From the NCBI GenBank assembly GCA_030629775.1, contig DAOVOJ010000001.1, positions 1 to 37,481 on the forward strand: DNA of 37,481 bases, in the 5' to 3' direction. Position 1 is the stretch's first letter; the number at the start of each line of letters is the position of its first letter. Under the pieces are notes generated by a model, which was given only the letters and a program-made list of their open reading frames with translations, ran no database searches and was not told the DNA's origin. Source of the DNA: Candidatus Moraniibacteriota bacterium (lineage in GTDB: Bacteria; Patescibacteriota; Minisyncoccia; JAHIHE01; DAOVOJ01). Below, piece by piece: positions 1 to 37,481 of this stretch. Both the position numbers and the translations under genes were made by a program.

Positions 1-441
1 CGTATCAATTTTTCCCCTCCTTGCGAAGAGCCTGTCCTCAACTTGATTGGGGAAGGAGCTAGGGGTGGTTTGAATTATTTTCAAAACTTCTTCCACAATA
101 ATTTCTGTTTCGGGGCGGGGGATTAAAACATTTTTATTGACGATAAAATCCAAACCAAAAAATTCTTTGTGTCCGATAATGTAAGCGACCGGTTCGCGTT
201 TTAATCGGCGGTTGATAAAATTATTAAATTTTTTTTCTTCATCTTGATTTAGTTTGTAATCAGAATGAGAATATAAAAAAGTCTTAGTGAATTTTAAAAG
301 TTCCTTCTTGGGAGGGGATTGGGGGTGGGTTATTTTATTCAACGCCGCCAATAACAAAACTTCCGCGTCAAGAGAAGCGGAAGGAATATTTTTTTGGTTT
401 AATTTTTCAGTGGTATTTTTAAGCGCTTGATGAATGTTCAT
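1..441 (-). CDS. prmC: Release-factor glutamine methyltransferase PrmC/HemK, N-terminal part (runs off the left edge; absent from the supplied ORF track)
   Basis: Hand translation of the reverse strand from ATG (441..439) stays open for all 147 codons to position 1: MNIHQALKNTTEKLNQKNIPSASLDAEVLLLAALNK...RRLKREPVAYIIGHKEFFGLDFIVNKNVLIPRPETEIIVEEV. LDAEVLL, EPVAYIxGxxxF and VLIPRPETE are typical HemK N-terminal and linker motifs. Confidence 0.75.
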   Translation of the reverse strand, partial: MNIHQALKNTTEKLNQKNIPSASLDAEVLLLAALNKITHPQSPPKKELLKFTKTFLYSHSDYKLNQDEEKKFNNFINRRLKREPVAYIIGHKEFFGLDFIVNKNVLIPRPETEIIVEEVLKIIQTTPSSFPNQVEDRLFARRGKIDT

Positions 442-514
442 ATATAAAAATATTTGACTTTGTTTTATTTAGTGTTAGTATGTGTATACTAATGTTTGTA
501 AAGGAGGTTAGATT

Positions 515-760
515 TTGTTAGAATTAGACAGAATCGGCGCAATGTTCACGATAAAGGTTGAGTGGCAAGATGCTGAAACGGCAAAAGTAAGTCTTCTTCC
601 AAAAACAGAAGAAGATAGGATAATAACTGAGGAGGAGATAGACAAGTTAATATCTCAAAGCGAAGAAGGCGGATGGGAGTTGTTTAAAATTGAAACATCC
701 AAAGATCCCGAAACAAAACTTGCCATTGAGAAAATGACTATGTCATCATATCGTCAATGA
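515..760 (+). CDS. Hypothetical small acidic protein (81 aa)
   Basis: TTG start 7 nt after AGGAGG (502..507). Followed by a hairpin plus T-run. No family recognised. Confidence 0.5.
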   Translation: MLELDRIGAMFTIKVEWQDAETAKVSLLPKTEEDRIITEEEIDKLISQSEEGGWELFKIETSKDPETKLAIEKMTMSSYRQ

Positions 761-771
761 AGAGTAATTTT

Positions 772-800
772 AGCCAGGTTCATACCTTGGCTATTTTTTT
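772..800 (+). terminator. Hairpin plus T-run between convergent genes
   Basis: agccagg-ttcata-ccttggct followed by T7 on the + strand. It overlaps the atpC stop codon. Confidence 0.5.
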
Positions 801-1215
801 ATTTCCTTCTATACTTCTTCACAATCTTTAATCTTGTCAAAGATTTTTCCAGAATTGCTGACGCGTCGGCGAAGGCGACATCGGAGAGGCGATCTTTTTC
901 TTTTAAAGTGTCCTCCGCTCGTTGGCGGGCTTCCTCCGCTTTTTGCTCGTCAATTTCCTCTATTCGCTCGGCGACATCGGTCATAATGATAACTTCGCTG
1001 TCAGGCCTTACCTCAATAAACCCGCCCCAAACCGCCATCGGAATTTCTTTTGAATCGTTTTTGATCAGCAGTTCCCCGTGCGTCATTAAACTGACCAAAG
1101 GAAGATGATTTGGCAAAATGGTAATTTCTCCCTCTTTCGTCGGCACGCTCACCTGATCAACTTTTCCCTCGCAAGCGACTTTCTCCGGAGTTAATACTTG
1201 TAGGTTTATTTTCAT
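799..1215 (-). CDS. atpC: F0F1 ATP synthase subunit epsilon
   Basis: 138 aa, last gene of the atp operon. The N-terminal beta-sandwich sequence (LQVLTPEK...VSVPTKEGEITILPNHLPLVS) and C-terminal helical hairpin are typical of epsilon. Confidence 0.9.
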   Translation of the reverse strand: MKINLQVLTPEKVACEGKVDQVSVPTKEGEITILPNHLPLVSLMTHGELLIKNDSKEIPMAVWGGFIEVRPDSEVIIMTDVAERIEEIDEQKAEEARQRAEDTLKEKDRLSDVAFADASAILEKSLTRLKIVKKYRRK

Positions 1216-1258
1216 TCTTTTTAATTAGAGGATTGTTTATTAATGAATTATACATTTT

Positions 1259-1395
1259 TGTCATTCCGACCGAAGTGACCCTGCGGCGATAGCCGAAGAG
1301 GGAACGAAGTGGAGGAATCGCTTAAACATTGTTTATCGAGATTTACATTATTGAAGCGATTTCTCATTCCACTATCGCTCCATTTCGAAATGACA
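1259..1395. repeat. TGTCAT...ATGACA hairpin element (MITE-like), atpD/atpC spacer
   Basis: Starts tgtcattccgaccgaagtgaccctgcggcgatagccgaagagggaacgaagtggaggaatc and ends ...gaaatgaca. The left arm is near-identical to 25731..25791 and, inverted, to 2972..3032. Confidence 0.85.
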
Positions 1396-1409
1396 AAAAA
1401 GGTAATTTT

Positions 1410-2798
<1,389 letters not shown>

Positions 2799-2837
2799 TT
2801 AAGTTTTAAATAATAATAGGAGTTTCTCGCTCTAATT

Positions 2838-3032
2838 TGTCATTCCGAGCGACGATGGCCCTTTTTGTCATTCCGACCGAGCGACGATAGGAGCGAGTGG
2901 AGGAATCTGCCAGCAAGAAAAGCGTGTGTTTTAATAATGTCTTTATTAGAAATAAGTATTTCGTGTTTACAGATTCCTCCACTCCGTTCCTTCTTCGGCT
3001 ATCGCCTCAGGGTCACTTCGGTCGGAATGACA
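2838..3032. repeat. TGTCAT...ATGACA hairpin element with a duplicated left end
   Basis: A partial left end lies at 2838..2858 (tgtcattccgagcgacgatgg) and a full left arm starts at 2866. The right arm cagattcctccactccgttccttcttcggctatcgcctcagggtcacttcggtcggaatgaca ends at 3032. Confidence 0.85.
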
Positions 3033-3095
3033 AAAAATGAGGAGGTTTTAATTTTTAAATTTTTAGAAATTAAGTTTTGGAAAGGAAGCTAAATT

Positions 3096-3299
3096 TTAAC
3101 TTCCTTTTTTTATTAGCTCGTTTAAATCAAAGTTTAAATCCGCCAATTCAAGTTTCAATCGTTTTTCTTTTTGCTGTAATCTAGCAAAAGTCTTCCGTTT
3201 TTTATTTATTTTATTTGTCAGTCTAGCGATCTTATTATCTCGCTCTTTGTCGGTAATCGTCTCAATGTTTGACGCCGCGGGTATTGTTTTATTGCCCAT
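3096..3299 (-). CDS. Hypothetical 67-aa Lys/Arg-rich coiled-coil protein inserted between atpG and atpD
   Basis: GGAGGAG lies 6 nt upstream of the ATG on the minus strand. It is co-oriented with the operon. No family recognised. Confidence 0.5.
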   Translation of the reverse strand: MGNKTIPAASNIETITDKERDNKIARLTNKINKKRKTFARLQQKEKRLKLELADLNFDLNELIKKGS

Positions 3300-3425
3300 T
3301 TATATCTCCTCCATAAAATTTTTGAAAACAATTTTTGTTTCCAAAACTCAATTTCCAAATTTTCAAGGTGCTTTTTGATAATAATCCTAATAACCTAAAA
3401 AGCTAATAACCTACAACTCAAGAAG

Positions 3426-4331
3426 CTAACTCTCCATTGCCGCTACTCCCGCGGAAATTTCGGTGATCTGATTGGTGATTCCTTGCTGGCGGACATAGTT
3501 GTAAGTCAGATTCAGGTCGTCAAGCATTTCTTTGGCGCTGTCGGTCGCGGTTTTCATTGCTACCATTCTGGCGCTGTGTTCGGAAGCATTTGACTCTAAA
3601 ATAATATGAAAGGCCTGAATTTCAAGAAGAGCGGGGAGCAGTTTCTTTAACACCTCTTCGGGCGATGGTTCAAATTTATATTCTATTTCGCTGGTTGGAA
3701 TCTCAGGTTTCACATCCGGCTTTATTTCTTCGATCTCTTCAATTATTTCTTCCAGGCTTTTTCTAGTGATCGGCATAATTTGGCGGCAGGCGACTTTTTG
3801 AACCAGGGTGGAAACAAAGTTGGTGTAAACGGCGATAACCTGATCGTATTCTCCTTGGCAGTAATCCTTGATAACCATTCTGGAGATCGGAGTGGTTTCC
3901 AGAAGTTCCACCGTGTCTCCGATGTTGGTGAATTCGGCAATGATGTTGTGTTTCTTTTTAAAAGCGTCCCGCGCCTTTTTGCCGATAGTGATCAGCGCGA
4001 TCTCTTTATCTTTATTTAGATCAATAACTTTCTGCGTTCTTTTAATAACGGCGCTATTTAGTCCGCCGCAGAGACCTTTGTCGGAAGTAACTACCAATAA
4101 ACATATTTTTTTCACTTCTCTTTTTTCCAGCAAGCTATGTCTTTTGGGCTCTGTTTTCTGGCTGACATTGTTTAAAATTTCCAACGCTCTTTCCGCGTAA
4201 GGCCGCGCCACCAAAGCCGCTTCCTGGCTTTTGCGCATTTTGGAAGCCGCCACCATTTCCATCGCCTTGGTGATCTGCTGGGTATTTTTAACAGACTGAA
4301 TTCTGCGTTTTATATCTCTAGTTGAAGACAT
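3426..4331 (-). CDS. atpG: F0F1 ATP synthase subunit gamma
   Basis: 301 aa. The N-terminus is MSSTRDIKRRIQSVKNTQQITKAMEMVAASKMRK and the C-terminus is ITNQITEISAGVAA. Both are characteristic gamma helices. Confidence 0.95.
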   Translation of the reverse strand: MSSTRDIKRRIQSVKNTQQITKAMEMVAASKMRKSQEAALVARPYAERALEILNNVSQKTEPKRHSLLEKREVKKICLLVVTSDKGLCGGLNSAVIKRTQKVIDLNKDKEIALITIGKKARDAFKKKHNIIAEFTNIGDTVELLETTPISRMVIKDYCQGEYDQVIAVYTNFVSTLVQKVACRQIMPITRKSLEEIIEEIEEIKPDVKPEIPTSEIEYKFEPSPEEVLKKLLPALLEIQAFHIILESNASEHSARMVAMKTATDSAKEMLDDLNLTYNYVRQQGITNQITEISAGVAAMES

Positions 4332-4435
4332 AATATCATTTTAACATTTGAACATACTAACATTTAAACATTTTAGAATTTTAAGGCAGTTTTTAGAAGG
4401 ACTGTTTTTTTGTTGCTCCGCGCTTCCGTTTAACC

Positions 4436-4596
4436 CGTCATCCTGAGCGGAACGGAGCGATAGCGGAGTGGAGTCGAAGGATCCCTGTGCGACAATTCTA
4501 AGAGCTGTCAGGAAGGGATCCTTCGGCTCGTTCCTCGCTCAGGATGACGGTGTGAGAAGACGGGATTCTTCGGCTCCTATCGTCGCTCAGAATGAC
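4436..4596. repeat. TGTCAT-family hairpin element plus an extra solo right end, atpA/atpG spacer
   Basis: gtcatcctgagcgg...ggatccc // gggatcc...cgctcaggatgac (4436..4547), followed by gggattcttcggctcctatcgtcgctcagaatgaca (to 4596). Confidence 0.85.
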
Positions 4597-4619
4597 AAGT
4601 TTTTGCTCCGTTATCATTT

Positions 4620-6119
4620 CTACTCCCCAAAAATTTTCTTAAACTCCTCAATCGTTGTTTTCAACTTTTTCTCAATTCCTTCATCCAGATCTTTCTTCTT
4701 CGCGATTTCGTTTAAAACGACGGAATATTTATCATCCATAAATTTCAAATATTTTTCTTCAAACTCTTTTATTTTCTCCACTTCAACATCATCCAAGAAT
4801 CCGTTGATGGCGGCAAAAATAATGGCAACCTGTTTTTCAACCGGCATCGGTTGGTATTGTCCTTGTTTTAAAATTTCAGCCAGCCTTTTCCCTCGCTCAA
4901 TCCTTTGTTTGGTTTCTTCGTCCAAGTCAGAACTAAATTGGGCAAAAGCCGCCAGTTCTCTGAATTGCGCCAATTCCAGCCTTAACTTTCCCGCCACCTT
5001 TTTCATTGCTTTGATCTGGGCGTGGGATCCGACCCGAGAAACGGAAAGTCCGACATTAAGAGCGGGGCGAACGCCTTGATAAAACAAATCGGCCTCTAAA
5101 TAAATCTGTCCGTCGGTAATGGAAATAACATTGGTGGGAATATAAGCGGAAACATCGCCGGATTGAGTTTCAATGATCGGCAGGGCGGTCAAAGAGCCGC
5201 CGCCGTATTTCTCATCCAGTTTAGCCGCTCGTTCCAGCAGTCTTGAATGAAGGTAAAAAACATCGCCGGGATAAGCTTCTCGTCCCGGAGGTCTTCTTAA
5301 TAACAAAGAAACCTGCCGATAAGCCCAGGCGTGTTTGCTCAGGTCGTCGTAAATTATTAAAGCGTCTTTGCCCTGATCCATAAAATATTCTCCGATCGCG
5401 CAGCCGGTGTAAGGGGCGATGTAAGATAAAGAAGCGGAATCGGAAGCGCCGGACAGCACGATAATGGTGTGCTTCATCGCGTCGTGTTTTTCCAGCTCGG
5501 CAACGATCTTTGCCACTTTGGATTCTTTTTGCCCGATGGCGACATAAATACAAACGACATCTTTGCCTTTTTGGTTGATGATCGCGTCAATGGCGATCGC
5601 CGTTTTTCCTGTTTGCCGATCGCCGATAATTAATTCCCGCTGTCCTCGTCCAATGGGGATCATTGAATCAATCGCCTTGACGCCGGTTTGCAGGGGAGTG
5701 TCAACTGATTTTCTGGTAATCACCCGCGGAGCGACTTTTTCCACCGGATAGAATTTTTCGGTTTTAATTTCGCCTTTGCCGTCAACCGGCTGGCCGAGAG
5801 CGTTAACCGTTCGGCCGATCATTTGGTCGTCGACCGGAACTTCCAAAATTCGCCCGGTGCTTTTAACAAGGTCGCCTTCTTTTATATTTAAATAATCTCC
5901 CAGAACAATTACTCCGACATTGTCCTGTTCAAGGTTAAGGGCGACCCCAAGAACGCCGCCGGGAAATTCCAAAAGTTCGCTTGCCATTACTTCTCTCAAT
6001 CCGCTGACGACGGCAATTCCATCGCCGACTTTAATGACATTGCCGACTTTTTCTGTTTCAACATCCAATTTTGTCTGTTGAATTTGCTGTTTTAAAGTTT
6101 CAATGATGTGGCTTTTCAT
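4620..6119 (-). CDS. atpA: F0F1 ATP synthase subunit alpha
   Basis: 499 aa with Walker A GDRQTGKT and full-length alpha-subunit resemblance. Confidence 0.97.
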
Positions 6120-6135
6120 ATTTGGTTAATTACTT

Positions 6136-6190
6136 ATTAACGGATTAACGGATTAACGGATTTAATTCGTTAATTCTTTAATCCGTTAAT
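6136..6190. repeat. Three tandem attaacgg units plus one inverted copy
   Basis: attaacgg occurs three times at 6136..6159. atccgttaat at 6181..6190 is the reverse complement, so a stem-loop is possible in the atpH/atpA spacer. Confidence 0.7.
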
Positions 6191-6212
6191 AAACAATTCT
6201 TTAATTTTTTAC

Positions 6213-6638
6213 CTAACCGATATTTCTTTTCAATCTTTCTAACTTCTTTTTAATACTTCCGTCAATCAATGTGTCTCCTATCCTGATCACCGCTCCGCCG
6301 ATCAAACTCTCGTCAACCTTTTGTTCAATTTCCACCGTTTGTTCCAGTTTCCGGGTTATGGCGTTGACGATCTCACCGTCTATTTTTTCGCTGGTGGTGA
6401 TTTGAACTTTGGCGATGTTTTTTTCTTGTCGGCAGCAGTTTTGATACTCGCTCATTATTCTGTTTCCCAGTGACAAGTCGTTATTCTTTTTTAAAACATC
6501 AACAAAATGCTCAACTATCTCGCCGGTTTTTTCTTCGGGCAGCTGTTGAGTTGATTCGTATAAAGCGACAGCGTATTGTTTAGGAGTGATTTTCATAATT
6601 GGGACAGTATTAAGTATTAAGTAGCTTACTTTTGTCAT
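6213..6638 (-). CDS. atpH: F0F1 ATP synthase subunit delta (OSCP); the true start is probably ATG at 6596
   Basis: Its position between atpF and atpA, and the text ITPKQYAVALYE...GGAVIRIGDTLIDGSIKKKLERLK, fit delta. The ATG at 6638 belongs to the atgaca terminus of the repeat at 6633..6749, so the 127-aa version starting MKITPKQY (6596) is more plausible. Confidence 0.85.
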   Translation of the reverse strand: MTKVSYLILNTVPIMKITPKQYAVALYESTQQLPEEKTGEIVEHFVDVLKKNNDLSLGNRIMSEYQNCCRQEKNIAKVQITTSEKIDGEIVNAITRKLEQTVEIEQKVDESLIGGAVIRIGDTLIDGSIKKKLERLKRNIG

Positions 6639-6749
6639 CCCCGCGAAGGCGGGGATCCATTGCTACTATTTGCTTTATTAGCGATAAAAACTTTTTATTT
6701 TAATAACGCTTTATTGTAATAGTGGATTCCCGCCTTCGCGGGAATGACA
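6633..6749. repeat. ORF-less TGTCAT hairpin element of the same subtype as the GIY-YIG-carrying copy
   Basis: tgtcatccccgcgaaggcggggatccattgctac ... gtaatagtggattcccgccttcgcgggaatgaca. Compare the termini of 26953..27401. Confidence 0.85.
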
Positions 6750-6753
6750 AATG

Positions 6754-7254
6754 CTACTGTTTTATTTTCCTTAAACTTTCTTTTACCAATTCCTTCTCTT
6801 TCTCTTCATCAATATTTCGGCCGATAATTTTCTTGCTAATTTCAATTGCCAGATCAGCGATCTCTTGGCGGGCTTCCATAACAGACTTTTCTTTCTCGCT
6901 TCTGATCTCTTCTTTGGCTTTAGTGACTATCTCCCGCGTTTTCTTGATGGCTTCTTCGGCCATTTCTTCTTTTTTCCGTTTGCCGGTTTCTTCCGCCTCG
7001 GCGATGAGAGCCCGATATTCTTCCCGCGCTTTTTTCATTTCCTTTTTTCTATTTTCCTCGGTTCTTTGAAGCTCTTCTTCTATTTTTTTGGCTTGCTTCA
7101 AGCTTTTATCAATGGTGTCGGCTCTTTTTTGAAGCATACTTAAAATAGGCTTGTAAGCGACGCGGTGGAGAATAATAAGCAACAGGATAAAGTTGACCGC
7201 TTGCGCGACGATAAGTTTGACATCAAGTCCAAGTTTGGTAAATATTTCTGGCAT
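6754..7254 (-). CDS. atpF: F0F1 ATP synthase subunit b
   Basis: 166 aa with one N-terminal TM helix followed by a long charged helix. Position in the operon supports the call. Confidence 0.9.
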   Translation of the reverse strand: MPEIFTKLGLDVKLIVAQAVNFILLLIILHRVAYKPILSMLQKRADTIDKSLKQAKKIEEELQRTEENRKKEMKKAREEYRALIAEAEETGKRKKEEMAEEAIKKTREIVTKAKEEIRSEKEKSVMEARQEIADLAIEISKKIIGRNIDEEKEKELVKESLRKIKQ

Positions 7255-7297
7255 AGGTAAAGAGTTAAAAGTCTATAAAGTTTATAAAGTCCATTCA

Positions 7298-7332
7298 ATT
7301 CCCCTCTCGGGAGGGGGTTGGGGGTGGGTTAC
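7298..7332 (+). repeat. G-box: CCCCTC hairpin followed by four G-tracts
   Basis: attcccctctcgggagggggttgggggtgggttac. The same unit occurs at 301..331, 9195..9226 and 12474..12510, with degenerate copies at 12..73 and 35703..35729. Confidence 0.8.
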
Positions 7333-7593
7333 TGAAATTAAGTGTTAAGAAAAAGGCGAAAGAAAAATTTTTATTTTTTATTTTTCTTTCAAATAGGGCA
7401 ACAGCCCCTAAAAATAAAACTTGTTACCAGGAATCCAATGACAATTTGAATTCCTATAAATATTATTTTCTTTGTTTTGTTCACTTGTTGTTTTACCTCC
7501 TTTTATTTTCCTTTATCTCAAAACTCAATTCAATTTTCAAAGAACGGGAAATTGGAAATTAGGTTTTAGGAAGATGAAGAAAATTCTTCATCT

Positions 7594-7818
7594 TCAGTCT
7601 GTTTTTACGGCTTTTTTAATGGCATGTTTTTGCCATTCTGCTGTTGCTTTTGCTGATTCTATTAAAGTTTTTTTGATATCTTTCTGCATTGCTTCTACAT
7701 TTAATGTCCCGTCTTTATTAAGCCAGGGCTTGATGTTAAGATTTGGATCGTTTGGATCTATTTTTAATTCAATCCAAGCAAACCTCTGCTTTTTATCCTC
7801 ACTTTTATTTTTTGGCAT
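7594..7818 (-). CDS. Hypothetical 74-aa protein inserted between atpE and atpF
   Basis: AGGAGG lies about 8 nt upstream of the ATG on the minus strand. A perfect 10-bp hairpin (7570..7595) overlaps the stop codon. No family recognised. Confidence 0.55.
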   Translation of the reverse strand: MPKNKSEDKKQRFAWIELKIDPNDPNLNIKPWLNKDGTLNVEAMQKDIKKTLIESAKATAEWQKHAIKKAVKTD

Positions 7819-7941
7819 AGCTTATTTTCCTCCTAAAATATGTTTATTTTCCCAGAACCTAATTCCCAATTTTCAAAGAACCAACAATTTAATACTCACA
7901 CTCCAAAAGAGAAAATAATTTCTCTTTTGACTGAATGATCA

Positions 7942-8202
<261 letters not shown>

Positions 8203-8226
8203 TTAAAATTATAAAATGGTTATGTT

Positions 8227-8991
8227 CTAATGAGCTGTTACCGCTGTTTTCAAAAATACTAGCGTTAACATAGCGAAAACCAACGCTTGAATCAAGCCAA
8301 CGAAAAGTTCCAGTCCGAAGAAGGGGAGCGGGGCGATGAAAGGAGCGAGGGTCATAATAACAACCAGCAAGACTTCGCCGGCAAAAACATTGCCAAAAAG
8401 CCGAAAAGAAAAAGAAACCATCTTAGCGGTTTCACTAACGATTTCCAGCAAGCCGACAAAGAATTTAATAGGGCTGCTGAAATTAATAAATTTCTTGCCG
8501 TATTTCATAAATCCAAGGATGGTAATGCCGAAAATTTGGGTAGCCATTACGGAAATAATCGCCAAGGACAAGGTCGCGTTTAAATCACTGTTGGCCGATC
8601 TGAGAATAGGAGAGAACACCTGATGGCTGCCATGGTCGTCCATTACCGTTTCAAAAAAACCGATCGACCCCATTCCCGGTAAAAGCCCGAGCCAGTTGGA
8701 AGCTAAAATGAAAATAAAAATCGTCGCTATCAAAGGAAAAAACTTGTAAGAAAGTTTGCGGTCGTTGGTAACGCCGTCGATCATACCCAGTAACGCTTCA
8801 ATGATCATCTCAAAAATATTCTGAACGCTAAGCGCTTTAGGAACCTCTCTTAATTTTTTGGCGGCAAAATGACCGATTAAAATTAAAATTAAGGAAGCGG
8901 CAACAGCGGTGATCAGGGTGTTGGTGATCGGCATCCCGCCTATGTGAAAAATAACTTCTGGAGTGATAGAGACATGCATACTTTTCGGCAA
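8227..8991 (-). CDS. atpB: F0F1 ATP synthase subunit a
   Basis: 254-aa polytopic protein with the SFRLFGNxFAGE motif. The start is either TTG at 8991 or ATG at 8979; neither has a good SD. Confidence 0.93.
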   Translation of the reverse strand: MPKSMHVSITPEVIFHIGGMPITNTLITAVAASLILILIGHFAAKKLREVPKALSVQNIFEMIIEALLGMIDGVTNDRKLSYKFFPLIATIFIFILASNWLGLLPGMGSIGFFETVMDDHGSHQVFSPILRSANSDLNATLSLAIISVMATQIFGITILGFMKYGKKFINFSSPIKFFVGLLEIVSETAKMVSFSFRLFGNVFAGEVLLVVIMTLAPFIAPLPFFGLELFVGLIQALVFAMLTLVFLKTAVTAH

Positions 8992-9037
8992 TTAAACAGT
9001 TAAGTTAAACTGATTTTTCCTCCTTATTAACAGAATT

Positions 9038-9066
9038 AGTTTACACTAGTTTTTTGGATAAGTCAA
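9038..9066 (-). promoter_or_regulatory. Candidate atp operon promoter
   Basis: The minus strand reads TTGACT-N17-TAAACT. The -35 element abuts the inverted repeat at 9066..9170. Confidence 0.35.
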
Positions 9067-9170
9067 CCCCGTTCTTAAATTTACAAAACTGTTTAGTAGT
9101 GGCTAACTATTTTGAATTGCTTCGGGTTATTTTGTCGTATAATTCTTTGTTGTAAATTTAAGAACGGGGT
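9066..9170. repeat. Perfect 21-bp inverted repeat with a 63-nt spacer
   Basis: accccgttcttaaatttacaa (9066..9086) is the reverse complement of ttgtaaatttaagaacggggt (9150..9170). Confidence 0.85.
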
Positions 9171-9194
9171 CAAGTTATATTAACATTTTTATAA

Positions 9195-9226
9195 TTCCCC
9201 TCTCGGGAGGGGGTTGGGGGAGGGTT
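9195..9226 (+). repeat. G-box copy
   Basis: ttcccctctcgggagggggttgggggagggtt. Confidence 0.8.
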
Positions 9227-9256
9227 AAATTAGCGCGAGGCGGAAATCCCCTTTCC

Positions 9257-9450
9257 GTCATTCCGGAAAATTTCGGAGTGATAACGGAGAAATTTATCCG
9301 GAATCCACTGTTTCGTTATGCCTTTTTAGAAATAATAAGCGAGTGGTAAAATGGCAATCTTAGTTGTAGCAGTGGATCCCAGATATTTTTTCTGGAATTT
9401 ATGCTGATGAAAATCAGTGCTATCGTTCCAGAAAAAATTCTGGGATGACA
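9257..9450. repeat. TGTCAT-family hairpin element
   Basis: gtcattccggaaaatttcgg...ccggaatccactg ... cagtggatcccaga...ttctgggatgaca. The inner boundary ggaatccact resembles the GIY-YIG copy. Confidence 0.75.
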
Positions 9451-9515
9451 AATTTTTCTGTTACCAGGAGGCTTTATTTCTCGGCTGTTCAATGTTTCTA
9501 TGTTAAAATGTTTAT

Positions 9516-10346
9516 ATGAAATACTCTTATCCAATCCTGATCTTTTTATTAACAGCCAATATTCTGGCGGGGCTTGCTTTTTTTGGTTTCAAAAACAGCG
9601 ACGCGGTAATAATAAATTTTTATGACATCGGGCAGGGCGATGGAATGATGATCGAAGCGGGCAATAATATTCAGGTTATCATTGACGGAGGATCAACGGA
9701 TAAAATCGTTGAAAAAATCGGGCGGGATCTGCCGTTCTATGATCGCAAAATAGAACTGGTAATTATGACTCATCCGGATAAAGATCATCTTGGCGGACTG
9801 GTGGATGTTTTGAAATATTATCAGGTGGAGCAAGTTTTGATTTCCGGAATTAAATGTGAGACGGCGATTTGCCGGGAGTGGGATAAAATGATCAAAGAAA
9901 AAAATGTTCCGATAAAAATCGCCCGGGCGGGACAAACAATTAATTTAGGCGGGGGAGCGTATCTGGGAATTCTTTCTCCCGCGGAAGATCTGTCCGGGCG
10001 TGAAATCAAAAACGACAACGATGCTTCAGTGGTGGCAAAATTAATAACTGATAATGGAAGCTCGGTTTTATTTACCGGCGACGCGGGATTTGAAATTGAA
10101 AATGAATTGATGGCGGGAAACGCCAACTTAAATTCCGACATTCTGAAAGCCTCCCATCACGGCAGCAAATACGCCACTTCGTCCGAGTTTTTAAAATCAG
10201 TCAGTCCGGAAACCGCGGTAATTTCGTCAGGAAAAAACAGTTACGGCCATCCGCATGAAGAATTAATTTCAAGGATTGAAAGTTACGGGGCGGCAATAAA
10301 GAGAACAGATTTGGAGGGGGATATAAAAATAGAAATTGAGAAATGA
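9516..10346 (+). CDS. ComEC/Rec2-type metallo-beta-lactamase domain protein (stand-alone, N-terminal TM helix)
   Basis: IGQGDGMMIE, MTHPDKDHLGG, FTGDAG, SHHGS and YGHPH are the MBL motifs as arranged in the ComEC C-terminal domain. Confidence 0.8.
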   Translation: MKYSYPILIFLLTANILAGLAFFGFKNSDAVIINFYDIGQGDGMMIEAGNNIQVIIDGGSTDKIVEKIGRDLPFYDRKIELVIMTHPDKDHLGGLVDVLKYYQVEQVLISGIKCETAICREWDKMIKEKNVPIKIARAGQTINLGGGAYLGILSPAEDLSGREIKNDNDASVVAKLITDNGSSVLFTGDAGFEIENELMAGNANLNSDILKASHHGSKYATSSEFLKSVSPETAVISSGKNSYGHPHEELISRIESYGAAIKRTDLEGDIKIEIEK

Positions 10347-10362
10347 CCCTGGTGTTGCCAAG

Positions 10363-10579
10363 TGTCATCCCTGAACTAAATTCAGGGCAGGCTCTGAGCG
10401 AGGCACGAGTCGAAGGATCCCGTGGTACGCGAAGAGAGTTGTTGTACAACACTAGATGAAACTAACACGGGATTCTTCGACTCCGCTCCGCTCCGCTCAG
10501 AATGACAGTGTGAGGACACGGGATTCTTCGGCTCCTAAAGCCTGCCCCGTACTTCGATACGGGGTCGCTCAGAATGACA
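10363..10579. repeat. Composite TGTCAT-family element (one left end, two right ends)
   Basis: tgtcatccctgaactaaattcaggg... with right ends ...cgctcagaatgaca at 10507 and 10579. Confidence 0.8.
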
Positions 10580-10605
10580 GTGTGAAAGAAATGCCAATTT
10601 AACTT

Positions 10606-10634
10606 TTGACAATTGTATAAACATTTGATAGGAT
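10606..10634 (+). promoter_or_regulatory. Candidate extended -10 promoter
   Basis: TTGACA-N17-TAGGAT, preceded by TGa. The tGATAGGAT arrangement matches the one upstream of tRNA-Arg (35214..35242). Confidence 0.4.
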
Positions 10635-10794
10635 AAATGCAACAAGTGAAGTAAAAATTATTAAGCTTGTAATCTTAATAAATTAAACCTGATTAGTTAT
10701 TGTATTTAAAATATAGAATATACTTATTTTTTGTCATTATAGCTAAAAGCAATTCAAAATACTCATCTGATAACAAATAGCATTGTAAATTTTA

Positions 10795-10823
10795 GAGCGA
10801 GACTGCGGTCTCTCGGGATGACA
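10795..10823. repeat. Solo right end of a TGTCAT-family element
   Basis: gagcgagactgcggtctctcgggatgaca. Confidence 0.6.
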
Positions 10824-10922
10824 AATTTGAGCGTGTAGATTCTAAAATGGTAATTGTTAAACTTAATTAACAATTATAACCAAACTAAAATACAAAACTG
10901 ATCGTTGAAAGGAAAATTAAAA

Positions 10923-12458
10923 ATGGAAATGTTGGATTTTAATGTGATCGTGATCATTCTAATTTCTTTAACAATGGGATGCGTGGCGGGATATTTTCTT
11001 CGCCAGACCCTTGCTAAAAAACAGGAGGAAACCGCCGAGGCGAAAGTAAACAAAATTTTTACTGAAGCGAAAGAAGGAGCGGCGGAAATACTTTTGAGCG
11101 CCAAAGATAAGGCGGTCAAAACATTTGACGATATGAAGCAGCAGGAAATGGAGAGAAACCGGCAGCTGATGGAAACGGAAAGAAGGATCAATCGCCGTGA
11201 GGAAGATTTAAAGCAAAAAGAAAAAGGCATAGACAAAGAAAGAAACACTTTGCAGGAAAAAGGAAAACAAATAATTCAGTTGAGAGATGAAGCGGAAGGG
11301 ATAAAAAAAGAGCAGATCGAGAAACTGGAAAAAGTTGCCGCTCTTGATCAAGAAAAAGCCAAAGAAATACTTTTAGATAAAGTTGAGCAGGATAATCAGG
11401 AAGAGATCATTAAAAAAATGAAACGGCTGGAAGCGGATGGCAAAGAAGAAATTGATAAAAAGGCGCAAGACATTATGACCCTGGCTATCCAGCGTTACGC
11501 CGGTTCGCAGTCCGCCGAGACAACCACTTCAACGGTGAACATTCCCGATGACGAAATAAAAGGAAGAATTATTGGGCGGGAAGGGCGAAATATCAAGTCG
11601 CTTGAGCGGCTGACCGGAGTGGAAGTTATCGTTGACGACACTCCGGAAGTAATTGTTGTTTCCAGTTTTGATCCTATTCGGCGGCAGGTAGCCAAATCGT
11701 CTTTAGAAAGGCTGATCGCTGACGGGAGAATTCATCCGGCAAGGATAGAGGAAACCGTTGAAAATGTTAAAAAAGAATTGGCCCTAAAGATTAAAAAAAT
11801 AGGCGAAGTAACCGTTCAGGATCTGGGAATGACCAGATTGGATCCGCGGCTGATCCAGCTTTTGGGGCGGTTAAAATTCAGAACCAGCTATGGGCAAAAT
11901 GTTTTGCTCCATTCGCTGGAAGTAGCTTATCTGTCGGCCAATATAGCTTCGGAAATTGGCGCTGATGTCGCGGTGGCAAAAAAGGCGGGTCTTCTTCATG
12001 ACATCGGAAAAGCGGTGGATCACGAAGTTGAAGGAACTCATGTGGAGATCGGAATGAACCTTTTGAAGAAATTCGGCATTTCCGACAAAGTCATTGACGC
12101 GATGAAATCCCATCACGAGGACTATCCTTTCGGATCCACCGAAGCGGTTATCGTTTATGCTGCTGACGCTATTTCCGCTTCCCGTCCGGGAGCGCGAAAA
12201 GATACTCTTGATAATTACCTCAAGAGATTAAGGGAATTGGAAGGCGTGGCTAACGATTTTGAAGGCGTGGAAAAAAGTTACGCCATTCAAGCGGGACGGG
12301 AAATCAGAATTTTTGTTACTCCCGAAAAAATCAGCGATTTACAGGCAGTCAAGCTATCGCGTGAGATCGCTGATAAAATTGAAGACGCTCTTGATTATCC
12401 GGGAGAGATAAAAGTGCATGTGATCAGAGAAACGAGAGTGGTGGATTACGCGAGATAG
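10923..12458 (+). CDS. rny: Ribonuclease Y
   Basis: N-terminal TM helix, long coiled coil, KH domain (GREGRNIKSLERLTGVEVIVDD) and HD domain (LLHDIGKA). The ATG at 10923 is preferred over the in-frame TTG at 10905. Confidence 0.93.
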   Translation: MEMLDFNVIVIILISLTMGCVAGYFLRQTLAKKQEETAEAKVNKIFTEAKEGAAEILLSAKDKAVKTFDDMKQQEMERNRQLMETERRINRREEDLKQKEKGIDKERNTLQEKGKQIIQLRDEAEGIKKEQIEKLEKVAALDQEKAKEILLDKVEQDNQEEIIKKMKRLEADGKEEIDKKAQDIMTLAIQRYAGSQSAETTTSTVNIPDDEIKGRIIGREGRNIKSLERLTGVEVIVDDTPEVIVVSSFDPIRRQVAKSSLERLIADGRIHPARIEETVENVKKELALKIKKIGEVTVQDLGMTRLDPRLIQLLGRLKFRTSYGQNVLLHSLEVAYLSANIASEIGADVAVAKKAGLLHDIGKAVDHEVEGTHVEIGMNLLKKFGISDKVIDAMKSHHEDYPFGSTEAVIVYAADAISASRPGARKDTLDNYLKRLRELEGVANDFEGVEKSYAIQAGREIRIFVTPEKISDLQAVKLSREIADKIEDALDYPGEIKVHVIRETRVVDYAR

Positions 12459-12473
12459 ATGAAAATTGGATAA

Positions 12474-12510
12474 ATCCCCTCCTTACCAAGGAGGGGGCAG
12501 GGGGAGGTTT
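12474..12510 (+). repeat. G-box copy in the rny/ymdB spacer
   Basis: atcccctccttaccaaggagggggcagggggaggttt. It forms a 9-bp GC hairpin followed by G-tracts. Confidence 0.75.
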
Positions 12511-12531
12511 AAAAAACAAGTCTAAAGTCTT

Positions 12532-13356
12532 ATGAAAATATTATTCTTTGGCGATGTTGTCGGGCGGGCGGCGAGGAGGTCTTTGTCTAAAATAATCGCC
12601 GAGTGCAAAAAAGAGGATCCTGAAATTTCTTTGGTGATCGCCAATGGCGAGAACGCCGCCCATGGAATGGGAATTACCAAGGGAGTTTTGGAGGAGATCT
12701 TGAGCGCCGGAGTTGATCTGGTAACTTTGGGTGATCACACCTGGGATATTAAAGGAGCGGTTGATTTGCTGGAAAAAAAAGATATTCCCGTGATCTGTCC
12801 GGCTAATTTTCCCAAATTAACTCTTGATAAGGGTTGGCGAATTTTGAGCGTAGGAAAAGAAAAAATCTTAGTGATAAATTTGATCGGGCGGGTGTTTATG
12901 AAGATTTACCCCGACTGTCCTTTTCGCGCAGTTGACGAGATTTTAAAAAAGTGCGAAAATAAGGCTAAGGTGATCATTGTTGATTTTCACGGCGAAGCGA
13001 CCAGCGAGAAAAACGCGTTGGGACATTATCTGGCCGGTAGAGTTTCGGCGGTATTAGGGACGCACACCCATATTCAAACAGCCGACGAAAGGATTATGAA
13101 AAACGGAACCGCCTATATTTCCGATGTTGGAATGGTTGGTCCCCTTGATTCAATTATCGGCGGCGACAAGGATGTTATTTTAGAGCAGTCTCTTACGCAG
13201 GTTCCTTTCAAGTATCAGCTTAGTCCCGATGAAAATGTTTTGGCCAACGCGGTTGTTTTGGACATTGACGAAAAAACAGGAAAAGCGAGAGGGATTAAGA
13301 GAGTGAGTAAAGTATTGAAGAGCGATGGTTGTATAAAAAAAGAAACAGGAAAGTAA
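12532..13356 (+). CDS. ymdB: YmdB-family metallophosphoesterase (2',3'-cyclic-nucleotide phosphodiesterase)
   Basis: MKILFFGDVVGR, ANGENAAHG, DFHGEATSEK and GTHTHIQTAD motifs. The position after rny matches the arrangement in Bacillus. Confidence 0.88.
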   Translation: MKILFFGDVVGRAARRSLSKIIAECKKEDPEISLVIANGENAAHGMGITKGVLEEILSAGVDLVTLGDHTWDIKGAVDLLEKKDIPVICPANFPKLTLDKGWRILSVGKEKILVINLIGRVFMKIYPDCPFRAVDEILKKCENKAKVIIVDFHGEATSEKNALGHYLAGRVSAVLGTHTHIQTADERIMKNGTAYISDVGMVGPLDSIIGGDKDVILEQSLTQVPFKYQLSPDENVLANAVVLDIDEKTGKARGIKRVSKVLKSDGCIKKETGK

Positions 13357-13460
13357 TTTTGAATTTGGTGCTTTTGGGCTAATGATTAGAATTTAAATTT
13401 AGACAATTTAGTTATTTCGCAATACAAATATAATAAGTAATAAAGAAAGGGGGTGAGACA

Positions 13461-13736
13461 ATGACAAAAGATGAATTAATAGAAGCAGTAGCCGCTCAGG
13501 CGGGAACTTCTAAAAAAGAAACTGAGACTATTGTTAACGCGGTTCTTGACACGATTACAAAAACTTTAACCGAGGGCGGAAAGATCGCTTTAACCGGTTT
13601 CGGAACTTTTTCAGTCAGTGACAGGGCGGCGCGAACAGGAGTTAATCCTCAGCACCCTGAACAAAAGATTCAAATTCCAGCGATGACGGTGCCTAAATTT
13701 AAAGCTGGTAAGAGCTTAAAAGACGCTGTTAAATAA
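13461..13736 (+). CDS. hup: HU-family DNA-binding protein
   Basis: 91 aa with GFGTFSVSDRAARTGVNPQ and the arm motif. GGGGGTGA-type SD upstream. Confidence 0.93.
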   Translation: MTKDELIEAVAAQAGTSKKETETIVNAVLDTITKTLTEGGKIALTGFGTFSVSDRAARTGVNPQHPEQKIQIPAMTVPKFKAGKSLKDAVK

Positions 13737-13770
13737 TTCCAGCAAACTTGGTACCAAAATTGCTGGCGCG

Positions 13771-13803
13771 AAAACCTCTATTATTTTTATGGAGGTTTTT
13801 GCT
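13771..13803 (+). terminator. Rho-independent terminator after hup
   Basis: aaaacctc-tattatttttat-ggaggtttt followed by a T-run. Confidence 0.65.
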
Positions 13804-13963
13804 TCATGTATGAGTGTATGAGTTGACCTTTTTTGTTTTTGCTGTATTATTGAATTATTGTATTACTCTATTGTTATATTGTTAAGTTTGCTATTTTCTA
13901 GTTTCTAATGGCCTATTTTTCAGAGATTGAATTTTAAGAAGCTAAAAAGCTAAGAAGCTAAAA

Positions 13964-14036
13964 CGGGGCGTAGCGTAACGGCTAACGCACTTGGTTTGGG
14001 ACCAAGGGACTCCGGGTTCGAATCCCGGCGCCCCGA
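13964..14036 (+). tRNA. tRNA-Pro (anticodon TGG)
   Basis: Hand-folded cloverleaf: acceptor cggggcg/cgccccg, D stem gcgt/acgc, anticodon stem cttgg/ccaag with loop ttTGGga, and T arm ccggg-ttcgaat-cccgg. CCA is not encoded. Confidence 0.9.
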
Positions 14037-14080
14037 CAAGACGAAATTTGACGGATTTTATCAAGTTTTAGAGTAATCTT

Positions 14081-14869
14081 ATGGAAAAACTTTTTATTAA
14101 AAACCGTAAAAGAGAAAATATATCTGTTCTTATTGAGAGAAGTGAGAACCAAAAAGGACTTGCTTTTGTTATGCACGGACTTGGCGGCTTCAAAGAGCAA
14201 GACCATATTACCACTTTCGCTAATGCGTTCAAAGAAAAAGGATTTACCGTTATTCGTTTTGATACCACAAACACGCTTGGTGAAAGTGGCGGGAAATATG
14301 AAGATGCTACAATCACGAATTATTACGAGGATTTAGAGGATGTCATCAAGTGGGCGCAAGAGCAAGAATGGTATCGGGAGCCGTTTGTGCTTTCGGGGCA
14401 TAGTTTGGGTGGAATTTGTACAATTCTTTATACCGAAAAATACCCCATAAAAGTTTTAGCTCTTGCACCCATTTCGTCGGTAGTTTCTGGGCAAATGACA
14501 CTTGACGCAGAACCAAAAGAAAGGGTTGCGGAGTGGGACAAAACGGGTTTGAAAATTAGTCCGAGCGAATCTAAGCCTGGCGTAATAAAAAAACTGAATT
14601 GGCGACAATTTGTTGATGATAGTTTGAAATACAATGTTCTAGAAAATACTGGCAAGCTCACAATGCCGGCTTTACTCATAACCGGAAGCGAAGATCATGG
14701 AACTCCTTATGAACATCAAAAAATATTCTATGATAAATTGTCTGGTCCAAAGGAAATTCATAAGATAAACGGAGCATCACATACTTTTCGCGCTAAAGAA
14801 CATTTGGCAGAAATTAAAAATATCTTTTTGAAATGGATTGACAAATATTTACTGCAAGTAAATAAGTGA
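14081..14869 (+). CDS. Alpha/beta-fold hydrolase
   Basis: 262 aa with HG oxyanion motif (FVMHGLGG), nucleophile elbow GHSLGG, a late Asp (GSEDHG) and His (GASHTF). Confidence 0.8.
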   Translation: MEKLFIKNRKRENISVLIERSENQKGLAFVMHGLGGFKEQDHITTFANAFKEKGFTVIRFDTTNTLGESGGKYEDATITNYYEDLEDVIKWAQEQEWYREPFVLSGHSLGGICTILYTEKYPIKVLALAPISSVVSGQMTLDAEPKERVAEWDKTGLKISPSESKPGVIKKLNWRQFVDDSLKYNVLENTGKLTMPALLITGSEDHGTPYEHQKIFYDKLSGPKEIHKINGASHTFRAKEHLAEIKNIFLKWIDKYLLQVNK

Positions 14870-15059
14870 GATAATAAGTGAGAGCGGCGTACCAAATTTG
14901 TTGGTATGAACTTCAGTAACCGTTCAAAAAAGGTTCACGTTTTATTTGGCAATTGCGACAAAAAATTAATCTTTTAACTCAGATGTTCTTTGTGATGTTG
15001 TACTTTGGAATAGAATTTAAGTGTATTAGAGTTCATTTTAAATTCAAGCTAACAATTTT

Positions 15060-15159
15060 CTTACCCTCTCCAACCTCCCCTCAACCCTCTCCCAATTTTC
15101 CAAAATCCCCACCCAAACCACCGGGAAATTGTTCCCAACTATATCCCGGCGCCCCGACA
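15060..15159 (+). repeat. Direct repeat A (island junction, ends in the tRNA-Pro 3' fragment)
   Basis: About 90 of 100 positions are identical to 23299..23398 by hand alignment. The last 17 nt equal the tRNA-Pro 3' end. Confidence 0.85.
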
Positions 15160-15204
15160 CTTTAGAAAAAGCAACTCTGCGAGGGGTTGTTTTTGTTTTG
15201 TTGC

Positions 15205-15233
15205 TTGAATTATTAGTGGTTTAATGATAACAT
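15205..15233 (+). promoter_or_regulatory. Candidate promoter of the methylase-nuclease-methylase operon
   Basis: TTGAAT-N17-TAACAT, about 50 nt upstream of 15285. Confidence 0.3.
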
Positions 15234-15284
15234 AAGAGCAAGGAAAAGGGGAGGGGATTTTGATTAGAAAATAAAAGACTAACT

Positions 15285-16067
15285 ATGCCAATTTTTAATG
15301 ATATTGATTTAAAAAATTGGAAAGAATCAGAAATTTGGACTGATAGTTTGTGGATGATTTCAGAACGGGATAAGTCAGGAAAACACAGCAATTTTTATCA
15401 CGGAAATTTTGTTCCACAAATTCCACGCCAGTTTATCTTGCGATACACAAAAAAGAACGATATAGTGCTTGATCCATTTGTTGGAAACGGAACAACCGCC
15501 TATGAAGCAGAGAGCTTAAAAAGGAATTTTATCGGGATTGATATTCAAAAAAGTTTAATAAATAAAATCAAAAAGAATTTAGATCAAAAGAATAATCTTT
15601 TTGAATTATTGACTGGTGATAGCGCAAATAAAAATACTTTTGAGCAAGTAAAAGAAATTTTTAAAAAACATAAAAAGAAAAATATTCAGCTGGCAATTTT
15701 ACATCCGCCGTATGCGGATATAGTAAAATTTAGCAGTCATAAAGAAGATTTGTCTAACGCAAAATCATTAAAAGAATTTTTAAGCAAATTTTCACAAGTT
15801 TTGGAAAATGCTATTTCAATTTTAGAAAGAAGTAGATATTTAATTATTGTTATTGGTGATAAATATACAAAAGGTCAATGGATTCCTTTAGGATTTTATT
15901 GTATGAATGAAGCGCAAAAATTGGGATTAACTTTGAAAAGTGTTATTATAAAAAATATGGAGGGAAATCGCGCTAAACAAAACAAAGAAGGTATTTGGCG
16001 ATACCGCGCGCTTTCAAGCGATTATTATATTTTTAAACATGAATATATTTTAGTTTTTAAAAATTGA
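15285..16067 (+). CDS. SAM-dependent DNA amino-methyltransferase (N6-A or N4-C)
   Basis: Motif I VLDPFVGNGTTAYEAESLKRNFIGIDI lies upstream of motif IV ILHPPYADI. A motif X-like FVPQIPRQFI precedes motif I. Confidence 0.75.
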   Translation: MPIFNDIDLKNWKESEIWTDSLWMISERDKSGKHSNFYHGNFVPQIPRQFILRYTKKNDIVLDPFVGNGTTAYEAESLKRNFIGIDIQKSLINKIKKNLDQKNNLFELLTGDSANKNTFEQVKEIFKKHKKKNIQLAILHPPYADIVKFSSHKEDLSNAKSLKEFLSKFSQVLENAISILERSRYLIIVIGDKYTKGQWIPLGFYCMNEAQKLGLTLKSVIIKNMEGNRAKQNKEGIWRYRALSSDYYIFKHEYILVFKN

Positions 16068-16071
16068 AATT

Positions 16072-17241
16072 ATGACAACACATGTATTTATAGTTGATTC
16101 AAAAACATTTAAACTTCACTTAGAGTATCTTTTTGCTGGAACGGGAGCGAAAGATAACCATATTGATTTTAATAACTCGGAAACGACTACTTTACATCAC
16201 ACAAAAGAGAATATATTAGCAGGTATGATTGCTGATGCAAACAGAATAAGACGAGGCGACCAAATAATTTTTTATTTACAGCAAGATTTTTCTAAAAAAA
16301 TATTTGAGGGTAAATTTTTCGGCATATTTACGGCTAAAAGTGATTGGTCTTTTTTAGATAATAATGATCATAATCAATATTTAGGCAATGAGCTTGGAAA
16401 ATCTTTAACATTCAGAACTATTATTGAACCATATAAAGTTTATTCCGAAGGTGTGACAGAATGGGAAGCGCTAGATGAAATAAAGAATATACAATCCCCG
16501 AATCAAATGCTTTGGAGTTTAATTTATCGTAAATTAAAAGGCAATCGTGGAAATACCATGATAACTATTTATGAGTCTGAAAGGTTGTGTCAATTAATTA
16601 GGGATAAAAATTCTAGACAAGAGATTGATGTTAATAATCGTAAGCTGACATTTGATCAAGATAGTCAAAAAATAATTTTAACTTCAGAAAATATAAATGA
16701 TTATATTGGAAGAAGGGAAGAAATGGATTTACTTCCGAGATTAATGGCTAAATATCAGGAGAATAAGTCATTTGAAACTCATCTACAGGCTTATATTGTA
16801 AGAAATATAGGGAAAGGAGTAAACGAATCGCTTGATAATTATGTTTTGGGACAAAATCTTGAGTTTGAATGGCTTGGAAATGAAGTGTCTTGCGGTGTTG
16901 GCATGCAAAGAATCGATATAATGATTTCAACAAATATAAACGATCAAAGAATTTTAATACCAGTAGAATTAAAATCAGTTGAAGCTGATGTAGTTAATGT
17001 AAAACAGATACAAAGATATATTGATTGGATAGAGCAATATTATACCCCTAACAGGCAAAGTGACATACAGCCAGTTTTGATTTCTAAAAAAATAAACAGT
17101 AAGAGCACGGAAAAATACCAAAGAATTATTGCCACTTTTAACGATTTCAATACTCAAAATTCTAGAAGGTGTAGTAATTTAAAATATATTGAGTATCATT
17201 TAGAAGATGATAACTTGATTTTTGAAGAAATAAATTATTGA
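16072..17241 (+). CDS. Putative restriction endonuclease: N-terminal PUA/EVE-like region plus C-terminal PD-(D/E)xK core
   Basis: It is tightly packed between two methylases (4-nt and 2-nt gaps). The C-terminal GMQRIDIMIS...ILIPVELKS fits D...ExK. The N-terminal HVFIVDSKTF...RRGDQIIFY...GKFFGIFTAKS resembles PUA-like reader folds, but weakly. Confidence 0.5.
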   Translation: MTTHVFIVDSKTFKLHLEYLFAGTGAKDNHIDFNNSETTTLHHTKENILAGMIADANRIRRGDQIIFYLQQDFSKKIFEGKFFGIFTAKSDWSFLDNNDHNQYLGNELGKSLTFRTIIEPYKVYSEGVTEWEALDEIKNIQSPNQMLWSLIYRKLKGNRGNTMITIYESERLCQLIRDKNSRQEIDVNNRKLTFDQDSQKIILTSENINDYIGRREEMDLLPRLMAKYQENKSFETHLQAYIVRNIGKGVNESLDNYVLGQNLEFEWLGNEVSCGVGMQRIDIMISTNINDQRILIPVELKSVEADVVNVKQIQRYIDWIEQYYTPNRQSDIQPVLISKKINSKSTEKYQRIIATFNDFNTQNSRRCSNLKYIEYHLEDDNLIFEEINY

Positions 17242-17243
17242 TT

Positions 17244-18323
17244 ATGAACTATATCGGTTCTAAATTATCACTTCTTGAATTTTTAGAAAATTCAATTAAT
17301 AAAGTAGTTAACAAAGACTGCCATGTTTTTTGTGATTTATTTGCTGGGACTGGAATTGTTGGGAATTATTTTAAAAAGAAAGGGTATAAAATAATCGCTA
17401 ATGATATTCAATATTATAGCTATGTTTTAAATAAACATTATATTGAAAATCACAAAGAATTAATGTTCTCAAAGTTAATAAGAGAATTATCTGAATTAAA
17501 AAAAGTAAAAACAGAAAACAGAAAAGATTTTGTTTGTGATTATTTGGAAAATTTAAAAGAAGTTAAAGGATTTGTTTATAAAAATTATTGTTTAGGCGGA
17601 ACGGAAGATAGAGAAATACAAAGGCAATATTTTTCAGACGCAAACGGAATGCGATGTGATGCGATAAGAAAGAAGATTGAAGAATGGAGAAAAGAGAAAT
17701 TGATAAATAATAATGAATATTATTTTTTGCTAACAAGTTTAATTGAATCAGTTGATAAATGCGCGAATACTGCTTCTGTTTATGGTGCATTTTTGAAAAA
17801 ATTAAAAGAATCCGCGCAAAAAAGTTTTGTTTTAAAACCAGCTGAATTAATTATTAATGATCAAGAACATAAAGTTTATAATGAAGACATAAATGTTTTA
17901 ACAAAAAAAATAAAAGGGGATATTCTATATTTAGATCCTCCATATAATCACAGGCAATATGCGTCAAATTATCACATACTTGAAACAATCGCAAAATATG
18001 ATAATCCCAAAATTCATGGCAAAACTGGATTAAGAGATTATGAAAATCAAAAGTCATTATATTGTTCTCGCGTGGAAGCAAAAAATGCTTTTAAAGATTT
18101 AATTTCAAAGGCAAAAGTAAAATATATCTTTTTAAGTTATAACAACGAAGGAATAATGTCTTTAGAAGATATAAAAGAAATTATGAGTTTGCGCGGGGAG
18201 TATGGACATTTTACAAAAGATTATAACAGATTTAAGGCAGATAAAAATAGAAATTATAAAGCAGACAGAACAGTTGAATATTTACATTATGTTGTTTGTG
18301 ATTCTGCAAAAATTGGTTTATAG
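17244..18323 (+). CDS. Dam-family (D12 class) N6-adenine DNA methyltransferase
   Basis: N-terminal MNYIGSKLSLL, motif I FCDLFAGTGIVG and motif IV LYLDPPYN. The ATG at 17244 is preferred over the TTG at 17238. Confidence 0.85.
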   Translation: MNYIGSKLSLLEFLENSINKVVNKDCHVFCDLFAGTGIVGNYFKKKGYKIIANDIQYYSYVLNKHYIENHKELMFSKLIRELSELKKVKTENRKDFVCDYLENLKEVKGFVYKNYCLGGTEDREIQRQYFSDANGMRCDAIRKKIEEWRKEKLINNNEYYFLLTSLIESVDKCANTASVYGAFLKKLKESAQKSFVLKPAELIINDQEHKVYNEDINVLTKKIKGDILYLDPPYNHRQYASNYHILETIAKYDNPKIHGKTGLRDYENQKSLYCSRVEAKNAFKDLISKAKVKYIFLSYNNEGIMSLEDIKEIMSLRGEYGHFTKDYNRFKADKNRNYKADRTVEYLHYVVCDSAKIGL

Positions 18324-18344
18324 CTCTCTCAAAATTTACATAAA

Positions 18345-18369
18345 AAGAGGAATAAGATCCTCTTTTTTT
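18345..18369 (+). terminator. Rho-independent terminator after the methylase
   Basis: aagagga-ataaga-tcctctt followed by T5. Confidence 0.6.
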
Positions 18370-18422
18370 GTACTTGTTTTTACTGTTCTATGTATGTTTT
18401 GTATTTTATGATGTAAAAATCC

Positions 18423-18450
18423 TTGACATATATTTTATTTATGCTAATCT
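18423..18450 (+). promoter_or_regulatory. Candidate promoter giving a leaderless lexA-like mRNA
   Basis: TTGACA-N16-TAATCT. The A of the ATG (18457) lies 7 nt after the -10, and there is no SD. Confidence 0.4.
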
Positions 18451-18456
18451 ATAAAT

Positions 18457-19137
18457 ATGGAGATTTCAAAGCTTACTAAAAAACAACGAAAAGTATTCAA
18501 TTTAATAGAGTCGTATTTTAATAAATATGGCTGTTCTCCTACAATCACTGAATTAAAAGAAGCATTAGCCGTCAATTCTTTACGAACTGTTGTTCAATAT
18601 CTTGAAGCACTAGAGAAAAAAGGATTTATTTATCGCAAACATAATCAAAAAAGAGGCATAGAGCTTGCAAACATAGGAACGACAACGGATTTTGACACGA
18701 TATTATTGCCAGTCGTTGCGTCTGTTGGATGCGATGATGCAAGCATATTCGCGGATGAAAAAATAGATGAATATATAACCATAGATAAAAATTTTATTCC
18801 AGGTGGGAAAAGTATTAAGGATATGGTGGTGGTTAAAGCAATAGGCGCGAGTATGCAAGAAGCGGGAATCAGTTCAGGCGATTATATATTAGTAGAAAAA
18901 ATTAATACTGCACAGGCGCAAGAAAATGATCGCGTGGTAGCAATAATAGATGACAATATTGTTATAAAGAAGCTTCATTTTGCAGAAAATGCCATAATTT
19001 TAAATCCCGAATCAAAAAACAAACACTACAAACCGATAATAATGAAAAGAGATTTTTATATTCCAGGGCGGGTAGTGGATGTTATTAAAATGAAACCTGA
19101 TTTAGAAATTAAATATATACCAATAGAAAATAATTAA
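18457..19137 (+). CDS. LexA-like repressor (winged-helix DNA-binding domain plus S24 autopeptidase)
   Basis: N-terminal CSPTITELKEALAVNSLRTVVQYLEALEKKGFIYR is LexA_DNA_bind-like. Also present are a VGCDD cleavage-site region, Ser in GASM and Lys in VIKKL. Confidence 0.8.
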   Translation: MEISKLTKKQRKVFNLIESYFNKYGCSPTITELKEALAVNSLRTVVQYLEALEKKGFIYRKHNQKRGIELANIGTTTDFDTILLPVVASVGCDDASIFADEKIDEYITIDKNFIPGGKSIKDMVVVKAIGASMQEAGISSGDYILVEKINTAQAQENDRVVAIIDDNIVIKKLHFAENAIILNPESKNKHYKPIIMKRDFYIPGRVVDVIKMKPDLEIKYIPIENN

Positions 19138-19154
19138 CTAATCTAATTTAAAAC

Positions 19155-19406
19155 ATGGAAAATAAAGAAAGAGCCGTTGAGGCTTTAGAAAAAATTGAAA
19201 AGGTAATTGACGAAATAAGAGATATGTTCCCTGATATCAAAAAAGAGCAGATTAAAATTTTTGTTAAGAATAAGAAATATAATGATCCTGTTAAAATATT
19301 AAAAAAAGTTGATAGGATAATTATAAATTATAACGAAAGCAACGCTGAAAGAAAATTGGAAAGTCTATTAGGATTTTTAGGTATCACTGTTAAAAAAGAA
19401 AAATAA
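19155..19406 (+). CDS. Hypothetical 83-aa helical protein
   Basis: The ORF starts 17 nt after the lexA-like stop and is co-oriented. No family recognised and no SD. Confidence 0.45.
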   Translation: MENKERAVEALEKIEKVIDEIRDMFPDIKKEQIKIFVKNKKYNDPVKILKKVDRIIINYNESNAERKLESLLGFLGITVKKEK

Positions 19407-19464
19407 AAAACTAAATTGGAAAGTTTTAAGGGTTTTAGAGCATGAAATAATAAAAAATTTTGAT

Positions 19465-19490
19465 AAAACAATTAATAGAATAATTGTTTT
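19465..19490. promoter_or_regulatory. Perfect 10-bp palindrome upstream of the 1190-aa gene
   Basis: aaaacaatta-atagaa-taattgtttt. It could be an operator or a weak terminator. Confidence 0.3.
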
Positions 19491-19535
19491 CTTAGAAAGT
19501 AAAAATAATTAAACAATATTTAAGTATTTAAAATA

Positions 19536-22500
19536 ATGGATAATATAAGCCAAATCATTTCACCAGACCAATTTTCTAAACTTTGTAAGCATCTTTTTGC
19601 TGCTGAATTTGATGATTTTCAAACTATTGATGATAGCGGTGGCGATAAAGGAAATGATGGGTATTCAGAAAAGCAAAAAACACTTTTTCAACTTTACTGT
19701 CCCAAAAAACCAAACAAAGCAACTGATTCAAAATGTAAATTAAAAATAAAAGAGGATTTGGATAAAGCAAAAGAACTTGTTGATTCTGGAAAATATATTA
19801 TTGAAAAATGGATTTTTGTTACCCCCGCGGAACTACGAGAGGATGTTCATACTTATATTAGAACAGAGGCTGCGGAGAGAGGGTTTATTGGTATAGCGTG
19901 GGCAAGTCCCAAGTTGACAGTATTTTTTACAAATCATTCCAATTTACGAAGTCAATTTCCAGATTTAATTCAGCCAGACATTGAACAGAAAATAGATTTA
20001 TTAGATTTAAAAATTACAGGGCATACGGAATCAGTCAACGATGTCAAGAGGAAATATCGAACGAAGTTGGAACAAAATTATCAACGGCGTATTGACGAAG
20101 CAAGGATAAAAATAGATGATGAAAAAAACGAAGCAGCAAAAAAGGAATATGAAACAATTTTAAGAGATTTAAATTCGGAATCAGAAAAAATAGACCCGCA
20201 TCTTTTTTTTCGAGTTCATAATAATTTAGGTGCTTGTGAATTAAATCTCGGAAACACAAGAGAAGCAGCGAAATTTTTTGAAAAAGCTTATTCGTTTAAA
20301 CCAGACCAGTCAATAGCAATTGCGAATTATGCTTTATCAAAATCCTTAAAAGATAATCCAAAAGAAGGGCTGGTAATAATTGAAGATCTGTTAAAAAAAC
20401 ATCCTACTGATAATCACGCAATTTCTGTTAAGGCAAATATTCTGTACACTTTAGAAAGATATGAAGAGTTGATACCATTCCTGAAAGAAAAGGGCAAAAC
20501 AGCGTTGTCGTGCTGGTATGAGGGATTTGAAGCAATGTCCAAGGATGACTACGATACCGCAATTTTCTGCTTTGAGAAAGTTATTCATCTTGAACCAAAA
20601 AATATTAAAGCGTACTTTTTAGCTGCTCAAAATGTCATGATTGGGTCAAGAGAATTTGTTAAAAATAATGCTTTCCTGCCGGATAAAATACCTTCCGCTA
20701 TAAAAGAAAAATTCACGAAAGCTATTTCTTGGTTAAAAAGGGCAGTTGAACTTTTACAAGACAAGGAACAGAACAAGGAACAGAAAGCTGATTTAGAGAT
20801 GGCATATACTAATTTATCTGGCTGCTTTGTTGCTCTTGGTTTATTTGATGAGGCAATTGAATTTGCGTTAAAAGCTATCTCTATTGATCCCATATCTCCT
20901 ACCCCTTTTCTTAATAAGGGGATAGCTCAACTAAAACTTGGTAAGCATAAAGAAGCAATAAGTAGTTTTAAAAAATATAAAGATTTAGGAGGAGACGAAT
21001 TTAGCGTGGATAGACACAGTGCTTTTTGTTCTTTGAGAACTGGTGATTTAGATACCGCGGAAAAAATAATTATTCCCTTACTAGAACAAGAAAAAGATTT
21101 AGATTTGGATGTTGCAGAACTTGGAGTGGAGTTATATTCAAAAAGATTGGACAATGACAAGTCAGAAGCATTATTAAAAAAACTGGAAGAAAACTTTTCT
21201 GATAATTCTCAAGCGTTACGAATTCGTGCCGCACATCTTCAGAGATTGGGAATGTCGGGCGTGGAATTATTACTTCAGAAGGCATTGGAAAGCTCAAAAT
21301 CAGAATCGGAAAAAATGTTGACTGAAATGGATTTAGCTGATTTCTTATATAGCACAAAAGATTATTCCCGTGCTGCAGAAATATATCGGAAATATATCAA
21401 CATTGAAGAAACAACTACGGGAACTCTTAAATATGCTGAATGTCTATATAATTCAGGACAGTATGGAAATCTCTTAAAATGGATAGATACATTAGGCACA
21501 TCTGTGCGTAAACATTCTTTAATTCAACAGGTAGAAGCGTATTCGAATCTTTACTTGGGTAATCTTGAAAAAGCATCATCTTCTTTTAGAAAACTTTTTG
21601 AAAAAACCTCAGACAATCTTAAATACCTCGTATTTTATGGAATGTGTAGATTTAGACTGGGCAAAGAATATGAGGCAAAAAAAGCTTATGACGCTGTAAG
21701 AAATAGAGTAACTGAAACTGACGATGTTGTGATATTATCGGGCGGTTATGAATTTATCGGGGAACGGAAAATTGCATTGGAGCTTACTTATAAAGCTTTA
21801 GAAAACGATTCTAATAATCCAAAAGCTCATCTTGCTTACATTTTTACATTTTTACGTAGGGAACAGGCGGGAGGAAAAGATTTTGAAGATAAATATGTAA
21901 AACTATTTCAAAAATCAATTGGCGAATTTAGTAAAAGGTTTCCCGAAGAAAAAGCGCTACAAACTTTCGAAGTAAAAGATAAAGGCATCGGTCCCATGTT
22001 AAAAATGGCTGATCAGTTAGCAGAGTCAACAGAAAATGCAACTGGGCTTTATAGAGAATCCAAGGTTCCGCTTGCTGTTATCCCAAAGTTTACAAACAGA
22101 AAACCATTTGATGTCTGGGCTGCCTTTACTCAAATGCCAGATGTTGGGATAAAAATTTTATTTGGCTCGCCAGACGAGCTTTCAACAGAAGCTTTAACAA
22201 TTAAAGAGTATTGCGACAATTCTATTGTTGTTGATATTTATCCATTATTTCTTCTGACTCACTTTAATCAGCTTGAATTATTATCAAAACTATTCAAGAA
22301 AATTTATGTGCATCAAAGTGTAATTGATGAATTAACAGAATCAATCGACGAGCATAGAATTTCGGTGCGCAAAGGACAAACAATTTTTGGAAAAATTGAT
22401 GGTCAGCACAAGTTAATTGATATTTCTCCAGAACAAGTACAAAAAACAGTTGCTTCGTTAGAAAAAATTAGAGATTTTTTAAGCAAGGATAAATCTTGCG

Positions 22501-23108
22501 AAATTCACGGATTATCCAAAGAAAGGTCGGGAGATGAACGCAATTTAATTAACGCTCTTCATGAAACAACAAAAAATAGCATTTTTCTTGCTGAAGATCT
22601 TAATTTGCCCATTTATTGTGATGACCGCATATTGCGAGTTATTTTAAAAAATGAACACAGAGTAAAATCTTTCTCTACTCAATCTTTAATCAATTTAGCA
22701 CAAATAAAAGGGGTAATATCGCTTGATAAGCGATTTGAGTTACAGAAAGAAATGATAGGACTTAAATATGAATTTCTTCCAATAGATGCGACTTTTATAT
22801 ATTATTTTTTAAAAAAGGCAAGCTATAAGATAGAGAAAATACAAGATATAATCTTTACACTTGTGCAAAAAGAAACAAGTATTCAATCTTTGGAAGTGGT
22901 ACTTGCTGATCTTTTCTTTCTACTTTTAATTGAACGGTTAATAGACAACAAAACAAAACTTAAAATATTTAGGAGCATATTATCGCAAGCTTCGTTAAAC
23001 CACGATTTAGATAATATAGAAGAAGGAATTTTTATGAATCTTCAAAAAAAAGTAAAACCTGAAAAGCATAAACAATTAAAAGATATGCTTAAAATTATTT
23101 TTTCGTGA
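19536..23108 (+). CDS. 1190-aa protein: Mrr-like nuclease-type N-terminus, long TPR array, PIN-like C-terminal domain
   Basis: The N-terminus FSKLCKHLFAAEF..IDDSGGDKGNDGY..LFQLYCPKK resembles the Mrr-cat pattern. Residues ~230-800 contain many 34-aa TPR-like units (e.g. AAKFFEKAYSFKPD, AIFCFEKVIHLEPKN, AIEFALKAISIDP). The C-terminus has IVVDIYPLF, VIDELTE and AEDLNLPIYCDDRIL in PIN-like acidic spacing. No P-loop seen. Confidence 0.6.
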   Translation: MDNISQIISPDQFSKLCKHLFAAEFDDFQTIDDSGGDKGNDGYSEKQKTLFQLYCPKKPNKATDSKCKLKIKEDLDKAKELVDSGKYIIEKWIFVTPAELREDVHTYIRTEAAERGFIGIAWASPKLTVFFTNHSNLRSQFPDLIQPDIEQKIDLLDLKITGHTESVNDVKRKYRTKLEQNYQRRIDEARIKIDDEKNEAAKKEYETILRDLNSESEKIDPHLFFRVHNNLGACELNLGNTREAAKFFEKAYSFKPDQSIAIANYALSKSLKDNPKEGLVIIEDLLKKHPTDNHAISVKANILYTLERYEELIPFLKEKGKTALSCWYEGFEAMSKDDYDTAIFCFEKVIHLEPKNIKAYFLAAQNVMIGSREFVKNNAFLPDKIPSAIKEKFTKAISWLKRAVELLQDKEQNKEQKADLEMAYTNLSGCFVALGLFDEAIEFALKAISIDPISPTPFLNKGIAQLKLGKHKEAISSFKKYKDLGGDEFSVDRHSAFCSLRTGDLDTAEKIIIPLLEQEKDLDLDVAELGVELYSKRLDNDKSEALLKKLEENFSDNSQALRIRAAHLQRLGMSGVELLLQKALESSKSESEKMLTEMDLADFLYSTKDYSRAAEIYRKYINIEETTTGTLKYAECLYNSGQYGNLLKWIDTLGTSVRKHSLIQQVEAYSNLYLGNLEKASSSFRKLFEKTSDNLKYLVFYGMCRFRLGKEYEAKKAYDAVRNRVTETDDVVILSGGYEFIGERKIALELTYKALENDSNNPKAHLAYIFTFLRREQAGGKDFEDKYVKLFQKSIGEFSKRFPEEKALQTFEVKDKGIGPMLKMADQLAESTENATGLYRESKVPLAVIPKFTNRKPFDVWAAFTQMPDVGIKILFGSPDELSTEALTIKEYCDNSIVVDIYPLFLLTHFNQLELLSKLFKKIYVHQSVIDELTESIDEHRISVRKGQTIFGKIDGQHKLIDISPEQVQKTVASLEKIRDFLSKDKSCEIHGLSKERSGDERNLINALHETTKNSIFLAEDLNLPIYCDDRILRVILKNEHRVKSFSTQSLINLAQIKGVISLDKRFELQKEMIGLKYEFLPIDATFIYYFLKKASYKIEKIQDIIFTLVQKETSIQSLEVVLADLFFLLLIERLIDNKTKLKIFRSILSQASLNHDLDNIEEGIFMNLQKKVKPEKHKQLKDMLKIIFS

Positions 23109-23298
23109 TTTACATAGTTTGCATAGTTAATAGAAAAAATAGAAACTGTTCACTCAAAAAAAATTTGGACTTTTGTAAAAAACGAGACAAAATCTCATTT
23201 TGCACTTATATAGAACTGTGTAATTTCGATTCTGTTTAATCTGTTTTTTATATGTGCAAGAACCATAATATTATTTCTTTTCCTTGGTTAATAAGCTG

Positions 23299-23398
23299 CT
23301 TATCCTCTCCAACTTTCCCTCAACTCTCTCCCAATTCTCCAAAATCCCCACCCAAACCATCGGGAAATTGTTCCCAACTGTATCCTGTTGCCCCGACA
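23299..23398 (+). repeat. Direct repeat B (distal island junction with a degenerate tRNA-Pro 3' fragment)
   Basis: Aligns with 15060..15159. It ends atcctgttgccccgaca. Confidence 0.85.
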
Positions 23399-23412
23399 GA
23401 TTGAATTACGAA

Positions 23413-23448
23413 GAAGTCTGGCTTTCTGTAGGAAGCCAGGCTTCTTTT
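23413..23448 (+). terminator. Strong terminator hairpin directly after the distal repeat
   Basis: gaagtctggctt-tctgtagg-aagccaggcttc (12 bp, one G.U) followed by TTTT. No + strand gene ends nearby, so it may be the displaced tRNA-Pro terminator. Confidence 0.55.
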
Positions 23449-23658
23449 GATTCGTGCTTGTTTGATAATTTATGAATAAATTCGTGTATATTTTGGATTT
23501 TTGTGGAAAAACCAATGGATTGGTCATTATATTATAATTGTGATACAATTGTAATATAACACTGAGAAATACTGCTGGAGCTTAAATTAAATTTAAGTTG
23601 AGGGTTGTATGGTTAGTGATCATTTATTATCCAGAATGTGCTGGGCTAATACAAGAAT

Positions 23659-24642
23659 ATGAATTACACGGATAGAATTTATGGAGAGGTTGAGATTATG
23701 GAGCCGGTGGTTTTGGAGCTGATAGAAAGTCCGACGCTTCAAAGGTTGAAAGAGATAGATCAAGCCGGTTATTTTGAACCGTATAATCCGGGCACCGCTC
23801 ACAGCCGTTTTGAGCACTCTTTGGGAGTGTTTTGTCTTTTGAAAAAGTATGGCGCTTCTCTTGAAGAGCAAATCGCGGGACTGATTCATGATGTTTCGCA
23901 CTCCGCTTTTTCTCATTGCGTTGATTATGTTTTAGATGTTGGTTCCGAAAAAGAGCAAAATCACCAAGATAATACTTTTAGAAAATTTGTGGAAAAGTCG
24001 GAAATACCCGCGATACTTGAAAAATATAATTTAGATCCGGATTATATCTTAAACGATAAGAACTTTCCACTGGAAGAAAAAGAATTGCCTGATTTGTGCG
24101 CGGACAGAATTGACTATTCTTTAAGAGCAGCGGTTATTTTTAGAGAGATAAACATTGATAATTTAAATTATTTTCTTAACAGTTTAGTCACAAAAAATAA
24201 GCAGTGGCTATTTAAAGACTTTGAAAGCGCGAAAAAATACGCTGAATTATTTTTTAAGTTAAATAAAAAATATTATTCGGACATATATTCCGCGGTGATG
24301 TTCAGAACTGTAGGCGATTACTTGAGATATGCTTTGCAGAAAAAGTATATTTCCGAGAGTGATCTATATACGACGGATAAAATAGTGTTGTCAAAAGTTG
24401 GAAATTATCTGGAAAAAGATAAGAAGTTAAATTTTCTTTTTGATAGAATGAACAATAAAATTAAATTCAAAAACGACCCGGAGAATTACGACGCTCAGGT
24501 GTTTTGTAAATCAAGAGCCGTGGATCCGCTTTGCGATCACAACGGCGAAGTAAAGCGAGTTTCCGAGGTAGACGCAAGTTGGAAAGAAATATTAAAAAAC
24601 GAATTAAAACCAAAAGAGTATTTTATAAAGTTTGATAAATAA
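23659..24642 (+). CDS. HD-domain phosphohydrolase (COG1078 / SAMHD1-like group)
   Basis: Contains PTLQRLKEIDQAGY, HSRFEHSLGV, GLIHDVSHSAFSH and CADRIDYSLR. Confidence 0.8.
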   Translation: MNYTDRIYGEVEIMEPVVLELIESPTLQRLKEIDQAGYFEPYNPGTAHSRFEHSLGVFCLLKKYGASLEEQIAGLIHDVSHSAFSHCVDYVLDVGSEKEQNHQDNTFRKFVEKSEIPAILEKYNLDPDYILNDKNFPLEEKELPDLCADRIDYSLRAAVIFREINIDNLNYFLNSLVTKNKQWLFKDFESAKKYAELFFKLNKKYYSDIYSAVMFRTVGDYLRYALQKKYISESDLYTTDKIVLSKVGNYLEKDKKLNFLFDRMNNKIKFKNDPENYDAQVFCKSRAVDPLCDHNGEVKRVSEVDASWKEILKNELKPKEYFIKFDK

Positions 24643-24655
24643 TTAATTTACAAAA

Positions 24656-24862
24656 ATGAAAAACGAAATTACCAAAGACACAATTTTGGCTAAAATTTTG
24701 GACAATCCTAAAAATGTAGAAATTTTGGAAAAGCATAATTTTCCTTGCCTGGGCTGTCCCTGCGTTCAGTATGAAATGAACGATTTGAAACTCGGACAGA
24801 TTTGCGGGATGTATCAGATTGATTTGGAGAAATTGTTAGAGGAATTAAATAAAGCTTCTTAA
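24656..24862 (+). CDS. DUF1858-type small redox/disulfide domain protein
   Basis: 68 aa with FPCLGCPC and a C-terminal IDLEKLLEELN, as in hybrid-cluster-associated DUF1858 domains. Confidence 0.6.
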   Translation: MKNEITKDTILAKILDNPKNVEILEKHNFPCLGCPCVQYEMNDLKLGQICGMYQIDLEKLLEELNKAS

Positions 24863-24937
24863 ATTATAAAACACAGGTGTTATACTGTAAAAAATTACAA
24901 ATCCAAAATCACTTTGAATTACGGAATACATTAAAAT

Positions 24938-25047
24938 TGTCATCCTGAACTTGTTTCAGGATCTGTCATGTGCTACATTATGCTTTTATATTTATCTTAA
25001 AGCTAAATATAACAGACGACAGATCCTGAAACAAGTTCAGGATGACA
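24938..25047. repeat. TGTCAT hairpin element with perfect 30-bp terminal inverted repeats
   Basis: tgtcatcctgaacttgtttcaggatctgtc ... gacagatcctgaaacaagttcaggatgaca. Each arm holds its own small palindrome. Confidence 0.9.
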
Positions 25048-25095
25048 GTTAAAGTTTATTTTGTAATTTTGAATTTGGTGCTTTTAGAATATTTC

Positions 25096-25707
25096 ATGAA
25101 ACAGCTCATCAACGATCTTATCCAGCAAGGCTATCTTAAATCTCCTCGCATTATTAACGCTTTCAGAAAAATAAAACGGGTTGATTTTGTGCCGGAGGAA
25201 TTGAAAGGTGAGGCGGACATCAACGCGCCTTTGCCGATCGGCTACGGGCAGACGATCTCTCAGCCGCTGACCGTCGCTTTTATGCTGGAGTTGCTTGAAC
25301 CGAAAGAAGGTGATAAAATACTGGACGTTGGGTCTGGTTCGGGATGGCAGACGGCGTTGTTGGCGGAGATAGCGGGCGAGAAAGGAAAAGTTTACGCTGT
25401 TGAAAGAATTCCCGAACTGAAAATTTTTGGCGAAAATAACGCTAAAAAATATCATTTTAAAAATGTAAAATTTATTTTAGGAAACGGTTCAAAGGGCTTG
25501 GAAGAAGAGAGCCCTTTTGATAAAATTATTGTCGCCGCCGCGGCCAGGGGCGGAATTCCCGAAGAATTGAAAAGGCAGTTAAAAATTAATGGGCGATTAG
25601 TTATTCCGGTTGAAGGCAGTATCTGGCTGGTTGTCAAGGAGGATGAAAATAAATTTACCGAGAAAGAATTTCCCGGATTTGCTTTTGTACCGTTGGTAGG
25701 GGAATAG
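25096..25707 (+). CDS. pcm: Protein-L-isoaspartate O-methyltransferase
   Basis: Contains GYGQTISQP and ILDVGSGSGWQTALLA. The track start at 25042 is the atgaca terminus of the preceding repeat, so ATG 25096 (MKQLINDL) is preferred. Confidence 0.88.
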   Translation: MKQLINDLIQQGYLKSPRIINAFRKIKRVDFVPEELKGEADINAPLPIGYGQTISQPLTVAFMLELLEPKEGDKILDVGSGSGWQTALLAEIAGEKGKVYAVERIPELKIFGENNAKKYHFKNVKFILGNGSKGLEEESPFDKIIVAAAARGGIPEELKRQLKINGRLVIPVEGSIWLVVKEDENKFTEKEFPGFAFVPLVGE

Positions 25708-25730
25708 TGAAGTGGGAATTACATGTTCAC

Positions 25731-25888
25731 TGTCATTCCGACCGAAGTGACCCTGCGGTGATAGCCGAAGAGGGAACGGAGTGGAGGAATCTGTAAACAT
25801 AAGATGCTTGCTTTTGAATAAAAATAATTGAAACACACATTTTATCCATTGACAGATCCCTCGGCTCCTATCGTCGCTCGGGATGACA
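25731..25888. repeat. TGTCAT hairpin element
   Basis: The left arm differs at 2 positions from 1259..1319. The right arm cagatccctcggctcctatcgtcgctcgggatgaca is of the 4552..4596 type. Confidence 0.85.
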
Positions 25889-25927
25889 AGTTAAAACGTG
25901 TAATTCACAATTCCATATTCTGTTATT

Positions 25928-26944
25928 ATGATAAAAAAAATAATCTTATCAATTATTATTCTGTTTTTTCTGTTTGCTATTATTGTCGCAGCCGGTTGTT
26001 TTTATATTGAGAACAAAATTAACCGGCCGTTCAGCGATAATAATATCCAAAAAGAATTTGTTATTGAAAATGGACAGGGAGTTAAAAAAATCGCCGCGAA
26101 TTTAGAAAAAGAAGGTTTAATTACCGGAAGCGATTATTTTGAAATCTATGTCTGGCAGAAAAAAATCGCCTCTCAGCTTCAGGCGGGAAAATATAGTTTA
26201 AGCGCGTCAATGGCCATTCCGGAGATCGCCGATCTTTTCGCGGGAGGGCAGATAAAATCAAACGAAGTTCAAGTGACCATTCCGGAAGGATTTACTCTTG
26301 ATGAAATTGAAAAGCGTCTAATAAAAAAGGAATTAATTAAAGAAGGGGAGTTGCTGGAGAATAAATTAATAAATTTTTCTCAGTATAGTTTTTTGGGGGA
26401 TAAAATAAATGGCGGAAATTTAGAAGGTTTTTTATTTCCCGATACGTATAAATTTTATCAGGAAACCACCGCTGAAAAAATTATTGAGAAAATGCTGAAT
26501 AACTTTGACAAAAAATTGTCTTTTGAAATAAGAGAAGAAATAAAAAAGCAAAATAAAACTGTTCTTGAAATAATAATTCTGGCGAGTATAATAGAAAAAG
26601 AAGCGGGGCGGGAAGAAGATATGAAAAAAGTTGCCAGCGTTTTTTTGAATCGTTTGGCGGCTAACCATCCTTTGCAATCAGACGCGACGATAAATTATGT
26701 CATCGGCGAGGGGAGAAGAAAAGCCAGCTATGAGGATCTACAAATTGATTCGTTGTATAACACTTACAAATACAACGGCCTGCCGCCGGCGCCGATCTGC
26801 AATCCCGGACTGAACGCTATCAACGCGGTTGTCTATCCCGCTAGCACAGATTATTTTTATTTCCTAACTGATCCGGAAGGCAAAGCGTATTTTGCCAGAA
26901 CCTTTGAAGAACATCAGAGGAATAGAGTGGAGTATTTGGACTAG
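25928..26944 (+). CDS. mltG: Endolytic murein transglycosylase MltG (YceG-like)
   Basis: N-terminal TM helix, plus LEGFLFPDTY, ILASIIEKEA, VFLNRL, LQSDATINY and YNTYKYNGLPPAPICNPG. Confidence 0.9.
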   Translation: MIKKIILSIIILFFLFAIIVAAGCFYIENKINRPFSDNNIQKEFVIENGQGVKKIAANLEKEGLITGSDYFEIYVWQKKIASQLQAGKYSLSASMAIPEIADLFAGGQIKSNEVQVTIPEGFTLDEIEKRLIKKELIKEGELLENKLINFSQYSFLGDKINGGNLEGFLFPDTYKFYQETTAEKIIEKMLNNFDKKLSFEIREEIKKQNKTVLEIIILASIIEKEAGREEDMKKVASVFLNRLAANHPLQSDATINYVIGEGRRKASYEDLQIDSLYNTYKYNGLPPAPICNPGLNAINAVVYPASTDYFYFLTDPEGKAYFARTFEEHQRNRVEYLD

Positions 26945-26952
26945 ACAATGTT

Positions 26953-27401
26953 TGTCATTCCTGCGGAGGCAGGAATCCACTATTACTATGAGCTTTGCCA
27001 TTTGACTATTTCCCTATTATTTCAAGAAAGGCATTAAATATGGTTACTGAAAAACAATATTATGTTTATATTCTTGCAAGCAGAAAAAACGGCACCTTGT
27101 ATGTTGGCGTAACAAACGATTTACTTAGAAGAGTCTATGAACATAAAAACGATCTCATTGAAGGGTTTACAAAAAAATATAAAGTTCACAAACTTGTTTA
27201 TTATGAAGAAATTAATGATGTTCGCATTGCTATTCAGAGAGAAAAGCGAATAAAAAAATGGAAAAGGGAATGGAAAATAAATTTAATTGAAAAACTTAAT
27301 TCTAAGTGGGGAGATTTATATTATGATTTGCTTAACCAATAAATTTTTAGAGTTTATTAATATTTAAGGTAGTAGTGGATCCCTGCCTCCGCAGGGATGA
27401 C
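26953..27401 (+). mobile_element. TGTCAT-family element carrying a GIY-YIG nuclease gene (candidate autonomous copy)
   Basis: The termini tgtcattcctgcggaggcaggaatccactattac and gtagtagtggatccctgcctccgcagggatgac are inverted repeats of the same subtype as the ORF-less copy at 6633..6749. Confidence 0.65.
27040..27342 (+). CDS. GIY-YIG nuclease superfamily protein (small stand-alone, UPF0213-like)
   Basis: YYVYILASRKNGTLYVGVTNDLLRRVYEH...KLVYYEE...AIQREKRIKKW shows the GIY/YIG pair, the Arg and the Glu of the fold. ATG 27040 is preferred over TTG 26995. Confidence 0.85.
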   Translation: MVTEKQYYVYILASRKNGTLYVGVTNDLLRRVYEHKNDLIEGFTKKYKVHKLVYYEEINDVRIAIQREKRIKKWKREWKINLIEKLNSKWGDLYYDLLNQ

Positions 27402-27449
27402 GAGAAGAGGCGTGGGGCGGGAGTATTTATAATAATTAAAAATAACAGT

Positions 27450-28310
27450 ATGAAAATAAAAGCCGTTAAACCAAAAATTTGGAATTTTGAAGTTGTTAAG
27501 GGGGAGGATGCTTGGAAAGAAGTGGTCTATTCCGCCAGAATGAGCGGGGTGCCTCCAACTGTTTCAGGAGAAGATGTTTTTAAAATGATTATTAAAAATG
27601 ATTACGGTTCGGCTTTGGAGCATATTATTATCAAATTTGATATTCAAATGACGAAGGGAAACGCGCCTGAACTTCTGGAACACCGAATGGCAAGCCACTC
27701 CGGTTTTTCAACGAGATATATTCAGGCAAATAAGGGAATGGAAAAGAAAGAGCCGGTTTATGAGATCATTGTTCCTTTTCATCTTCTGGATGACCAGAAT
27801 CAGGAATCTCAGAGAATTTTTTTGGAAAAAATCGAACAAAGCATTGAGACTTACGAAAAGTTTATAAACGAAGGATTGCCACGAGAATCAGCGCGGTATA
27901 TGTTGCCATTTTGTCAAGCGGTTGGGATCTATCACTTCACGATCAATTTAAGATCTCTTTTAAATTTACTTTCTCTTCGGCTTTGCGTAAGAACTTCTCC
28001 GGAGATGCGATGTCTTGCCGCGCAGTTACATCTTAATCTGACCAAAGAACTTCCGATTATCAGGGGAATGGTCGGCTGCCGCGGTTTTGTTAAGGGGATT
28101 TGTCCGGAAGCGAATGTTACGGGTGTCAGAGAGGGAAAACAGCACCCTTTTTATCCGGTTTGCCTTTTTAAAAATCCAAAATCCGATGTTTTTATTCCAA
28201 CTCACAAAGAACTAAGAAAAGGAATAAGCACTGAGAAGTTTAATCGAGAGAAAGCGGTTGAAGCGCAGGAGAAAATTTTCGCGAAATGGGCGGAGTGGGG
28301 AGGGGAATAA
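27450..28310 (+). CDS. thyX: ThyX-family (flavin-dependent thymidylate synthase-like) protein, divergent
   Basis: LLEHRMASHSGFSTRY aligns to the ThyX RHRX7S..RY signature with E replacing the first R. ESARYMLP...NLRSLLNLLSLR matches the second conserved block. The track start at 27375 lies in the repeat terminus, so ATG 27450 is preferred. Confidence 0.7.
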   Translation: MKIKAVKPKIWNFEVVKGEDAWKEVVYSARMSGVPPTVSGEDVFKMIIKNDYGSALEHIIIKFDIQMTKGNAPELLEHRMASHSGFSTRYIQANKGMEKKEPVYEIIVPFHLLDDQNQESQRIFLEKIEQSIETYEKFINEGLPRESARYMLPFCQAVGIYHFTINLRSLLNLLSLRLCVRTSPEMRCLAAQLHLNLTKELPIIRGMVGCRGFVKGICPEANVTGVREGKQHPFYPVCLFKNPKSDVFIPTHKELRKGISTEKFNREKAVEAQEKIFAKWAEWGGE

Positions 28311-28322
28311 GTTAATTAATTT

Positions 28323-28419
28323 GACACAGACGAACACAGACTAAAGGCACTGACAAACACAGATAAAAATTAAAATAATCTGTGTTCGTCTGTGCCTTTA
28401 GTCAGTGTTTGTTAGTGTG
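28323..28419. repeat. Long imperfect palindrome between thyX and glyA
   Basis: ctaaaggcactgacaaacacagat - 13-nt AT loop - atctgtgttcgtctgtgcctttag (24 bp, 2 mismatches), with weaker extension on both sides. Confidence 0.75.
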
Positions 28420-28444
28420 CTATTTATAAACATTATAAAAAACT

Positions 28445-29692
28445 ATGCAAAAAATATTATCACTTTTAAAAAACCATAACGACTGGCGGGAGAATTGCGT
28501 CAATTTGATCGCTTCGGAAAATGTGATGTCGCCTTTTTGCGAGAAGTATTATATTTCTGACTTGATGCATCGTTACGCGGAAGGACTGCCGTTTGAAAGA
28601 TATTATCAGGGATTGGAATATGTTGATGAGATGGAAGATTTGACGCAAGAAAAATTTAAAAAACATTTTAACGCGAACTTTGTTGACATTCGTCCGATCT
28701 CGGGAACTTCCGCAAATATGGCTGTTTTTTCCGCTTTAGCCGAGAGAGGCGATTCAATTTTAAGTTTGGGAATTCAGGGCGGTTCTCATGTTTCGCACGA
28801 AAAAGCCGGGGCGGCGGGAATACTGGGATTAAAAAGTTTTAATCTTGGATTTGACGGTGAAACAATGACGATTGATTTGGAGAAAAGTGAAAAGAAAATT
28901 TTGGAAATAAAACCAAAATTTATCGTCATTGGCGGATCGGTAATTCTGTTTCCTCAGCCGATTAAAGAATTAAGAAAAATTTGCGATCAAGTCGGGGCGA
29001 AAATTATTTATGACGCGGCGCATGTTTTTGGCTTGATCACCGCCGGTTTTTTTCAAGATCCATTGGAAGAAGGAGTGGATATTATTACTTCTTCCACGCA
29101 CAAAACTTTTCCCGGTCCGCAGGGAGGAATAATTTTAGGAAATATTGAAGAAGGTTTACAGAAAAAAATTCAGGATAAAGTTTTTCCCGGTGTGTTATCC
29201 AATCATCATCTTCACTGCACCCCGCCGCTTTATTTCGCGCTGGAAGAAATGGAGCGTTTTGGAAAAGATTATGTTTCGCAAATTTTAAAAAATTCTAAGG
29301 CGCTGGCGGGGCAGCTTAATGATCTCGGTTTTGATATTTTGGGAAAAGAAAAAGGATTTACGGAAAGCCATCAAGTGGTCGCTAATGTTGAAAAACAGGG
29401 AAGAGGGGATTTTGTCGCTAAGAAATTAGAAGAAGCGAACATCATTTTAAATAAAAATATCATTTCCGGAGACTCGGCAAATCCTAATAAGCCCAAGGGA
29501 ATCCGTCTCGGTGTTCAGGAAATGACGAGATACGGAATGAAAGAAGAAGAAATGAAAATAATCGCCGAACTGATAAAAGAAGTTATTTTAGACGGGAAAG
29601 ATATTGAGATAATGAAAGAAAAAGTGGCCGAGTTCAGGAAAAATTTTCAGGAAGTGAAATATTGTCTTAATGAAAGCGAACTTTCTTCTTGA
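28445..29692 (+). CDS. glyA: Serine hydroxymethyltransferase
   Basis: Contains LIASENVMSP, the PLP-lysine motif SSTHKTFPGPQGG and RLGVQEMTRYG. Confidence 0.93.
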   Translation: MQKILSLLKNHNDWRENCVNLIASENVMSPFCEKYYISDLMHRYAEGLPFERYYQGLEYVDEMEDLTQEKFKKHFNANFVDIRPISGTSANMAVFSALAERGDSILSLGIQGGSHVSHEKAGAAGILGLKSFNLGFDGETMTIDLEKSEKKILEIKPKFIVIGGSVILFPQPIKELRKICDQVGAKIIYDAAHVFGLITAGFFQDPLEEGVDIITSSTHKTFPGPQGGIILGNIEEGLQKKIQDKVFPGVLSNHHLHCTPPLYFALEEMERFGKDYVSQILKNSKALAGQLNDLGFDILGKEKGFTESHQVVANVEKQGRGDFVAKKLEEANIILNKNIISGDSANPNKPKGIRLGVQEMTRYGMKEEEMKIIAELIKEVILDGKDIEIMKEKVAEFRKNFQEVKYCLNESELSS

Positions 29693-29789
29693 GAGGGGAA
29701 TGATCGGTAAAAATCAAGCAGACCCTAAATAGTTGACACTTCATACAGAATGCGCGACAATTATGCGATGTAAAACTAAAAAAAACAAT

Positions 29790-31124
29790 ATGAGAAATCT
29801 GCTGAAAATCATAATAATTATCTTCACAGTTATAACGCTTGTATCAATAGGCTGCGTTTTAGAAGCATCGGCTAATGTTAAGTTTAGCAATATTGAGGTG
29901 TATGAGATAAAGGACGGGACGGCTAAATTGAAATGGGCTACTGACCAACCTACCAAAGGAATTGTCTATTTTGGAAATAGTCCCGATAACTTAGATAGAT
30001 ATATTGGCTATAGCCTTTATGATCATTATCACAAGACTGTTTTAACCGGTTTGCAGAAAAATAAAACTTATTATTATAAAATTGTGGCAATTGACAAGGC
30101 GCAAAATAAAACAGAGGCATTTCTGCAAACTTTTTCAACCAAAGGCATGAAAAAACTGGAAACGACCAGACCCAGATTTGTGGAGAAGAAAATTTTGCAG
30201 GTAATTAGCGACGCGGCGGCGTTAAGCTGGACGACTAGCGAGAAAACGAATGCAACCATATATTGTGGAGTTGATCCTGACAGTTTAAATAAAAAAGCCG
30301 TTTATAAGAGCTACGACAAAAAACATGAACTGTTTATACATAAGCTGAAGCCGGAAACGAAATATTACCTGAAAATTGTGGCTAAAGACAAATCGGGAAA
30401 TAAAGCTTCCGCATTTTTGGTTTTTAACACTCACAGCCGGACAAAAACAGCTCCCGACGTAACTATCTATAAAATTGAACCGCTTAGTTTTGACGCAAAT
30501 ATGATTTTTCCCAGAATGGCGATCGTTAAGTTTAAAACTAATTTAGTGGCCAAGAGTGTTATTTATTATGGCAGCAAGTCGGGCAAGCATAAGCATAAAG
30601 TAAATATTTCAACATCACGCCAATTAAATCACCAGATCAGATTAAGCGATTTGGAGCCAAGCACCACCTATTACTATAAAATAAAAGCCCATGGCAGTTT
30701 TCATAAGAAGAGTACAACTACAAAGGAAATGAGTTTTACCACCAGGCCTTTAACGAAACAATTTACAGACGGTTCTTTAATTAAAGGATTTGATTATAAA
30801 GTGTATGTCATAAGTGGTAACAGTAAACGCTGGATCAAAAGCGCGGATATATTTGAAAAGTTGGGATATAAATGGGATTGGATCCAAACCATAAGTGGTG
30901 TTTTGTTAAATGAATACTCGGAAGGAAAAAATATTTCAAGCGCAAAGTCGCATCCGGACGGCGCTCTGATCAAATACCATGATTCTGACGCGGTTTACTT
31001 GCTGGAAAATCGCAAGAAAAGACCTTTTTCTTCAGCGCGTGCTTTTTTGAGAAGAGGGCATAGCTGGGACAAGATAATTATGGTGTCCAAAAAAGAAAAA
31101 TATAAAACGGGGGATTATTTGTAG
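29790..31124 (+). CDS. Secreted or anchored protein with three Fn3-like repeats and a duplicated C-terminal module
   Basis: Signal/TM segment MRNLLKIIIIIFTVITLVSIG. There are three ~90-aa repeats, each ending xTxYYYKIxAxDxxGN-like, and two C-terminal repeats (YKVYVISGNSKRWIKS / DAVYLLENRKKRPFSS). The start at 29790 was chosen over the upstream in-frame TTG and ATG. Confidence 0.7.
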   Translation: MRNLLKIIIIIFTVITLVSIGCVLEASANVKFSNIEVYEIKDGTAKLKWATDQPTKGIVYFGNSPDNLDRYIGYSLYDHYHKTVLTGLQKNKTYYYKIVAIDKAQNKTEAFLQTFSTKGMKKLETTRPRFVEKKILQVISDAAALSWTTSEKTNATIYCGVDPDSLNKKAVYKSYDKKHELFIHKLKPETKYYLKIVAKDKSGNKASAFLVFNTHSRTKTAPDVTIYKIEPLSFDANMIFPRMAIVKFKTNLVAKSVIYYGSKSGKHKHKVNISTSRQLNHQIRLSDLEPSTTYYYKIKAHGSFHKKSTTTKEMSFTTRPLTKQFTDGSLIKGFDYKVYVISGNSKRWIKSADIFEKLGYKWDWIQTISGVLLNEYSEGKNISSAKSHPDGALIKYHDSDAVYLLENRKKRPFSSARAFLRRGHSWDKIIMVSKKEKYKTGDYL

Positions 31125-31134
31125 TGATTCATCG

Positions 31135-31163
31135 TTGACAAAAATATTTAAGTGTGATACGGT
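31135..31163 (+). promoter_or_regulatory. Candidate promoter of the helicase gene
   Basis: TTGACA-N17-TACGGT, preceded by tgTGa. The layout matches the promoters at 10606 and 35214. Confidence 0.35.
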
Positions 31164-31205
31164 TAATTTGCTTAATTAACAGACTTGCTTATTTCTTTTT
31201 CAGTT

Positions 31206-31245
31206 AAATATCTGACCTTGAGATTTACGGGTCAGATATTTTTTA
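31206..31245 (+). terminator. Perfect 12-bp hairpin plus T-run ending 5 nt before the helicase ATG
   Basis: aaatatctgacc - 12-nt loop - ggtcagatattt followed by ttttatt. Confidence 0.6.
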
Positions 31246-31249
31246 TTAT

Positions 31250-32533
31250 ATGACACAAACAACATTTGACGGGCTTGGCATAACGCCTAAAATTTTGAAA
31301 ATTTTGGATCGTTTACACTTTACAACCCCAACCCCGATCCAACATCAATCTATTCCAATCGCGCTGAAAGAAAAGGATATTATGGGTATTGCTCAAACCG
31401 GCACAGGCAAAACCTTGGCTTTTAGTATCCCAATGGTTCAAAGATTGGCGAAATCAGGCGGAAACGGACTTATTATTCTCCCAACCAGAGAGCTGGCCTT
31501 GCAGGTAAATGGAGCAATTAATAAAATTGCCAAAGACTTGCACATTAAAACAACGGTTTTGATCGGAGGGCAAAATATGCATCGCCAAATTAAACTTTTG
31601 CGCGGAAGACCTGATATAATAATTGCCACTCCGGGAAGACTGGTTGATCATCTTGAGAGAAAAACAGTAAACCTGTCCAAAGTTTCAGTCTTAGTGCTTG
31701 ATGAAGCGGACAGAATGTTGGATATGGGTTTCGCGCCACAGATAAAAAGGATATTAACAAATGTATCAAAAAAAAGGCAAACGATGTTATTCTCCGCGAC
31801 TATGCCGGCTGATATTGTTGACATTGCCAGAACATATATGAAACTTCCTGTGAGAGTTGAAGTGGCGCCCGCCGGATCCGCGGCGGAGAACGTTACGCAT
31901 GAAATGTTTATTGTCAGCAGGGAAGCAAAGCTAGCCTTGCTTGAAAATGTTATCAAGGAACATAAAGGAAGCACGCTTGTATTTACCAGAACAAAATTTG
32001 GCGCAAAAAAAATCGCTTATGCCATCAGAAAAATGGGATACAAAGCTTCCGAAATCCATTCCGATCGAAGTCTTAGCCAACGGCTAAAAGCGCTCTCGGG
32101 ATTTAAAAGAGGCACTTATCGATTTCTGGTCGCGACTGACATCGCCGCTAGAGGAATAGATGTGACCAATATTGAACTCATTGTAAATTTTGATATGCCC
32201 GACAGCGCCGAGGATTATGTTCACAGAATAGGAAGAACCGGGCGCGCGGGACACTCCGGACACGCGATCTCATTCGCGATGCCAAATCAAAAATATGGCA
32301 TAAAATTAATTGAACGCTTGATCAAAAAACAGCTGCTGATTTCCAAGCTTCCGGAGGATCTGCCGAAAAATAAATTTAACCAAAGCGCTGCTTATAGAAT
32401 TGACGATGACAACCAGGACAGGCGGAATTATTCCAGCCGCTCAAGCAGAGGCCGTGGCAGGTCAAAAGGCCGCCCGTCAAATAATTTTTCCGACCGAAGA
32501 AAAGGTGCTAGCTTCAAGCGTAAAAAATATTAG
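31250..32533 (+). CDS. DEAD-box ATP-dependent RNA helicase with an Arg/Ser/Gly-rich tail
   Basis: Q motif (FTTPTPIQ), AQTGTGKT, PTRELA, DEAD, SAT and HRIGRTGRAG. Confidence 0.93.
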   Translation: MTQTTFDGLGITPKILKILDRLHFTTPTPIQHQSIPIALKEKDIMGIAQTGTGKTLAFSIPMVQRLAKSGGNGLIILPTRELALQVNGAINKIAKDLHIKTTVLIGGQNMHRQIKLLRGRPDIIIATPGRLVDHLERKTVNLSKVSVLVLDEADRMLDMGFAPQIKRILTNVSKKRQTMLFSATMPADIVDIARTYMKLPVRVEVAPAGSAAENVTHEMFIVSREAKLALLENVIKEHKGSTLVFTRTKFGAKKIAYAIRKMGYKASEIHSDRSLSQRLKALSGFKRGTYRFLVATDIAARGIDVTNIELIVNFDMPDSAEDYVHRIGRTGRAGHSGHAISFAMPNQKYGIKLIERLIKKQLLISKLPEDLPKNKFNQSAAYRIDDDNQDRRNYSSRSSRGRGRSKGRPSNNFSDRRKGASFKRKKY

Positions 32534-32583
32534 AAGTTAAACTGTTGAAGGAAATATTATCCAACGCCAGCGTATACATTTTA

Positions 32584-32611
32584 AAAACCTGCTAAGTATA
32601 GCAGGTTTTTA
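32584..32611 (+). terminator. Rho-independent terminator after the helicase
   Basis: aaaacctgc-taagtata-gcaggtttt followed by T. Confidence 0.65.
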
Positions 32612-32979
32612 GGTAATTTAAATTTTAATGTGTATGTTGGTTCCATAGTGGCGATAGCCCTGTGGAACCCATGTGCAAAACTTATTAAATATTCCGCGTT
32701 ATTATTGTATGGCATTTTGGCATTAGGGTTCCACTTTTGTTTTGAGTTGACGAAACTGAAAAACTCCTTTAATGTTAAAATTAAGATAAAGGGAGGAATA
32801 AAAAATAGCTCTTTACAAATAAGAGAATCTTTTGAGGGTTGGCTAAATTGAAGGTTTGAGATTTTAGAGTTCATGTTTTAGTTTGTGATTATTTCACATA
32901 CTGAAGCTTGAACTCTAAAAAAATTTCTATTACAAAGATAGAGATTGGAGTTTAAGAATAACAAAAGGAGCTGATTGGA

Positions 32980-33723
32980 ATGAATAAAGAGAAGAAGAAA
33001 GAGAAAGAAGCGGTATTACTGTTTTCAGGAGGAAAGGATTCTTTTCTGTCGGGATGCTATTTGATAGAAGAAGGTTTTAAGATTCATATGGTTACTTTTG
33101 AAAACGGCGCTGGATTAAAAGCGGACAATGTTGAACATGGAGCAAGGAGAATTATAGAGCGTTATGGAGAAGACGAAGCGGAATTTCTAGGCGTGCATCA
33201 TACGGCTGGAATTTGGCGGAATTTTTTCTTACCCTATTTCAATATGAAGCCAAGCGAGGTCATTGATGAATATGGTGAATTAACTGTTTCGCAGTTTAAT
33301 TGTTTGACTTGCCGATCGTCAATGTATGTTTGGTCAATAATCAAAGCCAAGCAAATGGGAATCAAATACATCGCCGATGGAGCTCGTAAAGATCAGGGAT
33401 TCGTGATAGAATTACCTGGGATGATAGAGAAGTTCAAGGACTTTTTGGCCGAATATTCAATTGAACTTTTGTTGCCAGTGTGGAATCTGAATTCGGACTG
33501 GGAAAGAAAAAATCTTTTACTGATGAGAGGATTTGTTCCAAAGACACTGGAACCACAATGTTTGATAGGTGTTTCTTTGCTGGAAGGAAAAGCGCCAGAC
33601 AAAGAAGTTCAAGAGGCGGTAGAAAATTATTTTGATAAAATCATATTGCCTAGAGCGCGAGAAATCATCGCCACTCAATCAGGAGCTTTAAGCAAAGTAA
33701 GTAAAGGAGGAAAGATGCTATGA
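32980..33723 (+). CDS. PP-loop (adenine nucleotide alpha-hydrolase superfamily) ATPase
   Basis: SGGKDS PP-loop at residues ~16-21, a CLTC pair and ADGARKDQ. AAGGAG SD upstream. The stop overlaps the next start (ATGA). Confidence 0.7.
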   Translation: MNKEKKKEKEAVLLFSGGKDSFLSGCYLIEEGFKIHMVTFENGAGLKADNVEHGARRIIERYGEDEAEFLGVHHTAGIWRNFFLPYFNMKPSEVIDEYGELTVSQFNCLTCRSSMYVWSIIKAKQMGIKYIADGARKDQGFVIELPGMIEKFKDFLAEYSIELLLPVWNLNSDWERKNLLLMRGFVPKTLEPQCLIGVSLLEGKAPDKEVQEAVENYFDKIILPRAREIIATQSGALSKVSKGGKML

Positions 33724-34286
33724 GTATTTCAGAAATTAAAACTCCAGACCAAAGAAGCAGAAGGTTTATTTTTATTCCCTTCTGCCTTATCTGTCAGGCT
33801 TTTCAGGCTCAGGGTATTGTTAGGCATGGTTACTCCGCCACAATAAAACCGATAGTTGAGGAAATTTTGCGACACGAGATAAATATAATTCAAATGCCTT
33901 GTCCTGAAAGCCGGCTTGGAGGATATGAGAATGGACTAAAAAGAGGTCCCAAAGGAATAAGTAAATATGATACGCCAGAATTTAGGGAAGTATGCCAGCG
34001 CTCAGCTTCTGAAGTTACTGATATGATAAAAGCGATTCTTGCCAACGATTATAAAATTGTGGCAATTCTGGGAATAGAATTTTCCCCGTCTTGTTCAATT
34101 AAACTTCAGTATTCTAACAAAGGAACCTTTCATCAATCAGGTATTTTTATTGAATCTTTGAAAAGTCAATTGGCCAAAGAGAAAATAGAGATACCTTTCG
34201 TAGGAATAAATAGGAGGGGGATGAAGAAATCTCTAAAAGAATTAAGAGAATTGTTAAGTCAACAGAAAAATTTACTTGACTTTTAA
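33720..34286 (+). CDS. DUF523/TudS-like Cys-rich protein (divergent paralogue)
   Basis: The three Cys-bearing motifs PFCLICQ, QMPCPESRLGG and FSPSCS are spaced like SACLAG, VCPEQLGG and SPSCGCG in the next ORF. Confidence 0.5.
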   Translation: MSISEIKTPDQRSRRFIFIPFCLICQAFQAQGIVRHGYSATIKPIVEEILRHEINIIQMPCPESRLGGYENGLKRGPKGISKYDTPEFREVCQRSASEVTDMIKAILANDYKIVAILGIEFSPSCSIKLQYSNKGTFHQSGIFIESLKSQLAKEKIEIPFVGINRRGMKKSLKELRELLSQQKNLLDF

Positions 34287-34337
34287 TGCTAGCCTTTTTG
34301 GTTAGCTTTTTATTTTTTAAAAATTAACATTAAATCT

Positions 34338-34796
34338 ATGAAAATTGTTAGCGCTTGTTTGGCGGGAATAAATTGTATGTGGAACGGTAAATCAAAACCC
34401 TGCCAAGAAGTTATTGATTTGGTCAAGCAAGGAAAAGCAATTATGGTTTGCCCGGAACAATTAGGAGGATTAAAAACTCCAAGAATTCCACAAGAAATTC
34501 AAGGCGGCACGGGGAAAGATGTTTTAAGTGGAAAATGTAAAGTTGTAAATAAAAATGGGGAAGATGTTACCAAGCAATTTATTAGAGGAGCGGAAGAAGC
34601 TTTAAGGATCGCTAAACTTGTAAACGCCAAAGAATTTATCGCGAAATCAAAAAGCCCATCCTGCGGATGCGGTTTAACTTATGACGGGACTTTTTCCGGA
34701 AAGCTGATTGAAGGAGACGGTGTCGCAACTGCGTTTTTGAAAAAGAATGGAATTAAGGTTCTAAATGAAAAAGAATATTGCCGGAAGAAATGTTAA
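34338..34796 (+). CDS. DUF523 family protein (TudS-type thiouracil desulfidase family)
   Basis: Contains KIVSACLAGINCMWNG, VCPEQLGGLKTPRIPQEI and KSPSCGCG. Confidence 0.75.
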   Translation: MKIVSACLAGINCMWNGKSKPCQEVIDLVKQGKAIMVCPEQLGGLKTPRIPQEIQGGTGKDVLSGKCKVVNKNGEDVTKQFIRGAEEALRIAKLVNAKEFIAKSKSPSCGCGLTYDGTFSGKLIEGDGVATAFLKKNGIKVLNEKEYCRKKC

Positions 34797-34951
34797 ACAG
34801 TAAATTTTCTTAAAGAATTAAAAAATATTATTATGGACATAAAACAATCTTTTACAAAGAAAAACTGGTGTATAAATTAAGTTATCATGGCGGGACAATA
34901 ACAGTGAAGAGTACTTTTTAAAATGTTACCATTAAAACGCTTATTTTATAC

Positions 34952-34982
34952 AAAAAACCCTTTGATAAGATCTATCAAAGGG
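34952..34982 (-). terminator. Terminator downstream of tRNA-His
   Basis: ccctttgata-agatc-tatcaaaggg (perfect 10 bp) followed by T6 on the minus strand. Confidence 0.65.
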
Positions 34983-34999
34983 TTCAATGTTCCAATGTG

Positions 35000-35071
35000 G
35001 GTGGCTATCGGGATTTGAACCCGAGATGAGAGGACCACAACCTCTAGTGTTACCGCTACACTATAGCCACC
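35000..35071 (-). tRNA. tRNA-His (anticodon GTG) with encoded G-1
   Basis: The reverse strand folds as g-gtggcta...agagg-ttGTGgt-cctct...tcggg-ttcaaat-cccga-tagccac-c. The extra 5' G opposite C73 is the His identity element. Confidence 0.88.
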
Positions 35072-35213
35072 ATAAAAAAATTTTTAATTTCCAATTTTTA
35101 ATTTTTAATGAATTTCTAATTTCCTAATTTTCAATATTTATTCTGACAACTCCATTGCTGTAAACTAGCGATAGCTATCTTTCATTGATTTAATATAAAC
35201 GCTTTTATAACAT

Positions 35214-35242
35214 TTGTCAAAGGTGGTTTTTTGTGATAGGAT
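35214..35242 (+). promoter_or_regulatory. Candidate promoter of the tRNA-Arg/tRNA-Lys pair
   Basis: TTGTCA-N17-TAGGAT with a TGa extension, about 45 nt upstream of tRNA-Arg. Confidence 0.4.
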
Positions 35243-35284
35243 TATTTCGTTGGATAAGTTTTTCTAAACTTATCAACTAATACT

Positions 35285-35358
35285 GCACCCGTAGCTCAAC
35301 TGGATAGAGCGTCTGGCTTCGGACCAGAAGGTTGTGGGTTCGAGTCCTACCGGGTGTA
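35285..35358 (+). tRNA. tRNA-Arg (anticodon TCG)
   Basis: Cloverleaf: gcacccg/cgggtgt acceptor (G1.U72), gctc/gagc D stem, tctgg-ctTCGga-ccaga, and gtggg-ttcgagt-cctac. Confidence 0.88.
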
Positions 35359-35421
35359 CTAAATTAGTGTAAAGTCGAAAGTCTATAAAGTCAAAAGTTA
35401 AAAAATTCTAAACTTTTAAAT

Positions 35422-35494
35422 GCCCTTATAGCTCAATTGGTAGAGCAGTTGCCTCTTAAGCAAACGGTTCCAGGTTCAAGTCCTGGTGGGGGCA
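35422..35494 (+). tRNA. tRNA-Lys (anticodon CTT)
   Basis: Cloverleaf: gccctta/tgggggc acceptor, gctc/gagc D stem, gttgc-ctCTTaa-gcaaa, and ccagg-ttcaagt-cctgg. Confidence 0.85.
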
Positions 35495-35702
35495 CAGCGA
35501 TGTATAAGGTTTGTTGATTTTCTTATAATTTTTCTCTTGAGAGAGCTGTGGGGGGGGGCGTATTAAAGTTTAAATTTTTAATTTCTAATTCTTTAATTTT
35601 TAAACAGTAAGAAAAAGAAAACTAAAGATTCAAAAAGTTTAAAAATTTGAAATTAAGAATTAATTAAAAATTACAAAATTTAAAATTGGAAATTTATTCA
35701 AC

Positions 35703-35729
35703 ACACCCCTGCCCCTCTTAAGAGGGGAT
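35703..35729 (-). repeat. Degenerate G-box in inverted orientation
   Basis: acacccctgcccctcttaagagggga is the reverse complement of tcccctcttaagaggggcaggggtgt. Confidence 0.5.
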
Positions 35730-35734
35730 TGTTA

Positions 35735-37480
35735 TTATTCAAGATAATAAATAAAAATAGAATAGCCGATTTTGGTGACGGGCTCGTGATTTTCCAGCAG
35801 ATACTCGTAAGAGGGCTGGTTTTTTGTTTGTTTGTAATGCTTGCTCATCTGGAGGAAGGTGGCGCTGATGGCTATCCATCCATCAGTGGGTCCGTATTCG
35901 GAATGCCATTCTACAAACTTGTCGCCGAGATAATATTCCGGCACTCCGCCGCCGAAGTAATCAACTTTGATTTTCTCAATTGGTTTGTTGCTTAGGCTGG
36001 CGCATAAATTGTTTTGTGTTGCGTCGCCGATATTATCGCAACTCTCATTATAATCATCAACCCATTTGTCCAGTCTTTTTAGATCTTGTCCCCAATCCAA
36101 ATTAGAATCGGTCAGATAAATATAGCCTTTGTCCGGTCCGCCGATCAACTCGTTGAAGTAAGCTAGGTAAGAAGGATAAATACTTAAATTGGCGAGAAGA
36201 TACCAGCCCAGAAGAACAGAAAGCAGGGCGTGAGAAGTAAGGCGTATAAATTTTCTTTTTTGTTTATTTATTAAATCTAACAATTGAACAATTTGTCCGG
36301 CGACCAAAATATAAATAAACGGCAGGATGGGCAGCATATAGCGGATGCCAATGTTAAGTTTGCCGGTAATGCCCGCCAAAGCGAAAGTGACAATAATACC
36401 GAACATCGCTATTTCGGCGAGATGTTTCCATGAGTAGGAGAAGAGGTTATTGAATAAGGTTTTAATTTTTTTAATTATCGCGGGAATAGCGGGCTTTGTA
36501 GGGACGGGTTTGAAACTCGTCCCTACAATCCAAGCGGTTTTTAAAGTCTTACACAAAAAGAAGGTCAGGGTAATTAAAATCAAAATATGCAAAGCTAGCG
36601 GGATTTTGATCAGGAAAGCGACGGGGAAATAATACCACCAGCCCTGATTGGAAAATTCACCCATCAGAAAAGTGGTGTGTCCCCATTCAACATGAGACAG
36701 AACCATTGCCAGTCCCAGAAAATATTGCGAGTAGGGCCGCAAGATCGGATTGTCGGCGGTCTGATGGAGAATGTCAAGATCAAATTCCTGCTTAAATAAT
36801 TCTATTGTGGGAGGTAAGGAAGCGCTGATCAGCTGATGCTGTTTTTCAATCGGATAATTTGCCATAATCGCCTGATAAGATACTCCGACCAATAAATAAG
36901 CGATGACGAAAATAAGAAAAAGCGAGCCGAGATAAAAACCGCTGAGTTTGAGGCGCTTTATTATTTTAGAACGCATCCCTACCTTTTTTTGAGAGGGGAA
37001 TAATTTTTTAGTGAAAATAGCGATTAAAGTAACGATTCCGAAAAAGGGAAGTAAGAGAATGGCGGAATATTTTGCCAGTTCCGCCAGTCCCAATGTTAAA
37101 CCGGCGATTATCAAATTTTTCCAACCGGGTTTTTTAATGAATTTGATAAAATAATAAAGGGCGATAAATAGAAAAACCGTGACGCCCAAATCGGTGGTTA
37201 CGAAACGGCTGTGGGTAATAATGGTAGGGGAGAAGGCGTATAAAAATAAAGCCAGGAGCGCGGCTTTTCGGTTGTAAAGTTCCGCGGTCCACTTGTAAAG
37301 AAAAAATCCCAAAAGGAGCATTAGCAAAATTTCCGGAATTCGGGAAGCGAAAAGAATTTTGTCGGCGTTGTTGCCGATATGATAAATAAACTGCCAACCG
37401 GCCTCCCATTGTCCGTTTGGCTCTATCGCCCAAGCGATATGATCAGAGGGAAATTTCAGATCCATAAAAACAAGCGGCAC
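35735..37480 (-). CDS. GT39/GT83-type (PMT/ArnT-like) membrane glycosyltransferase, N-terminus off the right edge
   Basis: More than 581 aa with many TM helices. The N-terminal region ...LYNRKAALLALFLYAFSPTIITHSRFVTTDLGV... is typical of lipid-carrier-dependent glycosyltransferases, and a soluble C-terminal domain follows. Confidence 0.75.
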   Translation of the reverse strand: MPLVFMDLKFPSDHIAWAIEPNGQWEAGWQFIYHIGNNADKILFASRIPEILLMLLLGFFLYKWTAELYNRKAALLALFLYAFSPTIITHSRFVTTDLGVTVFLFIALYYFIKFIKKPGWKNLIIAGLTLGLAELAKYSAILLLPFFGIVTLIAIFTKKLFPSQKKVGMRSKIIKRLKLSGFYLGSLFLIFVIAYLLVGVSYQAIMANYPIEKQHQLISASLPPTIELFKQEFDLDILHQTADNPILRPYSQYFLGLAMVLSHVEWGHTTFLMGEFSNQGWWYYFPVAFLIKIPLALHILILITLTFFLCKTLKTAWIVGTSFKPVPTKPAIPAIIKKIKTLFNNLFSYSWKHLAEIAMFGIIVTFALAGITGKLNIGIRYMLPILPFIYILVAGQIVQLLDLINKQKRKFIRLTSHALLSVLLGWYLLANLSIYPSYLAYFNELIGGPDKGYIYLTDSNLDWGQDLKRLDKWVDDYNESCDNIGDATQNNLCASLSNKPIEKIKVDYFGGGVPEYYLGDKFVEWHSEYGPTDGWIAISATFLQMSKHYKQTKNQPSYEYLLENHEPVTKIGYSIFIYYLE

Positions 37481-37481
37481 G

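Follow-up and report, generated by a model that had tools for sequence, protein, structure and literature searches.

The window considered here is a stretch of 37,481 nucleotides from a Candidatus Moraniibacteriota contig (DAOVOJ010000001.1), in which an intact tRNA-Pro(TGG) gene, recognised by ARAGORN and Rfam, is followed by two units that each end in a repeat of about 110 nt tipped by a 17-nt copy of the tRNA 3' end. Related loci are referred to by L numbers. The features of the region are as follows:

13964..14037, + strand: tRNA-Pro(TGG), the array anchor (attB-like site; ARAGORN; Rfam tRNA 68.6 bits)
14022..14038, + strand: core copy 1, ATCCCGGCGCCCCGACA, covering the end of the T-loop, the 3' T-stem, the 3' acceptor strand, the discriminator and 1 nt more
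14039..15159, + strand: unit A, a cassette of 1.12 kb that comprises cargo and a terminal repeat of its own, between perfect 17-bp direct repeats
14081..14869, + strand: alpha/beta hydrolase of 262 aa, the unit A cargo (Pfam Hydrolase_4 1.6e-18, Abhydrolase_1 3.4e-13)
15050..15159, + strand: repeat 1, with a C-rich arm of ~93 nt, in which YCCAA-type motifs recur in a phase of ~11 nt, then core copy 2 (15143-15159)
15160..23398, + strand: unit B, an AT-rich defence cassette of 8.24 kb (30.4% GC, deviant tetranucleotides)
15167..15194, + strand: terminator-like hairpin at the left end of unit B (-12.6 kcal/mol)
15285..16067, + strand: N6/N4 DNA methyltransferase, type II (Pfam N6_N4_Mtase 1.2e-28; PADLOC MTase_II 4e-95)
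16072..17241, + strand: putative restriction endonuclease with a weakly matched PD-(D/E)XK NucS_C-like C-terminus (Pfam NucS_C 6.4e-5; NCBIfam NucS 3.6e-5)
17238..18323, + strand: D12-class (Dam-like) adenine methyltransferase (Pfam MethyltransfD12 1.3e-51; PADLOC MTase_II 1e-115)
18457..19137, + strand: LexA repressor inside the cassette (NCBIfam TIGR00498 lexA 129 bits, cut-off 111; Pfam LexA_DNA_bind and Peptidase_S24)
19155..19406, + strand: 83-aa protein, constant companion of the TPR-PIN gene (conserved in L031-L033 and L039-L044)
19536..23108, + strand: TPR and PIN protein of 1190 aa, of the PIN-TPR-GreABC conflict-system type (Pfam PF20698 5.9e-18, plus TPR families)
23287..23398, + strand: repeat 2, ending in core copy 3 (23382-23398)
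23402..23454, + strand: strong terminator-like hairpin past the last core (-30.9 kcal/mol, z = -7.2)
23659..24642, + strand: HD-domain protein (Pfam HD 2e-6; 35% GC)
24656..24862, + strand: DUF1858 gene, which opens the conserved right flank (72% identical to the L024 gene)

The sequence-only reading of this DNA had placed a 17-mer at the 3' end of the tRNA-Pro gene and recovered it twice downstream, and this stands: ATCCCGGCGCCCCGACA recurs exactly (17/17) at 15143-15159, and core copy 3, ATCCTGTTGCCCCGACA at 23382-23398, departs from it by 3 mismatches; three matches of the 17-mer were reached in 0 of 100 shuffles. The 17-mer does span the tRNA 3' end, but the end of the tRNA gene, which had been read off the segment 14022..14038, lies at 14037 according to ARAGORN, so the 17-mer extends 1 nt beyond the gene. 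As in tDNA islands, the 3' part of the tRNA is regenerated and the displaced 3' fragment lies as a direct repeat at the far end. The proposal that each distal 17-mer terminates a direct repeat of ~100 nt with ~90% identity is borne out by the 90% identity over 100 nt between 15060-15159 and 23299-23398; over 110 nt (15050-15159 against 23289-23398) the value is 87%. The interval between the repeats, earlier put at ~8.1 kb and here at 8.24 kb, is indeed more AT-rich than its surroundings, with a GC content of 30.4% in 15160-23398, the left flank having 41.2% and the right one 38.0%. Its tetranucleotide distance to the flanks is 0.30-0.42, as against 0.14-0.20 outside, and its composition can thus be told from that of the flanks by both measures. 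The cargo of unit B looks foreign by its 30% GC and deviant tetranucleotide usage; unit A (14038-15159), with 37.8% GC, has no compositional deviation. TGTCAT-type repeats are absent between 11826 and 25732, and the sole G-box-like match inside (15250) is GGAGGGG, a Shine-Dalgarno-like sequence belonging to the first methylase gene, in agreement with the earlier remark that both repeat types are missing between the direct repeats.

As regards a type II restriction-modification system in unit B, the two methyltransferases are firmly assigned, and the gene between them encodes a weakly matched endonuclease candidate of 389 aa (NucS_C/PD-(D/E)XK) with no PDB relative by sequence. The fusion of a TPR array to a PF20698 PIN domain that defines the PIN-TPR-GreABC type is present, at 65.9 bits against a cut-off of 27.8, and the N-terminus of this protein is LmuA-like (PADLOC, 7.6e-12). 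Its 83-aa companion matches no family in Pfam or NCBIfam, and a GreAB-C partner was not recognised there. The TPR-PIN protein has 51 homologues at <=1e-30, of which the minority that are taxon-labelled belong to Paceibacteria/Pacebacteria or Minisyncoccota. The unit A hydrolase yielded only sub-threshold matches to named esterases and lactonases.

At the right end, the strong terminator noted earlier is real (-30.9 kcal/mol), but it is no orphan: terminator-like hairpins also lie 3' of most members of the repeat family and of the genuine tRNA-Pro in L016 and L004. The HD gene beyond it has no terminal repeat and is absent between tRNA-Pro and DUF1858 in L024; it may be a third inserted unit that lacks such a repeat or an ancestral gene lost in L024, and the inserted region may extend to 24655 so as to take it in. 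In L024 the DUF1858 orthologue starts 24 nt past tRNA-Pro, in the order HU - tRNA-Pro - DUF1858 with the whole array absent, an ancestral-like empty site.

The repeat family and its arrays

The two window repeats are members of a wider family, of which 27 copies were counted across more than 10 Paceibacteria MAG contigs (NCBI, ENA, JGI, Logan); these copies delimit cassettes of 0.57-9 kb and share a single orientation within each array. The anatomy of these cassettes is uniform: a variable cargo of 0.4-9 kb, often comprising defence genes or small proteins without known function, is followed by the ~93-nt C-rich arm, with about seven YCCAA-type motifs at ~11 bp phasing, and by the 17-nt core. 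The next unit begins immediately past ...GACA, usually with a terminator-like hairpin, and about 26 of some 30 cargo genes are co-oriented with the repeat, the other four being inverted. Within the core, GCCCCGACA is nearly invariant across the family and positions 5-8 are variable; in most cassettes the core forms the palindrome TGTCG-CCC-CGACA. Decay as the source of the mismatches in the third core was rejected, as ATCCTGT[CT]GCCCCGACA is the most frequent core variant in the whole family. A 20-nt palindrome has invaded three repeat copies, and other small dispersed repeats abound in the window and in related genomes.

Because the repeat matches no Rfam family, has no conserved fold or covariation (consensus fold -5 kcal/mol, covariation term -0.36), shows AA dinucleotides phased at lags 11, 21-22 and 32, and combines variable core positions 5-8 with a nearly invariant GCCCCGACA, it probably functions as DNA and not as RNA. 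Folds of single copies have z scores of -0.6 to -2.0.

Pairwise identity among the repeats averages 83% and rises to 98% inside L016. Repeat 2 is most similar, at 92.9%, to the copy that follows the TPR-PIN orthologue of L039, and shares 85.7% with repeat 1; each repeat thus travels together with the cargo upstream of it. Both window repeats resemble copies from other genomes more than they resemble each other, and, more generally, repeat subtypes are common to different genomes rather than homogenised within arrays. The TPR-PIN cargo has kept its repeat in different genomes (window, L031, L039), and four different sequences stand straight past CCCCGACA of this cassette (window, L039, L032 and L034).

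Although multi-copy, the repeat is confined to arrays, which speaks against a genome-wide dispersed element unrelated to tRNA genes, and the remaining 27 kb of the window holds zero further copies. Wherever the start of an array lies on the contig, it is tRNA-Pro(TGG), in 3/3 cases: the window, L016 (7 repeats in 7.4 kb, at spacings of 569-1627 bp) and L039/L040 (5 repeats). A further array, L013, has 5 repeats. The genes upstream of the array tRNA differ, being HU (HU/YmdB) in the window and AMMECR1/PriA in L039. Judged by sequence comparison, the window pair is a small example, with two units, of the cassette arrays that this repeat family forms at tRNA-Pro(TGG) in Paceibacteria (CPR).

Sequence comparison between close relatives reveals cassettes gained, lost and re-ordered with breakpoints exactly at the core, and presence/absence polymorphism with a precise empty site (L039/L040, L003, L024). 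The window segment 18037-23398 is 95% identical to L039, and the homology stops exactly at the core. L003 is without unit A, and L039/L040 preserve its empty site, with the tRNA core directly joined to a homologue of window 15158-15205; the hairpin at 15167..15194 is homologous to the sequence directly past tRNA-Pro in L039. In L012, unit A lies behind a different repeat variant with the core ATCCTGTTG; the left end of the unit adjoins the tRNA core in the window and this variant core in L012, at exactly the same nucleotide in both cases. Two samples contain unit A as a contig of its own with breaks close to or at the cores, on both sides in L011 and only at the upstream core in L012; no circular junction of a cassette was seen, and the L012 junction is not that of a unit A circle. 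In L004, another cassette of 0.7 kb occupies the unit A junction and is followed by the start of a repeat; the HU-tRNA flank is 97-98% identical in L003 and L004. All of these data are metagenome assemblies, in which such repeats can cause breaks and, in principle, chimeras; the same junctions were seen again in independent samples.

These variant arrangements and empty sites, at odds with one fixed gene order, bear out the earlier claim of at least two independently acquired units in a composite at tRNA-Pro. The order of arrival, in contrast, is the reverse of what had been supposed, as the hydrolase segment had been taken for the older or decayed one. The hydrolase ORF is intact, the unit adjoins the tRNA between perfect 17/17 cores, L003 is without it and L039/L040 retain the pre-insertion junction, which together indicate that unit A is a discrete insertion and the most recent of the units. 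The window, L003 and L031 do not agree in the left end of unit B, and events besides core-to-core exchange therefore also act; module swaps are seen at non-core breakpoints too, near window 15190-15196 and 18037.

Routes of cassette gain and exchange

In a tDNA island an integrase is expected inside the element, usually beside the att site, and here the window and the related arrays that were checked show none. The earlier statement that the window lacks an integrase is confirmed by the Pfam scan of its ORFs: no Phage_integrase, resolvase or recombinase occurs among those of the island and flanks, nor any recombinase in precomputed Pfam tables for the rest of the 37-kb window bar its outermost few kb. 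The same was found for the precomputed Pfam gene tables around L039/L040, for the scanned ORFs of L013, L014, L016 and L017, and, as regards integrases, for roughly 10 kb around the two further arrays with a known start (L016, L039/L040). An autonomous element combining the repeat with an integrase was not encountered in three viral-contig scans, INPHARED phages or PLSDB plasmids. As a recombinase was not found anywhere searched, the enzymatic step in what follows is purely inferred.

We propose, with about even confidence, that 14039-23398 is a two-unit tRNA-Pro(TGG) array of integrase-less cassettes added by site-specific recombination, with the recombinase encoded elsewhere, and then shuffled. 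Each unit would have arrived as a small circle with an attP-like site (arm, core and hairpin), which a site-specific recombinase would join to the tRNA 3' end or to a resident core. The sublocation at the T-loop/3' end and the phased arm motifs suggest a tyrosine recombinase, and its gene would lie elsewhere in the genome or on a helper element. Strand exchange would take place inside GCCCCGACA, which would leave the tRNA intact and let each cassette keep its own left-half core variant. The array would subsequently be reshuffled by homologous recombination between repeats and by module swapping within units. In the window, unit B would have been resident first and unit A would have entered later, between the tRNA and B.

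Core breakpoints would equally be expected from homologous recombination, because homology ends at the core. A rather unlikely alternative dispenses with a dedicated recombinase: the ~110-160-nt repeat (arm, core and hairpin) would be portable homology for RecA-dependent exchange, deletion and insertion of cassettes, natural transformation from related strains may supply the DNA, and one ancient integration at tRNA-Pro would have seeded the first repeat. The lack of an integrase in cis in the arrays checked fits this account, as do repeats that are long and similar enough (83% on average, 98% at most), the possibility of allelic replacement via the HU-tRNA flank shared with L003 and L004 together with any downstream repeat, and the module swaps away from the core. 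It has difficulty, however, with the left end of unit A, which is joined precisely to both tRNA and repeat even though these share just 9-17 nt of identity; with the perfect 17-bp direct repeats and the exact L039 empty site, a classical signature of site-specific integration; with subtypes that cross genomes instead of homogenising within arrays; and with the phased motifs and junction palindrome, which suggest recognition by a protein. Another account, which we hold to be improbable, makes the repeat itself the mobile or functional entity, as a MITE-like non-autonomous element or a transcription-insulating module (pseudo-tRNA end plus terminator) multiplied in a hypervariable region, the 'cassettes' being whatever sits between. 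The hairpins on most copies and past the real tRNA-Pro, the wealth of other small dispersed repeats and the invasion of three copies by the palindrome would suit it, but the single orientation per array, the tRNA-Pro at every known array start, the retention of the TPR-PIN cargo across genomes, the movement of unit A as a whole with its cargo, and the remaining 27 kb of the window without copies all speak against it. The option in the sequence-only reading of one insertion plus a duplicated junction would account for two ~110-nt direct repeats within one locus, but this local duplication has next to no chance of being correct and is already refuted: repeats 85.7% alike, one of them 92.9% identical to the L039 TPR-PIN copy, are each nearer to copies of other genomes than to their partner, the family runs to 27 copies on more than 10 contigs, and unit A has an empty site of its own.

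A further connection comes from a TIGR-Tas module that is itself a cassette in L039/L040/L041. The L039 protein at 17539-18753 matches NCBIfam TIGR_Tas_endo (8e-22, 78 bits, below the cut-off of 100), and a profile of its family matches PDB 9mty (7e-18) and TasH (1.6e-3). Beside it, at about 18764-19010, lies a TIGR array of stem-loops with the unit AAGACCA-N-[8]-TGTGAAAAACCA-N-[8]-TGTCTT; the pairing of a Nop-domain Tas with a dual-spacer guide array that marks TIGR-Tas systems is thus present in L039/L040/L041, and homologous loci also have arrays. We recognised no nuclease or recombinase domain in the L039 protein, the family matches being to Tas and IS110 C-terminal regions and weak zinc ribbons. 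It is conceivable, though very improbable in our judgement, that a TasA-like protein is directed by guide RNA to the invariant AATTGTTCCCAACT of the repeats and stabilises, silences or otherwise controls the array. Besides the Tas-family matches and the adjacent array, the spacer pair of unit 1 matches the best-conserved stretch of the repeat over 14 contiguous nt that run across the junction of the two spacers (directed shuffle P ~0.001), and this 14-mer is destroyed in 3/5 L039 repeats, including both that flank the Tas cassette, as against 1/22 elsewhere (Fisher ~0.013). In CPR bacteria, DNA binding and repression of transcription have been described for TasA and for catalytically dead TasR (bioRxiv 10.64898/2026.09.09.750476), which would suit such a role. 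Against it, the match is by mismatch count (14/18) no better than several chance matches in the same locus, the hypothesis was framed after inspecting the data, and no TIGR unit was found in the window. Moreover, Tas homologues of 84%, 51% and 46% identity lie among housekeeping genes with no repeats nearby, and the Tas module is therefore cargo, not array-specific.

Comparison with known systems

Sedentary chromosomal integrons, for example that of Vibrio cholerae with its repeats, carry conserved attC sites. The Paceibacteria arrays are like them in their one direction, in small, mostly single-gene, co-oriented cassettes with one site of ~110-130 nt at the 3' end (L016, L013, L039), in a fixed anchor site, in many genes without known function, and in cassette content that differs between close strains. 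However, the array head is tRNA-Pro, with no intI, attI or Pc, and the repeat is C-rich on one strand, with no attC-like imperfect palindrome and no fold; the tRNA anchor, the terminator-like hairpins that start the cassettes and some inverted genes set them further apart. The layout thus resembles that of an integron, yet the arrays do not qualify as integrons. Modules that depend on Xer include the IMEXs and the pdif modules of Acinetobacter plasmids. These too are integrase-less gene modules with short bounding sites, and are moved by a host recombinase encoded elsewhere, but the Paceibacteria sites are not dif-like, lack the 11-6-11 XerC/XerD architecture, are direct and not alternately inverted, and include the tRNA 3' end and a long phased arm.

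Tandem tDNA islands, of the Islander type or the ssrA-specific type of Dehalococcoides (PMC4383910, PMC3146451), share with our arrays the integration at a 3' end with regeneration of the gene, a displaced 3' fragment at each distal end, accessory or defence cargo of deviant composition, and presence/absence among strains; head-to-tail accumulation of such elements accounts for the repetition of the 3' fragment. In contrast to those islands, which normally have an integrase each and span 5-100 kb, units of the window type have none and are mostly 0.6-2.3 kb with 1-2 genes, and all have in common a conserved ~93-nt non-coding arm beside the tRNA fragment. CIMEs and accretion at the att sites of Streptococcus ICEs and IMEs (PMC5704250; ICEberg 2.0, PMC6323972) offer another parallel, in att-flanked, tandem elements without recombination or transfer genes, served by an integrase in trans and growing by accretion; the window units are likewise att-flanked and devoid of such genes. 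For CIMEs, however, the helper ICE and its integrase are known and the att sites common, whereas no helper was found for the Paceibacteria arrays in the viral, INPHARED and PLSDB scans; CIME arrays have 2-3 members, and the arrays described here up to seven or more mini-cassettes in a CPR host with a reduced genome.

We tentatively advance a wider proposal, which is possible but on balance doubtful: Paceibacteria may possess a dedicated cassette platform that is analogous to the integron yet mechanistically distinct, in which cassettes reduced to cargo, an arm of 93 nt with phased iterons and a 17-nt tRNA-Pro core would be captured serially at the 3' end of tRNA-Pro(TGG) by an undescribed recombinase acting in trans, and which a TIGR-TasA guide RNA would address, in one lineage or more, through the repeat's invariant 14-mer. 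Such a platform would be where these reduced genomes chiefly keep their exchangeable defence and accessory genes.

The tRNA-Pro locus of the window and its two units

The window carries gene cassettes stacked at the 3' end of a tRNA-Pro(TGG) gene, between blocks of housekeeping genes.

Features of the tRNA-Pro locus (window coordinates)
Left flank: housekeeping genes for ATP synthase, RNase Y, YmdB and HU
13964-14037: tRNA-Pro(TGG), intact anchor of the array
14039-15159, unit A: alpha/beta hydrolase, the sole gene of the unit; closed by repeat 1 (15050-15159)
15160-23398, unit B: N6/N4 methyltransferase; 389-aa protein with a weakly PD-(D/E)XK, NucS_C-like C-terminus; Dam-like D12 methyltransferase; LexA (18457-19137; TIGR00498, 129 bits, cut-off 111); 83-aa protein; TPR-PIN protein of 1190 aa (PF20698, PIN-TPR-GreABC type); closed by repeat 2 (23289-23398)
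23659-24642: HD-domain gene between the last repeat and DUF1858, 35% GC, without a terminal repeat
Right flank: housekeeping genes for HD, DUF1858, PCMT, YceG, ThyX, SHMT and a DEAD-box helicase

The sequence-only reading had proposed a composite island anchored at tRNA-Pro and devoid of an integrase; this finding is real and more general than was then supposed. The 17-mer ATCCCGGCGCCCCGACA at 14022-14038, comprising the final 16 nt of the tRNA and one base beyond, indeed recurs exactly at 15143-15159 and with three mismatches at 23382-23398, and three such matches were reached in 0 of 100 shuffles. As that reading also held, both distal copies (hereafter cores) terminate direct repeats of about 100 nt, with repeats 1 and 2 showing 87% identity over 110 nt and 90% over the final 100 nt. 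Computed composition bears out the AT-richness of the segment between them: 15160-23398 has 30.4% GC versus 41.2% and 38.0% in the left and right flanks, and its tetranucleotide distances of 0.30-0.42 are clearly deviant against 0.14-0.20 outside, while unit A (1.1 kb, 37.8% GC) is not deviant. The TGTCAT-type repeats reported as missing between the direct repeats are absent from 11826 to 25732, and the terminator placed after the last core is a strong hairpin (-30.9 kcal/mol, z = -7.2). Neither the ORFs scanned against Pfam, in the island and its flanks, nor precomputed gene tables covering most of the window yielded a recombinase domain, upholding the claim of a missing integrase; as there is none around the other arrays described below either, we reject an integrase acting in cis.

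The LexA gene, above the NCBI equivalog cut-off, sits in AT-rich unit B beside the TPR-PIN system, and likewise in related contigs (L039-L044). Its product may be the SOS repressor of the cell, carried on a mobile unit, or may serve the cassette as its own regulator. Dispersed palindromic REP-like repeats of the TGTCAT/GGAATGAC type (1255-1319, 2954-3036, 4515-4601, 6631-6751, 10494-10607, 24917-25068 and 25703-25906) and G-box repeats (at 298, 7297, 9193, 12477 and 35527) occupy the intergenic spaces of the housekeeping flanks, with none in the cassettes. Loci of more distant Paceibacteria (L029, L030, L036) contain Y1_Tnp (RAYT/IS200-like) genes. Between yceG and thyX, a GIY-YIG ORF (27040-27342 in the gene calls of the source contig; TTG start at 26995 in a mechanical ORF list) lies between inverted TGTCAT-type repeats of 33 nt (26954-26986 and 27369-27401, 91% complementary); the segment 26954-27401 looks like a small insertion of the homing-endonuclease type. 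Further along, a tRNA cluster (34999-35698), with tRNA-His on the minus strand and tRNA-Arg and tRNA-Lys on the plus strand, is enclosed by AT-rich inverted repeats 54-66 nt long (35074-35139 and 35633-35698, 71-73% complementary).

A repeat family that tags cassette arrays

A transition-tolerant pattern taken from the invariant centre of the repeat recovered five loci in four Paceibacterota/Parcubacteria MAGs, and a second pattern, used in a scan of JGI metagenomes, recovered only six short contigs, five of them holding full or near-full copies by profile HMM. With a profile HMM built from the copies, the family stands at 27 members on more than 10 contigs, uniformly oriented within each contig.

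Arrays on related contigs from other Paceibacteria
L016: tRNA-Pro(TGG), then seven repeats in 7.4 kb at spacings of 569-1627 bp
L013: five repeats
L039/L040: tRNA-Pro(TGG), then five repeats

Three arrays have their start on the contig (window, L016 and L039/L040), and tRNA-Pro(TGG) stands at the head of each even though the gene upstream of that tRNA differs: the window has HU there, L039 AMMECR1/PriA. Some 26 of 30 cargo genes run in the direction of the repeat. Cargo of the other arrays includes genes for an MFS transporter, an isochorismatase, a GNAT acetyltransferase, a phage gp30.3-like protein and an AriAB/PtuA-like ATPase with HerA, along with numerous small proteins without a family match.

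The first ~93 nt of the repeat, the arm, are C-rich on the array strand and bear YCCAA-type motifs (TCCAAC, CTCAAC, CCCAAT, TCCAAAAT, CCCAAAC, GGGAAAT, CCCAAC) phased every ~11 nt, with autocorrelation of A peaking at lags of 11, 21-22 and 32; conservation is highest at CCAAAAT...GGGAAATTGTTCCCAAC. Within the core, GCCCCGACA is nearly invariant and positions 5-8 are variable: the tRNA has CCGGC there, most cassettes TGTC, TGTT or TCGTC. The core of most cassettes forms the palindrome TGTCG-CCC-CGACA. A terminator-like hairpin, AAGAAAAATAACC...GGTTATTTTT, follows the core in most copies and also lies 3' of the genuine tRNA-Pro in L016 and L004. No Rfam family matched the repeat at gathering or E-value thresholds, single-sequence folds were no better than shuffles (z = -0.6 to -2.0), and RNAalifold on 19 copies gave -5 kcal/mol, without conserved structure. 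We therefore reject a known or structured RNA; the repeat most likely acts as DNA. Three copies (L015:6233-6363 on the minus strand, L016:4482-4612 and L016:7529-7648) contain, at the same or a nearby position, a perfect 20-nt palindrome, CCTGCCTGCCGGCAGGCAGG, which resembles a tiny REP- or MITE-like element that has invaded the repeat.

Gain, loss and exchange of units among relatives

Comparison with relatives, which the sequence-only reading had suggested as a way of finding empty sites, yielded them for both unit A and the whole array. In L039/L040, CACACTGGAAAAGGCAACTCCGCGAGGGGCTGTTTTT lies directly 3' of the tRNA core and is homologous to window 15158-15205, which follows core 2. This junction is the exact empty site of unit A, which is thus a discrete insertion between perfect 17-bp direct repeats; a site emptied of unit A would read ...GGTTCGAATCCCGGCGCCCCGACA|CTTTAGAAAAAGCAACTC. 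Unit A is also missing from L003 (GCA_030608425.1), which is 97.9% identical upstream; L004, 97.3% identical upstream, has another cassette of 0.7 kb at this junction, after which a repeat begins; and in L012 unit A is preceded by the core variant ATCCTGTTGCCCCGACA in place of the tRNA, with the junction nucleotide unchanged. For the whole array, a related species (L024; YmdB 83% identical) has the order HU - tRNA-Pro - DUF1858; its DUF1858 gene, 72% identical to window 24656-24862, is separated from the tRNA by 24 nt. A site empty of the whole array would read tRNA core | GATTGAATTACGAAG. The array is thus an insertion into conserved synteny, and the HD-domain gene, also missing at this L024 junction, may be part of it or may be ancestral. 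Relatives with YmdB at ~60% identity, in which HU is followed by a glycosyltransferase without tRNA-Pro or repeats, are uninformative on the site.

The TPR-PIN cassette is present in L031, L034 and L039 at 92-95% DNA identity. Its homology to the window stops exactly at 23398, and four different sequences begin straight after its CCCCGACA. Repeat 2 shares 92.9% identity with the copy that follows the TPR-PIN gene of L039 versus 85.7% with repeat 1, which indicates that each repeat belongs with its upstream cargo. As the two repeats of the window are not each other's nearest copies, the junction duplication offered earlier as an alternative is rejected. Nor is unit A the older or decayed unit: it adjoins the tRNA and has perfect cores, and hence is the newest.

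Events also occur inside units: the window, L031 and L039 differ in their restriction-modification module, and the breakpoints fall close to window positions 15190-15196 and 18037. This part has been swapped (window 15190-18323, L031:1968-6710, L039:5002-8787), whereas the part with LexA, the 83-aa protein and TPR-PIN remains 92-95% identical. In L031, which has no LexA, the methylases are separated by DndB, an HTH protein and two unknown proteins; L039 carries HNH_2 and a 468-aa protein together with a shorter D12 methylase. In a distant genome (GCA_040960315.1, L036:8276-14732), a TPR-PIN homologue of 61% identity lies among housekeeping genes, without repeats or tRNA-Pro, beside an N6_N4 methylase with an EcoO109I-like endonuclease, another restriction-modification pair, and a Y1_Tnp-like gene. 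Thus, the association of TPR-PIN with restriction-modification recurs outside the arrays.

Outside the window, the last cassette of the L039/L040/L041 arrays (L039:17338-19218) is a complete TIGR-Tas module, a system already known from CPR bacteria (PMC12045711; bioRxiv 10.64898/2026.09.09.750476).

The TIGR-Tas cassette (L039 coordinates)
17539-18753: Tas-family (TasA-like) protein, 404 aa; NCBIfam TIGR_Tas_endo 8e-22, family profile against PDB 9mty 7e-18
About 18764-19010: stem-loop TIGR guide array, units AAGACCA-N-[8 nt]-TGTGAAAAACCA-N-[8 nt]-TGTCTT

Tas homologues of 84%, 51% and 46% identity, also with TIGR arrays, lie among housekeeping genes with no repeats nearby, which marks the module as cargo; since, moreover, no nuclease or recombinase domain was recognised in the Nop-domain TasA-like protein, we reject it as the array recombinase. 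The two spacers of TIGR unit 1 match the best-conserved stretch of the repeat over 14 contiguous nt, AATTGTTCCCAACT (P about 0.001 in a directed contiguous-match shuffle test); in a mismatch-count scan this match is unexceptional and not significant. The 14-mer is destroyed in three of five L039 repeats versus one of 22 elsewhere (Fisher test, about 0.013). Targeting of the repeat by a tigRNA is hence put forward only as a lead from sequence; the match, if real, would join the few natural targets suggested so far for TIGR-Tas. The putative site is GGGAAATTGTTCCCAACT. In the repeats flanking the Tas cassette (L039:17227-17337 and 19108-19218), a 4-nt block change, CCCAAC to CGGGGC, removes the spacer match, and the altered form pairs with the core as a perfect 6-bp hairpin (CGGGGC...GCCCCG) mimicking the tRNA-Pro acceptor stem; in a third copy (15176-15268) the site is deleted.

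Mechanism, relation to known systems and significance

The cassettes are modular, each with a repeat linked to its upstream cargo and with nucleotide-precise junctions, and unit A has a classical empty site and target duplication with no recombinase gene in cis. We give about an even chance to a mechanism in which circle-borne cassettes recombine with the tRNA-Pro 3' end or a resident core through a recombinase encoded elsewhere. Cassettes would enter as circles bearing an attP-like site of arm, core and hairpin (the circle of unit A, if formed, being joined as ...CAACTATATCCCGGCGCCCCGACA|AGACGAAATTTGACGG), and the recombinase would be supplied from elsewhere rather than by the cassette. Strand exchange within GCCCCGACA by a tyrosine recombinase is favoured by the att site at the T-loop/3'-end sublocation of the tRNA gene, by the phased arm motifs, as in arm-type binding sites, and by the variable left and nearly invariant right half of the core. 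Such a half-core pattern would preserve an intact tRNA, with each cassette retaining its own left half-core.

The main rival, which we consider unlikely though still worth weighing, dispenses with a dedicated enzyme and has homologous recombination between repeats effect the exchange; it accounts for the missing integrase and for the mosaicism but fits poorly with new junctions at which identity to the tRNA spans no more than 9-17 nt. That the repeat is itself the mobile or functional entity seems improbable. A phage, satellite or plasmid carrier of the repeat is rejected on three IMG/VR pattern scans and on INPHARED and PLSDB, all of which returned no match. Control of the array by an RNA guide is more doubtful still, and a local duplication of the junction barely credible.

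The closest known kinds are tandem tDNA and ssrA islands (PMC4383910, PMC3146451) and integrase-less CIMEs accreting at att sites (PMC5704250, PMC6323972). The layout resembles that of an integron cassette array, yet the tRNA-Pro array departs from integrons on both defining features: its head lacks intI/attI and its sites are not attC-like foldable palindromes. Literature searches on Patescibacteria integrons and cassette arrays and on CPR tRNA-Pro hypervariable regions turned up no description of such arrays. In practice, the repeat flags defence-rich variable regions in CPR MAGs. It may also account for the short contigs around the locus; the longest contigs of the closest YmdB homologues are at most 4.4 kb, and some contigs end at cores.

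The CPR/Patescibacteria have tiny genomes, and the routes by which they acquire and exchange accessory and defence genes are poorly known. Here, a hotspot lies at a fixed address, the 3' end of tRNA-Pro(TGG), where small integrase-less units tagged by one repeat of ~110 nt are stacked, swapped and lost among near-identical strains. If a trans-acting recombinase drives the array, its compact and well-defined att site, a phased arm with a tRNA core, would be testable and possibly usable as a tool, and the array would represent a second, independently evolved cassette-capture architecture beside integrons.

Follow-up and report, generated by a model that had tools for sequence, protein, structure and literature searches.

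The window (the whole stretch of 37,481 nucleotides that was analysed) carries on its forward strand three co-oriented genes inside an AT-rich block, adjacent to a restriction-modification (R-M) operon. The positions of the three ORFs, their location in the AT-rich island and the neighboring R-M operon had been given in an earlier note made from the sequence, and all of these were confirmed, as was the defence-island setting. The GC content is 0.30 across 15160-23288 versus 0.41 and 0.38 in the flanks (composition of the 37-kb window). The features are as follows:

13964..14037, +, tRNA-Pro (TGG), ~1 kb before the island
15050..15159, +, left one of the C-rich direct repeats of 110 nt that delimit the AT-rich island
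15285..18323, +, R-M operon (HMM domain calls)
15285-16067, +, N6_N4 methyltransferase of the R-M operon (HMM)
16072-17241, +, 389-aa ORF, candidate endonuclease (weak NucS_C/PD-(D/E)xK-like match)
17238-18323, +, D12 adenine methyltransferase of the R-M operon (HMM)
18342..18367, +, terminator-like hairpin with T-run after the R-M operon
18391..18404, +, TGTAT-N4-TGTAT, candidate operator
18423..18450, +, promoter-like TTGACA (18423-18428), 16-nt spacer and TAATCT (18445-18450)
18457-19137, +, gene 1, 226 aa, LexA-family repressor with winged HTH and S24 autopeptidase (HMM)
19155-19406, +, orf83, 83 aa, small helical protein
19405..19509, +, 3'-end remnant of vsr (very-short-patch repair endonuclease), 77% identical at the aa level to the Vsr C-terminus in L046
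19536-23108, +, gene 3, 1190 aa
19536..20183, +, gene 3 aa 1-216, LmuA-like effector domain of Mrr/PD-(D/E)xK fold
20094..21875, +, gene 3 aa ~187-780, TPR array, presumed sensor/scaffold (HMM)
21876..22220, +, gene 3 aa ~781-895, helical linker where TGP proteins have GreA/B-C
22227..22640, +, gene 3 aa 898-1035, PIN domain, PF20698
22671..23108, +, gene 3 aa 1046-1190, helical domain at the C-terminus, conserved
23289..23398, +, right one of the 110-nt direct repeats, sharing 87% identity with its left counterpart
23418..23439, strand ".", hairpin just past the right repeat, where the LexA-orf83-gene 3 unit likely terminates

Gene 3 and its family

Gene 3 belongs to a conflict family that is already in the literature, TPR-GreA/B-C-PIN (TGP), which corresponds to Pfam PF20698. 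In TGP systems a variable N-terminal effector is followed by TPR, GreA/B-C and the PIN domain of PF20698; 13 effector types are listed, REase among them, and most members are said to stand alone, with few neighbors that are conserved (Kaur, Iyer, Burroughs & Aravind 2021, eLife e70394, PMC8195603). Its member Agp/Bab of E. coli ECOR25 is experimentally antiphage and protects against T5 (bioRxiv 10.1101/2024.11.07.622273). Gene 3 resembles the family in the TPR array followed by the PF20698 PIN domain, in the variable N-terminal effector position, in its size (~1100-1200 aa), in sporadic distribution and in defence-island context. It differs in that GreA/B-C was not detected between TPR and PIN by profile and structure comparison, and in being the third gene of a LexA-led unit. 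In contrast to Agp/Bab, it has neither an amyloid motif nor a Bab-like partner. The term "undescribed" used in the earlier note does not hold for the architecture of gene 3, whereas its pairing with LexA is indeed new.

TPR families match aa 187-730 with E down to 1e-20 (HMM), and PF20698 matches aa 898-1035 with E 5.9e-18 (65.9-69 bits, cutoff 27.8). The model of the C-terminal part (pLDDT 86.6) retrieves PIN proteins at the top of the Foldseek search, namely PAE2754 (probability 1.0) and the SMG6 PIN domain. The residues D900, D931, D1029 and D1030, contained in the motifs VVDIY (898), IDEL (930) and YCDDR (1027), are invariant among 22 gene 3 homologues, and E1021 is nearly so; the motif AEDL is at 1019. 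The PIN-like segment with which the protein had been thought to end is a PIN domain, but a helical region of ~145 aa follows it.

The N-terminus matches the PADLOC LmuA profile with E 7.6e-12, and standalone ~300-aa homologues of this domain do so with E 1e-33 to 4e-38. The match to Mrr_cat is under the Pfam cutoff (E 0.018, profile positions 4-98 of 115). For the model of the domain Foldseek gives Avs4 (8dgf) first with probability 0.95 and then restriction endonucleases; the E of 0.036 for this nuclease fold is weaker than the usual significance threshold. The residues D27, D32, D33, D37, D41, K58, K70 and D74 of the putative active site, in the region of GGDKGNDG (aa 35) and FQLYCPKK (aa 51), are invariant in the same 22 homologues. 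All motifs previously quoted for genes 1 and 3 were found, and the Walker A motif is absent from gene 3 as had been claimed; the readings of LexA with the S24 Ser/Lys pair, of an Mrr-like N-terminus, of ~600 aa of TPR and of PIN were upheld.

The homology to LmuA of Lamassu (PADLOC PDLC03852) covers the N-terminal ~216 aa, and the standalone relatives match it at full length. Unlike in Lamassu, LmuB (SMC-like) and LmuC are absent, and the domain is fused to TPR-PIN instead of the LmuA C-terminal region. Avs4, a STAND protein with an N-terminal Mrr-like nuclease and a C-terminal TPR-like sensor, likewise joins a nuclease effector to a repeat sensor; gene 3 differs from it by having no STAND NTPase/P-loop and by having PIN, which is absent from Avs4. 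Judging by these sequence relationships, the N-terminal domain would be a DNase, the PIN domain an RNase, and the protein probably serves antiphage defence.

About 50 full-length homologues of gene 3 were found; they are sparse (only 8 loci of this type among 185,579 species-representative genomes) and all their named sources are Patescibacteria. The earlier note had proposed to look for these homologues in defence islands and beside S24 repressors, and they occur in both. The neighbors of TGP loci are type I/II R-M systems, GmrSD, serine recombinases and HEPN/Toprim. Peptidase_S24 is the commonest Pfam family (6 members) among 103 neighbors of 21 TGP loci, counted within three genes either side of the TGP gene. 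The S24 genes stand at 6 of the 21 loci and belong to three lineages in four arrangements, LexA-S24-methyltransferase fusions among them. About 15 of the 21 loci have no S24 gene within this distance, so the effector can do without the repressor.

Gene 1, orf83 and the transcription unit

Gene 1 is matched by LexA_DNA_bind (E 1.9e-15) and Peptidase_S24 (E 7.4e-17). Its dyad consists of Ser132 (GASM, from aa 130) and Lys171 (IKKL, from aa 170), and is kept in 127 of 127 LexA homologues. The cleavage-site region reads VASVGCDD, with V-G-C-D where canonical LexA has Ala-Gly, which makes the self-cleavage competence uncertain.

The TAATCT element ends 6 nt before the ATG at 18457, implying a leaderless lexA-like mRNA. 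This spacing is consistent with the leaderless promoter suggested earlier, and the layout recurs, conserved, at L017, L043 and L046 (three loci with LexA genes 81-97% identical); TAATCT itself scores below the -10 threshold of the promoter tool. The hairpin at 18342..18367 forms a boundary between the R-M operon and the LexA unit, and in L043 a terminator-like hairpin is likewise located upstream of the LexA homologue. No terminator-like site was found on the + strand between 18367 and the hairpin at 23418-23439. The three genes have an operon-like layout and likely form one transcription unit, predicted to run from the promoter at 18423-18450 to this hairpin. No operator could be defined upstream of gene 1 and related LexA genes; the sole recurrent motif is the TGTAT repeat, similar blocks of which are present upstream of the related genes. 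In the window it precedes the -35 hexamer, an odd position for autorepression.

The product of orf83 belongs to a genuine small-protein family, conserved and unannotated, with the motif LKILKRVxGIIKNYNExNAERKL; searches of Pfam, PADLOC, PHROG and PDB gave no matches. Between orf83 and gene 3 lies the vsr remnant, whose first letters are at the stop codon of orf83, and in L025 an intact Dcm-Vsr is found immediately upstream of the TGP gene. The remnant suggests that this is a recombination junction and that LexA and orf83 may have arrived as one unit.

Mobility of the island

The genes reside in an 8.1-kb mobile defence island in the chromosome of a Paceibacteria-like member of the Patescibacteria, beside tRNA-Pro and between the 110-nt direct repeats. 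The segment 18037-23398 has 95% DNA identity to L017, and no protein similarity was found between the flanking backbones of the two. A tRNA-Pro (98.7% identical) also precedes the related island in L017, which carries at least five additional copies of the repeat; the repeat matches no Rfam family. The R-M operon of L017 is present as fragments only, while LexA-orf83-gene 3 is intact and under purifying selection (pN/pS 0.08-0.17).

Regulatory logic and alternatives

The whole is best explained, with a probability of roughly one half, as a mobile island in which a TGP nuclease effector stands behind a portable, probably RecA-responsive LexA module. As part of this explanation, LexA and orf83 would form a portable regulatory module of the kind that heads other immune cargo in related genomes. 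Such cargo (TIR, Mrr-STAND, caspase, PDDEXK/NERD, DUF4365 and GmrSD/AbiJ) lies directly downstream and in the same orientation in six of eight other gene 1 homologues sampled (those with 51-89% identity); the two most distant (43-45%) have housekeeping contexts. SOS/RecA gating of gene 3 by gene 1 is plausible. The LexA-like protein would hold down its own promoter and so keep the potentially toxic effector low. Phage replication or cutting by the neighboring R-M system would produce DNA damage or ssDNA and activate RecA, upon which S24 self-cleavage would de-repress the operon, and the TGP protein would then serve as a second-line, probably abortive, nuclease.

The DNA-damage-responsive regulators CapH/CapP, CapW/BrxR (WYL) and CapK/CapS are comparable as small regulatory modules upstream of diverse, interchangeable immune operons, with DNA damage/ssDNA as the presumed input. 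Their proteins are unrelated to those described here, where a single LexA-type polypeptide, presumably RecA-dependent, would serve as both repressor and protease, with a small helical partner.

S24 repressors co-transcribed with or controlling a defence or toxin gene that may be lethal are found in lambda cI-rexA-rexB, colicin operons, tisB and lexA-dinF, and the cI mRNA from PRM is leaderless. The locus resembles cI-rexA-rexB in the predicted leaderless repressor mRNA and in the potentially lethal gene accompanying the repressor; it differs in that gene 1 belongs to the LexA wHTH family and not to cI/XRE, in that the cargo is a TGP protein, and in its patescibacterial host. A serious rival, if a rather unlikely one, is built on this likeness: a small integrative element would use the S24 repressor as its maintenance switch and carry gene 3 as co-transcribed defence cargo, made while the repressor is intact, and damage would instead fire the methyltransferase/recombinase arm of the element. 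Besides the leaderless start, this agrees with the direct repeats around an island beside a tRNA, with the LexA homologue of L044, which is carried by a conjugative-type element (relaxase, T4 coupling protein, ParA, integrase), and with the place of TGTAT ahead of the -35 hexamer, from which a divergent promoter would be regulated. The S24 gene is in fact divergent from a ParB_N-N6_N4 methyltransferase in L023, L028, L049 and L050, with large serine recombinases close by in the last three; with such a divergent mobile-element switch SOS need not induce the cargo, and several related loci are fitted as well as by SOS gating. However, genes for a recombinase, for replication or for transfer are absent from both the island and the whole 37-kb window, the R-M operon points the same way as the LexA unit and is set apart from it by a terminator rather than being divergent, and no relatives of genes 1, 2 and 3 were found in IMG/VR viral contigs. 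LexA-family proteins are, moreover, generally negative autoregulators.

It is improbable that gene 1 is the housekeeping SOS repressor of the host, which the defence genes adjoin by chance or at an insertion hotspot with no dedicated regulation. Gene 1 does clear the TIGR00498 lexA equivalog cutoff (129 bits versus 111), it has the xGCDx site and C-terminal tail in common with housekeeping Patescibacteria LexAs, and island-linked LexAs form no exclusive clade and are not cleanly separated from these (rough NJ tree); the sequence covered, in which gene 1 stands as lexA, is 37 kb of the genome. Against this, gene 1 is part of the low-GC block that is nearly identical to L017 despite the unrelated backbone, a homologue is borne by the L044 element, and three unrelated S24 lineages adjoin TGP genes. 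In addition, all six sampled homologues of at least 51% identity have their co-oriented cargo immediately downstream, and no terminator-like site interrupts the stretch from lexA to gene 3.

LexA-S24-D12 methyltransferase fusions of 563-572 aa stand first in the AlwI-type R-M operons of L008, L021 and L038, the D12 methyltransferase immediately upstream of lexA in the window is homologous to their methyltransferase (E 4e-46), and a DNA methyltransferase or R-M system is within a few genes in eight of nine S24-positive arrangements (the exception is L027, whose S24 gene was found to have none nearby). That gene 1 mainly controls the neighboring R-M system in a C-protein role, the link to gene 3 being secondary as both occur in R-M-rich islands, is nevertheless the least probable reading, since lexA is downstream of that operon and behind a terminator, the unit persists in L017 next to a fragmented R-M operon, and the R-M promoter showed no TGTAT motif.

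In the preferred reading, that of a RecA-responsive LexA module in front of a TGP effector, the novelty of the locus would lie in the pairing of a known antiphage family, represented by gene 3, with a portable LexA module.

The LexA-led unit and its island

The unit consists of three co-oriented ORFs, as the earlier note had described, and all of the motifs cited there were found, a Walker A motif being absent from gene 3.

Features of the window referred to in the text
13807-13819, TGTAT-N3-TGTAT site between the HU gene and tRNA-Pro
15050-15159 and 23289-23398, two copies of a C-rich repeat of ~110 nt
15160-23288, low-GC island
18391-18404, TGTAT-N4-TGTAT, candidate operator
18457-19137 (+), gene 1, LexA-family S24 repressor, 226 aa
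19155-19406 (+), orf83, 83 aa
19405-19509, 3' remnant of a vsr gene
19536-23108 (+), gene 3, nuclease-TPR-PIN protein, 1190 aa

The AT-rich island reported previously has a GC content of 30% versus 41% and 38% in its flanks and is bounded exactly by the two repeat copies. The restriction-modification (R-M) operon said to adjoin the unit is indeed present directly upstream of gene 1 and comprises, in order, an N6_N4 methyltransferase, a 389-aa ORF with a weak NucS_C/PD-(D/E)xK match and a D12 methyltransferase. The window otherwise consists of ordinary chromosomal sequence (ATP synthase operon, RNase Y, YmdB, HU, ThyX, SHMT and tRNAs), and no recombinase was found among the ORFs checked outside the island, which were either housekeeping genes or had no family match.

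The island is mobile. The region 18037-23398 shares 95% DNA identity with the Paceibacterota contig L017, the flanks of which have nothing in common with the window even at the protein level, except for tRNA-Pro and fragments of R-M genes. The 110-nt repeat occurs in L017 in at least five copies (11260-11370, 12671-12754, 13558-13661, 14701-14844 and 16629-16725) located between short ORF cassettes; a hairpin and a T-run come after the copies. The repeat has neither an Rfam family nor a significant fold, and might represent the boundary of a cassette, an att-like site or a MITE. Terminator-like hairpins were found before the LexA promoter and past the right-hand repeat, with none between them, and the layout of genes 1-3 is operon-like. 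A prophage or viral immunity region finds no support, as a search of IMG/VR gave no relative for gene 1, orf83 or gene 3 and no phage genes were found.

The LexA winged helix-turn-helix and the S24 domain with its Ser/Lys dyad, recognized previously by motif, were confirmed by HMM matches of gene 1 (PF01726, E 1.9e-15; PF00717, E 7.4e-17) and by a TIGR00498 score of 129.3, above the equivalog cutoff of 110.95. All 127 aligned LexA sequences conserve the Ser and Lys of S24. The cleavage region of gene 1 reads V-G-C-D-D and not A-G, A-G-C-D-N being found in most aligned Patescibacteria LexAs, both housekeeping and island-linked; the alignment of the scissile bond to A84-G85 of E. coli is ambiguous by two residues. 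Patescibacteria LexAs of both kinds have in common an (A/V)-G-C-D-(N/D) motif in this region (aa 87-93 of gene 1) and a conserved C-terminal tail (..EI.YIPI..) which is missing from the E. coli and B. subtilis proteins. Gene 1 is probably not a housekeeping, vertically inherited lexA, given its low-GC island, which an unrelated backbone shares at 95% DNA identity, and a homologue of 60% identity located on a conjugative-type element. Among the LexA homologues examined, housekeeping surroundings were confined to the two of 45% and 43% identity. The NJ tree gives no support to the island LexAs as an exclusive clade.

The promoter of the LexA gene is conserved in L017, L043 and L046 (contigs with homologous LexA genes) as TTGAC(A/T), 16–17 nt, TAAT(C/A)T, 6 nt and ATG, and this promoter-to-ATG layout supports the leaderless mRNA suggested earlier. 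The candidate operator lies upstream of the -35 hexamer; the operator search gave a loose TGTAT-rich block only, TGTAT repeats being the sole motif to recur, and no firm LexA box. Together with the second site near tRNA-Pro, the window holds two TGTAT-spaced sites versus 0.24 expected.

Gene 3 as a member of the TGP family

The C-terminal PIN domain proposed from acidic spacing was borne out. Residues 898-1035 of gene 3 match Pfam PF20698 (E 5.9e-18; 65.9–69 bits at a cutoff of 27.8), titled "PIN domain associated with the TPR-GreAB-C-PIN system". In Foldseek, the best PDB matches of the AlphaFold model of residues 770-1190 (pLDDT 86.6) are PIN proteins with a probability of 1.0, and Asp900, Asp931, Asp1029 and Asp1030 of the domain are invariant in 22 homologues. 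N-terminal to it, multiple TPR families of Pfam cover residues 187-730 with E values down to 8.8e-21.

According to Kaur et al. 2021 (PMC8195603), the TPR-GreA/B-C-PIN (TGP) system has an invariable part made up of TPR, GreA/B-C and a novel PIN domain, and the domain in front of it is an effector of one of 13 types, REase included; its genes are mostly standalone. A TGP member, Agp, together with its partner Bab protected E. coli against phage T5 (2024 preprint, 10.1101/2024.11.07.622273), and it is for this pair alone that antiphage activity has been demonstrated. Gene 3 resembles this system in the PF20698 PIN domain, the long TPR array and the variable N-terminal effector, for which an REase type is listed, but the GreA/B-C domain between TPR and PIN, one of the features that define TGP, was not detected. 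GreA_GreB had no Pfam match in residues 770-898 even at E 10, GreA/B-C was not found among the precomputed Pfam domains of ~50 homologues, Foldseek with the C-terminal model (residues 770-1190) returned no Gre matches, and hhalign against E. coli GreA gave a probability of 0.1. The AF2 model of residues 770-895 is mostly helical, with a pLDDT of only 57–72 for residues 770-830, and residues 700-770 lie outside the model. Since GreA/B-C was not detected, membership in the family is assigned by PIN type, TPR array and architecture. The architecture put forward in the earlier note as a candidate for an undescribed one belongs, as far as the effector is concerned, to a published family.

The N-terminus of gene 3 most probably forms an LmuA-like, Mrr-fold domain, as judged from sequence profiles and models. 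The N-terminal ~216 residues match the LmuA profile of PADLOC (E 7.6e-12), and a profile built from this domain retrieves standalone proteins of ~300 residues, three of which (~300–318 aa) were checked and match LmuA over nearly its full length (E 1e-33 to 4e-38). In the model (pLDDT 75.6), helices alternate with beta-strands, of which there are five short ones; in structure it comes closest to Avs4 (8dgf), a protein with an Mrr-like nuclease at its N-terminus, and restriction enzymes come next. The Mrr_cat match is just below threshold, the sequence profile had no match in the PDB, and hhalign found none with the N-terminus of the Mrr_cat-STAND protein of L043. Each of the structural lines is weak by itself; they agree with one another and with the D/K pattern, which is strictly conserved. 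The Mrr-like N-terminus read earlier from the sequence is upheld. The Lamassu system, composed of LmuA and the SMC-like ATPase LmuB with or without LmuC, is ruled out: the window has the LmuA-like domain only, and LmuB and LmuC had no matches among the neighbours.

Short proteins (271–348 aa) comprising only the LmuA-like domain of TGP are encoded at 8001-8816 in L035, L036 and L037 and at 3075-4121 in L018. That of L035 adjoins type I R-M genes; in L036 the LexA homologue of the contig (P0155) lies ~150 kb from the short gene in a housekeeping context.

LexA repressors beside TGP and other immune genes

Full-length homologues of gene 3 (~50, 47–93% identity, all ~1185 aa) bear source names including Paceibacterota, Minisyncoccota and Patescibacteria, from which the host is taken to be a CPR bacterium; proteins identical to those of the window are encoded on metagenome contigs. 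A search of 185,579 species-representative genomes gave only 8 loci with gene 3 homologues, over different CPR lineages; this rarity, the varying neighbours and the defence or mobile setting rule out a housekeeping TPR protein. The neighbours of TGP loci include type II R-M (EcoO109I, AlwI), type I R-M, GmrSD, HEPN/Toprim and large serine recombinases, which agrees with the defence-island setting expected earlier.

Co-occurrence with S24 repressors, likewise predicted, was observed. Peptidase_S24 is the commonest Pfam family beside TGP genes, with 6 members (LexA_DNA_bind in 5) among the 103 proteins located within three genes of 21 TGP loci. The S24 gene is upstream of and co-oriented with the TGP gene in the window and L017, in L023 and in L028, where the gap is 8 nt; in L027 it lies 1.7 kb downstream, and in L008, L021 and L038 S24 is the N-terminal part of a fusion protein with a D12 methyltransferase, the gene of which runs divergently from that of TGP. 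The S24 proteins fall into three sequence lineages, which means that the association has more than one origin. Some 15 of the 21 loci lack an S24 gene among the three genes to either side of TGP; the link is real but optional.

The fusions are single ORFs of 563–572 aa (L008 6207-7898, L021 6208-7926 and L038 6207-7898, all (-)). LexA_DNA_bind, Peptidase_S24 and D12 domains were identified in that of L008, those of L021 and L038 having matches to these LexA, S24 and methyltransferase profiles as well. All three are the first genes of AlwI-type R-M operons, ~100 bp from the divergent TGP gene, and in L021 the intergenic block common to the three loci includes CTTACG-N4-CGTAAG. The combination of an autocleavable repressor with a methyltransferase in one protein appears unusual, and these proteins suggest a further role in R-M control.

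The closest homologues of gene 1 are located directly upstream of other immune-type cargo.

LexA homologues, identity to gene 1 and downstream cargo
P0065, 89%: DUF2188, then ThsB-type TIR (Dcm-HpaII-Vsr before)
P0067, 81%: Mrr_cat-STAND protein
P0072, 60%: DUF2188, TIR, caspase; on a conjugative-type element
P0078, 54%: PDDEXK_1 and NERD genes
P0079, 52%: NmeDI, HNH, AbiJ, GmrSD
P0096, 51%: DUF4365 and others

Both linkages, of S24 with TGP and of LexA with immune cargo, are recurrent. The cargo-linked homologues (51–89%; L043, L044, L045, L046-L048, L049 and L050-L051) often follow closely on an R-M system or a ParB_N-N6_N4 methyltransferase or are divergent from it. The latter is divergent from S24 in L023 (5378-6742), L028 (2207-3493), L049 (6349-7692) and L050 (6335-7693), all (-). 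Near the pair, L028, L049 and L050 have a large serine recombinase, and L023 and L049 have SNase genes. The arrangement looks like a recurring backbone of small integrative elements.

The ORF orf83 is a genuine gene. A full HMMER scan gave a family of 33 small-protein cluster representatives (34–67% identity, 54–125 aa) with the strong motif LKILKRVxGIIKNYNExNAERKL; no match was found in Pfam, NCBIfam, PADLOC, PHROGs or PDB, and no homologue in the other fetched loci. Its position after LexA is that of DUF2188 in L046 and L044. A 29-nt similarity between orf83 and gene 3 was treated as chance.

The vsr remnant takes up most of the spacer that separates orf83 from gene 3; it starts from the orf83 stop codon, where it marks a recombination junction, and encodes the last 35 Vsr residues, 77% identical to Vsr of L046; L025 has an intact Dcm-Vsr pair directly upstream of its TGP gene. 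Apparently, LexA and orf83 therefore joined a pre-existing Vsr-TGP arrangement by recombination. The segments 19037-19636 and 18437-18636 have 3 and 1 differences from L017, 8–15 per 200 nt being typical elsewhere, and pS is 0.02 for orf83 versus 0.14–0.15 for LexA and gene 3. Because the low-divergence tract takes in the non-coding vsr remnant, a recent recombination tract is likelier than constraint.

Possible regulatory logic and its meaning

The sequence reading in the earlier note was accurate overall, and the tests proposed there favoured it. On the established domain parts and conserved catalytic residues of the unit a repressor-effector logic may be built: the LexA-like protein would repress the unit and be removed by RecA-stimulated self-cleavage, raising the effector level after DNA damage, and the TGP protein would then sense infection and cut RNA with its PIN domain and DNA with its Mrr-like domain. 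The main rival is a design similar to lambda cI-rexAB, where S24 would act as the switch in a small integrative element whose cargo is expressed along with it; this explanation is favoured by four related loci, the ParB-methyltransferase and serine-recombinase backbones of which run divergently from S24.

With the gene 3 effector family already published, what appears new is the layout, recurrent in Patescibacteria, of a LexA gene leading interchangeable immune cargo, no description of which was found in the full-text literature searched. It is possible, though we would give the combined reading a probability of only about 0.3, that a LexA paralogue with a small partner (orf83 family or DUF2188) constitutes a portable DNA-damage sensor, the typical place of which is right after an R-M system or methyltransferase or divergent from it, that it heads interchangeable second-line effectors (TGP, TIR, Mrr-STAND, caspase, GmrSD/AbiJ), and that DNA breakage by restriction or phage replication licenses these abortive effectors through RecA. 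Such an ignition module would be the RecA/LexA-based counterpart of CapH/CapP, CapW and CapK/CapS, which recent reports describe as dedicated DNA-damage-responsive regulators of immune operons, and the LexA-S24-methyltransferase proteins would represent the same module fused to R-M itself.

The wider question is how bacteria keep lethal immune effectors silent until they are needed, here in a small-genome, largely uncultured group about whose immunity little is known. Should the layout prove non-functional, the locus simply adds a further defence-island member to a family already described. If it is functional, the classical RecA/LexA switch itself has been copied onto mobile defence islands, where it couples first-line restriction to second-line effectors; the TGP family would gain its first recurrent gene partner, and the orf83 family a context.

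Follow-up and report, generated by a model that had tools for sequence, protein, structure and literature searches.

The ssn gene and its flanking repeats

The stretch analysed here (the window) comprises 37,481 nucleotides of contig DAOVOJ010000001.1 from a Candidatus Moraniibacteriota bacterium. On its forward strand, an intergenic open reading frame at 27040–27342 (stop codon included), with an mltG/yceG-like gene to one side and thyX to the other, encodes a 100-residue single-domain GIY-YIG nuclease. GIY-YIG (PF01541, E = 9e-17) was the sole domain found in Pfam, covering residues 6–81. Alignment with the 94-residue SsnA of Neisseria gonorrhoeae gave 54% identity over 93 gap-free positions (E = 9e-38), and a tblastn search of the window with the same protein returned this ORF as its single match (E = 3e-32), with no second ssn gene in the 37-kb contig. 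Both E values lie below the 1e-10 by which Ssn homologues were defined in tblastn or blastp searches (Chenal et al. 2025, PMC11893778). Residues Y6, Y17 and E64, identified as catalytic by mutagenesis of Nm SsnA (PMC11893778), align with Y10, Y21 and E68 of the window protein, which were invariant among 32 homologues. An AlphaFold model predicts one compact domain with the GIY-YIG fold (pLDDT 93), the nearest solved structures being UPF0213 and Slx1 proteins at an identity of only ~20–25%. The CDD model for the SsnA-like Ssn nuclease family is cd10448 (GIY-YIG_unchar_3). A sequence search of the PDB with the 100-residue protein gave no match, NCBIfam gave only a sub-threshold match to a group I intron endonuclease, and no ssn homologue was detected by tblastn in 50,697 phage records. 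Comparison with the orthologue at a related locus (L086) yielded a dN/dS of 0.065 at a dS of ~1; purifying selection on the ssn gene is strong, and its locus is stable.

Inverted-repeat detection places the gene between two 33-nt arms (26954–26986 and 27369–27401), 91% complementary and 382 nt apart, separated from the ORF by 54 nt on its upstream and 27 nt on its downstream side. Each arm consists of YGTCAT and its own hairpin with an 8-bp stem, in agreement with a preliminary description of this DNA, which had the ORF bracketed by inverted termini. The left Ssn-related motif (SRM; 26953–26986, plus strand) reads TGTC, the hairpin ATTCCTGC-GGAG-GCAGGAAT (ΔG = -7.5 kcal/mol) and CCACTATTAC, with its 5' YGTCAT facing outward. 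Of the 28 positions of the Neisseria NTS consensus it shares 23, and two of the five mismatches amount to a compensatory change of a C-G to a T-A stem pair. The right SRM is inverted (27369–27402, minus strand) and reads CGTC, ATCCCTGC-GGAG-GCAGGGAT and CCACTACTAC on the minus strand. The SRM is a generalised form of the Neisseria NTS/dRS3 repeat and, judged by sequence, both arms are variants of this NTS/SRM repeat (CGTCATTCCCGCGMAVGCGGGAATCYRG); the window repeat also looks like Neisseria dRS3. SRMs on both sides of the gene are a feature of the Ssn family that recurs at this locus. Due to the T-A stem pair, both arms at the gene (stem CCTGC/GCAGG) are missed by the published strict SRM pattern, which matches only the ends of an ORF-less unit, doublet A; inverted-repeat detection was therefore used instead. 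A degenerate terminus pattern located exactly 4 unit ends in the window compared with 0 in 100 shuffles.

In the orthologous loci L086–L088, conservation of the left SRM starts sharply at TGTCAT and continues inward, while the right SRM is kept with one compensatory change (A-T to G-C) in the inner 10-nt inverted repeat. Both termini are thus retained almost unchanged, which argues against their being two independent solo elements, a possibility raised in the preliminary description. The inner 10-nt inverted repeat of the gene unit (unit C) was considered as a general feature and dropped, the median inward extension being 5 nt. Neither a sigma-70 promoter nor an intrinsic terminator was found inside the ssn unit. 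A 311-residue GTG-start extension of thyX that runs through the right arm is a spurious ORF.

Repeat units in the contig and at homologous loci

The contig holds at least eight YGTCAT...ATGACR units (E, G, A, B, H, D, F and C), seven of them without an ORF, as well as three solo or partial SRM units; the repeat copies listed previously are real, but under-counted. YGTC, the stem foot and the 3' C are kept by all units, and the single ssn gene shares the 37 kb with no fewer than five hairpin variants. The units are strand-symmetric inverted pairs that occur in any orientation relative to genes. An Rfam scan of the whole window identified four tRNAs only, with no family on the repeats.

Doublet A (6633–6749, 117 bp) has the layout of the gene unit, as originally described. 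Both of its ends match the published strict SRM (2 matches, 0.025 expected), and as single-stranded DNA it folds with -36 kcal/mol (z about -9 to -10). Doublet B (9256–9450) has the boundaries YGTCAT...GGRATCCACTG. The relationship proposed for this copy (then placed at 9257–9450) extends to the outer YGTCAT and the inner GGAATCCACTG / CAGTGGATCC boundary, but not to the terminal hairpins, which are different and longer (45 and 71 nt) and unrelated to each other. Doublet B folds as a four-way junction, whereas A, D and C fold as a simple long hairpin; the idea that a single-stranded four-way junction is the substrate of an Slx1-like junction cutter was therefore dropped as a general feature. 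Doublet D (24917–25068, SRM pair at 24938–25047) carries the hairpin ATCCTGAAC-TTG-TTTCAGGAT, which also flanks the ssn gene of a Saccharimonadales locus (L021), and its inverted repeat reaches ~20 nt past YGTCAT on both sides. Doublet F (25702–25920, SRM pair at 25731–25888) is of a weak-hairpin 'GAGCG...CGAAG' type with the outer inverted repeat GAATTACRYGTT / AACRYGTAATTC. Doublet E (2866–3032; feature 2838–3032) is accompanied by a truncated left unit at 2838–2865, while G (4436–4549; feature 4436–4597) and H (10363–10507; feature 10363–10579) are each accompanied by a solo right-end unit on the minus strand, at about 4562–4597 and 10520–10579 respectively.

Pairs of YGTCAT...ATGACR bracket 42 of 80 ssn homologues from many phyla, with stems that are matched within a pair and genome-specific. 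The flanking arms have a median length of 28 nt, equal to that of the NTS. At least 51 strict SRMs were counted in the ~64 kb lying no more than 400 nt from ssn genes, as opposed to 9 in 337 kb at distances above 600 nt and 2 in 285 kb of unrelated control loci. The published association of ssn with its repeat, whereby 71% of homologues are flanked on at least one side and 42% on both (PMC11893778), is thus reproduced here. The preliminary description had asked whether other homologues carry the termini, as they do, and whether repeat-rich genomes carry the gene, which is the case for 81% of them (PMC11893778).

Predicted cleavage, turnover and possible mobility

Ssn enzymes have been characterised from Neisseria and Wolbachia (PMC11893778). 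For SsnA to bind, the NTS hairpin must be single-stranded DNA; Nm SsnA leaves an RNA version of the motif unbound, is sensitive to the stem sequence and cleaves only the strand bearing the NTS, a few nt to its 5' side. Motif mutagenesis showed the stem, the preceding GTC and the 3' C to be important, and the cleavage position differs by one or more nt between homologues (PMC11893778). The GIY-YIG protein had been proposed as the nuclease acting on the TGTCAT...ATGACA hairpins, a partnership that is established experimentally for the Ssn family (PMC11893778).

The window locus is very probably an Ssn-SRM unit, consisting of a gene for an SsnA-type single-strand-specific GIY-YIG endonuclease and two inverted cognate SRMs, with RAYT/REPIN-like behaviour. 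By homology to the Neisseria and Wolbachia enzymes, the ~100-residue monomer would ignore duplex DNA and RNA. It would bind an SRM once the DNA is single-stranded and the palindrome folded, with the stem and its immediate neighbours (GTC on the 5' side, C on the 3' side) as recognition determinants, and would cut by hydrolysis a few nt 5' of the motif, in the strand that carries it. As both SRMs have their YGTCAT end outward, the predicted nicks flank the unit closely, one in the top strand beside its left end and one in the bottom strand beside its right end. Homology to Nm SsnA suggests cleavage zones at 26947–26952 (plus strand) and 27403–27408 (minus strand). Within these, the top strand would be cut ~3 nt 5' of YGTCAT, between 26949 and 26950, and the bottom strand at about 27405/27406.

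The seven ORF-less doublets are the same repeats and resemble Neisseria NIMEs and REPINs. It is unlikely that a single Ssn enzyme serves all of the five or more hairpin variants of the contig, given the sensitivity of Nm SsnA to stem sequence. The ssn gene would be resident and vertically inherited, its product nicking transiently single-stranded DNA with two possible effects. One would be the restriction or trimming of SRM-bearing single strands, as demonstrated in Neisseria transformation. The other, which we infer, would act over evolutionary time, helping SRM doublets, and now and then the gene-bearing unit as well, to be copied, relocated and turned over. The joining step would then come from host recombination or replication and not from Ssn; we know of no strand-joining or rejoining activity among GIY-YIG hydrolases.

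Several comparisons bear on such movement. Ssn proteins of 80–87% identity with matched termini were found in three contexts: between YceG and ThyX, between S17 and L14, and in a type IV pilus cluster. The S17-L14 spacer measures 558 nt with the ssn element, compared with a median of 35 nt at 75 other loci, and the L16-L29 spacer 286 nt with an ORF-less doublet, compared with a median of 20 nt at 37 loci. The PCMT-YceG spacer contains a different doublet type in the window and in L086. The F-type doublet occurs at two unrelated sites with the same outer flanks, the copy in L090 lying between L16 and L29, and the relative L086 has a homologue of doublet D, outer flanks included, at another intergenic site. 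Non-orthologous copies of the D and F types remain homologous for 16–25 nt past the SRMs. Turnover of gene-less doublets is seen between related genomes. An empty site at the nucleotide level was sought by scanning metagenomes with S17, but the relatives returned (no more than 70% identity) yielded usable spacer lengths and no such site; in the relatives found via ThyX (75–86% identity) the upstream genes differ, and there was no strict empty site among them.

Other results point to stability. An identical protein (P0115) on 14 contigs occurs in one context only, ssn paralogues in the same genome have diverged (87% and 72% nucleotide identity), and no near-identical ssn copies were found at different sites among the window and the compared loci. 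Target-site duplications, which the preliminary description had proposed to look for, did not emerge from 50 elements, where direct repeats of 2–8 nt were not above chance. The ends of these elements have only a recurrent Y/R base at -1/+1 in common, and their flanks tend weakly towards palindromes.

We tentatively suggest that the SRM-ssn-SRM units and the gene-less doublets may be true mobile DNA of a hitherto unestablished class, hairpin-ended elements that spread by way of a hydrolytic GIY-YIG nickase specific for single-stranded DNA, the copying being finished by host replication or recombination and not by strand transfer under transposase catalysis, as an independently evolved functional analogue of RAYT/REPIN. 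If this is true, such mobility has left its traces in the insertions into the ribosomal-protein operon and in the exchange of doublets among related Patescibacteria, and the 16–25 nt of homology outside the SRMs marks the real ends of the moving unit.

It is doubtful that the SRM-ssn-SRM unit is instead an autonomous transposon with a GIY-YIG transposase, mobilising the ORF-less doublets in trans as MITEs by excision and reintegration, in line with the pairing of autonomous element and MITE proposed in the preliminary description. The layout is that of an insertion sequence with terminal inverted repeats of 28–33 nt, the ORF-less doublets have the termini and some subterminal sequence in common with it, and protein identity of 57–80% across phyla suggests horizontal spread. 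Insertions in the ribosomal-protein operon and the turnover of doublets between relatives also speak for it. The autonomous element itself is unproven, with no target-site duplication in 50 elements, an identical protein always in one context on 14 contigs, paralogues diverged to 87% and 72% within genomes, no known joining activity and a gene held by purifying selection at one syntenic locus through a dS of ~1 (dN/dS 0.065). Furthermore, hydrolysis by the characterised enzymes affects only a single strand, to one side of the motif, so that the element strand would be cut once and not excised, and the homology of D and F copies beyond the SRMs implies that SRM-adjacent cuts do not define the moved unit.

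A purely host-beneficial function, in which Ssn serves in restriction of single-stranded DNA or in recombination control, the repeats spread through ordinary recombination or in some other way and the neighbouring copies do no more than autoregulate or mark the gene, also appears unlikely. It draws on the trimming of SRM-bearing single strands during Neisseria transformation, the sole in vivo role demonstrated for the family (PMC11893778), and on the strong purifying selection and stable inheritance described above. One close homologue lies within a gene cluster of type IV pilus or DNA-uptake type, and CPR bacteria are generally thought to depend on DNA uptake. However, this leaves unexplained the matched, genome-specific inverted SRMs at about half of the homologues across phyla, the gene with its termini at unrelated sites, including the ribosomal-protein operon, and the flanks common to non-orthologous doublets.

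A role of the hairpins as RNA, be it a structured RNA, a riboswitch-like leader or a processing site, is highly improbable: they are strongly folded and vary in a compensatory manner between genomes, but the units match no Rfam family and are strand-symmetric in any orientation to genes, and the RNA motif is not bound by Nm SsnA. Coincidence, that is independent solo hairpin repeats or terminators beside an unrelated housekeeping GIY-YIG gene, is barely credible and effectively refuted, for while a contig as repeat-dense as this one (about 8 units in 37 kb) makes chance adjacency non-negligible for a single locus and the unit lacks a detectable sigma-70 promoter or intrinsic terminator, the bracketing recurs at 42 of 80 homologues with stems that match within each pair and differ between genomes, strict SRMs are far denser near ssn genes, both arms are conserved in orthologues and the biochemical partnership is published (PMC11893778).

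Relation to characterised systems

The window unit is not a new kind of element, the pairing of nuclease and hairpin having been published, together with a comparison of the NTS-ssnA-NTS layout to an insertion sequence or a REP/RAYT pair (PMC11893778); the earlier statement that no such element type was known is therefore out of date. A literature search for GIY-YIG proteins with MITEs, REP/REPIN repeats, transposase terminal inverted repeats or YhbQ/COG2827 returned nothing relevant. What is new is the host, Patescibacteria not being mentioned in PMC11893778, with at least eight bracketed units on one contig, seven of them without an ORF. New as well are the occurrence of close homologues at three unrelated sites, one of them in a ribosomal-protein operon, and the turnover of gene-less doublets. 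Mobility of the NTS-ssnA-NTS unit was raised in the 2025 paper; the gene unit and the gene-less doublet inserted in the ribosomal-protein operon provide concrete cases, and the different doublets at one orthologous spacer provide a second. The locus adds an enzyme-hairpin pair from Patescibacteria, with a stem variant that escapes the published search pattern. To our knowledge, no site-specific endonuclease acting on single-stranded DNA alone was known before the Ssn nucleases, described in 2025. The family is of interest for biotechnology, and specificity may differ from one enzyme-hairpin pair to the next. For annotation, recognising SRM repeats explains spurious ORFs and contig breaks in CPR assemblies.

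The GIY-YIG catalytic fold is common to the window protein, homing endonucleases of the I-TevI type and the Slx1/UPF0213 proteins (YhbQ, BH0048). In contrast to this group, the window protein has no DNA-binding, zinc-finger or linker domain and its gene does not lie in an intron or intein, and the Ssn family cuts single-stranded DNA only. The absence of an extra domain and the intergenic position are at odds with a GIY-YIG homing endonuclease. In NIMEs, the RS units of Neisseria are bordered by dRS3, which forms the palindromic core of the NTS. Both NIMEs and Correia-type MITEs resemble the window doublets in being ~100–200 bp, ORF-less, intergenic and bounded by inverted hairpin-forming repeats. 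Correia-type MITEs, in contrast, have defined target duplications and lack a dedicated flanked nuclease gene, whereas the window doublets show no duplication and some share homology past the SRMs.

The closest counterpart in sequence, SsnA/NTS of Neisseria, likewise comprises a single GIY-YIG domain of 94–100 residues (54% identity) with the catalytic Tyr, Tyr and Glu, a repeat built of YGTCAT, a palindrome and ATCY, and copies of this repeat both at the two sides of the gene and, without a gene, at many intergenic sites. Activity of the window protein on single-stranded DNA is predicted from this homology. The two differ in that the window host is a member of the Patescibacteria, that its cognate stem is missed by the published SRM pattern, and that at least five hairpin variants per 37 kb accompany the one ssn gene visible in the window. 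At the N. gonorrhoeae ssn locus the nearest SRMs face the opposite way to those of the window, whose 5' ends point outward, and the outward orientation is therefore not universal.

In REP/REPIN-RAYT systems, too, inverted hairpin repeats flank a resident nuclease gene that is inherited for the most part vertically, and the repeats are also dispersed as intergenic inverted doublets; their hairpins are recognised in single-stranded DNA, and target-site duplications are absent. The nuclease differs, RAYTs being Y1 HUH (IS200/IS605-type) transposases, while the window encodes a GIY-YIG protein and not a Y1_Tnp domain. Rejoining is possible for HUH enzymes through their covalent phosphotyrosine intermediate, whereas GIY-YIG enzymes hydrolyse DNA, so that Ssn is not a RAYT and cannot share its cut-and-rejoin mechanism. 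In its behaviour, the window locus nevertheless resembles a RAYT/REPIN system more than an insertion sequence.

An ssn unit between a yceG-like gene and thyX

Between a YceG/MltG-like gene (25928-26944) and thyX (27450-28310) lies unit C, a pair of Ssn-related motifs (SRM; 26953-27402) enclosing ssn, the gene for an SsnA-type GIY-YIG nuclease. The inverted arms (26954-26986 and 27369-27401) are 33 nt each, 91% complementary and spaced 382 nt apart, and both consist of YGTC, a hairpin with an 8-bp stem and a 4-nt loop, and CCACTAYTAC. The ORF between them (27040-27342) encodes 100 aa and matches Pfam GIY-YIG (E 9e-17), which confirms the bracketing by inverted termini proposed in the preliminary description. 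The repeat resembles the Neisseria dRS3 repeat. The longest mechanical ORF for thyX (27375-28310) uses a GTG start within the right SRM arm and translates the repeat (MDPCLRRDDEKRRG...); the true start is the ATG at 27450, matching the call on the twin contig L081. Spurious N-terminal extensions thus arise from SRM hairpins, and the same read-through probably accounts for some ssn homologues of 126-155 aa. Short sister-sample contigs (L082-L085) that carry the identical ssn gene have a start or an end no more than about 100-190 nt away from it, consistent with assembly breakage at SRM repeats.

Chenal et al. (Nat Commun 2025; PMC11893778) defined the Neisseria NTS as CGTCATTCCCGCGMAVGCGGGAATCYRG, a superset of dRS3, widened it to SRM, and described SsnA as a 94-aa protein with a single GIY-YIG domain (CDD cd10448). 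An N. gonorrhoeae orthologue was taken from a chromosome filed among plasmid records; its 94 aa include Y6, Y17 and E64, in full agreement with the description of N. meningitidis SsnA. This record (L089, 'plasmid' NZ_CP119140.1, 2.17 Mb) has ssnA unannotated in the PLSDB table, and the plasmid collection holds further whole chromosomes labelled plasmids, from Neisseria, Sinorhizobium, Aeromonas and others. The window protein is 54% identical to the gonococcal SsnA over 93 positions with 0 gaps (E 9e-38), and a tblastn search of the window with the Neisseria protein gave one match (E 3e-32). Its residues Y10, Y21 and E68 align with the SsnA catalytic positions and are invariant across 32 diverse homologues. 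The AlphaFold model (pLDDT 93) shows a GIY-YIG fold, closest among solved structures to UPF0213 BH0048, Slx1 and the UvrC N-terminal domain; a search of the PDB found no Ssn structure.

At the DNA level, the strict published SRM pattern matches both ends of the ORF-less unit A (2 observed versus 0.025 expected). The right end of A shares 26 of 28 positions with the Neisseria NTS consensus, and the arms flanking ssn share 23 of 28; what keeps these arms outside the strict pattern is solely a T-A stem pair in place of C-G, a compensatory change. Protein and repeat sequence together place the window locus in the Ssn/SRM kind, with predicted enzymatic activity. Among named homologues of ThyX, the nearest (86% and 79% identity) come from MAGs of Patescibacteria, a phylum that receives no mention in Chenal et al. 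(PMC11893778); the patescibacterial member and the stem variant overlooked by the published pattern are both modest novelties.

ORF-less doublets and other features of the window

The preliminary description had named three copies, all of which were found, but its count was too low: a structural scan and direct reading gave at least eight units bounded by YGTCAT...ATGACR and three solo or truncated units within the 37 kb. Unit C is the only one bearing a gene. The others are ORF-less inverted SRM pairs (doublets): E (2866-3032), G (4436-4549), A (6633-6749, 117 bp), B (9256-9450), H (10363-10507), D (24938-25047) and F (25731-25888). The ORF-less copies at 6633-6749 and 9257-9449 have the same boundaries as the ssn unit, and a degenerate terminus pattern matched exactly the ends first described, with 0 matches in 100 shuffles. 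Folded as single strands of DNA, the doublets are very stable (z-scores of about -7 to -14). Units A, D and C each form one long hairpin; in B the two end hairpins are unrelated to each other, which gives a four-way junction. The occurrence of several hairpin kinds alongside one visible ssn gene is new. Doublets G and H carry extra solo right-end SRM units, as do two ssn units on one alphaproteobacterial contig (L026 and L045; 1-2 tandem units downstream of each, about 3400-3480); such clustered one-sided ends are BIME-like.

Long inverted repeats without the YGTCAT signature also occur, at 28311-28431, 6128-6198, 9058-9178 and 35074-35698; they include 54-nt arms between thyX and glyA, a AATTACTTATTAACGGATT-type palindrome, 29-nt arms, and AT-rich arms around a tRNA cluster. 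Several unrelated hairpin-repeat families are therefore present in this genome. The cumulative GC skew has its minimum near 8 kb (7000-9500), and long ORFs run on the minus strand as far as about 8991 and on the plus strand from 9516; this could mark an origin of replication or some other switch in strand bias. The region 15000-24600 is low in GC (26-34% versus 37-45% elsewhere) and may be an acquired island; the annotation of the twin contig places in it genes for a Dam-like D12 methyltransferase, a LexA/S24-like protein and a TPR protein of 1190 aa.

Bracketing and apparent relocation among homologues

We inspected 80 genomic loci with homologues at 57-74% protein identity, spanning Patescibacteria, Spirochaetes, Planctomycetota, Omnitrophota, Nitrospirales, Alpha-, Beta- and Gammaproteobacteria, Bacteroidota and other groups. 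An inverted YGTCAT...ATGACR pair brackets the ssn homologue in 42 of them, with a pair spacing of 350-820 bp and a median arm length of 28 nt. Stem sequences are genome-specific, yet matched between both ends of each unit; bracketing thus belongs to the gene family and is no accident of the window locus. One Parvibaculum contig has two paralogues, separated by 1.9 kb, each within a matched arm pair of its own. The published survey found at least one SRM near 71% of homologue genes and SRMs on both sides in 42%, with a homologue encoded in 81% of genomes containing more than 200 SRMs (PMC11893778).

Proteins 80-87% identical to that of the window, each with matched SRM arms, occupy three unrelated contexts: YceG-ThyX (the window and the orthologous loci L086-L088), between rpsQ (S17) and rplN (L14) in the ribosomal-protein operon (L090, L092), and a type IV pilus cluster (L094-L097). 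L090 has 558 nt between S17 and L14, where the median of 75 other S17 loci is 35 nt, and its L16-L29 spacer measures 286 nt, with an ORF-less F-type doublet inside, versus a median of 20 nt (37 loci); no such doublet occurs in the 80 control loci (285 kb). At the orthologous PCMT-YceG spacer, the window has an F-type doublet and L086 a D-type one; the window's D-type copy lies upstream of PCMT. Upstream of thyX, a D-type doublet lacking an ORF is present in L180, and L178 and L181 are empty there. F-type copies at unrelated sites in two genomes have 16-18 nt in common outside YGTCAT/ATGACR, and D-type copies about 25 nt outside the SRM pair, so that the moved unit can be longer than the pair. 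These concrete cases of insertion and turnover speak for movement over evolutionary time and are modestly new.

Within the r-protein operon of the relative L090 (800-7800), palindromic repeats of another family (ACATATAAACATATAAAC...ATGTTTAAATGTTTAA, or TTGTTATGCATAGC types) occupy nearly every r-protein gene spacer in addition to the SRM doublet and ssn unit, and the spacer at 7165-7410 holds a GC-rich long hairpin. A homologue with 80% identity to the window's ssn is embedded in a type IV pilus/pseudopilin/T2SSE cluster in L094-L097 and on a JGI contig of 199 kb. In N. meningitidis, SsnA reduces transformation with NTS-bearing DNA (PMC11893778). Since natural transformation is the only in vivo role known for SsnA, the pilus location is suggestive of a link, and may be coincidence.

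Predicted action, possible mobility and known systems

SsnA binds the NTS only in single-stranded DNA and cuts the motif strand a few nucleotides upstream of the motif, being inactive on duplex DNA, RNA and the complementary strand; the GTC 5' of the palindrome governs cleavage, and the C directly 3' of it ranks top for binding (PMC11893778). The YGTC, the stem foot AT(T/C)C...G(A/G)AT and the next C are kept in all window units. By homology, the window's Ssn would bind a folded SRM within single-stranded DNA and nick a few nucleotides 5' of it. Since the 5' ends of both SRMs face outward, nicking is predicted just outside unit C: at about 26949/26950 in the top strand and about 27405/27406 in the bottom one. 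Either strand of the unit would then receive a single cut, on its 5' side, which would be insufficient for excision.

The gene behaves like a RAYT: resident, under selection and with its flanking sites conserved. Relative to the L086 orthologue, dS is about 0.97 and dN/dS 0.065, and the arms are nearly unchanged, with one compensatory pair. Same-genome paralogues have diverged, and an identical protein seen on 14 contigs has one context throughout. That ssn units and doublets are truly mobile elements driven by a ssDNA nickase is a tentative reading, which we consider somewhat improbable; if true, it would be of high interest. The 'autonomous element plus MITE' scheme is a hypothesis that the comparative cases favour on long time scales alone. 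The selection, paralogue divergence and constant context described above count against an actively transposing IS, as does the absence of a target-site duplication in 50 elements; only the Y/R base at -1/+1 recurs at their ends, with a weak complementarity excess in the next few flanking bases. A homing endonuclease is ruled out, as a DNA-binding domain and intron context are absent and 50,697 phage records gave no homologue.

The suggestion that the small GIY-YIG protein is the partner nuclease of the hairpins was right, and is already published for the family. The arrangement of gene and repeats, which the preliminary description did not know as an established mobile element type, is likewise in print, including the analogy: the discussion of Chenal et al. 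likens NTS-ssnA-NTS to an insertion sequence and to IS200/IS605 and REP/RAYT domestication (PMC11893778). REPIN/RAYT systems are defined by a Y1 HUH transposase, which the window locus lacks, yet the two are similar in their mode of working.
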